In this document: positions 1 through 64,000 of the stretch, in pieces
Layout: the number at the start of each line of letters is the position of its first letter
How positions within the stretch are numbered: position 1 is the first letter of the stretch
Assembly: GCA_964187785.1 (NCBI GenBank)
Contig: OZ076413.1
Coordinates: forward strand, 63,612,001 to 63,676,000
Direction: 5' to 3'
DNA length: 64,000 nucleotides
Source of the DNA: Amphiscolops sp. MND2022
Lineage: Eukaryota
The notes under the pieces: generated by a model
What the model saw: the letters and a program-made list of their open reading frames with translations, nothing else
What the model was told of the DNA's origin: nothing
The model's database searches: none
Position numbers and translations under genes: made by a program

Positions 1-399
1 TCCAAGTTATTTTGGCTTTGCGAAACTTTTTTTCGCAATTTTTCCTAATGTCTCCAAAAGGTCTTCCTTCAAGTTTTTGACATTTTGAAACAGAATGGAT
101 GTTTAAAAAAAACCAAAGGGCATCACTTTTAAATTTTTTGGCACTATGCGACTTACCGGAGACTTCAAAAAATTTCGAAAAACATTTCGGAAATTTTGTC
201 TTCAGTTTTTAGTTTTTGAGAGATTTTGTGGTCTCCAGTTCTGAAAAAGTGATTTTCTAGTTTTATGCGTATCCCTTGAAGTCTAAGTTGATACTGTAAA
301 TTTGACGAACTTTTAACAATGGTGTACTTTTGAATTTGTATAAACTTTACTATTTTGAACCTTGAGCGGGCGCCGACTTGGGTTGTTCCCGACTTCTTT
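1..399 (+). mobile_element. 3' part of a Helentron/DINE-like non-autonomous repeat (family copy 1)
   Basis: Family internal subrepeats (ccaaaggg...tttcggcactatgcgact) followed by the 3' terminal module GCGCCGACTTGGgttgTTCCcgac at 370-393, shared with other copies in the window. Confidence 0.6.
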
Positions 400-780
400 A
401 CTAATGTACTAGTAGCTCTAGTTCACAACCGGGTTCACAATCTCAACAAAGTCTCATGCAACAAACCATGATGAGATAGATCTTCATCAAGTTCTAACTA
501 CAATCGAATCCTGCCACGACAAACGTTTTTTGAAACTTAGTTTTAACGGGTTTCTGAAATTTGTTCCAGCGTATTACAGTGACTTCTTTTTCTGCAGACC
601 ACACTGAAAGGGCCACTTTACGTTCAAGATCTAATTTGTACCTAAAGAGGTCAGTTGTTGCATTATCTTTTGATAACTTCATACATCTTCATTTTTTACA
701 CAATAGATGATTGTGTTGTGCGGTTATTTGGAGATAATAAGAGAAGAGCTGTTTTTGCCAGATCTTAAACGAGTAACGTG

Positions 781-2150
781 GCTCGAAAACTTGACCATAT
801 ATGGGTTGAATTCGATAAACTTGCACCAAAAAAGCTAAATGTCGCAACTGTGGATACGTATGTGCTCCCTTTGTGGACCGATTGAAGAACAATTTTTTAG
901 AAGTACATGGTGATTGCACTGATACCGAGAATAATATTAAAGCAGCGTCAACAACGCAACAATTTGGTGAAGGGGCATCTGCTGCAAAACAATCTCGCAC
1001 TGACCAATTTGCTGTATCCACTAGCACACAACAAAAAAACAAATTTCACAAAGACGACAGATTTGTTTTCGCGAACAACACTACATTCCAAGCTGTTGAA
1101 TCTAACTCATTTGAGGTGGTTACAATACGAAGTATTTTCATGAAACAACCATGTTTGTTAAGTGAAACTTAGGTCTATATTTTTGCTTAGACCCTTATCT
1201 GGTCCTTACGCCCTGGTTACGAACCACTATCACGGAAGCAACTCGGAAACGAAATTGTCTATGAAATACACGATGACTTGCAGAATATAACAAAGGAGCA
1301 GTTGTCTGGGAAAATGGTAACCATGTGCGTCGACGGATGGGCAAACACGAACGACTGAAATGAATAGACGAAATTGCAATTGCTATAGATTTTATCCAAT
1401 TCAATTGTGGTTGTCTAGCCGATAGCGAACACTGCAAAACAATCAACTTTCGTCTTCGTGTTTGAAGTGGAAACCAGTCAAAATACGTAATTGTAGATAG
1501 TGTAAAGTAGTCATTTACTGTATTTTGATCATTACGCGTAACGCCAAATCACACAGTGAAACGAGCACAACTCGTAACGCGTATCTGAAATAAGAACGCG
1601 TTTTTATTGGATGTTAATCGAACTAGCAAGATCTTGCTAGTTCGTTGCGGCATATGTATCGTAATGCATGCATGAGAAAATGTGCTTAAAAATACCGGAA
1701 ATTAGGCAGTGGAGGGCAGGGAATGGCTATCAGCAGCAGAAACGGGATACGACAAATCTGTTTCATCTGTTTTTGAAGCATTTTCGTTGCACCCAAAGTA
1801 TTGTGATGAATACTTGACAGAATCCGAGCGGAACAACGCAGTGGAATTGGTCAGACAGGAGAGGCCATGTTTACATGAATACATGGATTTTTTGTGTTGG
1901 AAAAGATAAATATCCACAGATGTACAACCTTTCACTAAAATGTAATTTGGAAAACTTTTAAACATCGCAAGTGGTACTTGGGAACATGCAAAAAGAACTA
2001 ACTGAGTTGGCCGTGACCTTGATCAGCATCGCACCCACATGTGCTGGCCTTGAGAGGGTCTTCAGCTCTATGGGATTTATTCATTCCAAATTAAGAAATC
2101 ATTTGTCGACCGACAATGTGGCTAATCTGGTATTTGTTTGCGAGCATTGA
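781..2150 (+). pseudogene. hAT transposase pseudogene (BED zinc finger, catalytic DGW motif, C-terminal dimerization domain)
   Basis: Manual translation gives DHIWVEF/KAKCRNCGYVCAPFVDRLKNNFLEVH (BED-like, frameshifted), PLSRKQL...MVTMCVDGWANT (~1225-1350) and ELAVTLISIAPTCAGLERVFSSMGFIHSKLRNHL (~2000-2100). Multiple stops and deletions. Confidence 0.8.
1619..1644. repeat. Perfect 26-bp palindrome
   Basis: CGAACTAGCAAGATCTTGCTAGTTCG is its own reverse complement. Confidence 0.9.
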
Positions 2151-2492
2151 ACGAGAAGTAACAATAAGAATCTGTAAGTTAACTTTCAATTGAAACACAA
2201 ACATAAAATGTGAACCAGACAAATTTTATTTCATTTGGTTTCTACTATTGTTTTACCCAAAAGGGTTTCTAAATAAATCCTAGTTTTTTTTTATTTCTGA
2301 CAAAAAATGAGAAAGAAAACGTTTTAAACATGTTTTAAACGTTTTAAACGTTTAAAACGTTTATTTTGAAGGAAAAATTTTGCCAACTCTGATTCACCGT
2401 ATCCTCCGAACACAGATTTTTTTTGACACACTCGATTTTTTTCATACTTCACTGAACGGAATTTCTCCTTCTTTCTTCAAGTGGGACAATAC

Positions 2493-3377
2493 GTTTTAAG
2501 AGCTTACAGGGACCTTCGGGTGTTTCGGCACTATGCGACTTTTCGGAAAGAAATTGCTTCACCAAAGGGTCCCGTTCTGGTCTTTTCCGTGTTTCAACTT
2601 CCAAAAAAGACCGACGAACGGACAGATTCTATAAGTTGTAAAAGCTGTTGCTTAGTAAGTTAACTTGTAACTTCTATTGCCACTAAACACAGGGGTTAAG
2701 CAGACTATTTTGAAGTTTAAGAAGCATAAGGGCGTGGGTTCGAGTATCTCATTTGACAAAACATTTTTTATGCTTGTTATTTCGACTTTGAGAGACTTTT
2801 TTCGAAAATTCTTTGCTGTCTCCAGATGGTCCGGTTCCCCTTCAATTTGTTAAAATATTTCCCCACAAATTCGGTTCTAAAAAAAACCCAAAGGGTCTTC
2901 TTTAACAATTTCGACATTGTGAGATTTTTCAAAACTTTTTTTTTTCGTCTGAAAATTAAGTTTTATCAGCACGATATATCCGAATTTTGTTATTTTTAGG
3001 ACGGGCTTTTTTCCATGCGACTTTTTTAAAATTCGTTTTTATTGAAGCCCCCCCTCAATTTTTACTAGGAGCGAAACGTTTTGCGAGCGGTTTTTGGCAC
3101 TATGCAACTTATCGAAGGGAGGCCTTCATCAAAAAATTTTGAAGACCTTTCTTCCTCCTTTTTTTGTTTTTGAGAAGGCTTCAGTGAAGCAAAATAGGAT
3201 TTGTTGATTCCAGTGGGGGAAAAAAGTGGTTTTCGAGTCTCATGCGTATCACTTGAGGTGTTTTTGACACTGTAAATTTGATGAAATTTTAACAAAAGTG
3301 TCCTTTTGCATATTTAAAAAACTTTACTCTTTTGAACCTTGAGCGGGATGTCGACTTTGGCCGTTCCTGGCTTGTTT
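2493..3377 (+). mobile_element. Helentron/DINE-like repeat, copy 2 (5' end not resolved)
   Basis: Internal family subrepeats; 3' module ...TCGACTTTGgccgTTCCtggcTTGTT at 3350-3377. Confidence 0.55.
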
Positions 3378-4118
3378 GGGTAGCTCTCATCATTGCATTT
3401 TTGCTGTATAATTCGTGTTGATTAGCGTTTTATACAATTTAATTTCAAAATTTGACAATTTCTTTTGATCTGGTTGTTAAAACATAGAAACCACGTGACT
3501 TCACTTGGAATTAAGATACAACACAAAGTTTTTTATGAGCTAAAAAAATTATTTTGGTTGTTCTTGTACAATATAAATACATACATTTTAGCTTCAAAAC
3601 CAAATTTCTATTTCACTTATACGATAGTTTGACAAAAGAAAAGATTGTTTGCAATTAGATTGAAGTTATTTACTGAAGAGGTAATGTTCTCAATTTCAAT
3701 TTTGGCACTAAACTGTTTCAACAATTTTGAAGTGCTTTTCTGAAGCGTTTGAACTGATTCAGTTCCAGACATTTTCATGCATGGCCTGGTATGGTCCATG
3801 TAATTCCATGCTGAAAACATGGGCTGCATGCTGTTCGCATGGATCATGTACCAAAATCTTTCATGCTTGTTATTTCGGCTTTGAGAGACTTTTTCGAAAA
3901 AATTTTAATGTTTCCAAAGGGTCCCCATTTGATGTTTTTTTTTCTAAAAACTATTTCTAAAAACAAATTGGAGTTTCAAAAAGCCCAAAGGGTCCTTTTT
4001 AAAATTTTTGGGATCGTGAGATTTTTCAAAATGATCATTTTTCTGCTTGGAATTACTTTTAGGTTCAACCCGTGTAGAGACATAGGCAGCCAGACAATAG
4101 TTAGAGCGGGAAAATCTT

Positions 4119-4319
4119 CCCTAGTTTTTCGGAATCACAAGTTTTGCAAAATTCGTCCTAAATTCTTACCAATTATGCATTTCTTACAAGAATCTTACGA
4201 GTTTGTACAAAAATCGCAAATTTTGCAAGAATCTTGTAAGAGTTAGTGTCAAATAATGCACATTCTTACAAGAGTTTTTGTAAGAATTTTGCAAAAGATG
4301 TGAATTTTTTCAACTAGGG
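4119..4319. mobile_element. Small MITE-like element with CCCTAGTT/AACTAGGG ends and internal CAAGAATCTTG-type subrepeats
   Basis: 8-bp terminal inverted repeat at 4119-4126 and 4312-4319; internal motifs resemble the element at 53409-53948. Confidence 0.45.
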
Positions 4320-7033
4320 TTGTCATTTTTTGTAGAAATTCAACTGTGTAATTATTTAGTTTTTTTCCATGGAAGACACCACGCATAAAACGAAATTGAT
4401 TGAAAGAAACTCTTTCGAAACGTGACGTGTTCTATAACCCAGTTGATACCTTTTAAAATTTTGTTGTTGTTGATGTTGTTTACTGAGAGAGGTTCATTTC
4501 TGTCTTGTTCGAACATAAGGTAAGTGGCATTAAGCTAACATAAGGATCCAGCTTACGAAATTAGTTTCATTTAGGTACTTTTACAACATACTCAAACGGA
4601 AGTTTTTCAACACAGAAACAAGTGCTTGACTCATAAAATTTCTATCTATCACAACTTTGCTTAATTTTCCTTCAATGCTGGTTGAAAAGCACCCCCTCAT
4701 AAGTTTTCTTGACAGTAAAATTGAATGTTTTTAGGTAATTTTCGCAGAAATGTTGGAAGTTTTCCGCTGCAGTTACGCAGTTGTTCTTTCAATTTATCTT
4801 CGTTTTAGAGAAGTTTTTGGGTAACTATTTCAATTGCGTTCCAAAATCCATGAAATTTCGTGTATATTTTGGCGAGGCGTGGAATTTCTTCGAGTTCGTG
4901 GGAAGAAATTGTGTTCGTTTTTTGTTTGTATTGGCTAAGTTGTGAAAATCGATACACATTTTGCGTGTTCTGAGTTCCCGCAAATGGAATCCAGGATTCC
5001 AAAAGTTGATCATTTTTGCAAAAAAATCAACTGAAGAATATTTTGGAAGACTGAACTATGTTGTGAGCACGACTCTTTCTAACCTTCAAGAAGAGCTTTG
5101 AAAGTTCTTCCGCTTAAACGATCTTTCGAATTTTTCCAAATTGTTCACTGAAGGATGAATGAAAATTCCACCTAATTAGGAGCAAAGAAAATCTGCATGC
5201 ATTCGATTGGGAGCTTTGCTCAAAGAAGCATGAAAGCAGCTACCACAAATAAATCGGTTCGCTTCCTTTACATCCAAGTTCAGACTGAAATCTAATTTGT
5301 TCACGTCTAAACAAATGTCTTCCATGCCGTTTCTACAGTCTCGAAAAAAGGAGAAAAAACAACGAATTCTTGAGGTTGCAAAAAGAGGCGCTATTTCACT
5401 TACATTTCAATTTCTTCCGACTAACGATCTGTTTATGAATGAATAAATAGTCCGTGTTTTGCAGATACTTACGAAGTTCTTCAATAAAGCATTTCTGTAG
5501 CATGCGAAGGATAATCGAGCATTTTAGGCATTTTATGGAATTGAAAGAGACCATATGTCCCCTCTAGGGACTCTGGGATGTACCAGGTTTTTCATCAAGA
5601 AAAAATTCATGTTCCAAAAGACTTTAATCTTCGGCTTCTTTACTATTTTGCAACCATATGGGAGCATAGAGAACCAAATGGGTCCCTTTTCCATCGATTG
5701 TTTCAAAACTCGGAGTCGTTTTGACGTAGATGTTTTCCATTCGTCAATTAAAAAGTTCCATGAACTTGGAAAGTGTTATCGAAAACTCTGCTGTGAGAAT
5801 TCGAAGAATTTATGTATCAAAGAAGGAAAGTTGATTTTAACGGATAAAAAATGAGTCTATGGATTTAAATGGTTATTATGTTATTGTTAGTCATAATTTT
5901 ATTAACTTTAATTTATTACAGTTTTACACTACCGTTTTTATGAATGAATTTGCTTGTTAATTTCATTTTAAAATCGGAATTAAATGTTTTTTGAAGTAAC
6001 AAACGAAATTTAAAAAAAAAACAATTGGTAGACATTATGGATGGTAATGAACACGATTGGTCACCCTTGAGAACTTTTTTTTGGATACTATGAAGAAAAG
6101 TGAGTAAAAAATGGACTGTTTGAAAACTACTGAGGGTGCTTTTTGTTCAACTTGGGGACTCCAAACTGAGATATAATAGATCATTGCGACAAACTAAACT
6201 ACGTTGTAAATATTTTCCGATGACACTTTTCGGGCTTGTTTTTGACTCAGATCTTACATATGAGTTTTTCATATGGCTCAACAATTCCCACAAGAAAAGT
6301 TTCAACAGTGTCCTAGGTAGCTTTTCTTCCCGAGACAATCCCATTTAATCTTTTTTTTAAAGAGACCTTCGCTATACTAAAGGGTAGTAAATAAAACAAA
6401 CAACTCTTACTTTCTTTTTGATGCTTCGATGTTTTCTAGTTTTTTTGGCAGCTGTTGTAAAGTTGCTTCGAACTAAAAAGTGATTATGAAAAAGAATCGT
6501 GAAGCTCTTTTGAAAAATGGCCTGAATACGTAAGACATTTTATATAAGTTTCAAAACTATGTTTGGTACATCGAGTTTTTCCATAGTTTAACCACATCGT
6601 AATGTAGCAGCAATCCAATAGACACTGCTTCGCTTTTCTCACAAATGATCGTTAAGTTTTTTTTAACCAAAAAACCACTTTGATAATAAATCCAAAACTA
6701 TGTTAACAGCGGAATGTTTTTTTATTTTCCGACTGAGGCTTCATTATGAAACCTCGTTTCATGACTTTTTATGTCGCAGTGACTCAAACTTCTGTTGTTT
6801 GAAAGCACATGAAAAGTTCTGGAGCAAAACATTGGAACATATTTACTTGTCTTTCTTCTGTTAAAAATTCTGTTTTCATAACAAGTGATAATATGGTCAA
6901 TATTGCTGAATTTTTCTGAACGCGTTTTGTAGTTTGACCACTTGTATCTGTAAGCACTCAATGCGTTCCTAACTATTCGTTCATCTGGTGTGTTATATTG
7001 ATGAAATGAGCTCGTCCTCTTAATCTAGGTCCA

Positions 7034-7530
7034 TTTTTAGTCGGCGCCTTTTCCCTTAAGGAAAAAAGCCCGACTATTACAGTGAGTAGTTTTTTTTTCA
7101 GTTGACAATCTCACTCTGAGTGGTCCACTTTTTACAATTTGTTCAGTTGTTCAACTTCGACCAATTTTCTGAACCTGAGAGCGTGGGTTCGATTCTCGCA
7201 CTAAACCATAAACTTTTTATGCTTCCAAAAGTACAAGTGAGACCAAAGGGACCCCTTTGGGTTTTTTTCGGCACTATGCGACTTTTTTTCGAAAAATTTC
7301 GAATTTTATCAAAGGGTACCCCCTTGCATTTTTTGAAGTTTTAAGTTTGTAAAAAAACGTTTAATGAGCCTAAATGACCTCTTTTTGGGTTTTTCGGCAT
7401 TGTGCGACATTTTTAACCAAATACTTTTTTTGAAAAAGAAATTATTTTTTTCCAAATGTTTCCAATAGTTGTTTATTGAATATTTTTGAGCCTTAGATAT
7501 GGCGCCGACTTGGGACGTTCCCGTCTTGTT
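7034..7530 (+). mobile_element. Helentron/DINE-like repeat, copy 3 (complete)
   Basis: 5' TTTTAGTCGGCGC...CCCGACTA hairpin; 3' GCGCCGACT inverted partner, then the gacg-TTCC-cgtc hairpin and TTGTT. Confidence 0.65.
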
Positions 7531-8478
7531 CATTCATTATTTCAGTGATTCAGTTGATAGTGATGAGACCGCGGGTGCAACGATGGCTGGGAATCAGATG
7601 TATGAGGGTTCAAATTTTGCGCTGGACCTAAGTTTTCTCTATCCTGACAAAACCATTTGGTGTTTTTCCCTGCATGTCACAACACATTTTTCTAGACGTT
7701 TTTTGATCTTTTTAAGTTTGAGCTTTTCCAAATTTTCCAGTCTCATGGGTACCTGTCGGGTACTTTTGGCTCTGAAACTTTGATAAAACGTTTCTTAATA
7801 GTGTTCCTCCGCACATTTAAACCATTGATTTTTTGAACGTTGACCGGGGTACCGACTTGGGTTGTTGCCGACTTGCTCGTAAGTGGAACAGAGATTATCT
7901 TTGGCCATATCTTCTCTTTGTTCATATGTTTTGATGATAAAGAGCCGTGAAACAAAATCATGTTCAACTCAACAGAGTGGTATAGTGGTTTGTAGTTCAC
8001 TGCAGCAAGAGTACGGAATTATAAAGTTGGCTGTCCGTTGTTTCACAAGAACTGTTTCGTTCTGAATAGTCATTCGAGGTGATTACAAATTTACCTTTTT
8101 TAATTGACAGAAGGCCCCAATTGTTTCTAACTGATGCGATTTAGCAAGCTGCTGTTTATAATATCTCTTTCGATCAGCTCAGCAATTTGATTCCAAGTGG
8201 TCAAAACCCTGTACAGATTGCAGAAACTGATTTTGAAGCTTCTTTCAGATTTTTTGAGGTCGCGGCTAGAGGATTCCGACCTTCACTGAGGCAATATCAG
8301 GTTTGAATGAAGAGAGTAATTGTGAGCGGTCAGACCTTTGCGACCTTGCGCATTTCACTTAGAAACCACATCTTTGAGGTGACCATTGCTTGATCATTTG
8401 GCAGTGTGGCATCATTTATATATATGACCTTTATACAAATGACCTTAATTCTTCTTATTATTATTATTTAAGTACCTG

Positions 8479-8680
8479 TGTTGTATCTCGCTTGAATACT
8501 TGTAAAGAGAGTGCGTTGTATAAAATGCAACTATTCTCAAGCTATATATTTTTTCATTATTATCGAGTGATGAACTTCATCTGCTCTCATGTGGCAGGCA
8601 GGTACAAAACTATAAATAGCATTAACATAACAATGAGGCAGATTAATTAGTTTCTTGTTAGAGTTCGTCTGTCCTCTTAA
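8479..8680 (-). repeat. Gypsy 3' LTR
   Basis: Matches 14356-14557 with about 12 substitutions counted by eye (~94%). Confidence 0.93.
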
Positions 8681-9411
8681 TTCCCCCCTCTACTATTGGC
8701 TGGTGATTGGCCAATGGGGGTGTTGGAGTTTTTGTTGTGGCGGCCATTCCTCCACTGGTCCGGTTTCTGGTGGACGGTTGACCGTTCCTGGCAGCTTTGT
8801 TTGTTCCGATTCACAATTAGCCGTAACGTCTGGATGCATGTATCTGACCGGTCTAGAGATCGTCTTCTTTCCCCTCCGGTTGTACTGTTGGTTGATCCGG
8901 TGTTGCCGAATTCAGTCTTTTTACGGTGTTTCCTGTGATCATGACAAATGGGATTATTATATCTAATGATTTGGTTAGTTTTTGTTAATCTCTTTGATCT
9001 GCGAATGGGTTCTTTTTCTTCCATGTCGACTTCAGTACTTGAGCTCAAATTGCTCGCTAGGTCTAGATCAGAGTTTTCAAAGTTATCTTCTAATGTGTTC
9101 TGATTGGCGTTATTATCAGTAAATACCTTACTGTTTTCATCTCTGATTAAAAATTCTTGGTCTGCATGTTTGGCGTCCGTTATGGCACGGTCTACTTCCG
9201 TGTCCGTCATATTCGCTGTGACTATGGTTAGTGGGCCCGGTGTGGTTGTTGCTTGTGGAGAGTTTGGGCTTGTACGGTCTCGAACCAGTTTTGGTCTGCC
9301 TCTACCGAGTGAGCCTGTTTTGAGTGTTGTATTGGTTTGCGGTTCTGGGGTCTTTGGAATCTCTGTGTCCTTTAATGGCGTCTCTGATTCGCTGTCCGAT
9401 TCGATCACCAT
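8677..9411 (-). CDS. Low-complexity C-terminal pol extension or 3' ORF of the Gypsy element (244 aa)
   Basis: Open frame rich in S/T/N/R running into the PPT; no recognisable domain. Confidence 0.45.
   Translation of the reverse strand: MVIESDSESETPLKDTEIPKTPEPQTNTTLKTGSLGRGRPKLVRDRTSPNSPQATTTPGPLTIVTANMTDTEVDRAITDAKHADQEFLIRDENSKVFTDNNANQNTLEDNFENSDLDLASNLSSSTEVDMEEKEPIRRSKRLTKTNQIIRYNNPICHDHRKHRKKTEFGNTGSTNSTTGGERRRSLDRSDTCIQTLRLIVNRNKQSCQERSTVHQKPDQWRNGRHNKNSNTPIGQSPANSRGGN
8681..8691 (-). other. Polypurine tract
   Basis: Minus-strand AGAGGGGGGAA directly adjacent to the 3' LTR. Confidence 0.8.
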
Positions 9412-9899
9412 CGTTCGTCTTTGTTATGACGGTGATCTGAAAAATCGGCCGTCTGGTCCACGTGGTCCAATTCCCCTGTTCTTCTGTTCCTGGTTAAAAT
9501 TAGAAATGGTTTACTGATCGTTTTTCTATGTAGGATTCTTCCGTTTTTGGTGTGGTTACGGTATGTTTTGTGCCCGATACTGCTATTTGTGGTTTATCGG
9601 AATATGCACTTTTGAATTTACTACGCTGGTGTTTTTTTCTTAAAAATAAAAGGGTAGCTACTAACTCCTTTTGCGTGTTTCTTTGGCTTCATTGGCAGCT
9701 GGTTAGACACACCGCCAACTCCACTGAACGAGTATACCTGCAAGGTATCTGGTTTTGCTGAAGCGGAGTTTTTTGTTAGTTTTTCTAGGTTATCGAGTTT
9801 CAGTAAGTTACTTATCTCCGTGTTAGTTTCCGTCCGTAATGTTATTCAAAGGCGAATTTTTTAAACGCGAGTGTGGTGTTTTTCTCATTACGTCTAACG

Positions 9900-10757
9900 A
9901 TAGGTCCAGGGCTTTGCTAAAGCGTTCTCCAGCTTTAATATTTGTTAGCTAGTTTTCCTTCAGTGTTCAGACCCCCCGATCCACTAAATCGGTAGGGGTG
10001 TGGATATACGGTGTCCCGTATATTAATTTGATGTAGTCTTCTCTACAGAAGTTTCTAAACGGGCGTCAGGTAAAGGCGGTAGCCTTATCGGTCCTAATTG
10101 TTTTAGGGACTCCATTTAATTGAATAAACTGTTCGAGAAATTTTTTCGCCGTTTTACCATCGGTAGACGTGCAAAAGTTTGCCGCTGGCCACTTACTGAA
10201 CCGGTCCATGGATAGTAAAATGTGAAATTGACAGTTGTTTACCGTGATTGGTCCGATGAAATCCAATTGGATTTCTTCGTTGGGATTTTCTAACCGGGGG
10301 AGGTGGTTCGTTTCCGTACTTGGTATATCAGGTTTAATGCTCTTACCGAACCTTTTGCAGGGGATGCATGACTCGCATTTTTTTGGATTGCCTCGGTCAT
10401 CTTCGGCCACTAGAAATGTCTTGCGGCAGTTGTCATCTTATTGATGGCGGGGTGGCCTTTATGCAGTAAACTGATAATTGTTGTTCGGAGATTCTTTTGG
10501 ACGATGATTTTGTCTTCAATGAAGACTAGACCGAACCGGCTTGACAGTTTCTTTTTGTGGGGTAGGTATTCGTGTGGAATTTGGTCGTGTTGCTGACGTT
10601 CAAGGCAGACCAGTGTTTTTAGTAGGACCGTGTCGCTGGTTGTCTCGCTCATTAGTAGTTGTAGGTCAGTTGAAAAGTTCTTTTCAGTTTCTCTCACAGC
10701 GTGGTCTAGGTCCCAGTTGTTCACTTCTTGTGCCAGAATTTTTGGGGCGTGTCCCAT
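9900..10757 (-). pseudogene. Gypsy integrase (disrupted)
   Basis: LLHKGHPAINKM and CESCIPC (zinc-binding part), IQLDFIGP, MDRFSKWP, IRTDKATAF; internal stops. Confidence 0.9.
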
Positions 10758-10969
10758 TTAGACATATTGCACGCTTTTAACTCCCACGTAGCGTGTCCAG
10801 TTTATTGCGGGAACTTCTAGGATTGACGGTTCTTGGTCCGTCTCCAACTCAATTTCGCCCTCTTCCATTGGACTGGGGGCGAATAATTCCAGGCCCGATG
10901 TGGCTGTCGATGACCCGGGTAGGTCTGGGTACTGGGCCGGTGTTGGTCTGTCCACTTCCCAGAATGGAT

Positions 10970-12755
10970 CTACGGACACTGCTCAGATTTTCTCGTTTGT
11001 GGTCGAAATCCTCCGTTGTGTTGTGGGCCGATTCGTTGTCTCAGATCGCCTTGTTCTCTGCCTCGCATAATCTGTTGAAGTCTCTCTTCAATTACCCGTC
11101 TTTCGATCCGTAAGAACTTGGGCTCGTGGTACTTTTTCCATTTCCCTCCGGTCATACGATAAATGCCGTGTTTCACAATTTCTTTCCACCGTTGGATTAA
11201 TTCGGTGGTTTCTGCTGAGGAGTCTACTGCTGCCAAGTTATCAATTGTTTTAACGTCCTTTTTAGTGGTGATTTCTGTTGTAGCGTTGCGTGTTAACGTT
11301 GAGCTGTTAAGGCAATCAAAGGCAATTTGTTCGCGCGCGTCCTGTGACTGCGGTTTGTTATTTGTGTTGCGTCCGTTTTCGACCGTCTCGCTTTCTGATT
11401 GGTTAACGTGGTTGCTAAGGCAACCGTGTTTGGAGATGAATTTGTAGTGCGGTATGACGTTGTTGATGACGTATTCTTGGTCGTACGCTTCATCTGTTTG
11501 CGGCGGCGCTGACGGATTTCTGCTCAAGTAATCCGTGAGTGCTAAATGTTTGCCTGCGATATGGTTTACGTAAATGGGAAAGTGTGCCAACCGGTCCAAC
11601 CACCTTGTTACCCGTGAACTATACGTCTTATTGGATCGGTTTCGTTTAATCAGTGGTTCGAGTGCTTGGTGATCCTTAAGTAGTTTAATCGGCTTACCGT
11701 AAATGTATAATCGGAAGTGTTCTAACCCCCAGACTACACCCAGTAGTTCGAGCTCATTGATTGCATATTTCTTTTCGGTATCTGAAAGAAATCGACTTGT
11801 GAAACCGATTGGTTTTAAATTTCCATCTGGTTGCTTTTGCCAGAATGTTGCACCGAGGCCTTTCGTACTGGCCTCTGTTGTTATTACGTTTGGATAATCC
11901 GAGTTGTAATGAGCCAGACACGGTATTTCCGTGATTTTTTGCTTGAGATTTTCAAATGCCAGTGTATGTTCTTCAGTCCATATCCAGTCATTGTCTTTCT
12001 TTAATAGCTGTCTTAGACAGTCTGTTTGGGCGGAGAGATTGTCTATGTACTTGGATAAGTATTGAATGGCTCCCAGAAACGATTTCAGTTCTTTTTCGTT
12101 GTTGGGTTGTTTCAGATTTTTTATCGCCATCAACTTGTCCTGTAACGGTCTGATTCCGTTTTGGTCTATTTTATGACCAATCCATTCTATCTCAGATTTT
12201 AAAAATTCAGATTTATTTCCGTTGAGGCTGTAACCGGCAATTTCCAGCCGGGTTAGTACTTCTGTTAGCTCCTTTTTGTGTTGTTCTTTTTACCCTTTGG
12301 TTACGATGATATGTCGTCTAACCATGCTGGGTGTTTATTTTCCAGTGTTTGGTCGGTTTTTTCCTAAAAGATGGTCGGTATATCCGCAAACCCGTAGAAT
12401 CCCTTTAGGAACCGGTAGTAACCGGTGAAGTCGCCGCCGGTTACGGCAGAAATACATAGATTTCGGGCCTCTTTGGATAGGATCAGCTGGCCGTATGCAT
12501 AGTCCAGATCAAGTTTTGATGTCCAAATTTCGTCTGCTGGACAATCTGCAATTTTCCTTGATATTCTAGAGATTAGTTCCTCCATGTTGGGCATTTGCGC
12601 CTTTCTTTTGATGGTAATTTCGTTGAGTTTTCGTGAGTCCAATGCGATTTTTATCACTTATCCTTCTTTACCGTAATTACGGCCGGGCTAACAAAGCAAT
12701 TTTCTTCGATGTTGTTCGCTTTTTCAATATGGCTTTGTTTCATAAGTTTATTTAT
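10970..12755 (-). pseudogene. pol: Gypsy reverse transcriptase and RNase H (frameshifted)
   Basis: LDSRKLNE, SKLDLDYAYGQL, LKSFLGAIQY, TEASTKGLGA, YAINELELLGVVWGLEHFRLY, DHQALEPL, LTDYLSR. Confidence 0.92.
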
Positions 12756-14299
12756 TTATTTCCAAACCGATTGTTGCAAGTGAGTCGGCATTGGTCTTCC
12801 TTTTCGCTGTATCAGTTTTGCGTCTTCTTTTAATTGTATTTTTACCTCGATTCCATTTACGGTGTGATTTTCGTCGAAGAGTTTTTTGAATCTTTTTTTC
12901 AGGACGGCTACATCCGAGTCCTCGGTTACATGGTTTACCTGTGGGTTAATCTTGTTGGTATCAAGTGTTATTCCCAGTTTCTCCATCCAGTCCAGGCCTA
13001 ATAAAGGGTTGGTTTTCTTTGTAGTTATTAATAATACTTCTAAGTTGTTCCGTTTTCCGTTTACTTCTACTGATGCGATTGTTTTTCCCTCGAATTTTAT
13101 CCGATTGTCGTTCACATCTCTGTATTCGATTCCAATCGGCATCAGTGGTGTTATTCTGTTGACCTGTGACTTCGGTATTAAGGTTACCGATGAGCCGCTA
13201 TGTTTTATGAATTTGATTGGCCGGTTTTTCACCAATGCGGTGAGAGTGAAGAATTCTGGACCGTTCTTCTTCATTTGGCGTGTTGAACGGACCTTATGGT
13301 TTACTGAATGGATTGTGTTTGGAGACCAGTCGTCTTCTTCCGCGCTGCTTGCCTCATCATCCTGTACGTGGTTTACTCTTGTGTTTGTTCTGCAATCTTT
13401 TGCGTAGTGTCCGATTTTTTCGCATTTTGCGCATGTCTTTCCTTTGGCCGGACATTCGTGTTGTCTGGACCAATTGGGTGCTCCGCATCTGTTGCAGTCT
13501 ACTTTTTTGAATTTTGTCGGTTTCTCCAACAGATCTTTTGTGTTCTTTGTTTTTCTTTTATTGAGGTATCTCATTTTCTTCTCTTCTTCTGTTTCCGGTG
13601 AGTAGTTCAATTTTTCATACATGTATTCATGTAATGCTTTAGTAATTGCCTCTATTGACATGTCGCTTTTTTGATTTTCTTTTTGAGGCCGTAGTCACCC
13701 GTCGATTTCCCGATCACGGATAGGAATTTTGATGCTATAAGTTTTGCCGCGGTTATTGTTTCAAATTCGCAATTTTTCTCGACTTCTAGTATTCATTTCC
13801 ATACATCCGCCGCGGACTCTCCGTCTTCCCGTTTGAGATCGAAGAAATCGGCTCTGCTGTGTTGGACATTTCTCTCCGGTGTGAATTGTAGTCGAAACAA
13901 TGTACATAGTTTGTATAACGGGAGTGAGGTTGGTTCTCTTTCTCTAACCGTTTTGGTCATTTCCGTGATTGCGTTTTGTCCAATTGCCCATTGGAATGTA
14001 TCCTTTATCTCCGTTTCCAATTGGTCACGGTACTGTGGTAGTATTTCTTTGCTGTTTGTCATCTTTGAGAGATCCAAGTCCTTGGTCATTTTTATATATT
14101 GTACAAACTTTCGCCACCACATGTTGGCATTGGTGTAATCTTGTTTTTCCAACGTTGGAATGGTAAGCTTCTGTGTACACGTCCGTTCATTGGTTCTATT
14201 GAGCGTGTCATTTGGTAACGGTTGGTCACTCGAGTGAATTCCCGCCGACGTCCTGTTGGTGACTCCATTCCTTGGAGTAGTATTTGTACTGTCGTCCAT
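12756..14299 (-). pseudogene. gag: Gypsy gag with zinc knuckles plus aspartic protease (catalytic DSG degenerate to HSG)
   Basis: ORFs 13793-14299 and 12756-13661; CNRCGAPNWSRQHEC and CAKCEKIGHYAKDC knuckles; FIKHSGSSVT and LLGLDW protease motifs. Confidence 0.88.
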
Positions 14300-14340
14300 C
14301 TTTGGAGTTGATGTGCTTGTTCTTTGGTAACTCTATGGTT

Positions 14341-14355
14341 ACACTGACTGCGCCA
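14341..14355 (-). other. Primer-binding site
   Basis: Minus-strand TGGCGCAGTCAGTGT immediately after the 5' LTR. Confidence 0.8.
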
Positions 14356-14557
14356 TGTTGTATCTCGCTTGAATACTTGTAAAGAGAGTGCGTTGTATAA
14401 AATTCAACTATTCTCAAGCTATATCTTCTTTCATTATCATCGAGTGATGAACTTTATCTGCTCTTATGTGGAGGGCAGGTACAAAACTATAAATAGCATT
14501 AACATAACAATAAGGCAGACTAATTAGTTTCTTGTTAGAGTTCGTCTGTCCTCTACA
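14356..14557 (-). repeat. Gypsy 5' LTR
   Basis: TG...CA termini; direct repeat of 8479-8680. Confidence 0.93.
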
Positions 14558-14798
14558 ACCTGTCAACGCTGTAAGCGCTATCACTATATCATTTTTAGTC
14601 GCCACAAGGCCTAAATACAGTATTACATTCCTAATCTTGATTCCTTACTTACTGAGATACAACAGTCAGCAAATGTGGTATCATAACTTCAACTAGATAG
14701 TATCCGAAAGGGCACCGACTGAGAAAGGCATAACTGCCTATACCAGCGTCCGCCGCGTACTTTGGGAAATGAACTTTATTTCTTCCTTTCGCTCTTAC

Positions 14799-15168
14799 TT
14801 TTTAGTCAGCGCTTTTCTTAAGAAAAGAGTCGACTATAGTCATGGCTTTTCGTCAGTGTTTTTTAAGACCAAAATAGACCTGAACTGACCAAAATAGTTC
14901 TACCAAAAGTTCTACAAATTTACAGAAGACGCCAAATGTACCTGGTGGCCCAAGGAACTGAACCAAAAAGGTTTCCCGCGTAACATACAATACCGGACGA
15001 GACCAAAGGGTCCTCCCTTTCAGTTTTTTTCGGCATTGTGGAACTTTTTTTCGAAATTTTTTTTTTTCGTAAAAGTGTTCCCAATTCACCAATACTTGGA
15101 AATTTGAAGTCCTTTTGCTATTTTTGAGCCTCGGATATGGCGCCGACTTGGGCCGTTCCCGGCTTGTT
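14799..15168 (+). mobile_element. Helentron/DINE-like repeat, copy 4 (complete, short)
   Basis: 5' TTTAGTCAGCGCTTTTCTTAAGAAAAGAGTCGACTA; 3' GCGCCGACTTGGgccgTTCCcggcTTGTT. Confidence 0.65.
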
Positions 15169-18112
15169 TTCTTTCATTCTATCTTTGTTTCTCTGATGCT
15201 TCGGAAAATCAGTAATGTTGGGACCGGTAACATGAATGCCAGCTTGTTCATCTATTGCTCGTTTGGGACGTAACCCATCTAAACTGGGACATGATTCTCA
15301 TCTTTTGCAGTTCTCATCTTCAGTTGAATGATTAAGCACAATAAAATAATGATAGAGCGTTTTCAGTTTTGGAATTTTAAAGACTACGTTCAAGCTAGAG
15401 AACAAATATTCAATTTTTGGGAAATCAAGGACAAACAAGACTAAAACGTTCAAAGTAGACGCCTCACCCAAAGTTGAATAAGCGTTAATGTTTTGAGACC
15501 AACGGAAAATTTCACGAACATCAGCTTGTTCTAACGTAACACAATTGCAATTATATAACTCAATCGGCATTGTCGAAGTTTGTTTACCAAAACCTTTTTA
15601 TCTTTATCTCAAATGTCTCTGACCTCTAAGGGTCGCGACGATGTGACACCGTGTTGTCAAACAAAATTGTTCATGACAACGGTTGTCACCTGAGACAATT
15701 ACTCAGATCTTGGAAGATCTTGGATAGATCATGTCAAAGTCTTACGTTAAACCAGTTAAACTTACGGGGCTAACACTTGTACCACAAATTGAACTTTCCA
15801 GCACTGGAAATTGTTTTTGAAACATCTCAATCTAACCTTGTGTGACAAATGGTTGAAGGAAAAACTTGCTTGGAGTCGAGAAAAAAAGTGGGACGTATGT
15901 TTGGAGGGGGACTGGCTGTTAGAGGAACCGGTTGCCACCGAGTTGTCAAAGTTTCTCTTGGCGGCACTTAACAGTTTCTCCCCTAGAGCTTGGTCGATGA
16001 GCTCTGGGGCTATCATTGCGACCGGAATGTCAAACAGGGCCGCGGCTGATAGGGTAAGAATAGCAGATTTGCAATCAGTACTGGACGGGGGATGAAATCG
16101 AGGGCTCGTAGAGCCCCCACAAATGTATTTTTTGGAGTTTTTGGAACAAAACTCCATCGGTAGGGTGTAGATTCTGTTTATAATTTATAACTAACAAATA
16201 CTATGTAATTTAACAGATAACGGACGTTTGTGACAGTTTAAGGGTTCAGTGTTTGTTAAAGTCTCGAAATCCCAGTTTTCTCGAAACTCAAACGAAATTC
16301 CAAATAAGGAATACGTAGTTTATGACAAAGAATTAAAGTGTTGTAGCCAGGTAAGGAATCATTAATGTTTGTAAACATAGCCTTGTGAATTGGCTACTTG
16401 TAAAAACAAGTTGATTTCTTCTTTCCAAGAAATGGACGACCGGTTAATTTGAATAAGCAGTAGTTGAGTTTGAGCAGATGAGAAAGATTGGGGCCTGTTT
16501 TGAGTTGAATTCTACCGGCAGAGAAATTTCAGGAGAGAAAGTAGGGAATCAGGAAACGCAAACATTAGGTGACAGAAACAGCCGAAGGAATGGTAAGTTG
16601 GTAAGTGTAACTCAAGTTACTCTGGGAATGGACTGGAAAGAAAAGTGGAATTAAAACAACACGGGATAACTTCTTGGCAAAGATTGAAGTTTACGTAGTT
16701 GTTCAGCATACAGACATAGAAGAACATGCAAGAAGCATACATGTGCATATAAAATACATGCAAGAAGCATGCCGGAGGAATAGTAATTCGAATGTCCTTG
16801 CCTTCTTGGCTAAAAGACTGTGTGTGGTTGTGGCGTTGGTTGTTGGTCAACATTTAGAAAACTTGTTGGTCTCGTTTGATTGACAGAAGCGCAAAAGGGA
16901 CCCACTCGGCCGGAACGAGTAAAAGTCACGTTATAGGGAGGTTACAGTTGAAGAAACTATGGCATACAGACAGGGGTACGGGAAAAAGGGAAATACAACT
17001 GTTGCTGAAAGCCTTTGTAGGGGGGTGGGGGTTCCTAAACTGAGTTGAACAATCTGTTAATCTGAAAATCTGGGAATTCGGGAATACGGGAATATGGAAC
17101 TGAATTATTTGGGACATTTGGACAGGACACAAAATTGCGTTTCAAATGAATTCGAGCACGACAAATTGACCGTATGGGTATTATGTAATTCATGGTATGC
17201 AATTATTCATGTTACGTAACTTACTGATTCATTGTACAAATGATTTATGACCTGAATTTGTCATTAGCACAGCAAATGAGGAAAAACAGCCAGAGATCTG
17301 GCTCTAATAGGTCGAAGTTATTGTGCCAAAAAAGTCTGTCAGTGTGCCTACAGTTATACTCTGGCTATGATGAGTCCAGAAAAACCCAGATAGCTTAATG
17401 AACTGGGAAAAAAGTTTGAGAGTGTAGCGCGTTTTTGGAGCCTTTTTGTTCGAAATGAAGTTTTTCACCTTATTGTCTTGTGAAATACCTTTGCTGGAAA
17501 ATGAAATATTGAACCAAGAATGCAACTTTGCAACAAAAATAAGTGGAATTTTTTGATAAATAGTGAAATATTTCGATAGAAAAAAAATGATGGTAACTTT
17601 TTGGCATTTTCAGTCATCCGTCTAATAGGTGTGTCTGTTCTAATTGCTGCTGAGAATAGACAAAAAAACAATCAAAACGAAATAAAAGTAATTTTGCATA
17701 ACAAATTATCGACCAGTTATCAGAAGGAAAAATCTGCCAGGGGAGACAAAAATTTGATGAAAGTCTTCTTGGATTCAACGAATATACTTTCCACAATCAA
17801 TTTTATTGCAACCAGGGAAAACCTAGAGCTTGCTACAATCCAAGAACGCAGACTATAGCAGAAAAACAGTATCAAAGGAAAAAGTTGAGATAACATCAGA
17901 AACATAATAAATTTGAAGACTGGCCTCAATTATTACCAAATGACGTCATTTTATCGACGTCGGAACGTGTGACATCATTATGAGGAACAGAAACAAAGTT
18001 ATCATGCGAAAAGTAATTTCGAATAGCCTAAATTTTTTCACGATAAAATTTTTTGTTCATATTCAAATACGTCTTCATCACCGATTAACGGATGAACAAT
18101 CATTTAGTGGGA

Positions 18113-18522
18113 TGCGGGACAAAACAGCCGATTTTAAAACGAGACAAAACAGCCGATTTTCAAAACGGAACAAAATGAGTGCTGTTACAGCCGATATGCA
18201 TTGAACTTGGTTTATTTGAAGAGGTTCATATTTGTTGTATGGCTCGGTCTCTTCGCTCCCTTCGCCAAGTAGCAACATTGAGGCATGGCCATATGGCACG
18301 TCGCTCCGCTTCGCTTCGCTCCTGCATTCAGGGCACTAGGAGTATGTGAACATAGCTGACTACGTTATAATAATTATTTCATTGACTGCTGATCTTAAGC
18401 ATTGACAAAATCGGCGATTTTTATATTTACCAATCGGCGATTTTGTACTGTTTTAAAATCGGCTGTTTTGTCCTATTTTGAAAATCGGCTGTTTTGTCCC
18501 GTTTAAAATCGGCTGTTTTGTG
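18113..18522. mobile_element. Foldback/MITE-like element with modular inverted arms
   Basis: Tandem ACAAAACAGCCGATTTT units at ~18113-18175 and their inverted complements AAAATCGGCTGTTTTGT at ~18455-18522. Confidence 0.55.
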
Positions 18523-20039
18523 GAATGTTGTTTATTTGTGTTTCGAATAATCGGGATAATAGCAGAATTCAGAGTTAATTTTGTTGGCCCATTTCTTTTT
18601 TCAAACGAATAAAGGTTCAGTTTATTTCTTACACTTTTGTACAGTAGAATTTACGAACACCCAGTGCTGACAATTACCTCTGAATTGGAGGTTAGAAAAA
18701 CATTTTTTGTAACAATTCATGGTTAAATATTCGTTTCTCTCGGAATTTGCGATACAGGTGCTAAATCAACATCACCGCCTTTTTATGAAACTGTGTCCAG
18801 TGAGCGATTCATATCAAGATTTGTTAGTTTGGGCAATACATATATTCCGACACAAGATGTTCAAAAAAGGATTCGCAGAGGTATCTTTAAAGGTATTTGA
18901 GAGCACGCAATTTTGTTCAAAAGGCACACCAGAAACTCTAGTTGAAACTACTGGAATTTTTGACATGCTGCAGGCCGGCATGCAGTGTAGTTTTTCATAA
19001 AACCTAGAAAATTTAGTAAGGTCCCGATGGTAAAATTGTTGAATTATACTGCATTTTCCACTACTGCGAATAAATTATCATATAGGACGCTAAATATGCC
19101 GCTAGTTTGCAGTTATTACGCGAGTGAAGGTATTCTGCATTGAAATGTCTGTAAAACAGATCGCAATTTGTTTGCGTTTAAAATTAGAACACTTTCCTAA
19201 TGAAACCTGCAAAAGTTCAAGCCAATGTCATGAAAAGTTTGATGTACCTTTCAAGCAGCTCAAAAAAAGTTGAATAGAACAGGTGAATATTTCCGCATGA
19301 AAGTTTCCGTAAGAGTTTCAGAAAATCATAATAGACGTTGGTGGCAGCATAAAATCATGCAAAAAGTTCAAGCAATTTGAACAAGGGAAACCTCAAGAGG
19401 TTGTTTATCTTATTATCTTACGAAAATCAAGTTCCAGGTCTCAAATATTCAATAAAAGATGCAAAAACAGTACAACAATGAATATACAACTCTTTGTATG
19501 TCAGGAGAACAGAAACAACAATCCGTGCAAAAACATAATGACGTCAAGAAAAGTATAACTTTTTTACCATAGATAGAACAGTTCAGTAGCAGTTAAACCT
19601 GCAACTATACAAAGCAACAAAATTTTGCTACTTCTGCAGACAAAACGCAATAGCCGTTAAATGTTAATTAAATCATTTAAAGACAATGAAAACTTATGGA
19701 GGTCCTTTGAAGGCCCATCAAAGATGATGCATTATCTTCATAAGTCTCAAAAAAGATCTAAGTGGACAACCTTTCAAAGAACCATTGTTGTATGACTAAA
19801 ATAGTCATCCCTGTTTTCTAAACGATAATGCCTGCAAAAAGGAAAAATTCTTTTTACGTTTCCAAAGAACGGGGGCGTCTAAACCATCAGAACCGCAACA
19901 GTTTGAAGTGAAACTACGTTCGAGTGATTTGCCAGCCATTTTAATCTCAAAGAGAGGCCTCGTTTCGATCAAAACGAGCATTTTATGTGTAAACCTTTGG
20001 TTGCCTATTGTATTGAAAAGTAATAATTCAACTAGTTCA

Positions 20040-20740
20040 TTTTTAGTCGGCGCTTTTCTTAAGAAAAGAGCCCGACTATTACAGTCACTCGTTTTTTTTA
20101 TTGAAGACAGACTCGAAGCGACGAACGTTAACGTTCAACTAAAGGAAACTAAATACCAGGGAAACGCATGTAAATTATTCCAAAGGATCCCCCCTTTGGT
20201 TTTTCATTTTCCGCCCACATAAATGGGGGAGGAAAATCATGATCTGTGACGCGTTTTTTTTACAAATTCTGCCAAAACTCCACTTTATCTCCACTCCATC
20301 GAGTGGAGTGCACTTCACTTATTGCTTTCCCAGCCAGTAGGTCATGGGTTCGATCCTCTCCTTCGCCATACTTTTTTTGCAATAAGAGTGTCGCGGAAAA
20401 TATCCCGGTGCTTAGCGGGCGTCTTGTTACTTTTTAAACGTTACCTACAAGCCCGGACGGGACTGAAGGGTCCCCACTTTCGATTTTTTTCGGCACTGTG
20501 CGACTTTTTTTCGAAATTTTTTTGATGTCCCCAAAGGGTCCCCCCTTTGAGTTTTTTGTTATTTTGCTACAGAATGCATGTTTATAAATCAAAAAGGGTC
20601 CCCCTTTTACATTTTTCGGCACTGTGCGACATTTTCCGAGAGAAAAAATTTTTCGAAAATTTCAAGTTTTTTTCCAAAAAAATGTTTTGCGCTTTTTGAG
20701 CATTAGATATAGCGCCGACTTGAGACGTTCCCGTCTTGTT
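20040..20740 (+). mobile_element. Helentron/DINE-like repeat, copy 5 (complete)
   Basis: 5' TTTTAGTCGGCGCTTTTCTTAAGAAAAGAGCCCGACTA; internal subrepeats; 3' GCGCCGACTTGAgacgTTCCcgtcTTGTT. Confidence 0.68.
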
Positions 20741-23700
20741 TAGTTTATCCGACCCGAATGAAGTTGAAGTTCAAATCTTCTCAAAAATACAGCTGACGGA
20801 AATTTGGAGAAGCTAAGAAAGACTTTGGTGATCTTGAACTGCGGCGAAGCAAAGCAATACCTAGTTTTTAAAGCAAAAGAAGCAAATGCGTTTCAATTTC
20901 TCATAAATAACATAAATGTAAGCGTATTAGTGTGTAAACTTCACACCTATCAACTGGGGAGAGGTACGTTCCTCAGGTGCAGGGCTACAAACCCGAAAGT
21001 TCTGGGATACTCACAAATCCCGTTGGTGGTAAGAGGTTGCTTACTAGAGTAATTCGGGGTAAACCAATCCGCCGAAGTTACCCTAAGAAAACCTATGGAG
21101 AATGCACTCAGTCCACAGGGTTTTTGTACCCACTTGTAAAAATACTCTTGAGACTGTTGACGGAAAATTACTTCAACTAAATCGTCCGAGGGAGTCACTC
21201 TTGTCCTTAGGATTGAAGAGCGTGGGTCCCAGATCCCTATCAGGCAAACACTCGGGTACTTTCAATAGATTTCTAGGTTTCCACACTCGGTATGCTACAT
21301 AGGTTCTAAGATTACCACTGGGCTCACAGCTTTCAACCAGCCTCCGAAAAGACCTAAGCGGGCTTCTACTCATTTTGTTCCTTCGAACCAGAGTGAGTTT
21401 TCCAACCTTAGTTTTACTACAACGTTATTACAACTCTCGAACCCAAGGCAAACGGGTTGTGTTTCGTGCAAGAGACTTTGAAAGTTCTCCGGTAGCTCAA
21501 TGCTACGACCCAATGCTACTAAGTCACGGATACGGTTTAATTGAAAGAAGCGACTGCTTCGATTTGGCTTGGGACTGACTGGAGTCTCCTAGTGTTTTCT
21601 GGGAAAACGTTCGTCTTGAGCTAATGAGCTGATTACGAAAAGAGACAGAGAGCGGGTGAAATTTGGTAAGTTGAGATTAATTTTTGTTAGATTTCATGGT
21701 TTGAAAATGAGAACCTTAACACAATCGGCACATTTTGTCACGGTCAAATTTGTCCAGTACATAAGCGATTAATATATCGCGACGTTCTTTCTTGATATAA
21801 GTTTGAGTTATTGTCTCCGCAGAGATTCATTTTGCCGTTATTAAGGACGCTTTCATCGACATCTAGTTAGTAATTTCATCTTATATTATTCATGCATTTC
21901 GGGTATTTTATCAATCTCACATAGTGTAAGGGCCGAAAACTATGGCATAGTTGGCCGAAAAGTACCCAAACTATTGTAGCAGAATCACAATTTGTTCTGT
22001 CGCCTTAAACCGTGAGCTAAACGGTACAATAGAGGCCGGCTTGGTTCGGATGCATTCAGTAGGCCTATAGGAGAGTTCATTATAGGGTGCCACCAGACAT
22101 CAAACCGGGTATGTTCACATCACTGTGACATACGAAGGTCACAACCCAAAAAGAGCAACAGTGTTGTTGTCAAACAAACTCATAAACAACTGACTTAGCT
22201 ACGGCTCTATTTATGTTTAGATGATATGATGTAAAGGATACATTACTCTACCATTATGTATTTGAGATAGATACAATACAGCCGAAGAGATACTACTGTA
22301 CCTAATCTGTTTTAAACTTAGATTTAGCGATCTTAAAAATTACATCAAGCGTTATATCTTAGACAACACCAACGATGCATTGAAATTTCCAAGAGTTGCT
22401 TTCCGTCTTTATAATTACACTTCATTCCACCGTTAAGATCATCGGTACAAATGGTAACATGTCTTTCGTAAATCACCCACGGAAAAACAAAAAACACAAA
22501 AAAGAAAACTTTGAAAATTTATTGTCAACGAAGATTTCAACAACATTGCAACTCAAATTGTCAATCGTTCAAAGTTGCGATTTTCTTCGGTTTTCTATGA
22601 AATGAGTGGTAAAGATATCCGGATTTTAACTGAAGTTTCGAGACATCGTTAGTTGAAGAGTTTTCAGTTGAAGTAATGAGAGTTACATTTTAAACGCTTG
22701 AAAGAGAAAAAGTAATATTCCCGGTTTAAGAATAAGTATTGAAGGAGTGAAACGTCGAGGTTAAATTAGAACTGAATTTTTGTTTTGGAAAATGATATTC
22801 AGTAGACAATTTGGACATAAAAATGAGCTCAAATAAACACCTAGCTTGAGAAAGTTTTTTCTGGGTGTTCGAAATGTTTCAGTTTCCGAGTTAAATTGGT
22901 TCTCAAAATTAAAAGTTCGTCAAATTGGTTCTCAAAATTAAAAGAAAGTTCGTCAAAATTTACCGTCACTCACCCCGAAGACGTTCCTAAGAGGACCGAA
23001 CTGCATGAATATTATTTTCAACAACGGACTATACAATGGTATGCAATAAAGCAAGATTTGGCTACACCGAAGTATGTTCTTTGGGTAAAACGAAACAATG
23101 CCTAATGCCATTCGATTTTCAGAGGCAAATTCCACTTTTTTAGGTCAACGAAGTTGGACATTGACAAACTTTTCAACTTTGAGCCCTAATTTCTCTATGT
23201 CCTCTATGATGGGCATGCGTTTCGTTTGTTTGATGAAAGGTGAAATTTTAGAATCGTTGGTTTCCTAAGGCCTTTATCTTCGAGAGTAATTATGAAATGT
23301 ATTATAAAATGTCTTCCTCTGGAGCAACTCGAAGTCTCAGCAATTGCCGCCCATATTCACACCTAGAACTCTCTTATGGAACTGCTTTCAGTTCTAAAGT
23401 AGCTACTAAGGCCGTGTTTTGAAAAGAACTGATATTTGATCAAATAAACGTTTATCCAATGTTCTTGCGGTGCAGATGATTTATATCCTGCTGAATTTAT
23501 TTGTTGTAAAACTAGTATTCTCCAGAAGCCTTGCTATAAGTATATTTCCTAATTATATATATAAGGACACATCGTATGAACTAAATGTTTGGTCAACCCA
23601 GGTACTTACTTAATGACGAAAGACTTTCCGATGAATTGTGATGTAAAATGATTTTCGAACTCAATGTTTGTGAAGAGTCTAGAATCGCTCTTCGAGTTGC

Positions 23701-24773
23701 CCCTTGAAATTTATGAAGCAAACTGTTAAAAAAGATGCGAACAAATGTTAAATTTTCTTGGTGATGACAAATACAAATATTTCAAGTCTTGGTTGGTTTT
23801 TTATTGAAATAAAATATATTGTAGATATACAATAAAGAACAAGGTCAAAGGTAATTGCTTTTCAAATCAGTTCTTCGGTAGTGGGGGGAACCGTTTCGCA
23901 CTCCACTTTGTAATAGATATAATGTCCAAATTCTAAAAAACCGGGTGTTTGGAAGAATTGTATAACTTTTGTATACTTTTTTTGTACTTTCTAATTGAAT
24001 ACAATTGATTTTTCCTTTTCTTTGAATCGAAATAACATTTGTTTCAAAAAAGCCAGCTTTTTGTGTATTGAAATTGTATATGTGTCCATTATCAAAACGT
24101 TTTGTGATTCAAGTTTTTACGGCTAGTATAACAATGGCCATCTATTTTGAGTCTGAAAATTAATTATCTACTAATTTCAACCATAAAAGTTGACATATTT
24201 AGTTTATTTGCATTCAAAGCAAAATTTATCAATCTGTATTCGAAGAGTTTCGCATTCCTAAAACGTTGGGAACGAATTGAAATATCTTTCTCAAATCATA
24301 GTAATACGATTTTGATGTCATTGCGCACGCAGAATCACCTTTGGGTGTAGGAATAACAGTGCTAAATTTTATAAAAGTTGTACTGACAGTTTTTGAGAAA
24401 TTTGAAATTTTCGGGATGGAGAATTGAAAGTGAAAACTGAAGGTTTCAGTTTGTGAAAGGGATAAAGTTCTGTTCCTGGGCCAAATTTTTGGGCAAATAC
24501 ATGTAACTATGTTGATCTCATAGATATAAACTAGAGAAAATTGCAGTTTTTGTCTTCATGCTTCCTGAAAAATGTCACGACTTTCGAACATCTACTCGTA
24601 CTATTTCAGAACGGAAACAGTTTTCACAATCGAGAGTGCGGGTCGATTCCCCCACTACTTAAATTGGAAGATTTATTGGAGCTGTTTGTTGGAAGGAAAC
24701 AGGCAACAAAATATTTGTTGCAACTTGGAAAACGCTTGCTGTGTAAAAGCCCTGTTGCAAAGTATGATCGATG

Positions 24774-25362
24774 AACAAGGCGGGAAGTCAAGTCGGCGCC
24801 CCCGTTAAAGCTTCAAAATACGCGAAGTATTTCAGAGCTTAAAACAACTATTTTTCACTACTTCTCGATTTCACTGTGCCGAATGAACCCAAAGATTTTT
24901 GGGCTTGGAAAGGCGTTTTTGCTCACGAAAAGGATTGTGAACCAATCGAATTATTTTGACATTCGGCAGGAAATGGCCACTGCACTCGCATTGAAAAAAA
25001 AACACGACGAAAAACCAATGTAATAACGCATTTTATCTCATAAAACGCCGATTAAAAATCCCGTCTTTGCATACCCATGTTGAGATTGCAGGAAATTTTT
25101 TCATGCGCAAGCATACACGCAGGTACCATTTTTTATAAAGTTTACAAACTTCAGGGACCTTGCATGGAAAATTTTCAAGAAACTTTCCTGCATCTTGGAA
25201 AATATTTGGAAGCATTTTCAAGCGCTTTGAAAAAAGACCCTGCAGTCTATACAAAAAAATATAAAAAGTTCAAGCAATATTGGTAAAAACTTTGAAAAAA
25301 CTCTCGTGCAATTCAAATCAAAAAGCCTCAATATAGGCATGTCAAAAGGCGCCGACTTAGAA
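24774..25362 (-). mobile_element. Helentron/DINE-like repeat, copy 6 (inverted, degenerate)
   Basis: AACAAGGCGGGAAGTCAAGTCGGCGC at 24774-24809 (reverse of the 3' module) and AAAAGGCGCCGACTTA near 25344-25360 (reverse of the 5' end). Confidence 0.5.
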
Positions 25363-25944
25363 AAGAGTACTGCTTATTCAGCGTCAACACCGCAGAACTG
25401 GGGAAATTATGCTTTCTTCTCTTAAAATTCACAGAAACTTCTGTTGAAAAACGTTTTTTAAGTTTAGTCCAAAGGCATTCGTGATTTTTTGGGTGGAAGG
25501 GGAATTGGCTGGGTTGGGGTCCATTCAAACGGGCCATCCTGAACAAACCACTGCATTATATAGTCCCACCAAGCATCTAGACGAACGGTGTATGCCTCAT
25601 AACCCTGGCGTCTACCGTATGTCACACCAATGATGCACTGTGGTGCCCAGCTATAGCTTGACGTCATTACAGCCCCATGACCTTCGAAGTCATTGCCACA
25701 TATGGTATCACTCTCACTGCTACTGGGTAAGCCAAAAACTTTTCGACTTGTCAAAATTTTCAAATATTTGTCAACAAACTCATCAAAACTACTGTGAATA
25801 CAAATCTGGACGCTTTTCCAGTTTCCCCCAACCCATGATTTTTACAAAACTGATTTATAAACTGAACAGAATTTATTGCAGAGGATTATATCTTACAAGA
25901 TGCCCGCTAAGCACCGGGATATTTTCCGCCAAAAATGTTACGCA

Positions 25945-26012
25945 TCAGCACGGGTTCGACCCCCCACCACGTGTCTGCCAGGCAGACGCACTACCAACTG
26001 CGCCATGGTCAC
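25945..26012 (-). ncRNA. tRNA-derived Pol III head (SINE-like or pseudo-tRNA)
   Basis: Minus strand carries A-box TGGCGCAGTTGG and B-box-like GGGTCGAACCC at tRNA-like spacing; no clean acceptor stem. Confidence 0.45.
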
Positions 26013-26134
26013 TAGAATGTCCAAATTACTATTTACTAAATGGAATAATAAAATGGATATTTGGCAGAATTTGGAGAAAAAAAGCGCAACACTTATTATG
26101 ATTTTCCTCACCGGCTCTTTTCTGTTCCGCTTGA

Positions 26135-26378
26135 AGTCAGTTTTCCGCTTGAACAAAACATTGTTCAGACATTTCGACTATAATTTTGTTCGTATCAAGT
26201 GTTTATTGATGACTCAAAACAGGAAGCTGTTGATTTTTTCATCAAAAAAAGCGTGACTGCATACGGAAAAAGTGAACAAAGTTTAGAAGAATACAGCCGC
26301 AAATAAACCAGGTACTTAGAACAGTTTTAACCCAAATTTAAATTGAATAAAATTTTAACAAACACTTTTAAAACTTCA
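26135..26378 (+). repeat. Polinton left TIR
   Basis: Reverse complement of 51426-51580 plus 49993-50087. Confidence 0.8.
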
Positions 26379-26473
26379 AACCTTTGTTTGCTGCTGGGAA
26401 TAAATACTTGATGATAAAGTAGGGGATAGTAGAAAAATAAAGGAATTTGTTCGCATGCAGAGCAGGGAGTTGG

Positions 26474-26911
26474 CTACTCCTGAGACCAGAAGTCGCGGTC
26501 GGATGAACAAATGTTCTCGAAATGCCGAACGCTCTGTGTAAGCTCCATCGGCGAGAATCCCGTGCGAACACGCCTCAGTTTCGGGAACTTTTTACAGAGC
26601 TCGTATATTCTTTTTGCCTCCGCGACTTTGGTCTTTCCCAGGAAGACACCGAACTTCTGAAGCTCGCTGGCAATTCGAGCGCAATTTTTTGTTGCGAGTT
26701 GGTGCTGGAGCACTTCCACAACCATTCCTCCGATATAAAAAACTTGGTCTATCAGACCTAAATTCTGCTCGCGCTCGAGCTGAAATATTCTTCGGCAGAC
26801 TTGCCCGAAGTCCACAGAACGATCAAATAAGTTTTCATTTCGTAGCGCAGGTGATGATGACGGTGATTGCAAGCCGGACAAAAGTTTCTCTTTAACTTCG
26901 GCCTCTGTCAA
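26474..26911 (-). CDS. Polinton accessory protein, helical, unknown function (145 aa)
   Basis: Intact ATG ORF, last in the co-oriented cassette; abuts the upstream ORF. Confidence 0.7.
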   Translation of the reverse strand: MTEAEVKEKLLSGLQSPSSSPALRNENLFDRSVDFGQVCRRIFQLEREQNLGLIDQVFYIGGMVVEVLQHQLATKNCARIASELQKFGVFLGKTKVAEAKRIYELCKKFPKLRRVRTGFSPMELTQSVRHFENICSSDRDFWSQE

Positions 26912-27250
26912 TTAACGTTTTCGTCTTTTTGGGACAGGGGCCGCATCGGAGGTGACTTCGGGAGACGATATGCTAGCTTCTGTAGCTGTCTCTTCCTGCT
27001 GCTGTTCTGGAAGCGGCTGCAACAAGAGGTCGTTCAGAAATGAATTAAACGATGGCAAGCTCATTTCCGCATTGGCCGGGGGAGGAACACGGGACCCTGT
27101 CCGCGAGCTCACAGAGAGCATTGCGGAAATCGAACGTAAAATGCTATCAGCACGTTCGAATTGGTTTGGTGTCACAACCAAACCCGTTAACGAGTTTCGC
27201 AGCTGCATAAAAGCTGCTCTAAGGCTACTCGGGAACTGAAACAAAAACAA
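26912..27250 (-). CDS. Small Polinton protein with C-terminal NLS-like PVPKRRKR (112 aa)
   Basis: Intact ORF directly downstream of the protease; stop codon abuts the next start. Confidence 0.65.
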   Translation of the reverse strand: MFLFQFPSSLRAAFMQLRNSLTGLVVTPNQFERADSILRSISAMLSVSSRTGSRVPPPANAEMSLPSFNSFLNDLLLQPLPEQQQEETATEASISSPEVTSDAAPVPKRRKR

Positions 27251-27366
27251 CGAACATACTGAACACGTAAATTACTATACTTCACATAAAACATTGATTA
27301 AAATTATGTCAGTAAAGTTGCACAGTCAAATTTTACAAACTCTGAGCTTAAATATTATATCATGCG

Positions 27367-27850
27367 CTATCTTGAAAGATGGACTAAAAATCTCAAAACG
27401 TCTTCTTCTGTGGCATATGACGGAAAACTCGAAATTTGAATCAATTTTTCGCTTGTAAGTGACTGTTTTGTTCTATAGTAAAAATGTGCCAAACAAATAC
27501 AATATATGCCACAGAATTGACTATCAGCAGGCTGAAGTAGCGTCGAAGATGGCTTGTATTGAAAGATACTTTGATTTCTCGGACGGACGGATCGACCAAC
27601 TTTTGCAAAGATGTCCGCAAAATACTCTCGGAAATCTCTCCCGAAACTATCGTAAAGTAACACTGTGTCATCTTTCGAAGCGATGAGTAGCCAGTGTTCA
27701 CCAGGTTGAGTTGAGGGATGTGTGTTCACAATAATGAATCCATTTTTTTTGCAAGGCAGGAAATGTATCTCGGGCATAACAACCTCGAAACCGGAATTTG
27801 AGTACTGGGTCTTTGTTTATCAGGTCCGTTAACTGAGTGTTGTCAACCAT
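27367..27850 (-). pseudogene. Adenain-like cysteine maturation protease (one frameshift in a poly-A run near 27745)
   Basis: IVNTHPSTQPGEHWLLI, YDSFG, QPADSQFCGIYC; N-terminus MVDNTQL...FRGCYARD lies in the adjacent frame. Confidence 0.9.
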
Positions 27851-29179
27851 TGTAAATACTGGAGTTTTTGATAACTTCTCTGTTGCGATCAATGAGAACG
27901 ATGGACCTCCTCTCGCCCATCAAAATGAGACGAATTGGTTTTGTTGTTGCTTTGGAGAACTTCAGCTCTAGACCCAGCCGCGCGCCAGTGAGTTCAGGAC
28001 GAAATGTGTTGTCCTCGATGTGGTAATCAGCAGTTAATTTAAAAACCAGACAGAAATGGTTATTGAAATTGTCAAGAGTGATACCGTTACCACCATGTTC
28101 AAAACCAAGTGCCTTCAGAGTGTTGTAATAAGAACGAACGAGATTATCATTAAGATGCAAAGGCGTGGCCCCTACAAGTGCTCCCTCTCGATTGATTCGT
28201 ACAGTCTCGAGGTCCATTTGCTGAAAGTGGAAAGGATTTGTTTCGAAATTACCACTGAAGCTAGTTTCCGGCACCAAAAACAACACCAATCGACTTATCG
28301 GGGCACGGTTGAAGAGGTCGTCTCTGTAATACATAGTGACGCCGCTGGAGATTAGGAACGATTTGGGGACCATCTCACGAAAATCGTAGTGAGCGGCTTT
28401 TTTGGACAACATTCGCTCGATTGTTAGAAAAGTCTCAATTTTCAATTCCAGCTTGTGAACCAACAGGGAAGCGCTTACAATTTGTAAGGAGAAATCACCT
28501 GCTGAGTCTTTCGCACCTCCTTCATGGACCAACACAAATTGGTCGGGTGCGCGATAAAGTCGAATTCCGACCTCGACACCAGGAAGTAGAAACTTATGAT
28601 TGTCTGCCAAGAAGTTATCGGCAATTCTACCGTAAAGACTCCACTTTGACGTCAAATTTTCACCAACTTCTTCCTGTTGCTGAATGCCTCATCACCACTA
28701 ATGTCTCCAGGATTTGTTTCGAAACTGTACCCTTGACAGCGTAGCCAGCCTTCTTTACACGAAGCGTTATGCGAAAGTTCTGCCTCAACCAACGCTTTGT
28801 ATGGATATAAGTTGTTTGCTGACGACACTGGTGTCCCGTTAAGGGAAACCTCTACATTTTGGAATAAACTATGCATTAAATTGTTAACAAAAACAGGTTT
28901 CTTATCAGTTACATCGTCATCATCACCTCTGCCAACAAATTTCATTTTGACCTCCAATTTCAGGAAAAGATTAACCAAGTCTATTACTGTACCTCGAATG
29001 TCGGTTTTGGCCCCCTGGAAATCAAACTCCAACACCGGCCCATCCGCACTGTTTGCAGTGAAAATTTCCTCATGATAACCACGTTGAAAATCGACAAGGA
29101 TCTCAGAGGTCCCAAACAATGACAGTCCTGAATGCATGCCAGGTACTGGTGGCTCGGAGTAAATAAATGTATCAGGCAT
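27843..29179 (-). pseudogene. Major capsid protein (double jelly-roll, PY/hexon-like), frameshifted near 28655
   Basis: LSLFGT..., GPVLEFDF, FVNNLMHSLFQNVEVSLNG, LYPYKALVE, NPFHFQ, LKFSKATTKPIRLILMGE; two consecutive ORFs, about 445 aa combined. Confidence 0.88.
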
Positions 29180-29259
29180 AATGAAAAGTGAAGTATAATT
29201 AACAGTTGAAAGTTTTTAATCTCAGTTATCGTAGCAAACGAAAAGATGTTCAGGCGCGA

Positions 29260-29811
29260 TCAACTATCGAAGCAAAAAAGTCTTGCCGGCTTCTTTTTTT
29301 TTGATTTTGTTTTCCGTCGACGGACTGGTTTCCGTCCGATAGGAGAATCAAGTGACGATTTTTTCTTCTTTTTCAAAGGTTTCCGGCGACGCTGCTTGCT
29401 TTTCTTCTTCTTTAGCTTCGATTTCTTTTTTAGTTTCGGGTAGCGACCTTTTTTTCCCCGAGGAACGCCACTAACACGACGCCGGCGACCGGAGCCCATT
29501 TGTTGTCGGATAGTTTCTTTAATTGCATTTTTCATGGCTGTTTTTGGCTTTGTACTTCCGTCCAAAAGGTTTATAACTTCTGGCGCTGCCTGTTGTAGAA
29601 AAATCTTTGCCACAGGAATACCATGACGCTTAACCATGGGAATGACGAAGCCTTTGAGGCCAGCTTTGATTGCGGTACCTATGCCGCTACCGTATTGGCG
29701 GTAGGGTGATCCTTGGAAGTAATTCAAAGTAGGATGTTGTGGTCTGTTGTGATTAGAATAGCTCATTACACCTCCAGGTTGACTTTTTTGCAGGACACAA
29801 AAGTAAAGCAA
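29260..29811 (-). CDS. Putative virion core / membrane-active protein (PW/cupiennin-like) with a very basic tail
   Basis: QYGSG/IGTAIKAGLKGFVIP amphipathic segment after a protease-site-like motif; Lys/Arg-rich C-terminus; lies between mCP and MCP. Confidence 0.7.
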   Translation of the reverse strand: MLYFCVLQKSQPGGVMSYSNHNRPQHPTLNYFQGSPYRQYGSGIGTAIKAGLKGFVIPMVKRHGIPVAKIFLQQAAPEVINLLDGSTKPKTAMKNAIKETIRQQMGSGRRRRVSGVPRGKKGRYPKLKKKSKLKKKKSKQRRRKPLKKKKKSSLDSPIGRKPVRRRKTKSKKKKPARLFCFDS

Positions 29812-29983
29812 CCAGTTTGGTCTGAAGAGATTACAATTATGAATTAGGATTTTTTATTTGTTTTTAAAAAATGGCCAATGCTCCAAAGAAAGCAGTGGTA
29901 ACAATCATGCACTTTTGAAACACTTAAAAGCTAAACAAAGGAAATAAATACCATGCGTGTTATGATAAGGAAAATGGAAAGAA

Positions 29984-30814
29984 TCAAGTTTTCTTTCTCA
30001 ATAAAAGAGTTAATGTTGTTCTTCCGACGCCAACGAAAGGTATCAGATCTCCTGTATCAGTGCGTAATTCTATCAGCAAGTCGGTCAAAGTTTTCTTTGA
30101 CACTTTTTTGAATACTGGAGTTGAAAAAGACCTGAAAGAAGAAACGCCGTATCCGAAACTCCCCCCAGGTTTCTCCTCCAAATCTCTTGGCGGCATCTGC
30201 TGAGGGTTGAATAAAGGGAAAGTGTTCAATAGAGGCGCTCTACTGTTTCCAACAAACTGCTGTTCTATGAAATCACCATACACGTAAACTTGATGCCAAT
30301 GATGAATATCAACTGGGAAAAAGGATGGCATGTCATGAAAATGAGGTCGATGCTTCCAGGGAGACTTCACGCGCTGACATCCAAGAATATGGAAAAGATC
30401 GGGCGACATATTTGCAAATTTGACAGTATTTGGGTAATTCAAAACAAATTTGTTTTCGGCATCGATTTTCCAACTGAAATAAACTTTCAACTTTTCTTTA
30501 TTCCATGCCCCTCGCGCACGATGAATGCTTCTATTCATCTCATCAATGATTTCCTGCACGTCGTTGTAAACACCCCTCTCAAATTTGCAGTTTTTGACCC
30601 ACTTCTTTCCACCTACATCCCAATAGAAATCAAAGTAGGAGTCGCGTACGTTGTAAATCTTCCGGGGATACGCTATTTCGGTGATCGCAACCTCCCACGG
30701 GCCATCAAGTTCAATGGAAGTCGGGAGGCATGTCCTGAATGAAGCCAGAGTGTTCGACTGATACACATCAAGGGAAGCATTAGACGAGAGTGTGATTGTG
30801 AAGGACTCACTCAT
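29984..30814 (-). CDS. Minor capsid protein (penton, PX)
   Basis: FTITLSSNAS...SNTLASFRTCLPTSIELDGPWEVAITEIAYP N-terminus; VYVYGDFIEQQFVGNSRAPLL; IELRTDTG...TTLTLLLR C-terminus. Confidence 0.9.
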   Translation of the reverse strand: MSESFTITLSSNASLDVYQSNTLASFRTCLPTSIELDGPWEVAITEIAYPRKIYNVRDSYFDFYWDVGGKKWVKNCKFERGVYNDVQEIIDEMNRSIHRARGAWNKEKLKVYFSWKIDAENKFVLNYPNTVKFANMSPDLFHILGCQRVKSPWKHRPHFHDMPSFFPVDIHHWHQVYVYGDFIEQQFVGNSRAPLLNTFPLFNPQQMPPRDLEEKPGGSFGYGVSSFRSFSTPVFKKVSKKTLTDLLIELRTDTGDLIPFVGVGRTTLTLLLRKKT

Positions 30815-30919
30815 GGTACCACCAGTTACATTACTTGACCAAAAACATAGAGGCTTGATGGTAGAAAAAATTAAATGGTGGTGGTGTCGTAGACTGTGCT
30901 AAAGGGTAGCAGCTACAGC

Positions 30920-31933
30920 TCAATTTAGGATACGTTGATGACGCTGCCGGTTCCTATTCTGTAGATAGTTGAAATGAGTGAGCTCGGCGGTGTAAAATCT
31001 TCCCAAAATTGGCTCGCCTTTGATATCTTCCAATCTGTAAGTCGTTGCCAGCCCAGTTTTCTTAGGCTTACAAACTTGATGAACTTTAAAAACTTCATTG
31101 GTGTACTGTTGTTTGTAGCTTTTCCGGAATGGCATGTTTTTCAGCGCAATACGTACTCGATCACCGACTTCAAATTGAGGTTTCTGCGGACGAGTCTTTG
31201 ATTTTTCAAACTGGAGAGTAATTAGTTTGGGAACGTCTTTAGCAGTAACATTGGCAGCAGGCATACCAATGGCGCGATTGTAACGCCTATTTACAAGAGA
31301 AGCAAATTTTGGAAGTAGATGAACGTACTTGAAAGTTCGATGTTCTTCGAAAAACTTGTAGAGAATAGTTTTCAGTGTCCTGATGTAACGCTCGGCCATA
31401 CAGCTTTTTGTTTCACTGAAAGTACTGTAAACTTCGAAATTTCAAAAATTCACCCCTGAACTCTTTGCCTTGATCCACTCATAGCTTAACGGGGAACTGC
31501 ATCGTCTCGAAATTCAACATTTTCTCGAAGGCTGCTTTAGCAGCTGCAGCTGTTTTGTTCAACATCGGTTGCACCCAAATTTTTCTAGAGAGCGTGTCCA
31601 CTGCAAGAAGTAAGTATTTGTTACCATTATTAAAATTGGCCAATTTCTCCATATATGCCACATCCAGTGACCAAATATGGTTAATGCCAAGCGATACAAC
31701 AGGTAAGAGAGCGAATTTCCGTTTTGTCGCCTGAACTTTGTGTACGTCGACGACGATTGTAGGTAAGCCAAGACCTTAGAACGTGGCAAGCCACTTGCTT
31801 TCACCAAATTTTTAACGCTGCCAAAAGCGGCCGGGTCACTTGGGGAGGTATAGATTCCATGGAGTTTACGATATTCTGACTCAGTCAGCTTCCTCTCCTT
31901 GACATTTCGACGCCTGCTACGTTCGAAGGTCAT
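30920..31933 (-). pseudogene. Retroviral-like (RVE) integrase of Polinton type, with a frameshift and a premature stop
   Basis: IYTSPSDPAAFGSV; WSLDVAYM; YLLLAVDTLSRK; (W>stop)VDQGKEF; AERYIRTLK; FEVGDRVRI; GRFYTAEL. ATG overlaps the upstream stop (ATGA). No C-terminal chromodomain seen. Confidence 0.9.
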
Positions 31934-32547
31934 TGCATTCGCTGTGTATGAACGTTTTGATTTGTGATGTAGCTGAGACAATTGCGATTGATTACAAGAT
32001 CATTGGCTCGTTTTAAAGAAATTGCTTTTGTTGGGGGGAATAAAATGTTCAAAACAAGAAAGTATTCTTGGGGCACCTTTTTTCGATACTGTTGAAGATC
32101 GCGGAGAAACTGTAGAATTTTGATGCTACTCGTTGGCGTTTCATGAGCCAAATTGTTACTCGTGAAAGAGAATGTAGCATTGGATTTATTGAATCTTATT
32201 CCTCTGGTCGATATCATCAGGTCTATTAACCCCTGAACTCTTTTTCTGCGGATAGACAATTCATGTTGTGTCTTTTGTAGGTCTTTTTCAGATTCCTTCT
32301 CTGTTTTGGATTCCGGTAAAGGTTCAACAATTCCTTGGAGCCATCCTTTTTCAGCGGCGGGCGGCTCTTCACTGGAGTTTGATTGTTTTTCAAATGTTAC
32401 ATCGGGCTCAGAGTTCGGAGCATTTGGATAATGTGTTTGGTGGGTCGTGAAACATGAAGTAGTATCTGCTGTAGTACTGTTGATATCGCTGACCGATGAA
32501 GTAAGCTCAAGGTAATGAGATAGGGGAATCAACACAAATTCTTCCAT
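31930..32547 (-). CDS. Polinton accessory protein between ATPase and integrase (PZ-like, by position; 205 aa)
   Basis: MEEFVLIP N-terminus and gene position resemble those of other Polintons (from memory, unverified). Confidence 0.6.
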   Translation of the reverse strand: MEEFVLIPLSHYLELTSSVSDINSTTADTTSCFTTHQTHYPNAPNSEPDVTFEKQSNSSEEPPAAEKGWLQGIVEPLPESKTEKESEKDLQKTQHELSIRRKRVQGLIDLMISTRGIRFNKSNATFSFTSNNLAHETPTSSIKILQFLRDLQQYRKKVPQEYFLVLNILFPPTKAISLKRANDLVINRNCLSYITNQNVHTQRMQ

Positions 32548-32608
32548 CTAAATTGATCTCATTGTAATACCAAAAATAATTCGATTCGGCGTGACCCAAT
32601 TCACAGCC

Positions 32609-33715
32609 TCAACGATGATTCGGACTGTATAATGCATATTCCCGGTAAAGAATAGAAGAGGGCGACAACTTTGGAAAGGCAATGATTGGATAGTTTTTGG
32701 TCCTGTTTACAGTAATGTTGTGTGTGCCAATAGTGTGATCTTTATAGACACGAGCGTAATTGTTGAAAATTCTTTTAGGAACGTAAAACCCAGTCGGTAG
32801 AACCTTTTTGAGATTGATGAGGATCCGACTGTCTGGTTTCTCTTTCTTTTGCGTAATGTTGGTGGTTGAATGCACTTTTGATCGTTGTTTGTTTTGTTTA
32901 ATCAGCGTAGTTATGTCGTCGCTAGCTCTGCAGATACGAGTGCTAAACCTGATGGCATCATGACAGTTGGTGCTGAGATCAATCAGCAGGTGTCCATGTG
33001 GCACGGATGTGGCCAACTGGTAAGCATCTTGAAGGAACGCAGCATCAGCAAATTCCAGTTCGGACCCCAGTAGCCTGAGCTGCCGACCTATTCTTGGTGA
33101 CTTGAGAATTATCAAATGTGTTGTATTTTTGTCGACCGTGACACAATATTTACCCTGCTGGTACAAGTTATGCTTGATAAAAATCACATTGACCCCTTTA
33201 TGTCGACCAGCAGTTGCAAGATTGGCGAAGGTTGCGCTCTGAAGAATTTCTTCGCACGAGTCATCAAAAATTGCCAAGGCTTTTTCATTTCCAAACGTTG
33301 TATGGTATTTGCTTTCCTGGGATTGATGATCCAAGAGTTTTGAAATCAGTGTATCTATTCTTGAATGACTTGTCTTATGACCTGGGGTTTGGTGTTTCTG
33401 ATTACCAAGTTTTGCAAGGCCGGTTTCGTTCTCCGTTTCAACCACGTTTTCAAAGAAAACTTTGCTTGGCACATCTTGATAAAATTGTTCATATATTGTT
33501 TGCCAATGGCGGTAGAAGAGGATAACTTTTTCGAACCTCGGCCAGAAAATACCGTCGGAACGACTGGTCAGCATGTTTAGTAAAAGGTGTGTTTTACCAG
33601 AGCCTGATGCGCCACAGATACACATAAAAATGCGATTTTCTGTGGAAATTAATTTATTCATTTCGTTATTTATTTGATCTGTCGAGATTATCGGCATTGG
33701 GTAACAAGTAGGCAA
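32609..33715 (-). CDS. A32/FtsK-like genome-packaging ATPase (368 aa)
   Basis: Walker A GASGSGKT, Walker B AIFDD, arginine finger AGRH, HGHLLIDL. Confidence 0.92.
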   Translation of the reverse strand: MPTCYPMPIISTDQINNEMNKLISTENRIFMCICGASGSGKTHLLLNMLTSRSDGIFWPRFEKVILFYRHWQTIYEQFYQDVPSKVFFENVVETENETGLAKLGNQKHQTPGHKTSHSRIDTLISKLLDHQSQESKYHTTFGNEKALAIFDDSCEEILQSATFANLATAGRHKGVNVIFIKHNLYQQGKYCVTVDKNTTHLIILKSPRIGRQLRLLGSELEFADAAFLQDAYQLATSVPHGHLLIDLSTNCHDAIRFSTRICRASDDITTLIKQNKQRSKVHSTTNITQKKEKPDSRILINLKKVLPTGFYVPKRIFNNYARVYKDHTIGTHNITVNRTKNYPIIAFPKLSPSSILYREYALYSPNHR

Positions 33716-34661
33716 TGCAAGTGGAAAGAATCATGAAATGAGCAGTTCGTTCTTCACAATTCAGTGAGGATACCAATAACATTCGACTAACGGAGAACAA
33801 AACAAGACCCATGACGAAAAAAATCTGTGAGAAAAAAATGAAAAAAGTTCGGCTTATTTGCCAATTGAAGCAGAGCCAAATGTCAGAGTCCTCTTCCACG
33901 TCAAAATTTATACTGCAGGAAAGATTCATTGCGTCTTTTGACTGGTTGTAAAGACTAAGTGTTGCATTTGATTCTGGCAAACAATTATAGTCAGGGTAAT
34001 CCACGCCTTCAATCTGCGTGTCGGGTTCAATCGGCAACGCTACCGAAGTGGTTGAAACAGCAGGAACCTCGTTTTTTCCCAGATTTGCTTCATTTGATTG
34101 CTGATCGTGACGTTTTTGAGGTGATGAAAAACATTGCGCTGTTAATTCCGTTCTTTTTGAGTGTTGATTGGATGATTTCTTTACAGTGCGTTGTCTTTTC
34201 TCACTTTGGACTTTCACAGGTACTCTCGGGGCCGGAATAAGATAGGCTAACGTTGAGCTCAGAATGCTCATATAAATCGATGTATCGTGACACGAATTGT
34301 CAGTTATTTCTCGGTTCTGTTTTGTGCTTGCTTCAGTTTGGGATGTGATAAGTTTCAACAGACAGAATGCGTCAAAAATAAAAATGACAGCAAGTTGTGT
34401 CAAAAATACAGCTTGAGAAAACGGTAAGCAACGCGGTGACTGCCCAATGGACTCACAAAAAGACTCATCATTTTGTCGATCGCTAGCTTTGACCCTCTGA
34501 CTCTGACTGTGGAGGTCCGCCAACTTGTACGAGGTTAATTCTGATGACCCAGGGGATTTGTTACCAACTTTTCGTTCACTAAGAGGCGAGATGTCACTCT
34601 TTTCTAATCTCGTCTTTATTTGTGTCCTCGTCTGTTCCGTCGTGTACAAATTGTATCGCAA
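33666..34661 (-). CDS. Membrane protein with two copies of a 2-TM motif (331 aa)
   Basis: VFLTQLAVIFIF..FCLLKL...YMSILSSTLAYLIPAP and FFIFFSQIFFVMGLVLFSVSRM...FMILSTCIAYLLPNAD. Confidence 0.7.
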   Translation of the reverse strand: MRYNLYTTEQTRTQIKTRLEKSDISPLSERKVGNKSPGSSELTSYKLADLHSQSQRVKASDRQNDESFCESIGQSPRCLPFSQAVFLTQLAVIFIFDAFCLLKLITSQTEASTKQNREITDNSCHDTSIYMSILSSTLAYLIPAPRVPVKVQSEKRQRTVKKSSNQHSKRTELTAQCFSSPQKRHDQQSNEANLGKNEVPAVSTTSVALPIEPDTQIEGVDYPDYNCLPESNATLSLYNQSKDAMNLSCSINFDVEEDSDIWLCFNWQISRTFFIFFSQIFFVMGLVLFSVSRMLLVSSLNCEERTAHFMILSTCIAYLLPNADNLDRSNK

Positions 34662-34950
34662 CCATGCATCTTAAAAGCAAATAGACATTATTATCGAGAA
34701 TCTCTGTACAGTGACTTCGTTAGTATAGGCTGAGACAAAACAATACTGAAACAAAGTAGTGAGAAGCCAAAAAAATTACATTATCCACAGTATAAAATTT
34801 ATCCATAGTATTAATGTGCACATAAAGAAGAAAAAATTAAAAAAACTGATAGGGACCAAATAAAAATTTACGGTTAGAATAACGTTTGAACAAAAACAAT
34901 GAAAAAATACTAGCAAACTCTGAACACACAAAAAAAACATGAATAGGACA

Positions 34951-35886
34951 CTATGTCAAAACGCTTGTTGTCGATGTAATGGGAGCTACTGGGGTTACAA
35001 CCGGCTCCGACAAGTTGTTAATCGTCGAAGCAATGGATGTCATTGAATCAGGAGGAAGTTGAAATTCGTCTTCAGATACTTCACTGTCAAAGTCATAGTC
35101 ACCCATGTTATCATCGCTATTGTTGTCACCTTGCCCGCTGTCCGTCTCTGACTGCTGCTCGACAGGAGCACGTATATTAGCTGCCGGAAGGTAGCGCAAG
35201 TCTGATGATGTTGAAGATCGGCCACCAGCGATAATTGATGAATTGCAGGAGTTGTTTGGCTGGACTGAAGGATTGTTAGTGAGCGTGCTAGCAGTTCGAT
35301 TGGAGTCAATTGTATTTAAATCTTGTTGCGTCATCCCATCGAAACTAGATGTGCTCGGCTGCGGGGCGTAACTTCTCAATGTCGGAATTATAGAGGTTCT
35401 GGGCACACAGCAAGTATTGTTACACCAAATACCGGCAATATTCATAAAATGATTGGATCCGTTGGTATGCTGTGATGTATAGTGCCTCGTCATGTATGGC
35501 CTTTCTCTAACCAAAGTGTTTTGGGCTGAATAACCGTAATTTGCTGTATTGTTAATAACATGATTGGACGTAAAGCCAGGGTTTTGGACTGACATTGTGT
35601 AACTGGGCTGCTGGGGGGCTATTCCGCTTTGTAAATGAGAGAGGAGAATTTGTGACGGCCGGCTGTACATTGGGATACCCCGTTGAATTCTCGTGTTGTC
35701 ATTCTGAGCATTCGTGTAGTCAGGAAATGTCAAAATGTTCATTGCAAGAGGTTTGCTGTGAACTAAACTGCAATACTCTTCCCAGCTCATATCAAATTGC
35801 TGCGTGCGACCGACAGAATCCAATGGCACTGGCCCATATAAACCTCGGGGTTGCTCTCTAACTAGATACACTCTGGGATAGAGCAC
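34951..35886 (-). CDS. Orphan S/T/N/Q-rich, probably disordered protein with acidic C-terminus (311 aa)
   Basis: Long intact ATG ORF co-oriented with the cassette. Confidence 0.65.
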   Translation of the reverse strand: MLYPRVYLVREQPRGLYGPVPLDSVGRTQQFDMSWEEYCSLVHSKPLAMNILTFPDYTNAQNDNTRIQRGIPMYSRPSQILLSHLQSGIAPQQPSYTMSVQNPGFTSNHVINNTANYGYSAQNTLVRERPYMTRHYTSQHTNGSNHFMNIAGIWCNNTCCVPRTSIIPTLRSYAPQPSTSSFDGMTQQDLNTIDSNRTASTLTNNPSVQPNNSCNSSIIAGGRSSTSSDLRYLPAANIRAPVEQQSETDSGQGDNNSDDNMGDYDFDSEVSEDEFQLPPDSMTSIASTINNLSEPVVTPVAPITSTTSVLT

Positions 35887-36016
35887 TTGATGAGAGTTAT
35901 GCTAGTAATTGTTGGGTTGTGTAGGAAGGTTTTGGTAGAACTGCAATGCAATGCGCAAAGAATCTGATAATGGAACATAGGCGGACATGGCTTTTGGATG
36001 TCAATCGCTTGAGCAA

Positions 36017-36676
36017 TTATTTGAGAAGTGCGCCAAAGTATCTGAAATGAGTGGAATACCTGATTTTTAACCAGAAGAAGAAGAGAAAACCTGTAAAATG
36101 CCCAAGCCAAAAAACATTTGGTAGAAACTGAAATGGTAGCATATAGTTGTAACCGGGGCCCTTCTGACGAGTCCGATACAAGTGGCCATAAGCATCATGG
36201 AAAACAGCGTGTAACTTCAAAATTGATGATATAGTTGAAAAAACGTAATGCGTTCTGACTGTCATTCCAGGTCCAATTATACCGCCCCAAGGTGCACAAT
36301 GCGACAAATCACCCATTTTGAAAATTTTGTTGATAGCACATTGAACACAAACTCCTTGACATGTACAAGAATTCGTTTCCACGATAATTACCGTTAAAAA
36401 CAGAATATGATTGAAATAAAAACGTCGGGGGTTGGAATTGTCGAGTTGTAGGTGAATTTTCCGGCAAATAGCATCGTGATCGATATCGCTTTCGTAACTT
36501 GCTGCAATCTCTTTGAGGCAATAATCAGCCATGATATCATAGTTAGTTTTTGTGCAATGCCTGTGGAATTTGCGGGCAATTTCAAAAAACAATTCAAGTT
36601 TTGACAAAGTCAGCGCAAACATGTCTGACAGCTCCAATGTATTGAAACTGAGCAAAATGGTCTTTGCCAAAAACAC
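36017..36676 (-). CDS. Phospholipase A2-like protein (PLA2X candidate; 219 aa)
   Basis: GGIIGPGM loop followed by LHAVFHDAYG His-Asp motif, resembling parvoviral-type PLA2. Confidence 0.55.
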   Translation of the reverse strand: MFLAKTILLSFNTLELSDMFALTLSKLELFFEIARKFHRHCTKTNYDIMADYCLKEIAASYESDIDHDAICRKIHLQLDNSNPRRFYFNHILFLTVIIVETNSCTCQGVCVQCAINKIFKMGDLSHCAPWGGIIGPGMTVRTHYVFSTISSILKLHAVFHDAYGHLYRTRQKGPGYNYMLPFQFLPNVFWLGHFTGFLFFFWLKIRYSTHFRYFGALLK

Positions 36677-36846
36677 GCAATACTAAATAATCGAGTACTA
36701 GATTGTGAAAATAAAACCAATGATAGCCGACTTTTCCAAGAAAACATGGGGAAAAAACTCGCTGGGCCAGCTAAAGAATTGAAAGAAAAATAAAAATTAG
36801 ACGAAAATTTTATTAAAAGTAACCACTACGGACAACGTAAATACCA

Positions 36847-37758
36847 CTACAGACTCTGTTGCATAGAGATACAATGAAGTTCCCAAAGAACACGGGCCTT
36901 CATTTTGGGGGCTCGCTTCGGAAAAAGCTCTCTGTTTGCATAGTCTGCCGATTGTCTTTTTCGCTCCATTTTCATTGCGTAATTGAAGGTATTTCCAACG
37001 ATTGTGGTGAAACCATCGCCAGCAGCAACAACAAAGCTGGTCCACAAGGAGTATGGACACCATACATTTCTCTGTTGCACTGAAAAGCTACCAAATTCTT
37101 TGTTTTTCAAGTCCATGCTGAAAACATTTTGTATTTGGCGAACAACTCCTTCAAGTTGCCAATTCATGTTGGTCTCTGTAGTAATAACTGGGTCAAGAGG
37201 GTCTATAAATGTGTCAACAGGTAATGTTGAGGGTGAAATGGTGGCACTCGGCAAATCTGCGCTTCTCTCATTGACGGTCAGGTTGCCACTGTTTCCAGAA
37301 ACAGAAACTTGTGCAGCCTCTTCCACTTTTATACGCTTAGCAGATGGATTCTTTCCTGCGACTGATTGTACAGAGACATCGTAGCCTACCTTACATTGTT
37401 GCCCTGTGGTATTTGCTGCTGGTACATGGACTAAAATGTGAATATGATTGTCGATAGTGGAGGCGTCCCTTGGCTCCGGCAAAATGTAACACCGTCCAGA
37501 TGGTAACCTGCCATTTTGTATTTGCGGTGACACATCACAAATGCATCGCACTTCATCAAAATTGTAACCGCATTGTCTGTAACAACTGAAAAGATGTGCC
37601 CCCATTAGATAATCGACATTACTAGCAGCGAACATCTCACATAATTTTTCCCGTACGTACAGACATTGCTTCACTGCTTTGTCTTCAGAGATTGGGTTCG
37701 GGTAAAAAACGAAATGGGCATAAAAGGACGATGATTTACGTCGGAATTCCATTGACAA
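36847..37758 (-). CDS. Candidate HUH-superfamily endonuclease (303 aa)
   Basis: HIHILV (H105, H107) and YAMK (Y260) in Rep-like order, with an N-terminal hydrophobic strand HFVFYP. Confidence 0.55.
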   Translation of the reverse strand: MSMEFRRKSSSFYAHFVFYPNPISEDKAVKQCLYVREKLCEMFAASNVDYLMGAHLFSCYRQCGYNFDEVRCICDVSPQIQNGRLPSGRCYILPEPRDASTIDNHIHILVHVPAANTTGQQCKVGYDVSVQSVAGKNPSAKRIKVEEAAQVSVSGNSGNLTVNERSADLPSATISPSTLPVDTFIDPLDPVITTETNMNWQLEGVVRQIQNVFSMDLKNKEFGSFSVQQRNVWCPYSLWTSFVVAAGDGFTTIVGNTFNYAMKMERKRQSADYANRELFPKRAPKMKARVLWELHCISMQQSL

Positions 37759-37955
37759 AAAGTCTGAAACACAGCAGTTCGTTAATTGGGCCAGTTTTGA
37801 TTATTAACCAAGGAGGATGTTTTACCCAGATGATCAATCGAGATTTAAGCACAAATTATATTTTCAAAAGCAAAGTAATAGCCACACAACAAGGGCGAAT
37901 GTTTTACAAACTTGATAAAATTAATGTATGTCTAAAATAAATGAGAAGTTATTGT

Positions 37956-40900
37956 TCAACCGACGTAACCAAACGGTGTAGATTCGCCGGAATTTGTGTT
38001 GAAAACACGTTTGTTACTTGTGACTCGGGCTCGTTTTTCACAAAACTTGTTTTTCAGTTGGCCTGTTCGAACACAACGACTCAGACTACTGTAAGGACTT
38101 CGCAATTCATGAGTCTCACCAAGCACGAGTTTTCTGAAGGTATCGGGGTTGAATGTTTTCTCTGTAGCCCTATTCAGCGTTACACCCTTGACTTTGAAAA
38201 TATTATACTCCAGTCCTGTTTTAACGTTGTGACCAGACAAGCAATAAAACTTTGGCCCTGCACACCAAAATTTGTCAATCAAGATATCAGGAGGCAGTTC
38301 GTCGGTCATTTCGCCCAGTCCACTCCCAATTGAGATATCCGGGGAATCGGTCAGAGATTGATCGTGGACATACATGATACTGTCTGTATCACAATAAAGT
38401 ACATTTTTAGGATTTTTCACCAGCTGCATATTGTTGAAAAGTATTATACGAGCATGTGCAGTTGTGAAGGCAGCAAGAATCACACTTGTCTTCCGTGGAG
38501 CGTCTGCCGCGTCATCAATGAGTTGATTTTGTAGCAGCATCAAATCATCGCCCACTAGAGTCGCATCAGTAACTCTTTTTGTTCGCGATGTGAAATAGTC
38601 CACGACCTCTCGATAGTTGTTGACGTACCTCGTTTTTGGCATATTATCCCGCATTCCGAGATAACCCCAGAAGCTGTTCAAAAGTATTTTAGCAATAAAG
38701 CGTAGACCTTGGTTTTTCTCTATCCTCGCAGGGTCAAGTGAAATGCCTTCTTTCTTCATCATCTCCTGAAGGTAACGCCTCTTATGCTCGCATATCATTT
38801 CTGTCGATGAATCAGAATTCATCTTCTCTTCACAGCGGCATGTTTTTGGCCAACCAGATGCCTCCATTTTTATTTTCAAAAAGTTATCGATATATTCTGT
38901 GAACAATGTCACAGACCTTTTTGCTCTCGACCAACTCCAAATCTCTGCTACATCTATCACTCGGTATCCTTTTTCCAAAGCAAGCTTAACTTCTGGGGTA
39001 GCAAATGTGCCCCAGAAACTCCTCTCTTCCACTTGGCGATGAACACACTTCTTTGATGTCAAGTCCACACTCTTTTTGTCAGGCATGCTGGATCTTTCTT
39101 CAACGCAACTTCGACATAGCGGGAAAAACAGTTTCGATTGAAATTTGAATGGTAAAATGGGTAGATGTATATCAGACGGTGGCAGTACTTGGCATTTTAT
39201 CAGACCAAAATAATCCTCGTTTTTCAGTTTTAATTCAACAAAAGTTAAGGGGAATTCTAAAAGCGTTCGTTGCGAGAACTTTCGGAACCTCTGTGGTGGA
39301 GGCAGAGAATGTGATTGTTCAGCTTCACATTGATCTCCTCCCGAGTCTCGTTCGTTACTGGGCATTGTAAGAATCCTGTCAACCCGATCCAAAAATTTAA
39401 ACTCCACAGCTTTACCTTGAGCTACATTCACATCCTCGTCAAAGCAACTTGTTTGAGGCGGTTTTTCATTGGCAGAGTTGCTGTTATTCCGACCCTTTTC
39501 TTTACGCGCAATCGATTGTTGTTGCTGTTCTGTAGCAATCAGAATCAAATCAGCATGCCCTGAAGGGTACACTGACCTCGAATTCACATATGGGTACAGC
39601 GAACAAACATCGACATACTTGAAGGTCTGAGACTGTAGTTGTCGAGACCACTTCATGACAAAATTTTCTGTTCTTCCTCCAAAAAAAGCGTCACGAGGCT
39701 GTAACGGACTGTAACGAATGCTGTCATTTGACATCTGTTGCAGTAGTTTGATGTTACCCAGCCGATACAGTAAGGTCTGATGTATTACACGACTTTGTTC
39801 GACCTGCTGGATGTCATCGGAAATGCTCGAGGGGGAGCTGCTGAGTTTTGCTGCTACTGACCTCGGCAAATGCGTCCACGTTGTATCAATTCCTTCTTCG
39901 TCTTCAGATATGGACAGTTCCAACAGTTTTTTAAACTCACATTCCCAAATGAAAAATATACTATGCACAACAAAACGTAAGTTATCTGTTGTTGTGAAGA
40001 CTGTGCCGTTCGAGATTTGATCTGATATCCAGTCCAGTCTGTCCATAGATGTTGTGGTGTACAAATCATGCATTGTTGTAGCATTTCGTTTCTTATTAAC
40101 CTCATCTCGGTCTGTATAACAAGAAGGACACCCGTGGAAGTAACATCCAAAAAACTCCAAAACTATCGACAGTTGTGGTTTCTGGACAACACTCCCACAT
40201 GCGGTGCTCTTTGATTGAGAATTTCGTTTGTACAGAAGAAGTCCGTCTACTTTGAATGATCCAAGTGTCTGCTCCTTACCTCTGCCTCGCTTCAATCCTC
40301 CGCCTGATTTATACAGACGAATACTGAACTCGTTTGACTTCCGATCATTTGCAACTTGTTCCACCCACGACAGGCAAACGGCAGCCGGGAAAGACGTTAA
40401 CTCATTGCCCGTGTAACCGTTCTGAGGGAGGATTGCGATGGAGTCCTTCGGCATGAATAGTTTTCTATAAATGTAATTACATGCTGATGCTGCTGTGCAA
40501 GCGACTTCGAACGGATCTATTCCGCTGCACACTTTCTTGATTAATGTTCTAAACTTCAAAAAACCCTCTTTGAGTAGTTTAACATCTGACTGACAGTACG
40601 ACACGAGTTCTTGTTGAAAGTCGTAAACGAGCTTATTAACTTTATAAAGCTGGGTCTTTGCTGAGTACCATTCCAAAAACGTGCTCACCGTTTGCGGTCC
40701 TTTCATCGAATTCAAAGCAAAAAGGCACGCGGGTGGAAATTGGCCTTCTTTGAGAGCAAACTCTTGGCATTCTTCTTCTTGGTCATTTCCTGCATTGAAG
40801 CAGCTAACATTGCTTTGTGTAGCTACACAGTGATTGCAGTCGTTGGAAACAATTTTGCGCAGATTGCAGTTGCCCCTTTCTCGCATGTTTGTAAACTATG

Positions 40901-42990
40901 CAGCTTTGAAGTAGCGGCGGGATAGAGGGCCTCTTTAGATGTCAAAAAATGAGGAAAGTATCCTTTTTTCAATTCCTTGAGATTGAACGTTGTGGGAAAT
41001 TTTGATAAAGGTATCGGGATGAAAAAATAAGAGTCAATGAATCGTTTATTCCCCACACGCATTGACACAACCTTGTTACCTCTGAGCAAAATTTTGGGAA
41101 CATATTTGTGTTGTTTGTAGAGCCATTCCAGGATTGGTAGGAAATCGAACCCACTGCCAAAATGGGCAATAAACCATTCAGTTTGACGAACCCTTTCAAC
41201 ACTAGCAAAAACATCCTCACAAAAATCGTTTATACAATCGTAGCCACAGTAAATAACTTCATCACCTGTCAAAGACTCTGCTGCCAGTAGAATTGGTTTA
41301 TGTAGCCCTTCATTGCCACAACTCTGGTCAGTTTCTATGTCAAAAACCCAAATTTTGTCATCCGAGGGAGCCAGTGCAAATTTGTTTGCTGGCTGGTCAC
41401 GGGACGTAACAGTACCATCGTCATCGACTGGAGCGTTGCTCATTTTCCTGCGTTTGATTTGCGTCATCGGATCTTCTTTCTCAACTTTTTCACGATAATT
41501 CTCTCCGCCCAATATTTCACAGTCAGGAAAATCGTTACTGGTATCACCAACCGGTATTTCTCGCTCTATACATCTCTTCGGTTTCTGTACGAAACATTGA
41601 TGTTCCGATGAAGGCGAAGAGGTGTTTTTACGGTCTGACAATGAGTAATGAACGGAGCATGTAGAACAGCGTTTTTTTGAGCAAATATGATTGGAGAATG
41701 CTCGCTTAGGTACAGTATTGTCGCATGTAGGGCACAAAGTGTACAAATGACACACCCCAGAGGTAACATGGCAAGCCAGACACTTTTGCCTTCGTACCTT
41801 TAGCCTGCATCTATCACACTGGAAAACCGGTGACTGGCGAGGGTTCTTTGACAAGTCCTTGGACGCGGTAGTCCAAGTGAGCGGCAAAAGGTTGATGAAA
41901 CCGGTCCTATTGAGACAGCCAGGCTGCCGACACAGCAAACAACCACTGGCAGAGCATAAATGCTTCACTGTGGAAAAGGCCTTGTGACAACTGTAACAGT
42001 AGTGGCGAGCATCGAATAGTCCTTTCATTGAGGTAACTAAATCTACATGTCTGTTTTGAGCATCATACAAAAGGTCGATATTCTGCTGTGCTTCCTGATT
42101 ATAACATTTAAGGAAAGGGCCCATAAAGTTGCTATCGTAAACAGATAAACAAAAGTCTTTCAACACTTGCGACTGAGACAAAAATTCTAAATCTTGTAGA
42201 GCAAGAGGTTTACCAGAAGCAGGAGAGGTTTGAGCTGTCTGATAGTGAAGCAACCCAGTAGAGGAGTCGTCAAAGGCAGAGGTGGGAAGTCTTTTCGAGG
42301 AAGCACCACCAGCCAAAATTGTCTGCAATTCGTCTTGGGGGATGCTTGGATCAGATTTCAGAAGGGTTATCAAATGCTGCATTTCACGCGTTTGCACGGA
42401 AGCCCGATCCAGGTGCAAGTTTTTTGTCGTTTTTCTTTTATTAGGCGGCAGGGGAGATCGCTCCTTAACTTTGATGCCAATTGCTAAGGCCCGCAAAAGA
42501 CAATCGTTCTGGTCACTTTTGATTACAATTATTGACTTCTTTTGTTTCGTGAAGACTTGATATCGGGAGCAGTCCTGCTCTGTATGCCTCCAAGCCGGTT
42601 CTCGCCCATTGTTGGTAAAGAAACACTCAAAACGTTGACTTTGATATTGTTACTAATATCAAATGACTCGTTGGAATTAACGACCCTGTCAATTTCATCG
42701 AGAATCGGTTCGGCGTTGAAATCCGCTACGGACGAGAATGGGATATGAATAGGATAGTTGAGGGTAGGCGCATTCAATACCAATCGAATTCTGTGTGAAT
42801 GACCAGGAAGATCTTGCTGTATCTCAGATATCAATTTGTTGATGAGGTGGTTGAAAATCTCTTTAATTCGATCCAGCACACTTTCAATGTCCGTGAAGTA
42901 CACTTCATAGTCTCTGCTGGCCGCTCGCAACAGACTACGTCTTTGTGGCATTCGATTTACACTATAGAACTGCTCAGGATTGAACCCCAT
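37956..42990 (-). pseudogene. polB: Protein-primed family B DNA polymerase (~1680 aa, two frameshifts near 42520 and 40860)
   Basis: ExoI DIETD, AHFGSGFDF, FIDSYFF, KGYFPH; VDG...LEFFGCYFHGCP insertion; DVCSLYP, KILLNSFWGYLG, YCDTDS; OTU-like KKSIIVIKSDQNDCLLRALA across the first frameshift. Confidence 0.95.
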
Positions 42991-43559
42991 GGCATAATCT
43001 GCAACAAACGCAATGCAACAAGAATTAAACGTGTCACAGAAGCAATTAAAACTACTGTAAAATTGATGAAGATTCCAAATAGTAAGAAAAAACAAAATCA
43101 ACAACATAAATTATATGAAGAAGGTATTTATATAAATGGTCCGGAAACAAACTTGTATACGCAACACGTCACAGAGGGGTTAGCCTGATGAGTATAAATG
43201 AGAACCGAAGTACTGTATGAAAAAATGCCTATTTAGAAGCCAATAAGTGAAACGTAATGAGAAGTTGGCCAAAATTATAAAAAAGGTCAAACTTAACGCA
43301 CGCGCAAGAACAAACAAACAAACACATATACAACAAAACATCGAGCTTTAAGAGACGTTTAGTTCATGAAAACTTCATCATCATCATACTCAGTGGTGGC
43401 TATGTTCGTACCAGTCTCACCGTTGAACATAACAAAATCTCGTTTCTCAAACAATTTTTGGTTTTCAACGTCGGCCTCGATTGTTATGTTCTCATTGTCG
43501 CCATTGGTCAAACAGTCGTCCGTGACATTTTGGGCCCGCTTCTTCGATGTGGTTGTGGT

Positions 43560-44069
43560 TTACCCGACTTTCGCGCCATTGACCTTGGAAAAACCTTTCT
43601 TGCCAGTAGGCTTCTTTCCAAAAGTTGAGATTGACGTAGGTTCTCGGAACCCACCCGTCAGAGCTTCCTCCATCGCTCTGTTGAACTCCTGCGTCGTCGC
43701 AGATTTCACCCCTGATGATTCCAATGCCGCCTTGTCACCTAGACCAAGCAAAGCAACAAACGCAGTCAGCTCTTCAACAGTGAACGAAAAGTGACCCTGC
43801 CGCTGCCACTGGCCGCTTTGAAAATCGGGTTTGAATAGTCGCAGCCCGATGTAAGTCGCGGTTGACATCTCCGAAGAGAGGTTGTTTGGGTAGCACTTCA
43901 CTCCGATTCTAACCCAGCGATTATGCGACTTGGCAATGTCCCCGTGGCTGGACTCGTCTTGCTCCGGTGAGATTCGCCAGGAGGACACCACAGATTTTAC
44001 ATCGTTCCCAACAAAACTCGGAGTCTTCTTCTGGGAGCGCTTACGTACAACACTGTTCAACCAGTTCAT
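43560..44069 (-). CDS. Candidate PC4-like ssDNA-binding protein (169 aa)
   Basis: YIGLRLF...WQRQGHFSFTVEELTAF resembles the PC4 pattern; immediately upstream of pPolB. Confidence 0.45.
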   Translation of the reverse strand: MNWLNSVVRKRSQKKTPSFVGNDVKSVVSSWRISPEQDESSHGDIAKSHNRWVRIGVKCYPNNLSSEMSTATYIGLRLFKPDFQSGQWQRQGHFSFTVEELTAFVALLGLGDKAALESSGVKSATTQEFNRAMEEALTGGFREPTSISTFGKKPTGKKGFSKVNGAKVG

Positions 44070-44522
44070 CTTTTTTTACCGTCAAAACAATGGAAATCTG
44101 AAACGGAAAGAGTACTGTGAATCTGAACGCTTGAAAATGCAGTAAACCCTGTAATCAGGGACTTCAACATAAAACTGAACTGTGAAATGAAGGAAGAAAA
44201 TGGTTTGAGGCGCAACGAGAACAAATTTAGATTGATGCATTTCGGACTTGATGGGAGAAAACAATTTCAAGATTCCAAATGTTTCATGTCGCCTGTCAAA
44301 AAAACAATTTCTAGGCTGGTTAGGTGAAAAAAAATTTTAAAAACGTGTTCCAGTTACAAACATTTTTTTTGATGAAAACTGATACTTTCTATTTCTTTGA
44401 AAAAATAGGAAAAGTATTCAATTATCAGTAGTTTCAAGACAATTCAACGCTCCAACAAATATCTGCTAAAACAACGATACTAAAACAAAGAACTGCTATT
44501 CAGCGCAACGTTTTATCTCATT

Positions 44523-45710
44523 TTATAGAGCTTGCGGCGGCATTCTGGTAATTCTGTCGGCTTCCAAGAGAGACTTTCGCGTAATCATCAGGGGATGAAG
44601 TTCGTCAGTGATCGTTGAACTTTTTGAGCAATTATGAAAATAGAATTTTTCCACCAGATGTTCAACAAATTTGTTCGGCCATTGACATCTAAACAAATCT
44701 TCGGCCTGCTCTTGATACATATTCAATAAACATTCTGGCACGAGATTAGACAGGGTTTTTGGCTGATTGAAGATCTCTAGTATCATCAATGATTCGGTAG
44801 TTTTAGTGAAAAAAATTCTAATCTCATAAGGGAGGTCACGTCGAAAACAGATTGTCTGCAAAAGTAAATTGCCGTTGAGGTCAAATCGCAGCACACCCTG
44901 CTCAAAATCGATAATGAGAAGAAATTCGAAGATATTCTCGTTATTGCCATTGAGCCAAATGGTCTCCAGTTTCTCGAGGCAGTCGTCTGGCAAGAAAATA
45001 AGAGTGTCATTTTCAACCAACTGCATTTCTCTAACATCCCAGTAAAATTTAAAAGGGAACCCATCGTTGACGGAGTCCACCGGCAGGCTGCTCAGACCAA
45101 AAATGAAGCGTGTTTCTCCGACCAGCAAAGATGGGAAATCATTGATCTTTGCGAGGACCTTGAAGACCCTGACGGCTTGATTGTCGTTGAGGTTGTTGAA
45201 AGTTATATCAGGAACTGCTACATCATGATTGAAGATACCATCGTCACTCCAATCATCGTCCGAATCCGAATCGCCAGCGGGGAAATCTTTTTCAATTTCA
45301 TCGTAATCAATACCGAGGACTAGATTGTCGAAGGATCGCTTGTAGTGGTAATCCATCACCTCGTATTTTTTCCATTTTATTGGCTTCACGTCCGTGTTTG
45401 AACCGAGGAAACCTCGGTAAACGTGATTGACGTCCTCGTCAATCGATTGACAGGGAAAAGAAACTTTGCTGTAGTCTTTTACAGTAGCGCTGTAACCAAG
45501 GAAATTATTCGTGAATTGCTCAACGTACGGCGTGAAGACGACAACGTGGAAACTTGACTGGCGACCTCTTCGAAAATAGTCGTCAAGAACTTGAAAAGCG
45601 TCCCGCTGCTTTCGGAACTTCATCTCCTGAACAAACACACAAAAACAACGTCGTTCTATAAAATCTACAATCATAGTCTCTGGAATCTGTATTGCTGAAA
45701 CTATTTTCAT
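44523..45710 (-). CDS. Orphan Polinton protein (395 aa), possibly the last exon of a spliced gene starting at 49540
   Basis: Long intact ORF with a central acidic patch (DSDSDDDWSDD); no recognised domain. Confidence 0.7.
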   Translation of the reverse strand: MKIVSAIQIPETMIVDFIERRCFCVFVQEMKFRKQRDAFQVLDDYFRRGRQSSFHVVVFTPYVEQFTNNFLGYSATVKDYSKVSFPCQSIDEDVNHVYRGFLGSNTDVKPIKWKKYEVMDYHYKRSFDNLVLGIDYDEIEKDFPAGDSDSDDDWSDDGIFNHDVAVPDITFNNLNDNQAVRVFKVLAKINDFPSLLVGETRFIFGLSSLPVDSVNDGFPFKFYWDVREMQLVENDTLIFLPDDCLEKLETIWLNGNNENIFEFLLIIDFEQGVLRFDLNGNLLLQTICFRRDLPYEIRIFFTKTTESLMILEIFNQPKTLSNLVPECLLNMYQEQAEDLFRCQWPNKFVEHLVEKFYFHNCSKSSTITDELHPLMITRKSLLEADRITRMPPQAL

Positions 45711-45950
45711 GTCAAATAAAGGTCCTGTTAGTCCAGCGGATACTGATCGGGGCCGGACATTGTCGGCAGAGTTCTCAGTGATGAAGGTTTGAACCTCTGT
45801 GGGGGTCGAGGCTCAACCTTTTGGAAAAGATACCACTGTGATTGTTGATGTTTTCAGCATCACCCTGCCTTCCCAAGAGGCAGGCGACAATGTCTAGCAA
45901 ATCACCATGACCGCGACACCAACAAGACCTTTTTGTGTTTAAACATTTCG

Positions 45951-48900
45951 TTGCACGGGGAGCTTGGCAAAAGCAAAAAACAAAAATCCGCGCGACGCGG
46001 ATTTTGTCCGGCCACCCACGGGGTTGTTACACAAGTCCTACGTACGTGTATGCACTTGTATTGTACATTGGCAATGCGCAAACAACACAAAAACAACATT
46101 CCCAAAATGCACGGGGAGCTTGACAAAAGCAAAAAATAAAAATCCGCGCGACGCGGATTTTGTCCGGCCACCCACGGGGTCGTTACACAAGTCCTACGTA
46201 CGTGTATGCACTTGTATTGTACATTGACAATGCGCAAACAACACAAAAACAACATTCCCACATTGCACGGGGAGCTTGGCAAAAGCAAAAAATAAAAAAC
46301 CGCGCGACGCGGATTTTGTCCGGCCACCCACGGGGTCGTTACACAAGTCCTACGTGCGTGTATGCACTTGTATTGTACATTGGCAATGCGCAAACAACAC
46401 AAAAACAACATTCCCACATTGCACGGGGAGCTTGGCAAAAGCAAAAAATAAAAATCCGCGCGACGCGGATTTTGTCCGGCCACCCACGGGGTCGTTACAC
46501 AAGTCCTACGTGCGTGTATGCACTTGTATTGTACATTGGCAATGCGCAAACAACACAAAAACAACATTCCCACAATGCACGGGGAGCTTGACAAAAGCAA
46601 AAAATAAAAATCCGCGCGACGCGGATTTTGTCCGGCCACCCACGGGGTCGTTACACAAGTCCTACGTGCGTGTATGCACTTGTATTGTACATTGGCAATG
46701 CGCAAACAACACAAAAACAACATTCCCACATTGCACGGGGAGCTTGACAAAAGCAAAAAATAAAAATCCGCGCGACGCGGATTTTGTCCGGCCACCCACG
46801 GGGTCGTTATACAAGTCCTACGTGCGTGTATGCACTTGTATTGTACATTGGCAATGCGCAAACAACACAAAAACAACATTCCCACATTGCACGGGGAGCT
46901 TGGCAAAAGCAAAAAATAAAAATCCGCGCGACGCGGATTTTGTCCGGCCACCCACGGGGTCGTTACACAAGTCCTACGTGCGTGTATGCACTTGTATTGT
47001 AGATTGGCAATGCGCAAACAACACAAAAACAACATTCCCACAATGCACGGGGAGCTTGACAAAAGCAAAAAATAAAAATCCGCGCGACGCGGATTTTGTC
47101 CGGCCACCCACGGGGTCGTTACACAAGTCCTACGTGCGTGTATGCACTTGTATTGTACATTGGCAATGCGCAAACAACACAAAAACAACATTCTCACAAT
47201 GCACGGGGAGCTTGACAAAAGCAAAAAATAAAAATCCGCGCGACGCGGATTTTGTCCGGCCACCCACGGGGTTGTTACACAAGTCCTACGTGCGTGTATG
47301 CACTTGTATTGTACATTGGCAATGCGCAAACAACACAAAAACAACATTCCCACATTGCACGGGGAGCTTGGCAAAAGCAAAAAATAAAAATCCGCGCGAC
47401 GCGGATTTTGTCCGGCCACCCACGGGGTCGTTACACAAGTCCTACGTGCGTGTATGCACTTGTATTGTACATTGGCAATGCGCAAACAACACAAAAACAA
47501 CATTCCCACAATGCACGGGGAGCTTGACAAAAGCAAAAAATAAAAATCCGCGCGACGCGGATTTTGTCCGGCCACCCACGGGGTCGTTACACAAGTCCTA
47601 CGTGCGTGTATGTACTTGTATTGTACATTGGCAATGCGCAAACAACACAAAAACAACATTCTCACAATGCACGGGGAGCTTGACAAAAGCAAAAAATAAA
47701 AATCCGCGCGACGCGGATTTTGTCCGGCCACCCACGGGGTCGTTACACAAGTCCTACGTACGTGTATGCACTTGTATTGTACATTGGCAATGCGCAAACA
47801 ACACAAAAACAACATTCCCACAATGCACGGGGAGCTTGACAAAAGCAAAAAATAAAAATCCGCGCGACGCGGATTTTGTCCGGCCACCCACAGGGTCGTT
47901 ACACAAGTCCTACGTACGTGTATGCACTTGTATTGTACATTGGCAATGCGCAAACAACACAAAAACAACATTCCCACAATGCACGGGGAGCTTGACAAAA
48001 GCAAAAAATAAAAATCCGCGCGACGCGGATTTTGTCCGGCCACCCACGGGGTCGTTACACAAGTCGTGCGTGCGTGTATGCACTTGTATTGTTCATTGGC
48101 AATGCGCAAACAACACAAAAACAACATTCCCACAATCCACGGGGAGCTTGACAAAAGCAAAAAAAATCCGCGCGACGCGGATTTTGTCCGGCCACCCACG
48201 GGGTCGTTACACAAGTCCTACGTGCGTGTATGCACTTGTATTGTACATTGGCAATGCGCAAACAACACAAAAACAACATTCCCACATTGCACGGGGAGCT
48301 TGGCAAAGCAAAAAATAAAAATCCGCGCGACGCGGATTTTGTCCGGCCACCCACGGGGTCGTTACACAAGTCCTGCGTGCGTGTATGCACTTGTATTGTT
48401 CATTGGCAATGCGCAAACAACACAAAAACAACATTCCCACAATGCACAAGGAGCTTGATAAAAGCAAAAAATAAAAATCCGCGCGACGCGGATTTTGTCC
48501 GGCCACCCACGGGGTCGTTACACAAGTCCTACGTGCGTGTATGCACTTGTATTGTACATTGGCAATGCGCAAACAACACAAAAACAACATTCCCACAATG
48601 CACGGGGAGCTTGACAAAAGCAAAAAATAAAAATCCGCGCGACGCGGATTTTGTCCGGCCACCCACGGGGTCGTTACACAAGTCCTACGTGCGTGTATGC
48701 AGTTGTATTGTACATTGGCAATGCGCAAACAACACAAAAACAACATTCCCACAATGCACGGGGAGCTTGACAAAAGCAAAAAATAAAAATCCGCGCGACG
48801 CGGTTTTGTCCGGCCACCCACGGGGTCGTTACACAAGTCCTACGTGCGTGTATGCACTTGTATTGTACATTGGCAATGCGCAAACAACACAAAAACAACG

Positions 48901-49040
48901 ATCCCACAATGCACGGGGAGCTTGACAAAAGCAAAAATAAAAATCCGCGCGACGCGGATTTTGTCCGGCCACCCACGGGGTCGTTACACAAGTCCTACGT
49001 GCGTGTATGCACTTGTATTGTACATTGGCAATGCGCAAAC
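45951..49040. repeat. Tandem array of about 20 near-identical 156-bp units
   Basis: 20 unit starts (CACGGGGAGC) spaced about 156 bp apart; each unit contains AATCCGCG-CGA-CGCGGATT and CATTG-G-CAATG inverted repeats. Confidence 0.97.
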
Positions 49041-49232
49041 ACAAAAGCAATGTTTTCCACACAAAATTTTTTCGAACTGAAGGTTTATTGTACATTCGTT
49101 GTTACAATAGGAAACTATTTTTTGTTGCCTTTTTTTCAATGATTGTGCAACTTGACTTTCGTTAAGGTTCTCAATTGCTAAAGGGCGCAAATAAAAAATT
49201 TTGTCAAAAATATGAACATTGCTTCAACATAC

Positions 49233-49540
49233 CTCGGACATTGAGTCCTGGGAGATCTCCGATGAATAAATTTCTTCTTCTTCTTCGTAGGGCGGCGGCA
49301 AAACAAAGATCGGGGTGGTAAGCAGAGGCGACTGCGAGTTGGCGTTGATGATTCTAGAATAAAACAGTTTGATTTGCAAGCTCGTGAAAATTTAATAAGA
49401 ATTTGTTTTCAATCCAGTAAGCAAACGAACTAATAAATAACCCACATTTCCATTTCTGGATAGTTCTGGGTGGTGGTGGCGGCGATGCTGGTGGTGGTGG
49501 TGGCGGCGATGCTGGTGTTGTTGTTGTTGTTTTGAGACAT
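49233..49540 (-). CDS. Candidate spliced N-terminal exons (49540-49446 and 49353-49233) encoding a PPPY-motif peptide
   Basis: A GT-AG intron at 49445-49354 joins ATG49540 in frame to ...VLPPPYEEEEE...; donor GAG/GTATGT follows at 49232. Confidence 0.45.
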
Positions 49541-49749
49541 GCTATAACAGAAAAAAAAACTAAAGAAGCTTGCTATTTTTGTTGATTGGGAATGGAAATT
49601 CAGTTAGAAAAATACTAACATTTGCTGCGGGATTTTGTATAGTCGTAGAAGATTGAGTAGAAGTGTTAGCGTTGAAGAAAGAGCTGCTGTTGTTGATAAA
49701 GAGTTGATGATGAATAGTTGTGCAATTGAAAATTACAACAGATGAGTGT

Positions 49750-49922
49750 GTGAGCCAATTCTATTGGCCGTGAGAGCGCACGAAATTTTAAAAAAATGCT
49801 GCATATGGGAACGGCGCGGAAAAATCCGCGCTCGTATAGCCTGCGCGGATTAATCCGCGCTCGTGTAGCTTGTGCGGATGCGCGGGAAAAACCGCGCACG
49901 GCCGCCAGCGCGTGCGCAAATT
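49750..49922 (-). promoter_or_regulatory. Putative subterminal promoter/origin: inverted CCAAT pair, E2F-type site, nested CGCG palindromes
   Basis: GCCAATTCTATTGGC (~49753-49767); GCGCGGGAAA (49880-49889); perfect 18-bp palindrome GCGCGGATTAATCCGCGC (49843-49860). A CG-rich island in AT-rich DNA, upstream of the whole minus-strand cassette. Confidence 0.55.
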
Positions 49923-49992
49923 AAATTAAAAGCAGCCACGCGTGTGCATATAGGAATGAATATTCATTTCCTTTTCAGTGATTCTTAAAAGA

Positions 49993-51580
49993 ATTTGTAA
50001 AAGTACTTGTGTTAAATTTTAATTGAATTAAAATTTGGGTTAAAACTGTTCTAAGTACCTGGTTTATTTGCGGCTGTATTCTTCTAAGTTTGTATTTGAA
50101 TCCTAAGCGATCACCCTGAGAATAAAGTTAAAACTGAAGCTTTCTGGTTGGTATTCAAGTCTATTTGTTACAAGATTTTCACTAACTTCCAAAAAAATTT
50201 GGTGGTGGGGGGGAACAGAAAAGGGCCCCTCCCCCATTTAATGTGGGCGGAAAATAACTATCAGTTAACAATTGCAGAAACTCATTTCTGCTATCATAGC
50301 ATATACACAAAGTAGAAGTTTAATGCAGATTCTCAAATTAAGAAATGAGCACTTCATAACTCAAAGGTTTGGGGGGAGGGGGCCTGGAAAAGTACCAAAT
50401 CTGTAGGTGAAACAGACGAAAGTTGAGAAAACGGAAAAACTCCCAATTTTGCTCAAAATCAGCTATTTGTAACTTCCACAATTTTTGTCCTAGAAAATTT
50501 CAAAAAAAACCATTGTAAACTAGATGAAGATCTAATAATTTTTCATTTCTGATGTTTTTCAAAACTTTCAACCGATTTCGAGAAAATCGACAATAAAATT
50601 GCCCGGGGGGTGATTTTTTAATCACAGTACTGTACTGGAGTTCAGCTTGTCAATTATTCAATTTGACAGCCTTTCTCAGGAGCGAAACAATTTCACGCAT
50701 CAAATGTGTGAACGAATTGACTGGTACAGACGTCTAGTTTGTTTTTCTGAACAATTCTCAGTTCAAGGTTTGATTACGTACCGAGAGCTCTCTTTTATAT
50801 GATCGACAGAAAACGAAGAGTTTCAGTGCCTTGTTTACTAATATCACCAATTATAATGAGTGGTTTTTGGCGAGTTTCCGTTTTGTCTGGTTCGCCCAGT
50901 AGAAGACCTTTAAGAACACGTTTCGAAATTTCAAATGAAACAGACGTTTATCAGACAGGTTTGACTTGTACTTTGAACCAGAATAACAAAAACCGCTGAC
51001 AATTTGAATTTTTTGTTTCCGAACAAAACTGTCTCAACTGAAATCTGGCTGATAAAATATGATTTGCCACTTTTTGATTGACAGTTTAGTTCACATTCCC
51101 ACTTTTCGAGATTCATACTAATGTTTTGTTTATTCATATTCCTGGATTTGAGCAAACACGTTTTAAATTAAAAATTGTACGCGTAATAAATTTCTCTGGT
51201 GGTTTTCCTGATGTTTGTCAACAATTCAATAAAATTTGTTGGCAAGGTTGAAATCTTCGCCTTTTCAATCTTCGGAAATCAGAAATATTCTTCTAATAAT
51301 TAGGAATATCTTTGAATAAGCAGGATTTTTGGCTCTTTTCTGTAACTAATAAACTTGAATACAAACCAGAAAGCCTCAGTTTTAACTTCATTCTCAGGGT
51401 GATCGTTTAGGATTCAAATACAAACTTTGTTCACTCTTTTTCCGTAGTCACGCTTGCAGTCACGCTTGTTTTGATGAAAAAATCAACAGCTTCCTGTTTT
51501 GAATCATCAATGAACACTTAATACGAACATAATTATAGTCAAAATGTGTGAACAATGTTTTGTTCAAGCGGAAAACTACT
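49993..51580 (-). repeat. Polinton right TIR, split into 49993-50087 and 51426-51580 by an insertion
   Basis: Both halves are reverse complements of contiguous parts of 26135-26378; ends in ACTACT. Confidence 0.8.
50088..51425. mobile_element. ~1.34-kb non-autonomous TIR element nested in the Polinton right TIR
   Basis: ~85-bp imperfect TIRs GTTTGTATTTGAATCCTAA...TTAGGATTCAAATACAAAC; absent from the left TIR. Confidence 0.8.
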
Positions 51581-51849
51581 CTAATAGAAGTTAACTTCCT
51601 GTTATGAAAGAAGGTTTTACTTTTAATTAGGCTAGTCTAAAGTTTTTAAGGAAAGTTATTTTCAAAAATTTTGGTGGTGGGGGAAACAGAAAAGAGCCGG
51701 ATTTTTCTGCACTACTACTACTACTACTACAGATTGTCATGCGCTCTAAACCCCGAACAAACTCTTCGAAACTGGAAAGCTCTCGCATTCCTGTTGACAG
51801 TTTTTTTCTAATTTTCACTTTTGAGAAATTTCTTTTTCTTTGGGTCACC

Positions 51850-52840
51850 TAGTTTGAGGGCTGTTTGTAAATGAGCAAGAATTGATGAAAACCACTCTTT
51901 CTGCGTTGACCTTGTCAACCATCATTACAAATGCGAAGTCCAATTGTTCAGGAGTTGTTCCTTCAGAAATTTCACAGGGGCGATAATATTTGAAGTGTGC
52001 AATAGGCTTGTGTAACTGCAGATAGGCTAAGCCCTTGGCAGTTTTTCCGTCTTCAACCCTAGTCGAGATTGCTTGAAGTTTTTACATTGCTGCATGGAAA
52101 CATGCAGCCTAATTTTTCACAAAACATGAAAAATTCAGCGAGCATACAAGGAAAAATTATGAAAGAATCACTAATTCAATCAAAACTGAAAACATTTCGA
52201 CTTGTTCACCGTCGCAATCACATTCCTTTCACGCTTAAGTTTCTCAAGTAAGTGACTTCTTTAAGTTTAATTGCATTGAAGTCGCGGTAAAATTGATGAC
52301 GGCTCAGCTGCTTTCAAAATTAGAACTGCTTCTTAATGAAACCTTCAAAACTTCGTGGCTCGGAATTGCCGGCAAATTTAGGATGATGCATCTTTTAGAC
52401 AGCAGCTTGACAAAATTTGATTGAATCAGTGAAGTTTTAATGCATGGAAGTTTCCTCGACAATTTTGACAAATCATGAAAAATTAGCTTGGTAACCTACA
52501 AAAACCTTGGAAAAAGTTCAAGCAGTTCCAACCAGGGAAAGTTCAAATCTGGGGATCCTACTCTTTTGACTTCAAATTTTTCGGACCTTTTTTGATAGTC
52601 GGCTGCTTTGTATACCGTCAGGTTTTGAGGTGACGTAACACCGCCCAGTGCTTGGCAAATTTCTCCTCCTTCACATACACAGTAAAATGACGTAATAATT
52701 AGATATTCGTTCATGATGACACCTGTGCAGGTACTTGAACGTCCTTGGTTTTCAACAGACACCAAAAACACAGGGTCCGAAGCGATGGCAGTAGCTGTTA
52801 TGCTAGCCAGAGCAATAAAAGCGGAAACAACAAATACCAT
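51850..52840 (-). CDS. Probable host gene (or fragment): secreted, catalytically inactive trypsin-like serine protease homolog
   Basis: Signal peptide, then CTGVIMNEYLIITSFYCV (TAAHC-like, H>Y); a second segment (~52078-51850) has GLAYLQLHKPIAHFKYYRPC (DIALLKL-like, D>G). Confidence 0.55.
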
Positions 52841-53408
52841 TTTCTGTTTGACTTGTTTTCAACTAAGTGACCAAATGGAAACGGACTGCAATGATGGATT
52901 GGACTTCGGATGATGAATTAATTAGTCTTTCTGTAGTTTCCAAATACTTGAAAAATTGTTCACAGCGTCGTGAACAAAAAAGTGGTCAGAATAGGTAGGA
53001 TTAACAGATGGTGTCTCGGTAAAACGAAAAACAATCAAATTGAACGTCAAAAGGGTGCTGGACTGTCCGATATAAACGAAAAATAAGTCTCATATACGTA
53101 TGGTTTTCAACACCTGACGAATACACAGGAAACTTCTCGGAGAATTGATACTCTGAAAGCATTAAAATATTAAAAACAATGATAGCAAACAAAACTATGA
53201 TTTTTGAAAAAAATGGCTTTTTTTACCGCGCTTTGTCGAAATTAACTTTGAAATTGATCGATTGAAAATTCAGTTTTTTCTATGATGACATAATCGAGTA
53301 TTTTTGTTCATTCGACAATTGTGGAAAAGCTATCAATTTTGAAATATATGTCCAAAACATCAACAATGAGTGACGAAGAGCGAGTACCGAGTTACTGAAG
53401 ACACGCTC

Positions 53409-53948
53409 CCCAGTGTAAAAACTCTTGCAACTCTTGATAAGAATCTTGGATATTCCTGGATTTCTTAGTAAGAGTCTTGCCAAGATTCTTACCAACAAAT
53501 CCACGAATTTGCAAGATCTTGCAAGATCGTGGCAGGAAAATCAAGAGAAAAACTGACAAAAGTGAATGAAAGCAAACAAAAACCGACGCCAACTGCAGCT
53601 TGATCAGTGTACCTATTATGCCGCAGCTTTTTGCGCTACCAACCAAGCTATCACATTCTGAAATTCAATACTTTGTGTTGTGCTATATCCAATACTTCAT
53701 AGAATGATTGTGTAGTTGGTAGTGCGAACAACAGCGAAGTACTTGTAAACAAAATTACTGTTTGTTTTACAACTTATTTATTCTCTTGACACTCTTGATA
53801 AGACTCTTACCAAGAGTCCTATGAAGAATTTCAACAGGTTTGTGTGAAGCAAGAATGAATAAGATCTTATCAAGACTTTCAAGAGTAAACTGGAATATGT
53901 AAGAAAATGCAAGATCTTGGTAAGAGTTCCAAGAGTTTTTACACTAGG
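53409..53948. mobile_element. MITE with 19-bp TIRs and CAAGA(G/A)TCTTG subrepeats
   Basis: CCCAGTGTAAAAACTCTTG ... CAAGAGTTTTTACACTAGG (one mismatch). Confidence 0.7.
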
Positions 53949-54110
53949 TCACCATTGGAAATTCCCTTGAGTGTAAATTGTCTCCAGAACTAGGTGAACA
54001 AATGGTTAAGAATAGTTAGCAAACTTAGATGAAGGGGCAAACTTGGCACCTCAAGGGCGCAAACTTAGTACCTCAAGCGCGCAAACTCAGAAGAGCAGAA
54101 ATACTCATTT

Positions 54111-54499
54111 TGCGTATAACAGCTGCTTTGGTATTTTACGCAAAACGTTACGCTGTCGGCTCGATTGATGTTATCCCAAAGATTTTTTAAGAAAATATAG
54201 AGGAATGAGATAACATGAATTGAAGAGGTTATAATGTTTCAAATTGCTTGGTTAAAATTGTGATTTAAAAGCACTCAACTTTACTCTGACCAAGTAGCTC
54301 CAATTCTCGGAGCTATAAGCTGTGAGATATATAAACACAATTAGCAACTCATAAATATCCGGTTAGAGGCGTATAAATTTACATAAGATTATATCATCCG
54401 ATACTTTTATGGTCGCGACTAAATACCACTAAGTTGAAGTCCGTTGATCTAAAATGAAACAATAAACGTCCGCTGGCCTCTCAGGCATCGGCGTCAACA
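54111..54499 (-). repeat. BEL 3' LTR
   Basis: Follows GGCCGGC after the integrase end, starting TGTTGACG on the minus strand; its distal ~70 bp match 63411-63482. Confidence 0.65.
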
Positions 54500-54529
54500 C
54501 AGCCGGCCCAGTTTTTGGCTCCAAAAACA

Positions 54530-55833
54530 CTTTCATCTTCCAGCAGGGGGACCAGTTTCACAGCTGGCCTATGAAACTCTCCTCTTGCAGTGCCTACACA
54601 AGCGCTACGCACATGTCCATCATCTCCGGGAAATACCTTTGTGATAACACCCAAGGGATACTGTCATCGTTTTGGGTAGTTATCCAATATCCAAACTACG
54701 TCACCCGAATGGGGTTCTTTGCCACTAGCGGATTTCCATTTACTTCGCTGTTGTAACTGCGAGAGATATTCTTTCATCCAGCGCTTCCATATTGAATCGC
54801 AGAACTGTTCAGATGCTTTCAGTGCTCTTCTGTAGTTCACTGATTTTCATGTTTGCAGGTAGATTGGATAATCTATGGCAGGTCTACCGATCAGGAAATG
54901 ATTAGGAGTGAGAGCTTCGCAATCTTTCACATCTCCACTGACCGTTGTTAGTGGCCTTGCGTTGGGCATTTGTTCCACTATGCATGTAACAGTTAGTAAG
55001 ATGTCGTCGGTGAATTTTTGATTCTTCAGCACGTGGTACATGCTTATTTTGCATGACCTTACCATTCTTTCCCAGCTGAGCCAAAGTGTGGGGCTGCAGG
55101 TGGATTCATAGACCACTGAATTCCTTTGATTCGAAGGCTGTCCTCGATGGAATTTTGGTCAAGTTTGCGGAAGAATTCATCGAATTCTCGTTTTGCACCG
55201 ACAACATTCGTTCCGTTGTCTGATAGTATTGTCAACGGCTGTCCTCGTCGAGCGATAAACCGCCTTACTGCTGTCACACAGGCATCGGTATCCATTGAGC
55301 TAACTACTTCCAGATGAACCGCTCGAACCACTAAACAAGTGAAGAGACAAATCCACCTTTTTTCAGATCTTCTTCCCACTTTTACCTCGAGAAGACCGAA
55401 GTATTCCATTCCAGTGTTGGCGAAAGGATGAACCTTGTCTGCTATTCTGAAAGAAGGAAGATCTGGTTGATCTGAATTATCTTTTGCGCATTGTTGGAGA
55501 GCGAAATTTGCACAAGTGGGGGAAGACTTTGCGCCAAAGATGTGTCGGGTGTATTGGAATACTCCAATGGCATCTTGGGGATCAGCTCGCCAAAGAAATC
55601 GAAGTAAAGATTGATCAGATTTGTCAACGCCCACTTGTAGAAACATAGACGCAATATCTGCTGTCATCGCCCATTTATGCTGGCGGAATTTGAAGAGGAC
55701 TGCTAAAAGTTTTTGTAGCAAATCTGGTCTTGTCATCAACATATCATTTAATGATACACCTTGATGTTTTGCAGCTGCGTTACACACTCTTCTCACTTTC
55801 TCTATTTTGTGAGGGTGCTTCACGGGGTGGTGC
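54530..55833 (-). pseudogene. Third, internally deleted RT/INT copy carrying the only integrase C-terminus
   Basis: RT start fused to INT core at ~55465 (DNSDQ/PDLPSFR); continues to LTPNHFLIGR and RPAVKLVP. Confidence 0.85.
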
Positions 55834-58179
55834 TTATTTTGCATGACCTTACCATTCTTTCCCAGATGCCGCCAAAGTGTGGGGCTGCAGATGGATTCAT
55901 AGACCACTGAATTCCTTTGATTCGAAGTCTGTCCTCGATGGAATTTTGGTCAAGTTTGCGGAAGAATTCATCGAATTCTCGTTTTGCACCGACAAAATTC
56001 GTTCCGTTGTCTGATAGTATTGTCAACGGCTGTCCTCGTCGAGCGATAAACCGCCTTACTGCTGTCACACAGGCATCGGTATCCATTGAGCTAACTACTT
56101 CCAGATGAACTGCTCGAACCACTAAACAAGTGAAGATACAAATCCACCTTTTTTCAGATCTTCCTCCCACTTTTACCTCGAGATGACCGAAGTAGTCCAT
56201 TCCAGTGTTGACGAAAGGATGAACCTTGTCTGCTATTCTGAAAGAAGGAAGATCTGCCATAATGGGTTGATACGTTGTTGCTCGAACCTTTTTACAGGGA
56301 ACACATCTCCTTGAAACAGTTCTCAAGGCGTTTCGAATCCCGAGTATAAACAATTTGTGGTTGATCAAGCTTCGAACATATTCAACACCTTGATGATTAT
56401 TGACTTCGTGCATGTAAATGATGTAGAGCCAGACAACCTGGTGAAAAGACAACAAAAGTATTGGATGTTTGATATCAAATTCCATTTTCGACTTGCGAAT
56501 TCGACCTTGAGCTCTAATCAAACCTGATCCATCAATAAAGGGAGACAAGCCAAGAAGCTTGCTTTTAGGTGGTAGTTCTTTGCCTTGACCCAGTGCCTTC
56601 AATTCTTTGCTGAACAATTCCTGCTGGACTAACAACCAGATCTTAATTTCAGCAAGATCCTGAGTTTCTTTTGATTTTCCGAATTTCCGAGACAAAACTC
56701 TAGTGACAACGTTTCTTAGTCTCACATAGCTGCTGAAACGTGTTAAGTCAATCGTGACTTTTGTTTCGTCAGAAATGGTAACAAAGGTTTCTGTTCTGCT
56801 CAAAGTTTTTGGTTGAATTGGCTATTCAATAGTCTCCAACAGCCAGGCCGGCCTAGTTAGCCAATCGCTTTCTTGAAATTGTGTAATTGTTACTCCACGG
56901 GTTCCAATGTCTGCCCGGTTCCAGTCACCTGGCACGTGATTCCACTGATCCACCGTAGAAGAGTCCATGATTTCTGCAACTCGATTGGCAACAAATACTT
57001 GATGTTTCTGAGCGTATGATTGAATCCAGAGAAGGACAGTCATTGAATCTGTCCAGAAGTAAATTGATCCAATCACGTAATCATGTTCTTCTACAATCAA
57101 CTTTTTCAACCTCACTGCACTCACTGCTGCCACTAATTCTAATTTGGGAATTGTCAGAAACTTCTGTGGAGCAACTCTTTCCCATAATGAAAAATGATTC
57201 AACTCCACATTCATTAGCACTACGAAAATAAGCAACTGCTGAAAAAGCAGATTCAGAAGCGTCGGCAAAAATATGCAGTTGCCGGTGAGTAATATCCTTG
57301 AGGGTGGTTTCGTAGGGCCTCGAGGTGTTCACCGTGTTGATTTCATCCAACTGTGAAATCCAATTATTGAAACGTTCACTGACATCCTCGCAGACCGGAT
57401 CATCCCATCTTTGACCATGTGATGTCCATTTTTACTTCAAAATTATTCTGGTAACCACAGTGAATGGTGCAAAACATATCAGTGGATCGTATACAGACGA
57501 TACAACTGACAAAATTGCTCCCTGAGTCCATATATCTTTGCGCTTTTGTACGAGACCGCGACATAGTTGAAGTTTGTCGACTTCAACATTCCATTGTATC
57601 CCCAAAACAATAACTTGTCGCGGTTCGGTGTCTTCTTTGGCAACTTCTTCTTGAGGCCTGACATTATTCACCCACTTCGTTAGATTGAAGCCGCCTCTTT
57701 GTAGTACTGAACTGAGCCCATCTTTAATTCCCATTAGTTCTTGCTCAATCTTGCAAGACACTAGCAGGTCATCCATGTAAAAGTTTTCTATAATATTTTT
57801 CGCTACCACTGTTTAATCTGAATTATCTTTTGCGCATTGATGGAGAGCGAAATTTGCACAAGTGGGGGAAGACTTTGCGCCAAAGTTGTGTCGGGTGTAT
57901 TGGAATACTCCAATGGCATCTTGGGGATCAGCTCGCCAAAGAAATCGAAGTAAAGATTGATCAGATTTGTCAACGCCCACTTGTAGAAACATAGACTCAA
58001 TATCTGCTGTCATCGCCCATTTATGCTGGCGGAATTTGAAGAGGACTGCTAAAAGTTTTTGTAGCAAATCTGGTCTTGTCATCAACATATCATTTAATGA
58101 TACACCTTGATGTTTTGCAGCTGCGTTACACACTCTTCTCACTTTCTCTATTTTGTGAGGGTGCTTCACGGGGTGGTGC
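55834..58179 (-). repeat. Second copy of the 2346-bp RT-RNaseH-INT segment
   Basis: Near-identical to 58180-60525 at a constant offset of 2346 bp. Confidence 0.92.
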
Positions 58180-61100
58180 TTATTTTGCATGACCTTACCA
58201 TTCTTTCCCAGATGCCGCCAAAGTGTGGGGCTGCAGATGGATTCATAGACCACTGAATTCCTTTGATTCGAAGTCTGTCCTCGATGGAATTTTGGTCAAG
58301 TTTGCGGAAGAATTCATCGAATTCTCGTTTTGCACCGACAAAATTCGTTCCGTTGTCTGATAGTATTGTCAACGGCTGTCCTCGTCGAGCGATAAACCGC
58401 CTTACTGCTGTCACACAGGCATCGGTATCCATTGAGCTAATTACTTCCAGATGAACTGCTCGAACCACTAAACAAGTGAAGATACAAATCCACCTTTTTT
58501 CAGATCTTCCTCCCACTTTTACCTCGAGATGACCGAAGTAGTCCATTCCAGTGTTGACGAAAGGATGAACCTTGTCTGCTATTCTGAAAGAAGGAAGATC
58601 TGCCATAATGGGTTGATACGTTGTTGCTCGAACCTTTTTACAGGGAACACACCTCCTTGAAACAGTTCTCAAGGCGTTTCGAATCCCGAGTATAAACAAT
58701 TTGTGGTTGATCAAGCTTCGAACATATTCAACACCTTGATGATTATTGACTTCGTGCATGTAAATGATGTAGAGCCAGACAACCTGGTGAAAAGACAACA
58801 AAAGTATTGGATGTTTGATATCAAATTCCATTTTCGACTTGCGAATTCGACCTTGAGCTCAAATCAAACCTGATCCATCAATAAAGGGAGACAAGCCAAG
58901 AAGCTTGCTTTTAGGTGGTAGTTCTTTGCCTTGACCCAGTGCCTTCAATTCTTTGCTGAACAATTCCTGCTGGACTAACAACCAGATCTTAATTTCAGCA
59001 AGATCCTGAGTTTCTTTTGATTTTCCGAATTTCCGAGACAAAACTCTAGTGACAACGTTTCTTAGTCTCACATAGCTGCTGAAACGTGTTAAGTCAATCG
59101 TGACTTTTGTTTCGTCAGAAATGGTAACAAAGGTTTCTGTTCTGCTCAAAGTTTTTGGTTGAATTGGCTATTCAATAGTCTCCAACAGCCAGGCCGGCCT
59201 AGTTAGCCAATCGCTTTCTTGAAATAGTGTAATTGTTACTCCACGGGTTCCAATGTCTGCCCGGTTCCAGTCACCTGGCACGTGATTCCACTGATCCACC
59301 GTAGAAGAGTCCATGATTTCTGCAACTCGATTGGCAACAAATACTTGATGTTTCTGAGCGTATGATTGAATCCAGAGAAGGACAGTCATTGAATCTGTCC
59401 AGAAGTAAATTGATCCAATCACGTAATCATGTTCTTCTACAATCAACTTTTTCAACCTCACTGCACTCACTGCTGCCACTAATTCTAATTTGGGAATTGT
59501 CAGAAACTTCTGTGGAGCAACTCTTTCCCATAATGAAAAATGATTCAACTTCACATTCATTAGCACTACGAAAATAAGCAACTGCTGAAAAAGCAGATTC
59601 AGAAGCGTCGGCAAAAATATGCAGTTGCCGGTGAGTAATATCCTTGAGGGTGGTTTCGTAGGGCCTCGAGGTGTTCACCGTGTTGATTTCATCCAACTGT
59701 GAAATCCAATTATTGAAACGTTCACTGACATCCTCGCAGACCGGATCATCCCATCTTTGACCATGTGATGTCCATTTTTACTTCAAAATTATTCTGGTAA
59801 CCACAGTGAATGGTGCAAAACATATCAGTGGATCGTATACAGACGATACAACTGACAAAATTGCTCCCTGAGTCCATATATCTTTGCGCTTTTGTACGAG
59901 ACCGCGACATAGTTGAAGTTTGTCGACTTCAACATTCCATTGTATCCCCAAAACAATAACTTGTCGCGGTTCGGTGTCTTCTTTGGCAACTTCTTCTTGA
60001 GGCCTGACATTATTCACCCACTTCGTTAGATTGAAGCCGCCTCTTTGTAGTACTGAACTGAGCCCATCTTTAATTCCCATTAGTTCTTGCTCAATCTTGC
60101 AAGACACTAGCAGGTCATCCATGTAAAAGTTTTCTATAATATTTTTCGCTACCACTGTTTGATCTGAATTATCTTTTGCGCATTGTTGGAGAGCGAAATT
60201 TGCACAAGTGGGGGAAGACTTTGCGCCAAAGTTGTGTCGGGTGTATTGGAATACTCCAATGGCATCTTGGGGATCAGCTCGCCAAAGAAATCGAAGTAAA
60301 GATTGATCAGATTTGTCAACGCTCACTTGTAGAAACATAGACTCAATATCTGCTGTCATCGCCCATTTATGCTGGCGGAATTTGAAGAGGACTGCTTAAA
60401 GTTTTTGTAGCAAATCTGGTCCTGTCATCAACATATCATTTAATGATACACCTTGATGTTTTGCAGCTGCGTTACACACTCTTCTCACTTTCTCTATTTT
60501 GTGAGGGTGCTTCACGGGGTGGTGCGGCAAATACCACTCCTTCTGGTCCTCCGACAATGCCATTTCTGATTGACCAAGACGAATGACGTATCCTTTCTCT
60601 AAATCCAAATCAATTGTTTGGCTGTATTTCTTCTTCAGATCCAAGTTTGAGCTCAATCGTTTTTCTAAGGACTGAAACTGTCCATGAGCAGTTGTATAGT
60701 TGTTAGGTAACTGGTTTATTTCCTTGCGTAAGGGCAACTTGGTTACGTATCTAGTTCCATCGTGTTTGATTGAATTTTCCAGTATTTTCAACGCTTCCCT
60801 GTCCTCTTTTGACCAATTGTCGACTTTGTATTGAGTTCCATAGGATTCCAAATCCCACCAATGCTGAAATTGTTCTGCTAGCCTTGACTCTTGATTTGAA
60901 AAGTTCGTGGAAACGACCGCGCATTCACGCATTTCGTCTGCAGGTAATGGACCACAAACCATCCAGCCGAGTTGGGTTCTAACTGCCCAAGGCTTGTGCT
61001 GTCCATTTTTTTATACTCTAGAGGCCGAATCAAGAAGTAGCAATCTCGGCCAAGGATGACTTTCACGCTTCCCACGTCTTTTCGGTTTTGCTGTATGCAC

Positions 61101-63394
61101 CTCAAATACGGGTAGGCGTCCTTCAGAGTTGTCAGGTTATATAGAGAGTTTCCAATGTCTAAACTCTTGTGACAGTTCGCAATGACAAGTGCTGCATCTT
61201 CCACTGAACTATTTTTTCTGCCAACTTTGATTGGTACACTTCTAGTCTTCATTGAACGCGTGCCGTGTATCCCAGACACTTCCAGAGTGATATCTTGACC
61301 CTCGACACCCAGTATGTCAATAAGAGTGTCATCAACCCAGGTCTGAATTGAACCTGTATCACACAGAGCCCAAGTGTCCTCAATGCGACCGTTCAAACCA
61401 AATAGTCGTACCGCAGCAACTTGCAGTAGCTCTTTTTGACGGACAATATTGCCATTCGCAATAGTATTTGTTGAATTTTGATCAGCTTTAACTTTAGGAT
61501 GCAGTAATCTGTTGTGTTTTCTCTTACAGCCTCCTATTCCACAAAGTTTGATTCTACAATCCTTGATTTGGTGATTACCACCCAAACAACCAAAACAGAG
61601 CTTTTCTGATTTCACAAAAAAAAATTTATCTTCCAGCGACAAGTCCTTGAACTCTTGGAAATTCCAAAGTTGGTGCTCCTTTTTGCAATGAACACACACT
61701 TTTTCAGCGTTTTCAGTAGCTTCGACAGCTCCCAGAGCAATGTTGTTTTCATTTTTTGAAACTTTCAACGTTTTTTTAAACTGCTGCGTATCTTTTAAAA
61801 AAGACCGTTTTTCACTCAATAGTCTTTCGTACACAACAGCTTCATTCTCAAGCCATTCATTGAATGACATCAAAGTAGGCAGTTTTTTTTGTTGCTGACT
61901 TGTTTTCAATGTGTGCAAACCAACGTCGTTTTGCTTCAGGCGGTAACTTACTAACTGCAACGTCCAAGTTTGTTGAGGAAAACAGATCATTGCTATATCC
62001 AAATTGTTGCAAAACGTTGACGAAATGCGCAACTACATCTGCAAACTCAACGAGCATTTTAAAATCTTGCTCTTTAATCTGACTAAATTCTTTTAATCTA
62101 CTTAGCTGTGCTGAGACGATGAGATGGGGCTGCCCAAACGTTCTCTGGAGTGTCTGCCAAGCAGTGTCATACATTGCACCAGAATATCCAACGCCTTGAA
62201 GAGCTCGTTTTGCTGATCCAACCAGTTTAGTTCTGAGATGCGCCAATTTTTCGTCTTTGCTCAAACGGCTGGAACAAATTGTTGACTGGAACATGCTGCT
62301 CCATTCAGGCCAGTCAATAGGGTCACCAGAGAACTCACCTAGTTTGAGTTTCGGGAGAGATGACGTTTGTACATAAGCGCTCTGGTCTCTCTCAGGAAAT
62401 AAAGTTCGTCTACCTTCAGGAATTTGATCCAGCTGACGATCATGGTTGTGGTGCAAAGTTTCATTGTTGTAATTCTTCGAGTCAAAGACTGTGTCAAAAC
62501 ATGAACCAGTCCCAGGTGAATCGTTTGCAGGCAACTTTGAGTTCCTGGGTTCATTTCGCGTGATGCGCTTTTGTACGCAGCATCATGACCCTCAAGAAGC
62601 ACATTCTGCATTTGCCAATCTCGAACTTTTTCAGCTGAACAGATTGAAGGTGCCTTCTCGATATTCAAATCAACGTCTTGAAGAACTTGCCCAGGGTATG
62701 CAGACTTCAATTCGTTGTGAAGTTTGGTTAATTTCAAACATTCTTCCAGTCGACGTAACTCTTCATCAGCTTCACGTCTTTGTCTTGCCATTTCCATCTC
62801 CAGTTTTTGCTGCTGCAAATCTCGTTTCGCGTCTAAGTATTGCAATTGCTGAAGAAGGGCCTCTTCTCTATCACTCTGCTTGGACAAAGCCTTCGACTTG
62901 TCTTTCATGCTTTGCTTTTCAGCAGCATTACTTACTTCACCGCCAACAGCGCCCAAATTAGCTTCATCTTGTTTGCTTGTTATTTCATCATGTGCCTTCG
63001 TTGTTGCCGCATTGGCGTCGCCATCAACGGATACAGAGGTTGTTACTTTCATTGATTGAAGCCTTTCCTTGCCTTTTCTCAACTCTTCCAGATCATGTAG
63101 TCGCAACTCGCGAGCTTTCTTGATTGAAGACGTCCATTCAGTGATTTGTTTCATCACATTGTTTTGACCAGTCGCCGAACACAAAGAATACTTTTGGCGG
63201 AACAAAATCAGAATCTCTTCTTCTTCGTCCGTGAGGTTTCTCATCACTGAACCAATTTTACAGAATCTGTCTCCTTCACGAACCAACAGTTTGAAGTTCT
63301 CAGCATCTAATTGAATTTTGTTCGCCAATTTCATAATGTCTCGGTCCAGTTTCTGGAGCTTCTTTCGTCTTCTCGCCTTCTCGTTGAGCAACAT
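58180..63394 (-). pseudogene. BEL/Pao gag-pol (frameshifted): coiled-coil gag, DUF1759-like region, zinc knuckles, protease, RT, RNase H, partial integrase
   Basis: LPKLKLGEFSGDPIDW; CVHC/CFGC/CGIGGC...HNRLLH; ALCDTGS; WYLPHHPV; ADIESMFLQV; FGAKSSP; FYMDDLL; IFADAS; GMDYFG; SDNGTNFVG; PHFGGIWERMV. Confidence 0.92.
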
Positions 63395-63410
63395 CCTGGT
63401 CTGGACACCA
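63393..63410 (-). other. BEL primer-binding site overlapping the gag ATG
   Basis: Minus-strand TGGTGTCCAGACCAGGAT, complementary to a tRNA-like 3' end (ATCC...ACCA). Confidence 0.75.
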
Positions 63411-63482
63411 AGTTTTATAACAGCTGTTTTGGTATTTTACGCAAAACGTTACGCTGTCGGCTCGATTGATGTTACCCCAAAG
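63411..63482 (-). repeat. Remnant (~72 bp) of the BEL 5' LTR
   Basis: Matches 54111-54182, then diverges abruptly at 63483. Confidence 0.7.
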
Positions 63483-64000
63483 AAGGTTTGTAACGGCAAG
63501 CTGTTATCGGTCGCTTAACACGTTAACAGAGGTGGAGGAACCTGCAGAAATGGGTGAATCGCTCGGTACAGGCGCCCATCGCCACAGATCCATTTTGCCT
63601 CCAGGGGTGAAATACGTCCCGGGGCCGCGGGTGCTTCGACGAATACTGTCCAACCGGTCCTAGTCTTTGATTGCTAATAGTAATGGGCATCTTTCTGACT
63701 CTCTAAAGACCACCGCCTAACTAGCATATAAAAACAATGCCAAGAAGAAGGTAAATTTCCATTTCCAGGGTGATATGTGAATAAGATCTAAAATTGGGGA
63801 AAAAGATCTAAACTAGCGCTAGCGCTACTGAATACACCCAAAATCACTGAAAACACATGAAAACAGGCACGAATATGGAAAACCACACAGCTACAAGCTG
63901 GGGCGCAGGGACTCCAAGCACCAAACAAGGATCTTTAGGCGAAAAGACTCATTTTTACGGTTTCCGCTACATAGGGTAGCATAATGCTAAAAATCGATAA

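Follow-up and report, generated by a model that had tools for sequence, protein, structure and literature searches.

What is a contiguous block of about 20 closely similar 156-bp units, each with its own palindrome, doing inside a virus-like mobile element? The original prediction described such an array, and it is real: Tandem Repeats Finder reported a period of 156, 19.9 copies and 97% matches for the single long array in the window, i.e. the whole 64,000-nt stretch of DNA analysed here (Table 1). Cutting at an anchor that occurs once per unit gave 20 units, 19 of them full, and the units follow each other without spacers, as had been predicted. The full units differ from one another by a mean of 4.4 positions in 156 (2.8%), and 23 distinct substitutions occur across all 20 units (3.1 kb); the 4 indel events are confined to units 15, 16, 19 and 20, the right-hand quarter of the array. 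An expansion created by the assembly is ruled out, since 18 of the 19 full units have distinct sequences and the array is also present on other contigs.

The palindrome AATCCGCG-CGA-CGCGGATT is intact in 18 of the 20 units. The inverted repeat that had been described as 8 bp is therefore present, but its arms are actually 10 bp long; palindromes equal to it arose in 7 of 3000 dinucleotide shuffles. CATTGGCAATG is likewise kept in 18 units and TGCGCAAA in all 20. The TTGGC-N5-GCCAA pattern in the block at unit positions 108-124 may be an NFI-type site, and parts of the unit may resemble NFI or C/EBP sites. Whole units folded no more stably than shuffles (DNA z -1.6, RNA z -0.5), their autocorrelation gave no sign of internal 39-, 52- or 78-bp subunits (at or below shuffles), and the unit had no match in a phage collection. 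The predicted CpG-rich composition against an AT-rich background is right in direction but mild, with a GC content of 48% in the array versus 42% in the element's coding part and a CpG observed/expected ratio of 1.34 versus 0.94. The window as a whole, which also contains Gypsy- and Bel/Pao-like elements and short introns, has little CpG depletion; together these features suggest a host of invertebrate type.

The array grades at both edges into unit-like sequence whose phase is nearly the same on the two sides, an agreement that we estimate at about 15% by chance. Between the flanks there are only 8-9-mer matches, with no target duplication and no terminal repeat. The phase match and the lack of a target duplication fit duplication in place. 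No second array block was found in the window, where the best matches outside the array were 13-mers and local alignments were near background. A nucleosome-length phasing array, one of the roles first suggested, found no support: there is no ~10-bp A/T dinucleotide periodicity (P 0.90, 0.32 and 0.24 at 10.4, 9.75 and 11.1), and only the length of the unit is nucleosome-like.

Table 1. Coordinates of the array, its host element and associated features in the window (a point marks features without strand)
Feature	Position	Strand	Remarks
Tandem array of type-A non-coding units	45952..49041	.	19.9 x 156 bp, Tandem Repeats Finder
Palindrome of unit 4 (one per unit)	46451..46473 (unit positions 25-47)	.	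10-bp arms, 3-nt loop
CATTGGCAATG-CGCAAA block of unit 4	46534..46550 (unit positions 108-124)	.	reverse CCAAT plus TTGGC-N5-GCCAA with one mismatch
366-aa ORF behind the array	44523..45626	-	ATG 45623, preceded at 3 nt by an acceptor-like site; frame matches donor 49232
AATAAA, possible proximal poly(A) signal	49084..49089	-	~45 bp before the array, then T/GT-rich sequence
Predicted small spliced first gene	49136..49619	-	GT-AG introns 49619-49542, 49445-49354 and 49232-49178; ATG 49540
Inverted CCAAT-box pair	49755..49767	.	just upstream of the first gene's leader
Three 18-bp GCGCGG-N6-CCGCGC palindromes	49814..49897	.	at 49814, 49843 and 49880; only ones in window; AATCCGCG half-site in common with unit
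Protein-primed PolB, three ORFs	37956..43110	-	Pfam DNA_pol_B_2 on last ORF, E 1e-20; two upstream ORFs by position
Packaging ATPase	32609..33730	-	Pox_A32, E 1e-6
Adenovirus-type protease and probable major capsid protein (two ORFs)	27367..29215	-	protease E 1.5e-5; Capsid_N E 0.006, below cut-off
Left TIR remains	26139..26377	+	outer end missing; pairs with both right TIR segments
Right TIR segments 49991-50087 and 51422-51577	49991..51577	-	an 87-bp internal inverted repeat encloses 1.2 kb of extra sequence
Right terminus, (AGT)6 then AAAAATCCG	51698..51728	-	(AGT)6 at 51711-51728; AAAAATCCG is the 9-mer of 19/20 units and of 49820

Host element and distribution of the array in its family

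Judged by its gene content and ends, the element of ~25 kb around the array is Polinton/Maverick-like. Pfam matches above cut-off were obtained for a protein-primed DNA polymerase (pPolB; PF03175), a packaging ATPase (PF04665) and an adenovirus-type protease (PF00770). The ORFs at 30920-31999 may be integrase-like, as judged by eye, and had no rve match. Over the 210 aligned bases of the paired terminal inverted repeats (TIRs), 9 differ (4.3%). In the body of the element, 16 of the 17 ORFs of at least 160 aa lie on the minus strand, downstream of the right end; transcription therefore most likely starts from that end. A candidate HUH protein (36847-37800) had no match in Pfam, PHROG or the PDB, and its predicted model reached a pLDDT of 31.

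At the right end, a small first gene is predicted, with introns of 78, 92 and 55 nt (in order) and a frame that stays open across the junctions for 85 codons. The array had been placed in a 5′ non-coding region, which holds for non-coding but not for strictly 5′, since this predicted gene precedes it. In the gene model, donor 49232 joins in frame either to 49177, giving 85 codons, or to 45626, giving 439 codons, and the array is predicted to be intergenic or to lie within a 3.6-kb intron. The predicted model of the 366-aa downstream protein has a pLDDT of 31. An acceptor before every ATG was considered as a general rule and was not borne out, being clear at a few ORFs only.

The array was traced through the element family at the protein level, by way of the spurious ORFs that gene callers place over it, which were searched with array translations and by cluster look-ups. 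Detection in this way needs chance ORFs, so that all array counts are lower bounds, and the contigs are told apart indirectly, by an assumption under which some may be alternative haplotypes. At least 57 array-derived ORF records were found on at least 23 other contigs, of which 18 also carry the downstream gene. Three of the remaining five run from the array into window-like flank, one does so by eye (P0086), and one (53012), which is array-rich with at least 25 units, is not tied to the element; ties by gene or flanks thus exist for 22 of the 23. Thirteen records on 10 contigs cross an array junction into the window's flank sequence. P0041 was dropped (34% identity, E 7e-4, not array-like), and P0069 and P0014, from the window's own locus, are excluded from these counts.

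Viewed from the gene, the downstream protein falls into 7 clusters with 36 members, 33 of which are among the matches listed, on 30 contigs. One of these contigs is the window's own locus, where the proteins match exactly. Array matches are present on at least 18 of the 29 other gene-bearing contigs, and the 11 without a match, including the three most diverged copies (~72%), may reflect the detection limit or real absence. ORF coverage alone gives at least 10-13 units on several contigs with type-A units (defined below) and 20-26 units on three contigs with type-B units, two of which have more than one gene copy.

A host satellite that happened to insert at the window locus is excluded, because the same junctions recur in other copies and nearly all of the contigs are tied to the element. 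The question set by the original prediction, whether other copies of this Polinton have the array, is answered by its presence there, and on this sequence evidence the array belongs intrinsically to the element family, as had been proposed. A related alternative moves the event back in time, with a host satellite or Helentron-type central repeat captured by the ancestor of the family. The unit is similar in size to Helitron-borne repeats of 154 bp in D. virilis (PMC12910113) and of 160-180 bp in oyster (PMC8268682), and the array-rich contig 53012 is untied to the element. We nevertheless regard capture as very improbable: the other 22 contigs are tied to the element, the flanks are element genes and hold no target duplication or terminal repeat beyond 8-9-mers, no Helentron-type ends enclosing the array were found, its edges fade in nearly the same phase, and it has a motif in common with the element's own end.

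Two types of unit occur in the family. Type A, on 15 of the 23 contigs, has 92-99% residue identity to the window's unit; type B, on the other 8, has 68-79% identity and an unchanged period (52 residues, 156 bp). Natural B units differ from the window's unit by at least 11-15 base changes, ~7 of them scattered and ~5 clustered at positions 142-156. The two types are at least 11-12 bases apart, a divergence of 7-8% of bases, compared with 13-21% of residues in the N-half of the neighbouring gene. In all 10 type-A contigs with a measurable N-half, the gene is 92-99% identical to the window's, and in 4 of 6 type-B contigs the N-half is 79-87% identical. In the gene tree, the first three B contigs form part of one well-supported clade and one (524844) lies outside it, and B arrays were later detected, as predicted, on two further contigs of the B clade. 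Several gene copies combine an A-like N-half with a B-like C-half; in these mosaics, the array matches whichever half lies closer to it. From these comparisons, unit type largely tracks element subfamily. The idea that the unit is better conserved than the neighbouring gene was dropped once several gene copies proved mosaic.

Type-A units differ by 0.060 of residues within a contig and by 0.064 between contigs, type-B units by 0.149 and 0.168, and units of the two types by 0.26 (P0089, a type-A record with flank sequence within the array, and P0088 omitted). Since diversity within arrays is about that between arrays, homogenisation occurred at the level of the subfamily, single insertions not being homogenised afterwards; by the same comparison, the array was copied with the element and then decayed. 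Recent or ongoing amplification, which the original prediction had suggested, therefore receives no support at the window locus. Nor does the array stand out by its homogeneity against decayed genes, as had been supposed. With 4.3% difference between the TIRs against 2.8% between units, and with four indel events in the array, it is not fresher than the element in a way that needs explanation. Comparison of the copies places the array before the split of types A and B.

A coding 52-residue repeat, or a repeated exon-intron module, would account for a period divisible by three, for one minus frame that is open for 771 codons and for the three of six frames of unit 4 that lack a stop. We give either practically no chance. 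No frame has a synonymous excess among the 23 substitutions (3/23 in the open minus frame, 27% expected), the two types keep different frames open, and the Pfam matches contain zero significant stretches. Frame changes are also frequent, with 34 in 6713 aligned residues for type A and 77 in 6796 for type B (P0089 counted in the latter), some of which may be homopolymer assembly errors. The coding repeat was rejected, and the exon-intron module together with it; the array is non-coding. Across the copies compared, it is thus an intrinsic, non-coding and subfamily-typed part of the element that is copied with it.

Motifs common to the unit and the right end

Outside the array, AATCCGCG occurs at three sites in 61 kb, all at 49823-49859 and within the three 18-bp palindromes. 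The region of these palindromes, which also holds TGCGCAAA and the inverted CCAAT pair, folds well (z -3.0) and, of 1211 150-bp windows, has the most GC-rich 8-mers in common with the unit (8 versus a mean of 0.3). It is a probable promoter or subterminal control region, and one subterminal site may resemble an E2F site. AAAAATCCG is found outside the array only at 49820 and at 51706, the latter 5 bp from the terminal (AGT)6. The half-sites are opposed in orientation, their GC ends pointing inward in the unit and outward in the subterminal palindromes, and the sharing of motifs could be a relic of origin instead of a present function. It lends circumstantial support to a cis-acting role of the array.

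Variation among units bears on the same point. No fixed A/B difference falls within the 40 bp of motifs named beforehand (P ~0.03; ~0.09 with the 142-156 cluster taken as one event, and 0.13-0.28 for the palindrome alone). The palindrome has no shortage of rare variants, with 11 against 8.2 expected in type A and 33 against 31.4 in type B (P0089 counted) and rates at or above the mean, in a test limited by decayed insertions, which are not expected to show selection. Type B has a low-variation stretch at positions 114-137 (permutation P ~0.005, from overlapping frames that are not independent) that was not reproduced in type A, and the 108-124 block ranks 20th of 156 stretches for low variation (P0089 and P0088 omitted from positional variation and from this ranking).

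We favour, with a probability of about 0.45, the reading that the array is a multimerised cis-regulatory platform of enhancer type that belongs to this Polinton family. One 156-bp segment, located past the first gene in a gap or in the first long intron, would have been duplicated in place. Slippage or unequal recombination during replication of the element would have multiplied it, and every new insertion would have received the array as one block, which decayed from then on. Each unit would repeat a DNA-protein binding module, consisting of the CGCGGATTTT half-site pair and the CCAAT/TGCGCAAA block, and the array would act as a platform for one or more factors that drive one-directional transcription from the element's right end, with an output that depends on copy number. 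An enhancer-type array is suggested because the half-site is otherwise found only in the triple palindrome and, as the 9-mer, beside the terminus. The reading is favoured by the family-wide presence of the array and the retention of ~3 kb in a ~25-kb element, by an array type that tracks the gene, by A/B differences that miss the motifs and by ORFs on one strand. It is weakened by the palindrome variants that are not depleted, the opposed half-sites and the 11 of 29 contigs without an array match. No factor that binds the unit was recognised among the element's proteins in Pfam, PHROG or the PDB (candidate models pLDDT 31).

The main rival is a tolerated neutral repeat (VNTR), in which a segment of the non-coding gap expanded through slippage or recombination and hitchhiked without selected function. 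The palindrome variants, an A/B divergence of the same order in unit and neighbouring gene, and the frequent frame changes, together with one rearrangement, in other copies all agree with neutrality, and a comparable adenovirus repeat ranges from 0 to 13 copies (PMC4500579). Against this, ~12% of a probably packaged genome has been kept in both subfamilies with the same 156-bp period, and the unit has motifs in common with the right-end region that A/B differences avoid. On balance we consider neutrality possible, though less likely than the enhancer-type reading.

With a possible proximal poly(A) signal on one side and the next acceptor on the other, the array might instead act at the RNA level, where it would tune the choice between the 85-codon product and a 439-codon product spliced across it, or read-through to the genes downstream. 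The AATAAA lies 45 bp before the array, donor 49232 has its two in-frame partners, the minus strand of each unit reads as a hairpin followed by a T-rich and then a GT-rich tract, and the TR-2 repeat of fowl adenovirus reportedly sits at the 3′ end of gam-1 and lowers its product (PMC9706605). However, an in-frame join is expected 1 time in 3 by chance, and the unit folds no better as RNA than shuffles do and has no Rfam match; in the whole window, no Rfam family reached its gathering score (one chance-level match, E 0.68) and no tRNA was found. Such a switch seems to us improbable.

The same low standing is given to an auxiliary origin or a packaging/retention signal, whose units would bind the same protein as the terminus. 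The repeat family of EBV oriP is a parallel for this role. The 9-mer AAAAATCCG, in 19 of the 20 units and close to the (AGT)6 terminus, is in favour, and the origin strength of baculovirus homologous regions (hrs) scales with palindrome number (PMC4535591). With a protein-primed PolB and a simple-repeat terminus, an internal origin would be unneeded; the array is a single block that is not AT-rich, its match to the terminus is only 9 bp, and no replication initiator protein was recognised among the element ORFs scanned (Pfam and PHROG; candidate models pLDDT 31). Replication of pPolB elements is expected to start at their protein-primed termini, and any origin role of the array would therefore be auxiliary at most.

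Returning to the enhancer-type platform, a narrower and more speculative form of it, which we think unlikely, has one DNA-binding factor acting at the terminus, at the triple-palindrome promoter and at ~20 intronic sites, so that array length sets how the spliced, one-directional genome is transcribed and perhaps also how it replicates or is retained in the nucleus. If true, this would be an amplifier acting in cis, of which the literature searched gave no example in Polintons, and a handle on element activation. The same literature yielded little on transcription control or on the start of replication in Polintons/Mavericks. A conserved array that is typed by subfamily and has a motif in common with both terminus and upstream palindromes is a concrete candidate cis element, and it also marks subfamilies and recombinants. 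If the array is neutral, it is a further case of a mobile element with a satellite-sized repeat, as in Helitrons and adenoviruses. A regulatory role for a repeat found throughout the family and internal to the element is plausible.

Comparison with known systems

The element resembles other Polintons/Mavericks in its pPolB, packaging ATPase, adenovirus-type protease, probable capsid gene, TIRs and simple-repeat terminus. Intact vertebrate Mavericks lack introns and have their genes in two modules (PMC8097293), whereas here the long ORFs are on one strand and the first gene is seemingly spliced. Terminal palindromes are described for some virophages and PLVs (PMC8097293, PMC12220804, PMC12694884, PMC11296320, PMC4046053, PMC6431247, PMC8547959 and bioRxiv 10.64898/2026.07.28.741278, as a group). 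An internal palindromic array in a Polinton does not appear in the available portions of the literature on Polinton/Maverick/adintovirus repeats, and the original Polinton papers or Repbase entries may describe one. Satellites can resemble this class of element, as in a locust satellite similar to a Polinton coding region (PMC4935994) and an oyster satellite similar to Polinton sequence (PMC8268682).

Other mobile elements offer partial parallels. Helitrons/Helentrons carry arrays of ~150-180-bp units that spread with them (PMC8268682, PMC12910113), but the flanks here are Polinton genes. The 5′ UTR monomers of mouse L1 are subfamily-specific, and extra monomers raise promoter output (PMC9022269). 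In both systems, tandem units specific to a subfamily are found close to where the gene run of a mobile element starts; the L1 monomers, on average 3-4 of them, themselves form the promoter, whereas here ~20 units lie behind a probable promoter and first gene.

Baculovirus hrs, to which the original prediction had likened the array, are AT-rich, occupy several genome positions and combine a palindrome core with CCAAT-type motifs; their palindromes are imperfect, 24-28 bp long, and act through IE1 in a circular genome (PMC4535591). Repeated units with a palindrome core and CCAAT-type motifs in a virus-like DNA genome are common to both. Membership of the hr class fails, however, because the array is one block instead of dispersed and, at 48% GC, is not AT-rich; it also has a perfect 23-bp palindrome and lies in a linear protein-primed element. 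No IE1-type trans-activator was matched by Pfam or PHROG among the element ORFs scanned, many of which are without assignment. By analogy, the array may work like an hr, but it is not one.

In anatomy, the closest analogue is TR-2 of fowl adenovirus, whose function is itself unsettled. In a 2001 study TR-2 was reportedly dispensable in vitro. It has also been described as needed for efficient replication (PMC9706605). TR-2 of fowl adenovirus D consists of contiguous, near-identical 135-bp direct repeats, in 4-13 copies near the right end (PMC4500579, PMC9706605). The likeness is one of anatomy, namely a single block of similar unit size behind a gene in a linear genome of pPolB type. In contrast to TR-2, the array described here belongs to an integrated element, its unit carries a perfect palindrome common to the end region, and it exists in two subfamily types.

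Mosaic copies and array rearrangement

We compared copies of the downstream gene (the 366-aa ORF beyond the array) with the copy in the window and found that several are mosaic (records P0002, P0015, P0017, P0019, P0022–P0024, P0026 and P0029), being 95–99% identical to it in the N-terminal half and 83–86% identical in the C-terminal half. This split in identity between the two halves implies that subfamilies of the Polinton have recombined with each other. In record P0089 (contig of length 664551), array units are followed by upstream flank sequence and then by units again, an order that appears to reflect rearrangement within the array.

Type-B units, the other unit type besides the type A of the window, were present in at least 20–26 copies on each of the contigs with lengths 53012, 26162 and 107233. 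In the latter two contigs, the downstream gene is found two or three times. For the contig of length 53012, no tie to the Polinton was found, and it could carry a stand-alone array.

Polinton ends and neighbouring elements

The right TIR (49991–51728) is complex, as it holds an 87-bp internal inverted repeat (50086–50172/51341–51427). The 1.2 kb between the arms of this repeat is missing from the left TIR, and terminal motifs are seen again at 50193–50259 and 51331–51343. On its left side, where the Polinton is truncated, it adjoins a 5.9-kb stretch with inverted ends (20226–26112), which is probably an inserted DNA transposon.

The Bel/Pao-like retroelement has 68-bp end repeats and contains a 2346-bp tandem duplication (copies 99.4% identical), which represents either a recent event or an assembly artefact. 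The Gypsy-like element has direct end repeats of 199 bp (95% identity). The ORF with an HxH-type motif is possibly the HUH nuclease candidate of the original prediction; it had no supporting match in Pfam, PHROG or PDB.

Other features of the window, in window positions
Feature	Position	Strand	Basis
Gypsy-like element	8479–14554		label by eye
MITE-like element	18115–18521		25-bp subterminal tandem repeats, inverted orientation
ORF with HxH-type motif	36847–37800	-	sequence motif
Fragment	52499–52858	-	weak trypsin-family match (E 0.008, below cut-off)
Bel/Pao-like retroelement	54115–63483		label by eye

Gene layout and predicted splicing

A single strand holds 16 of the 17 long ORFs of the Polinton (26300–49620). 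Spliceosomal introns are apparent in its predicted first gene, and some of its ATGs (45623, 44069 and 27208) are directly preceded by acceptor-like sites. Together, these features suggest that the Polinton is one predicted transcription unit resolved by splicing. Such a predicted spliced unit differs from intact vertebrate Mavericks, which are intronless (PMC8097293).
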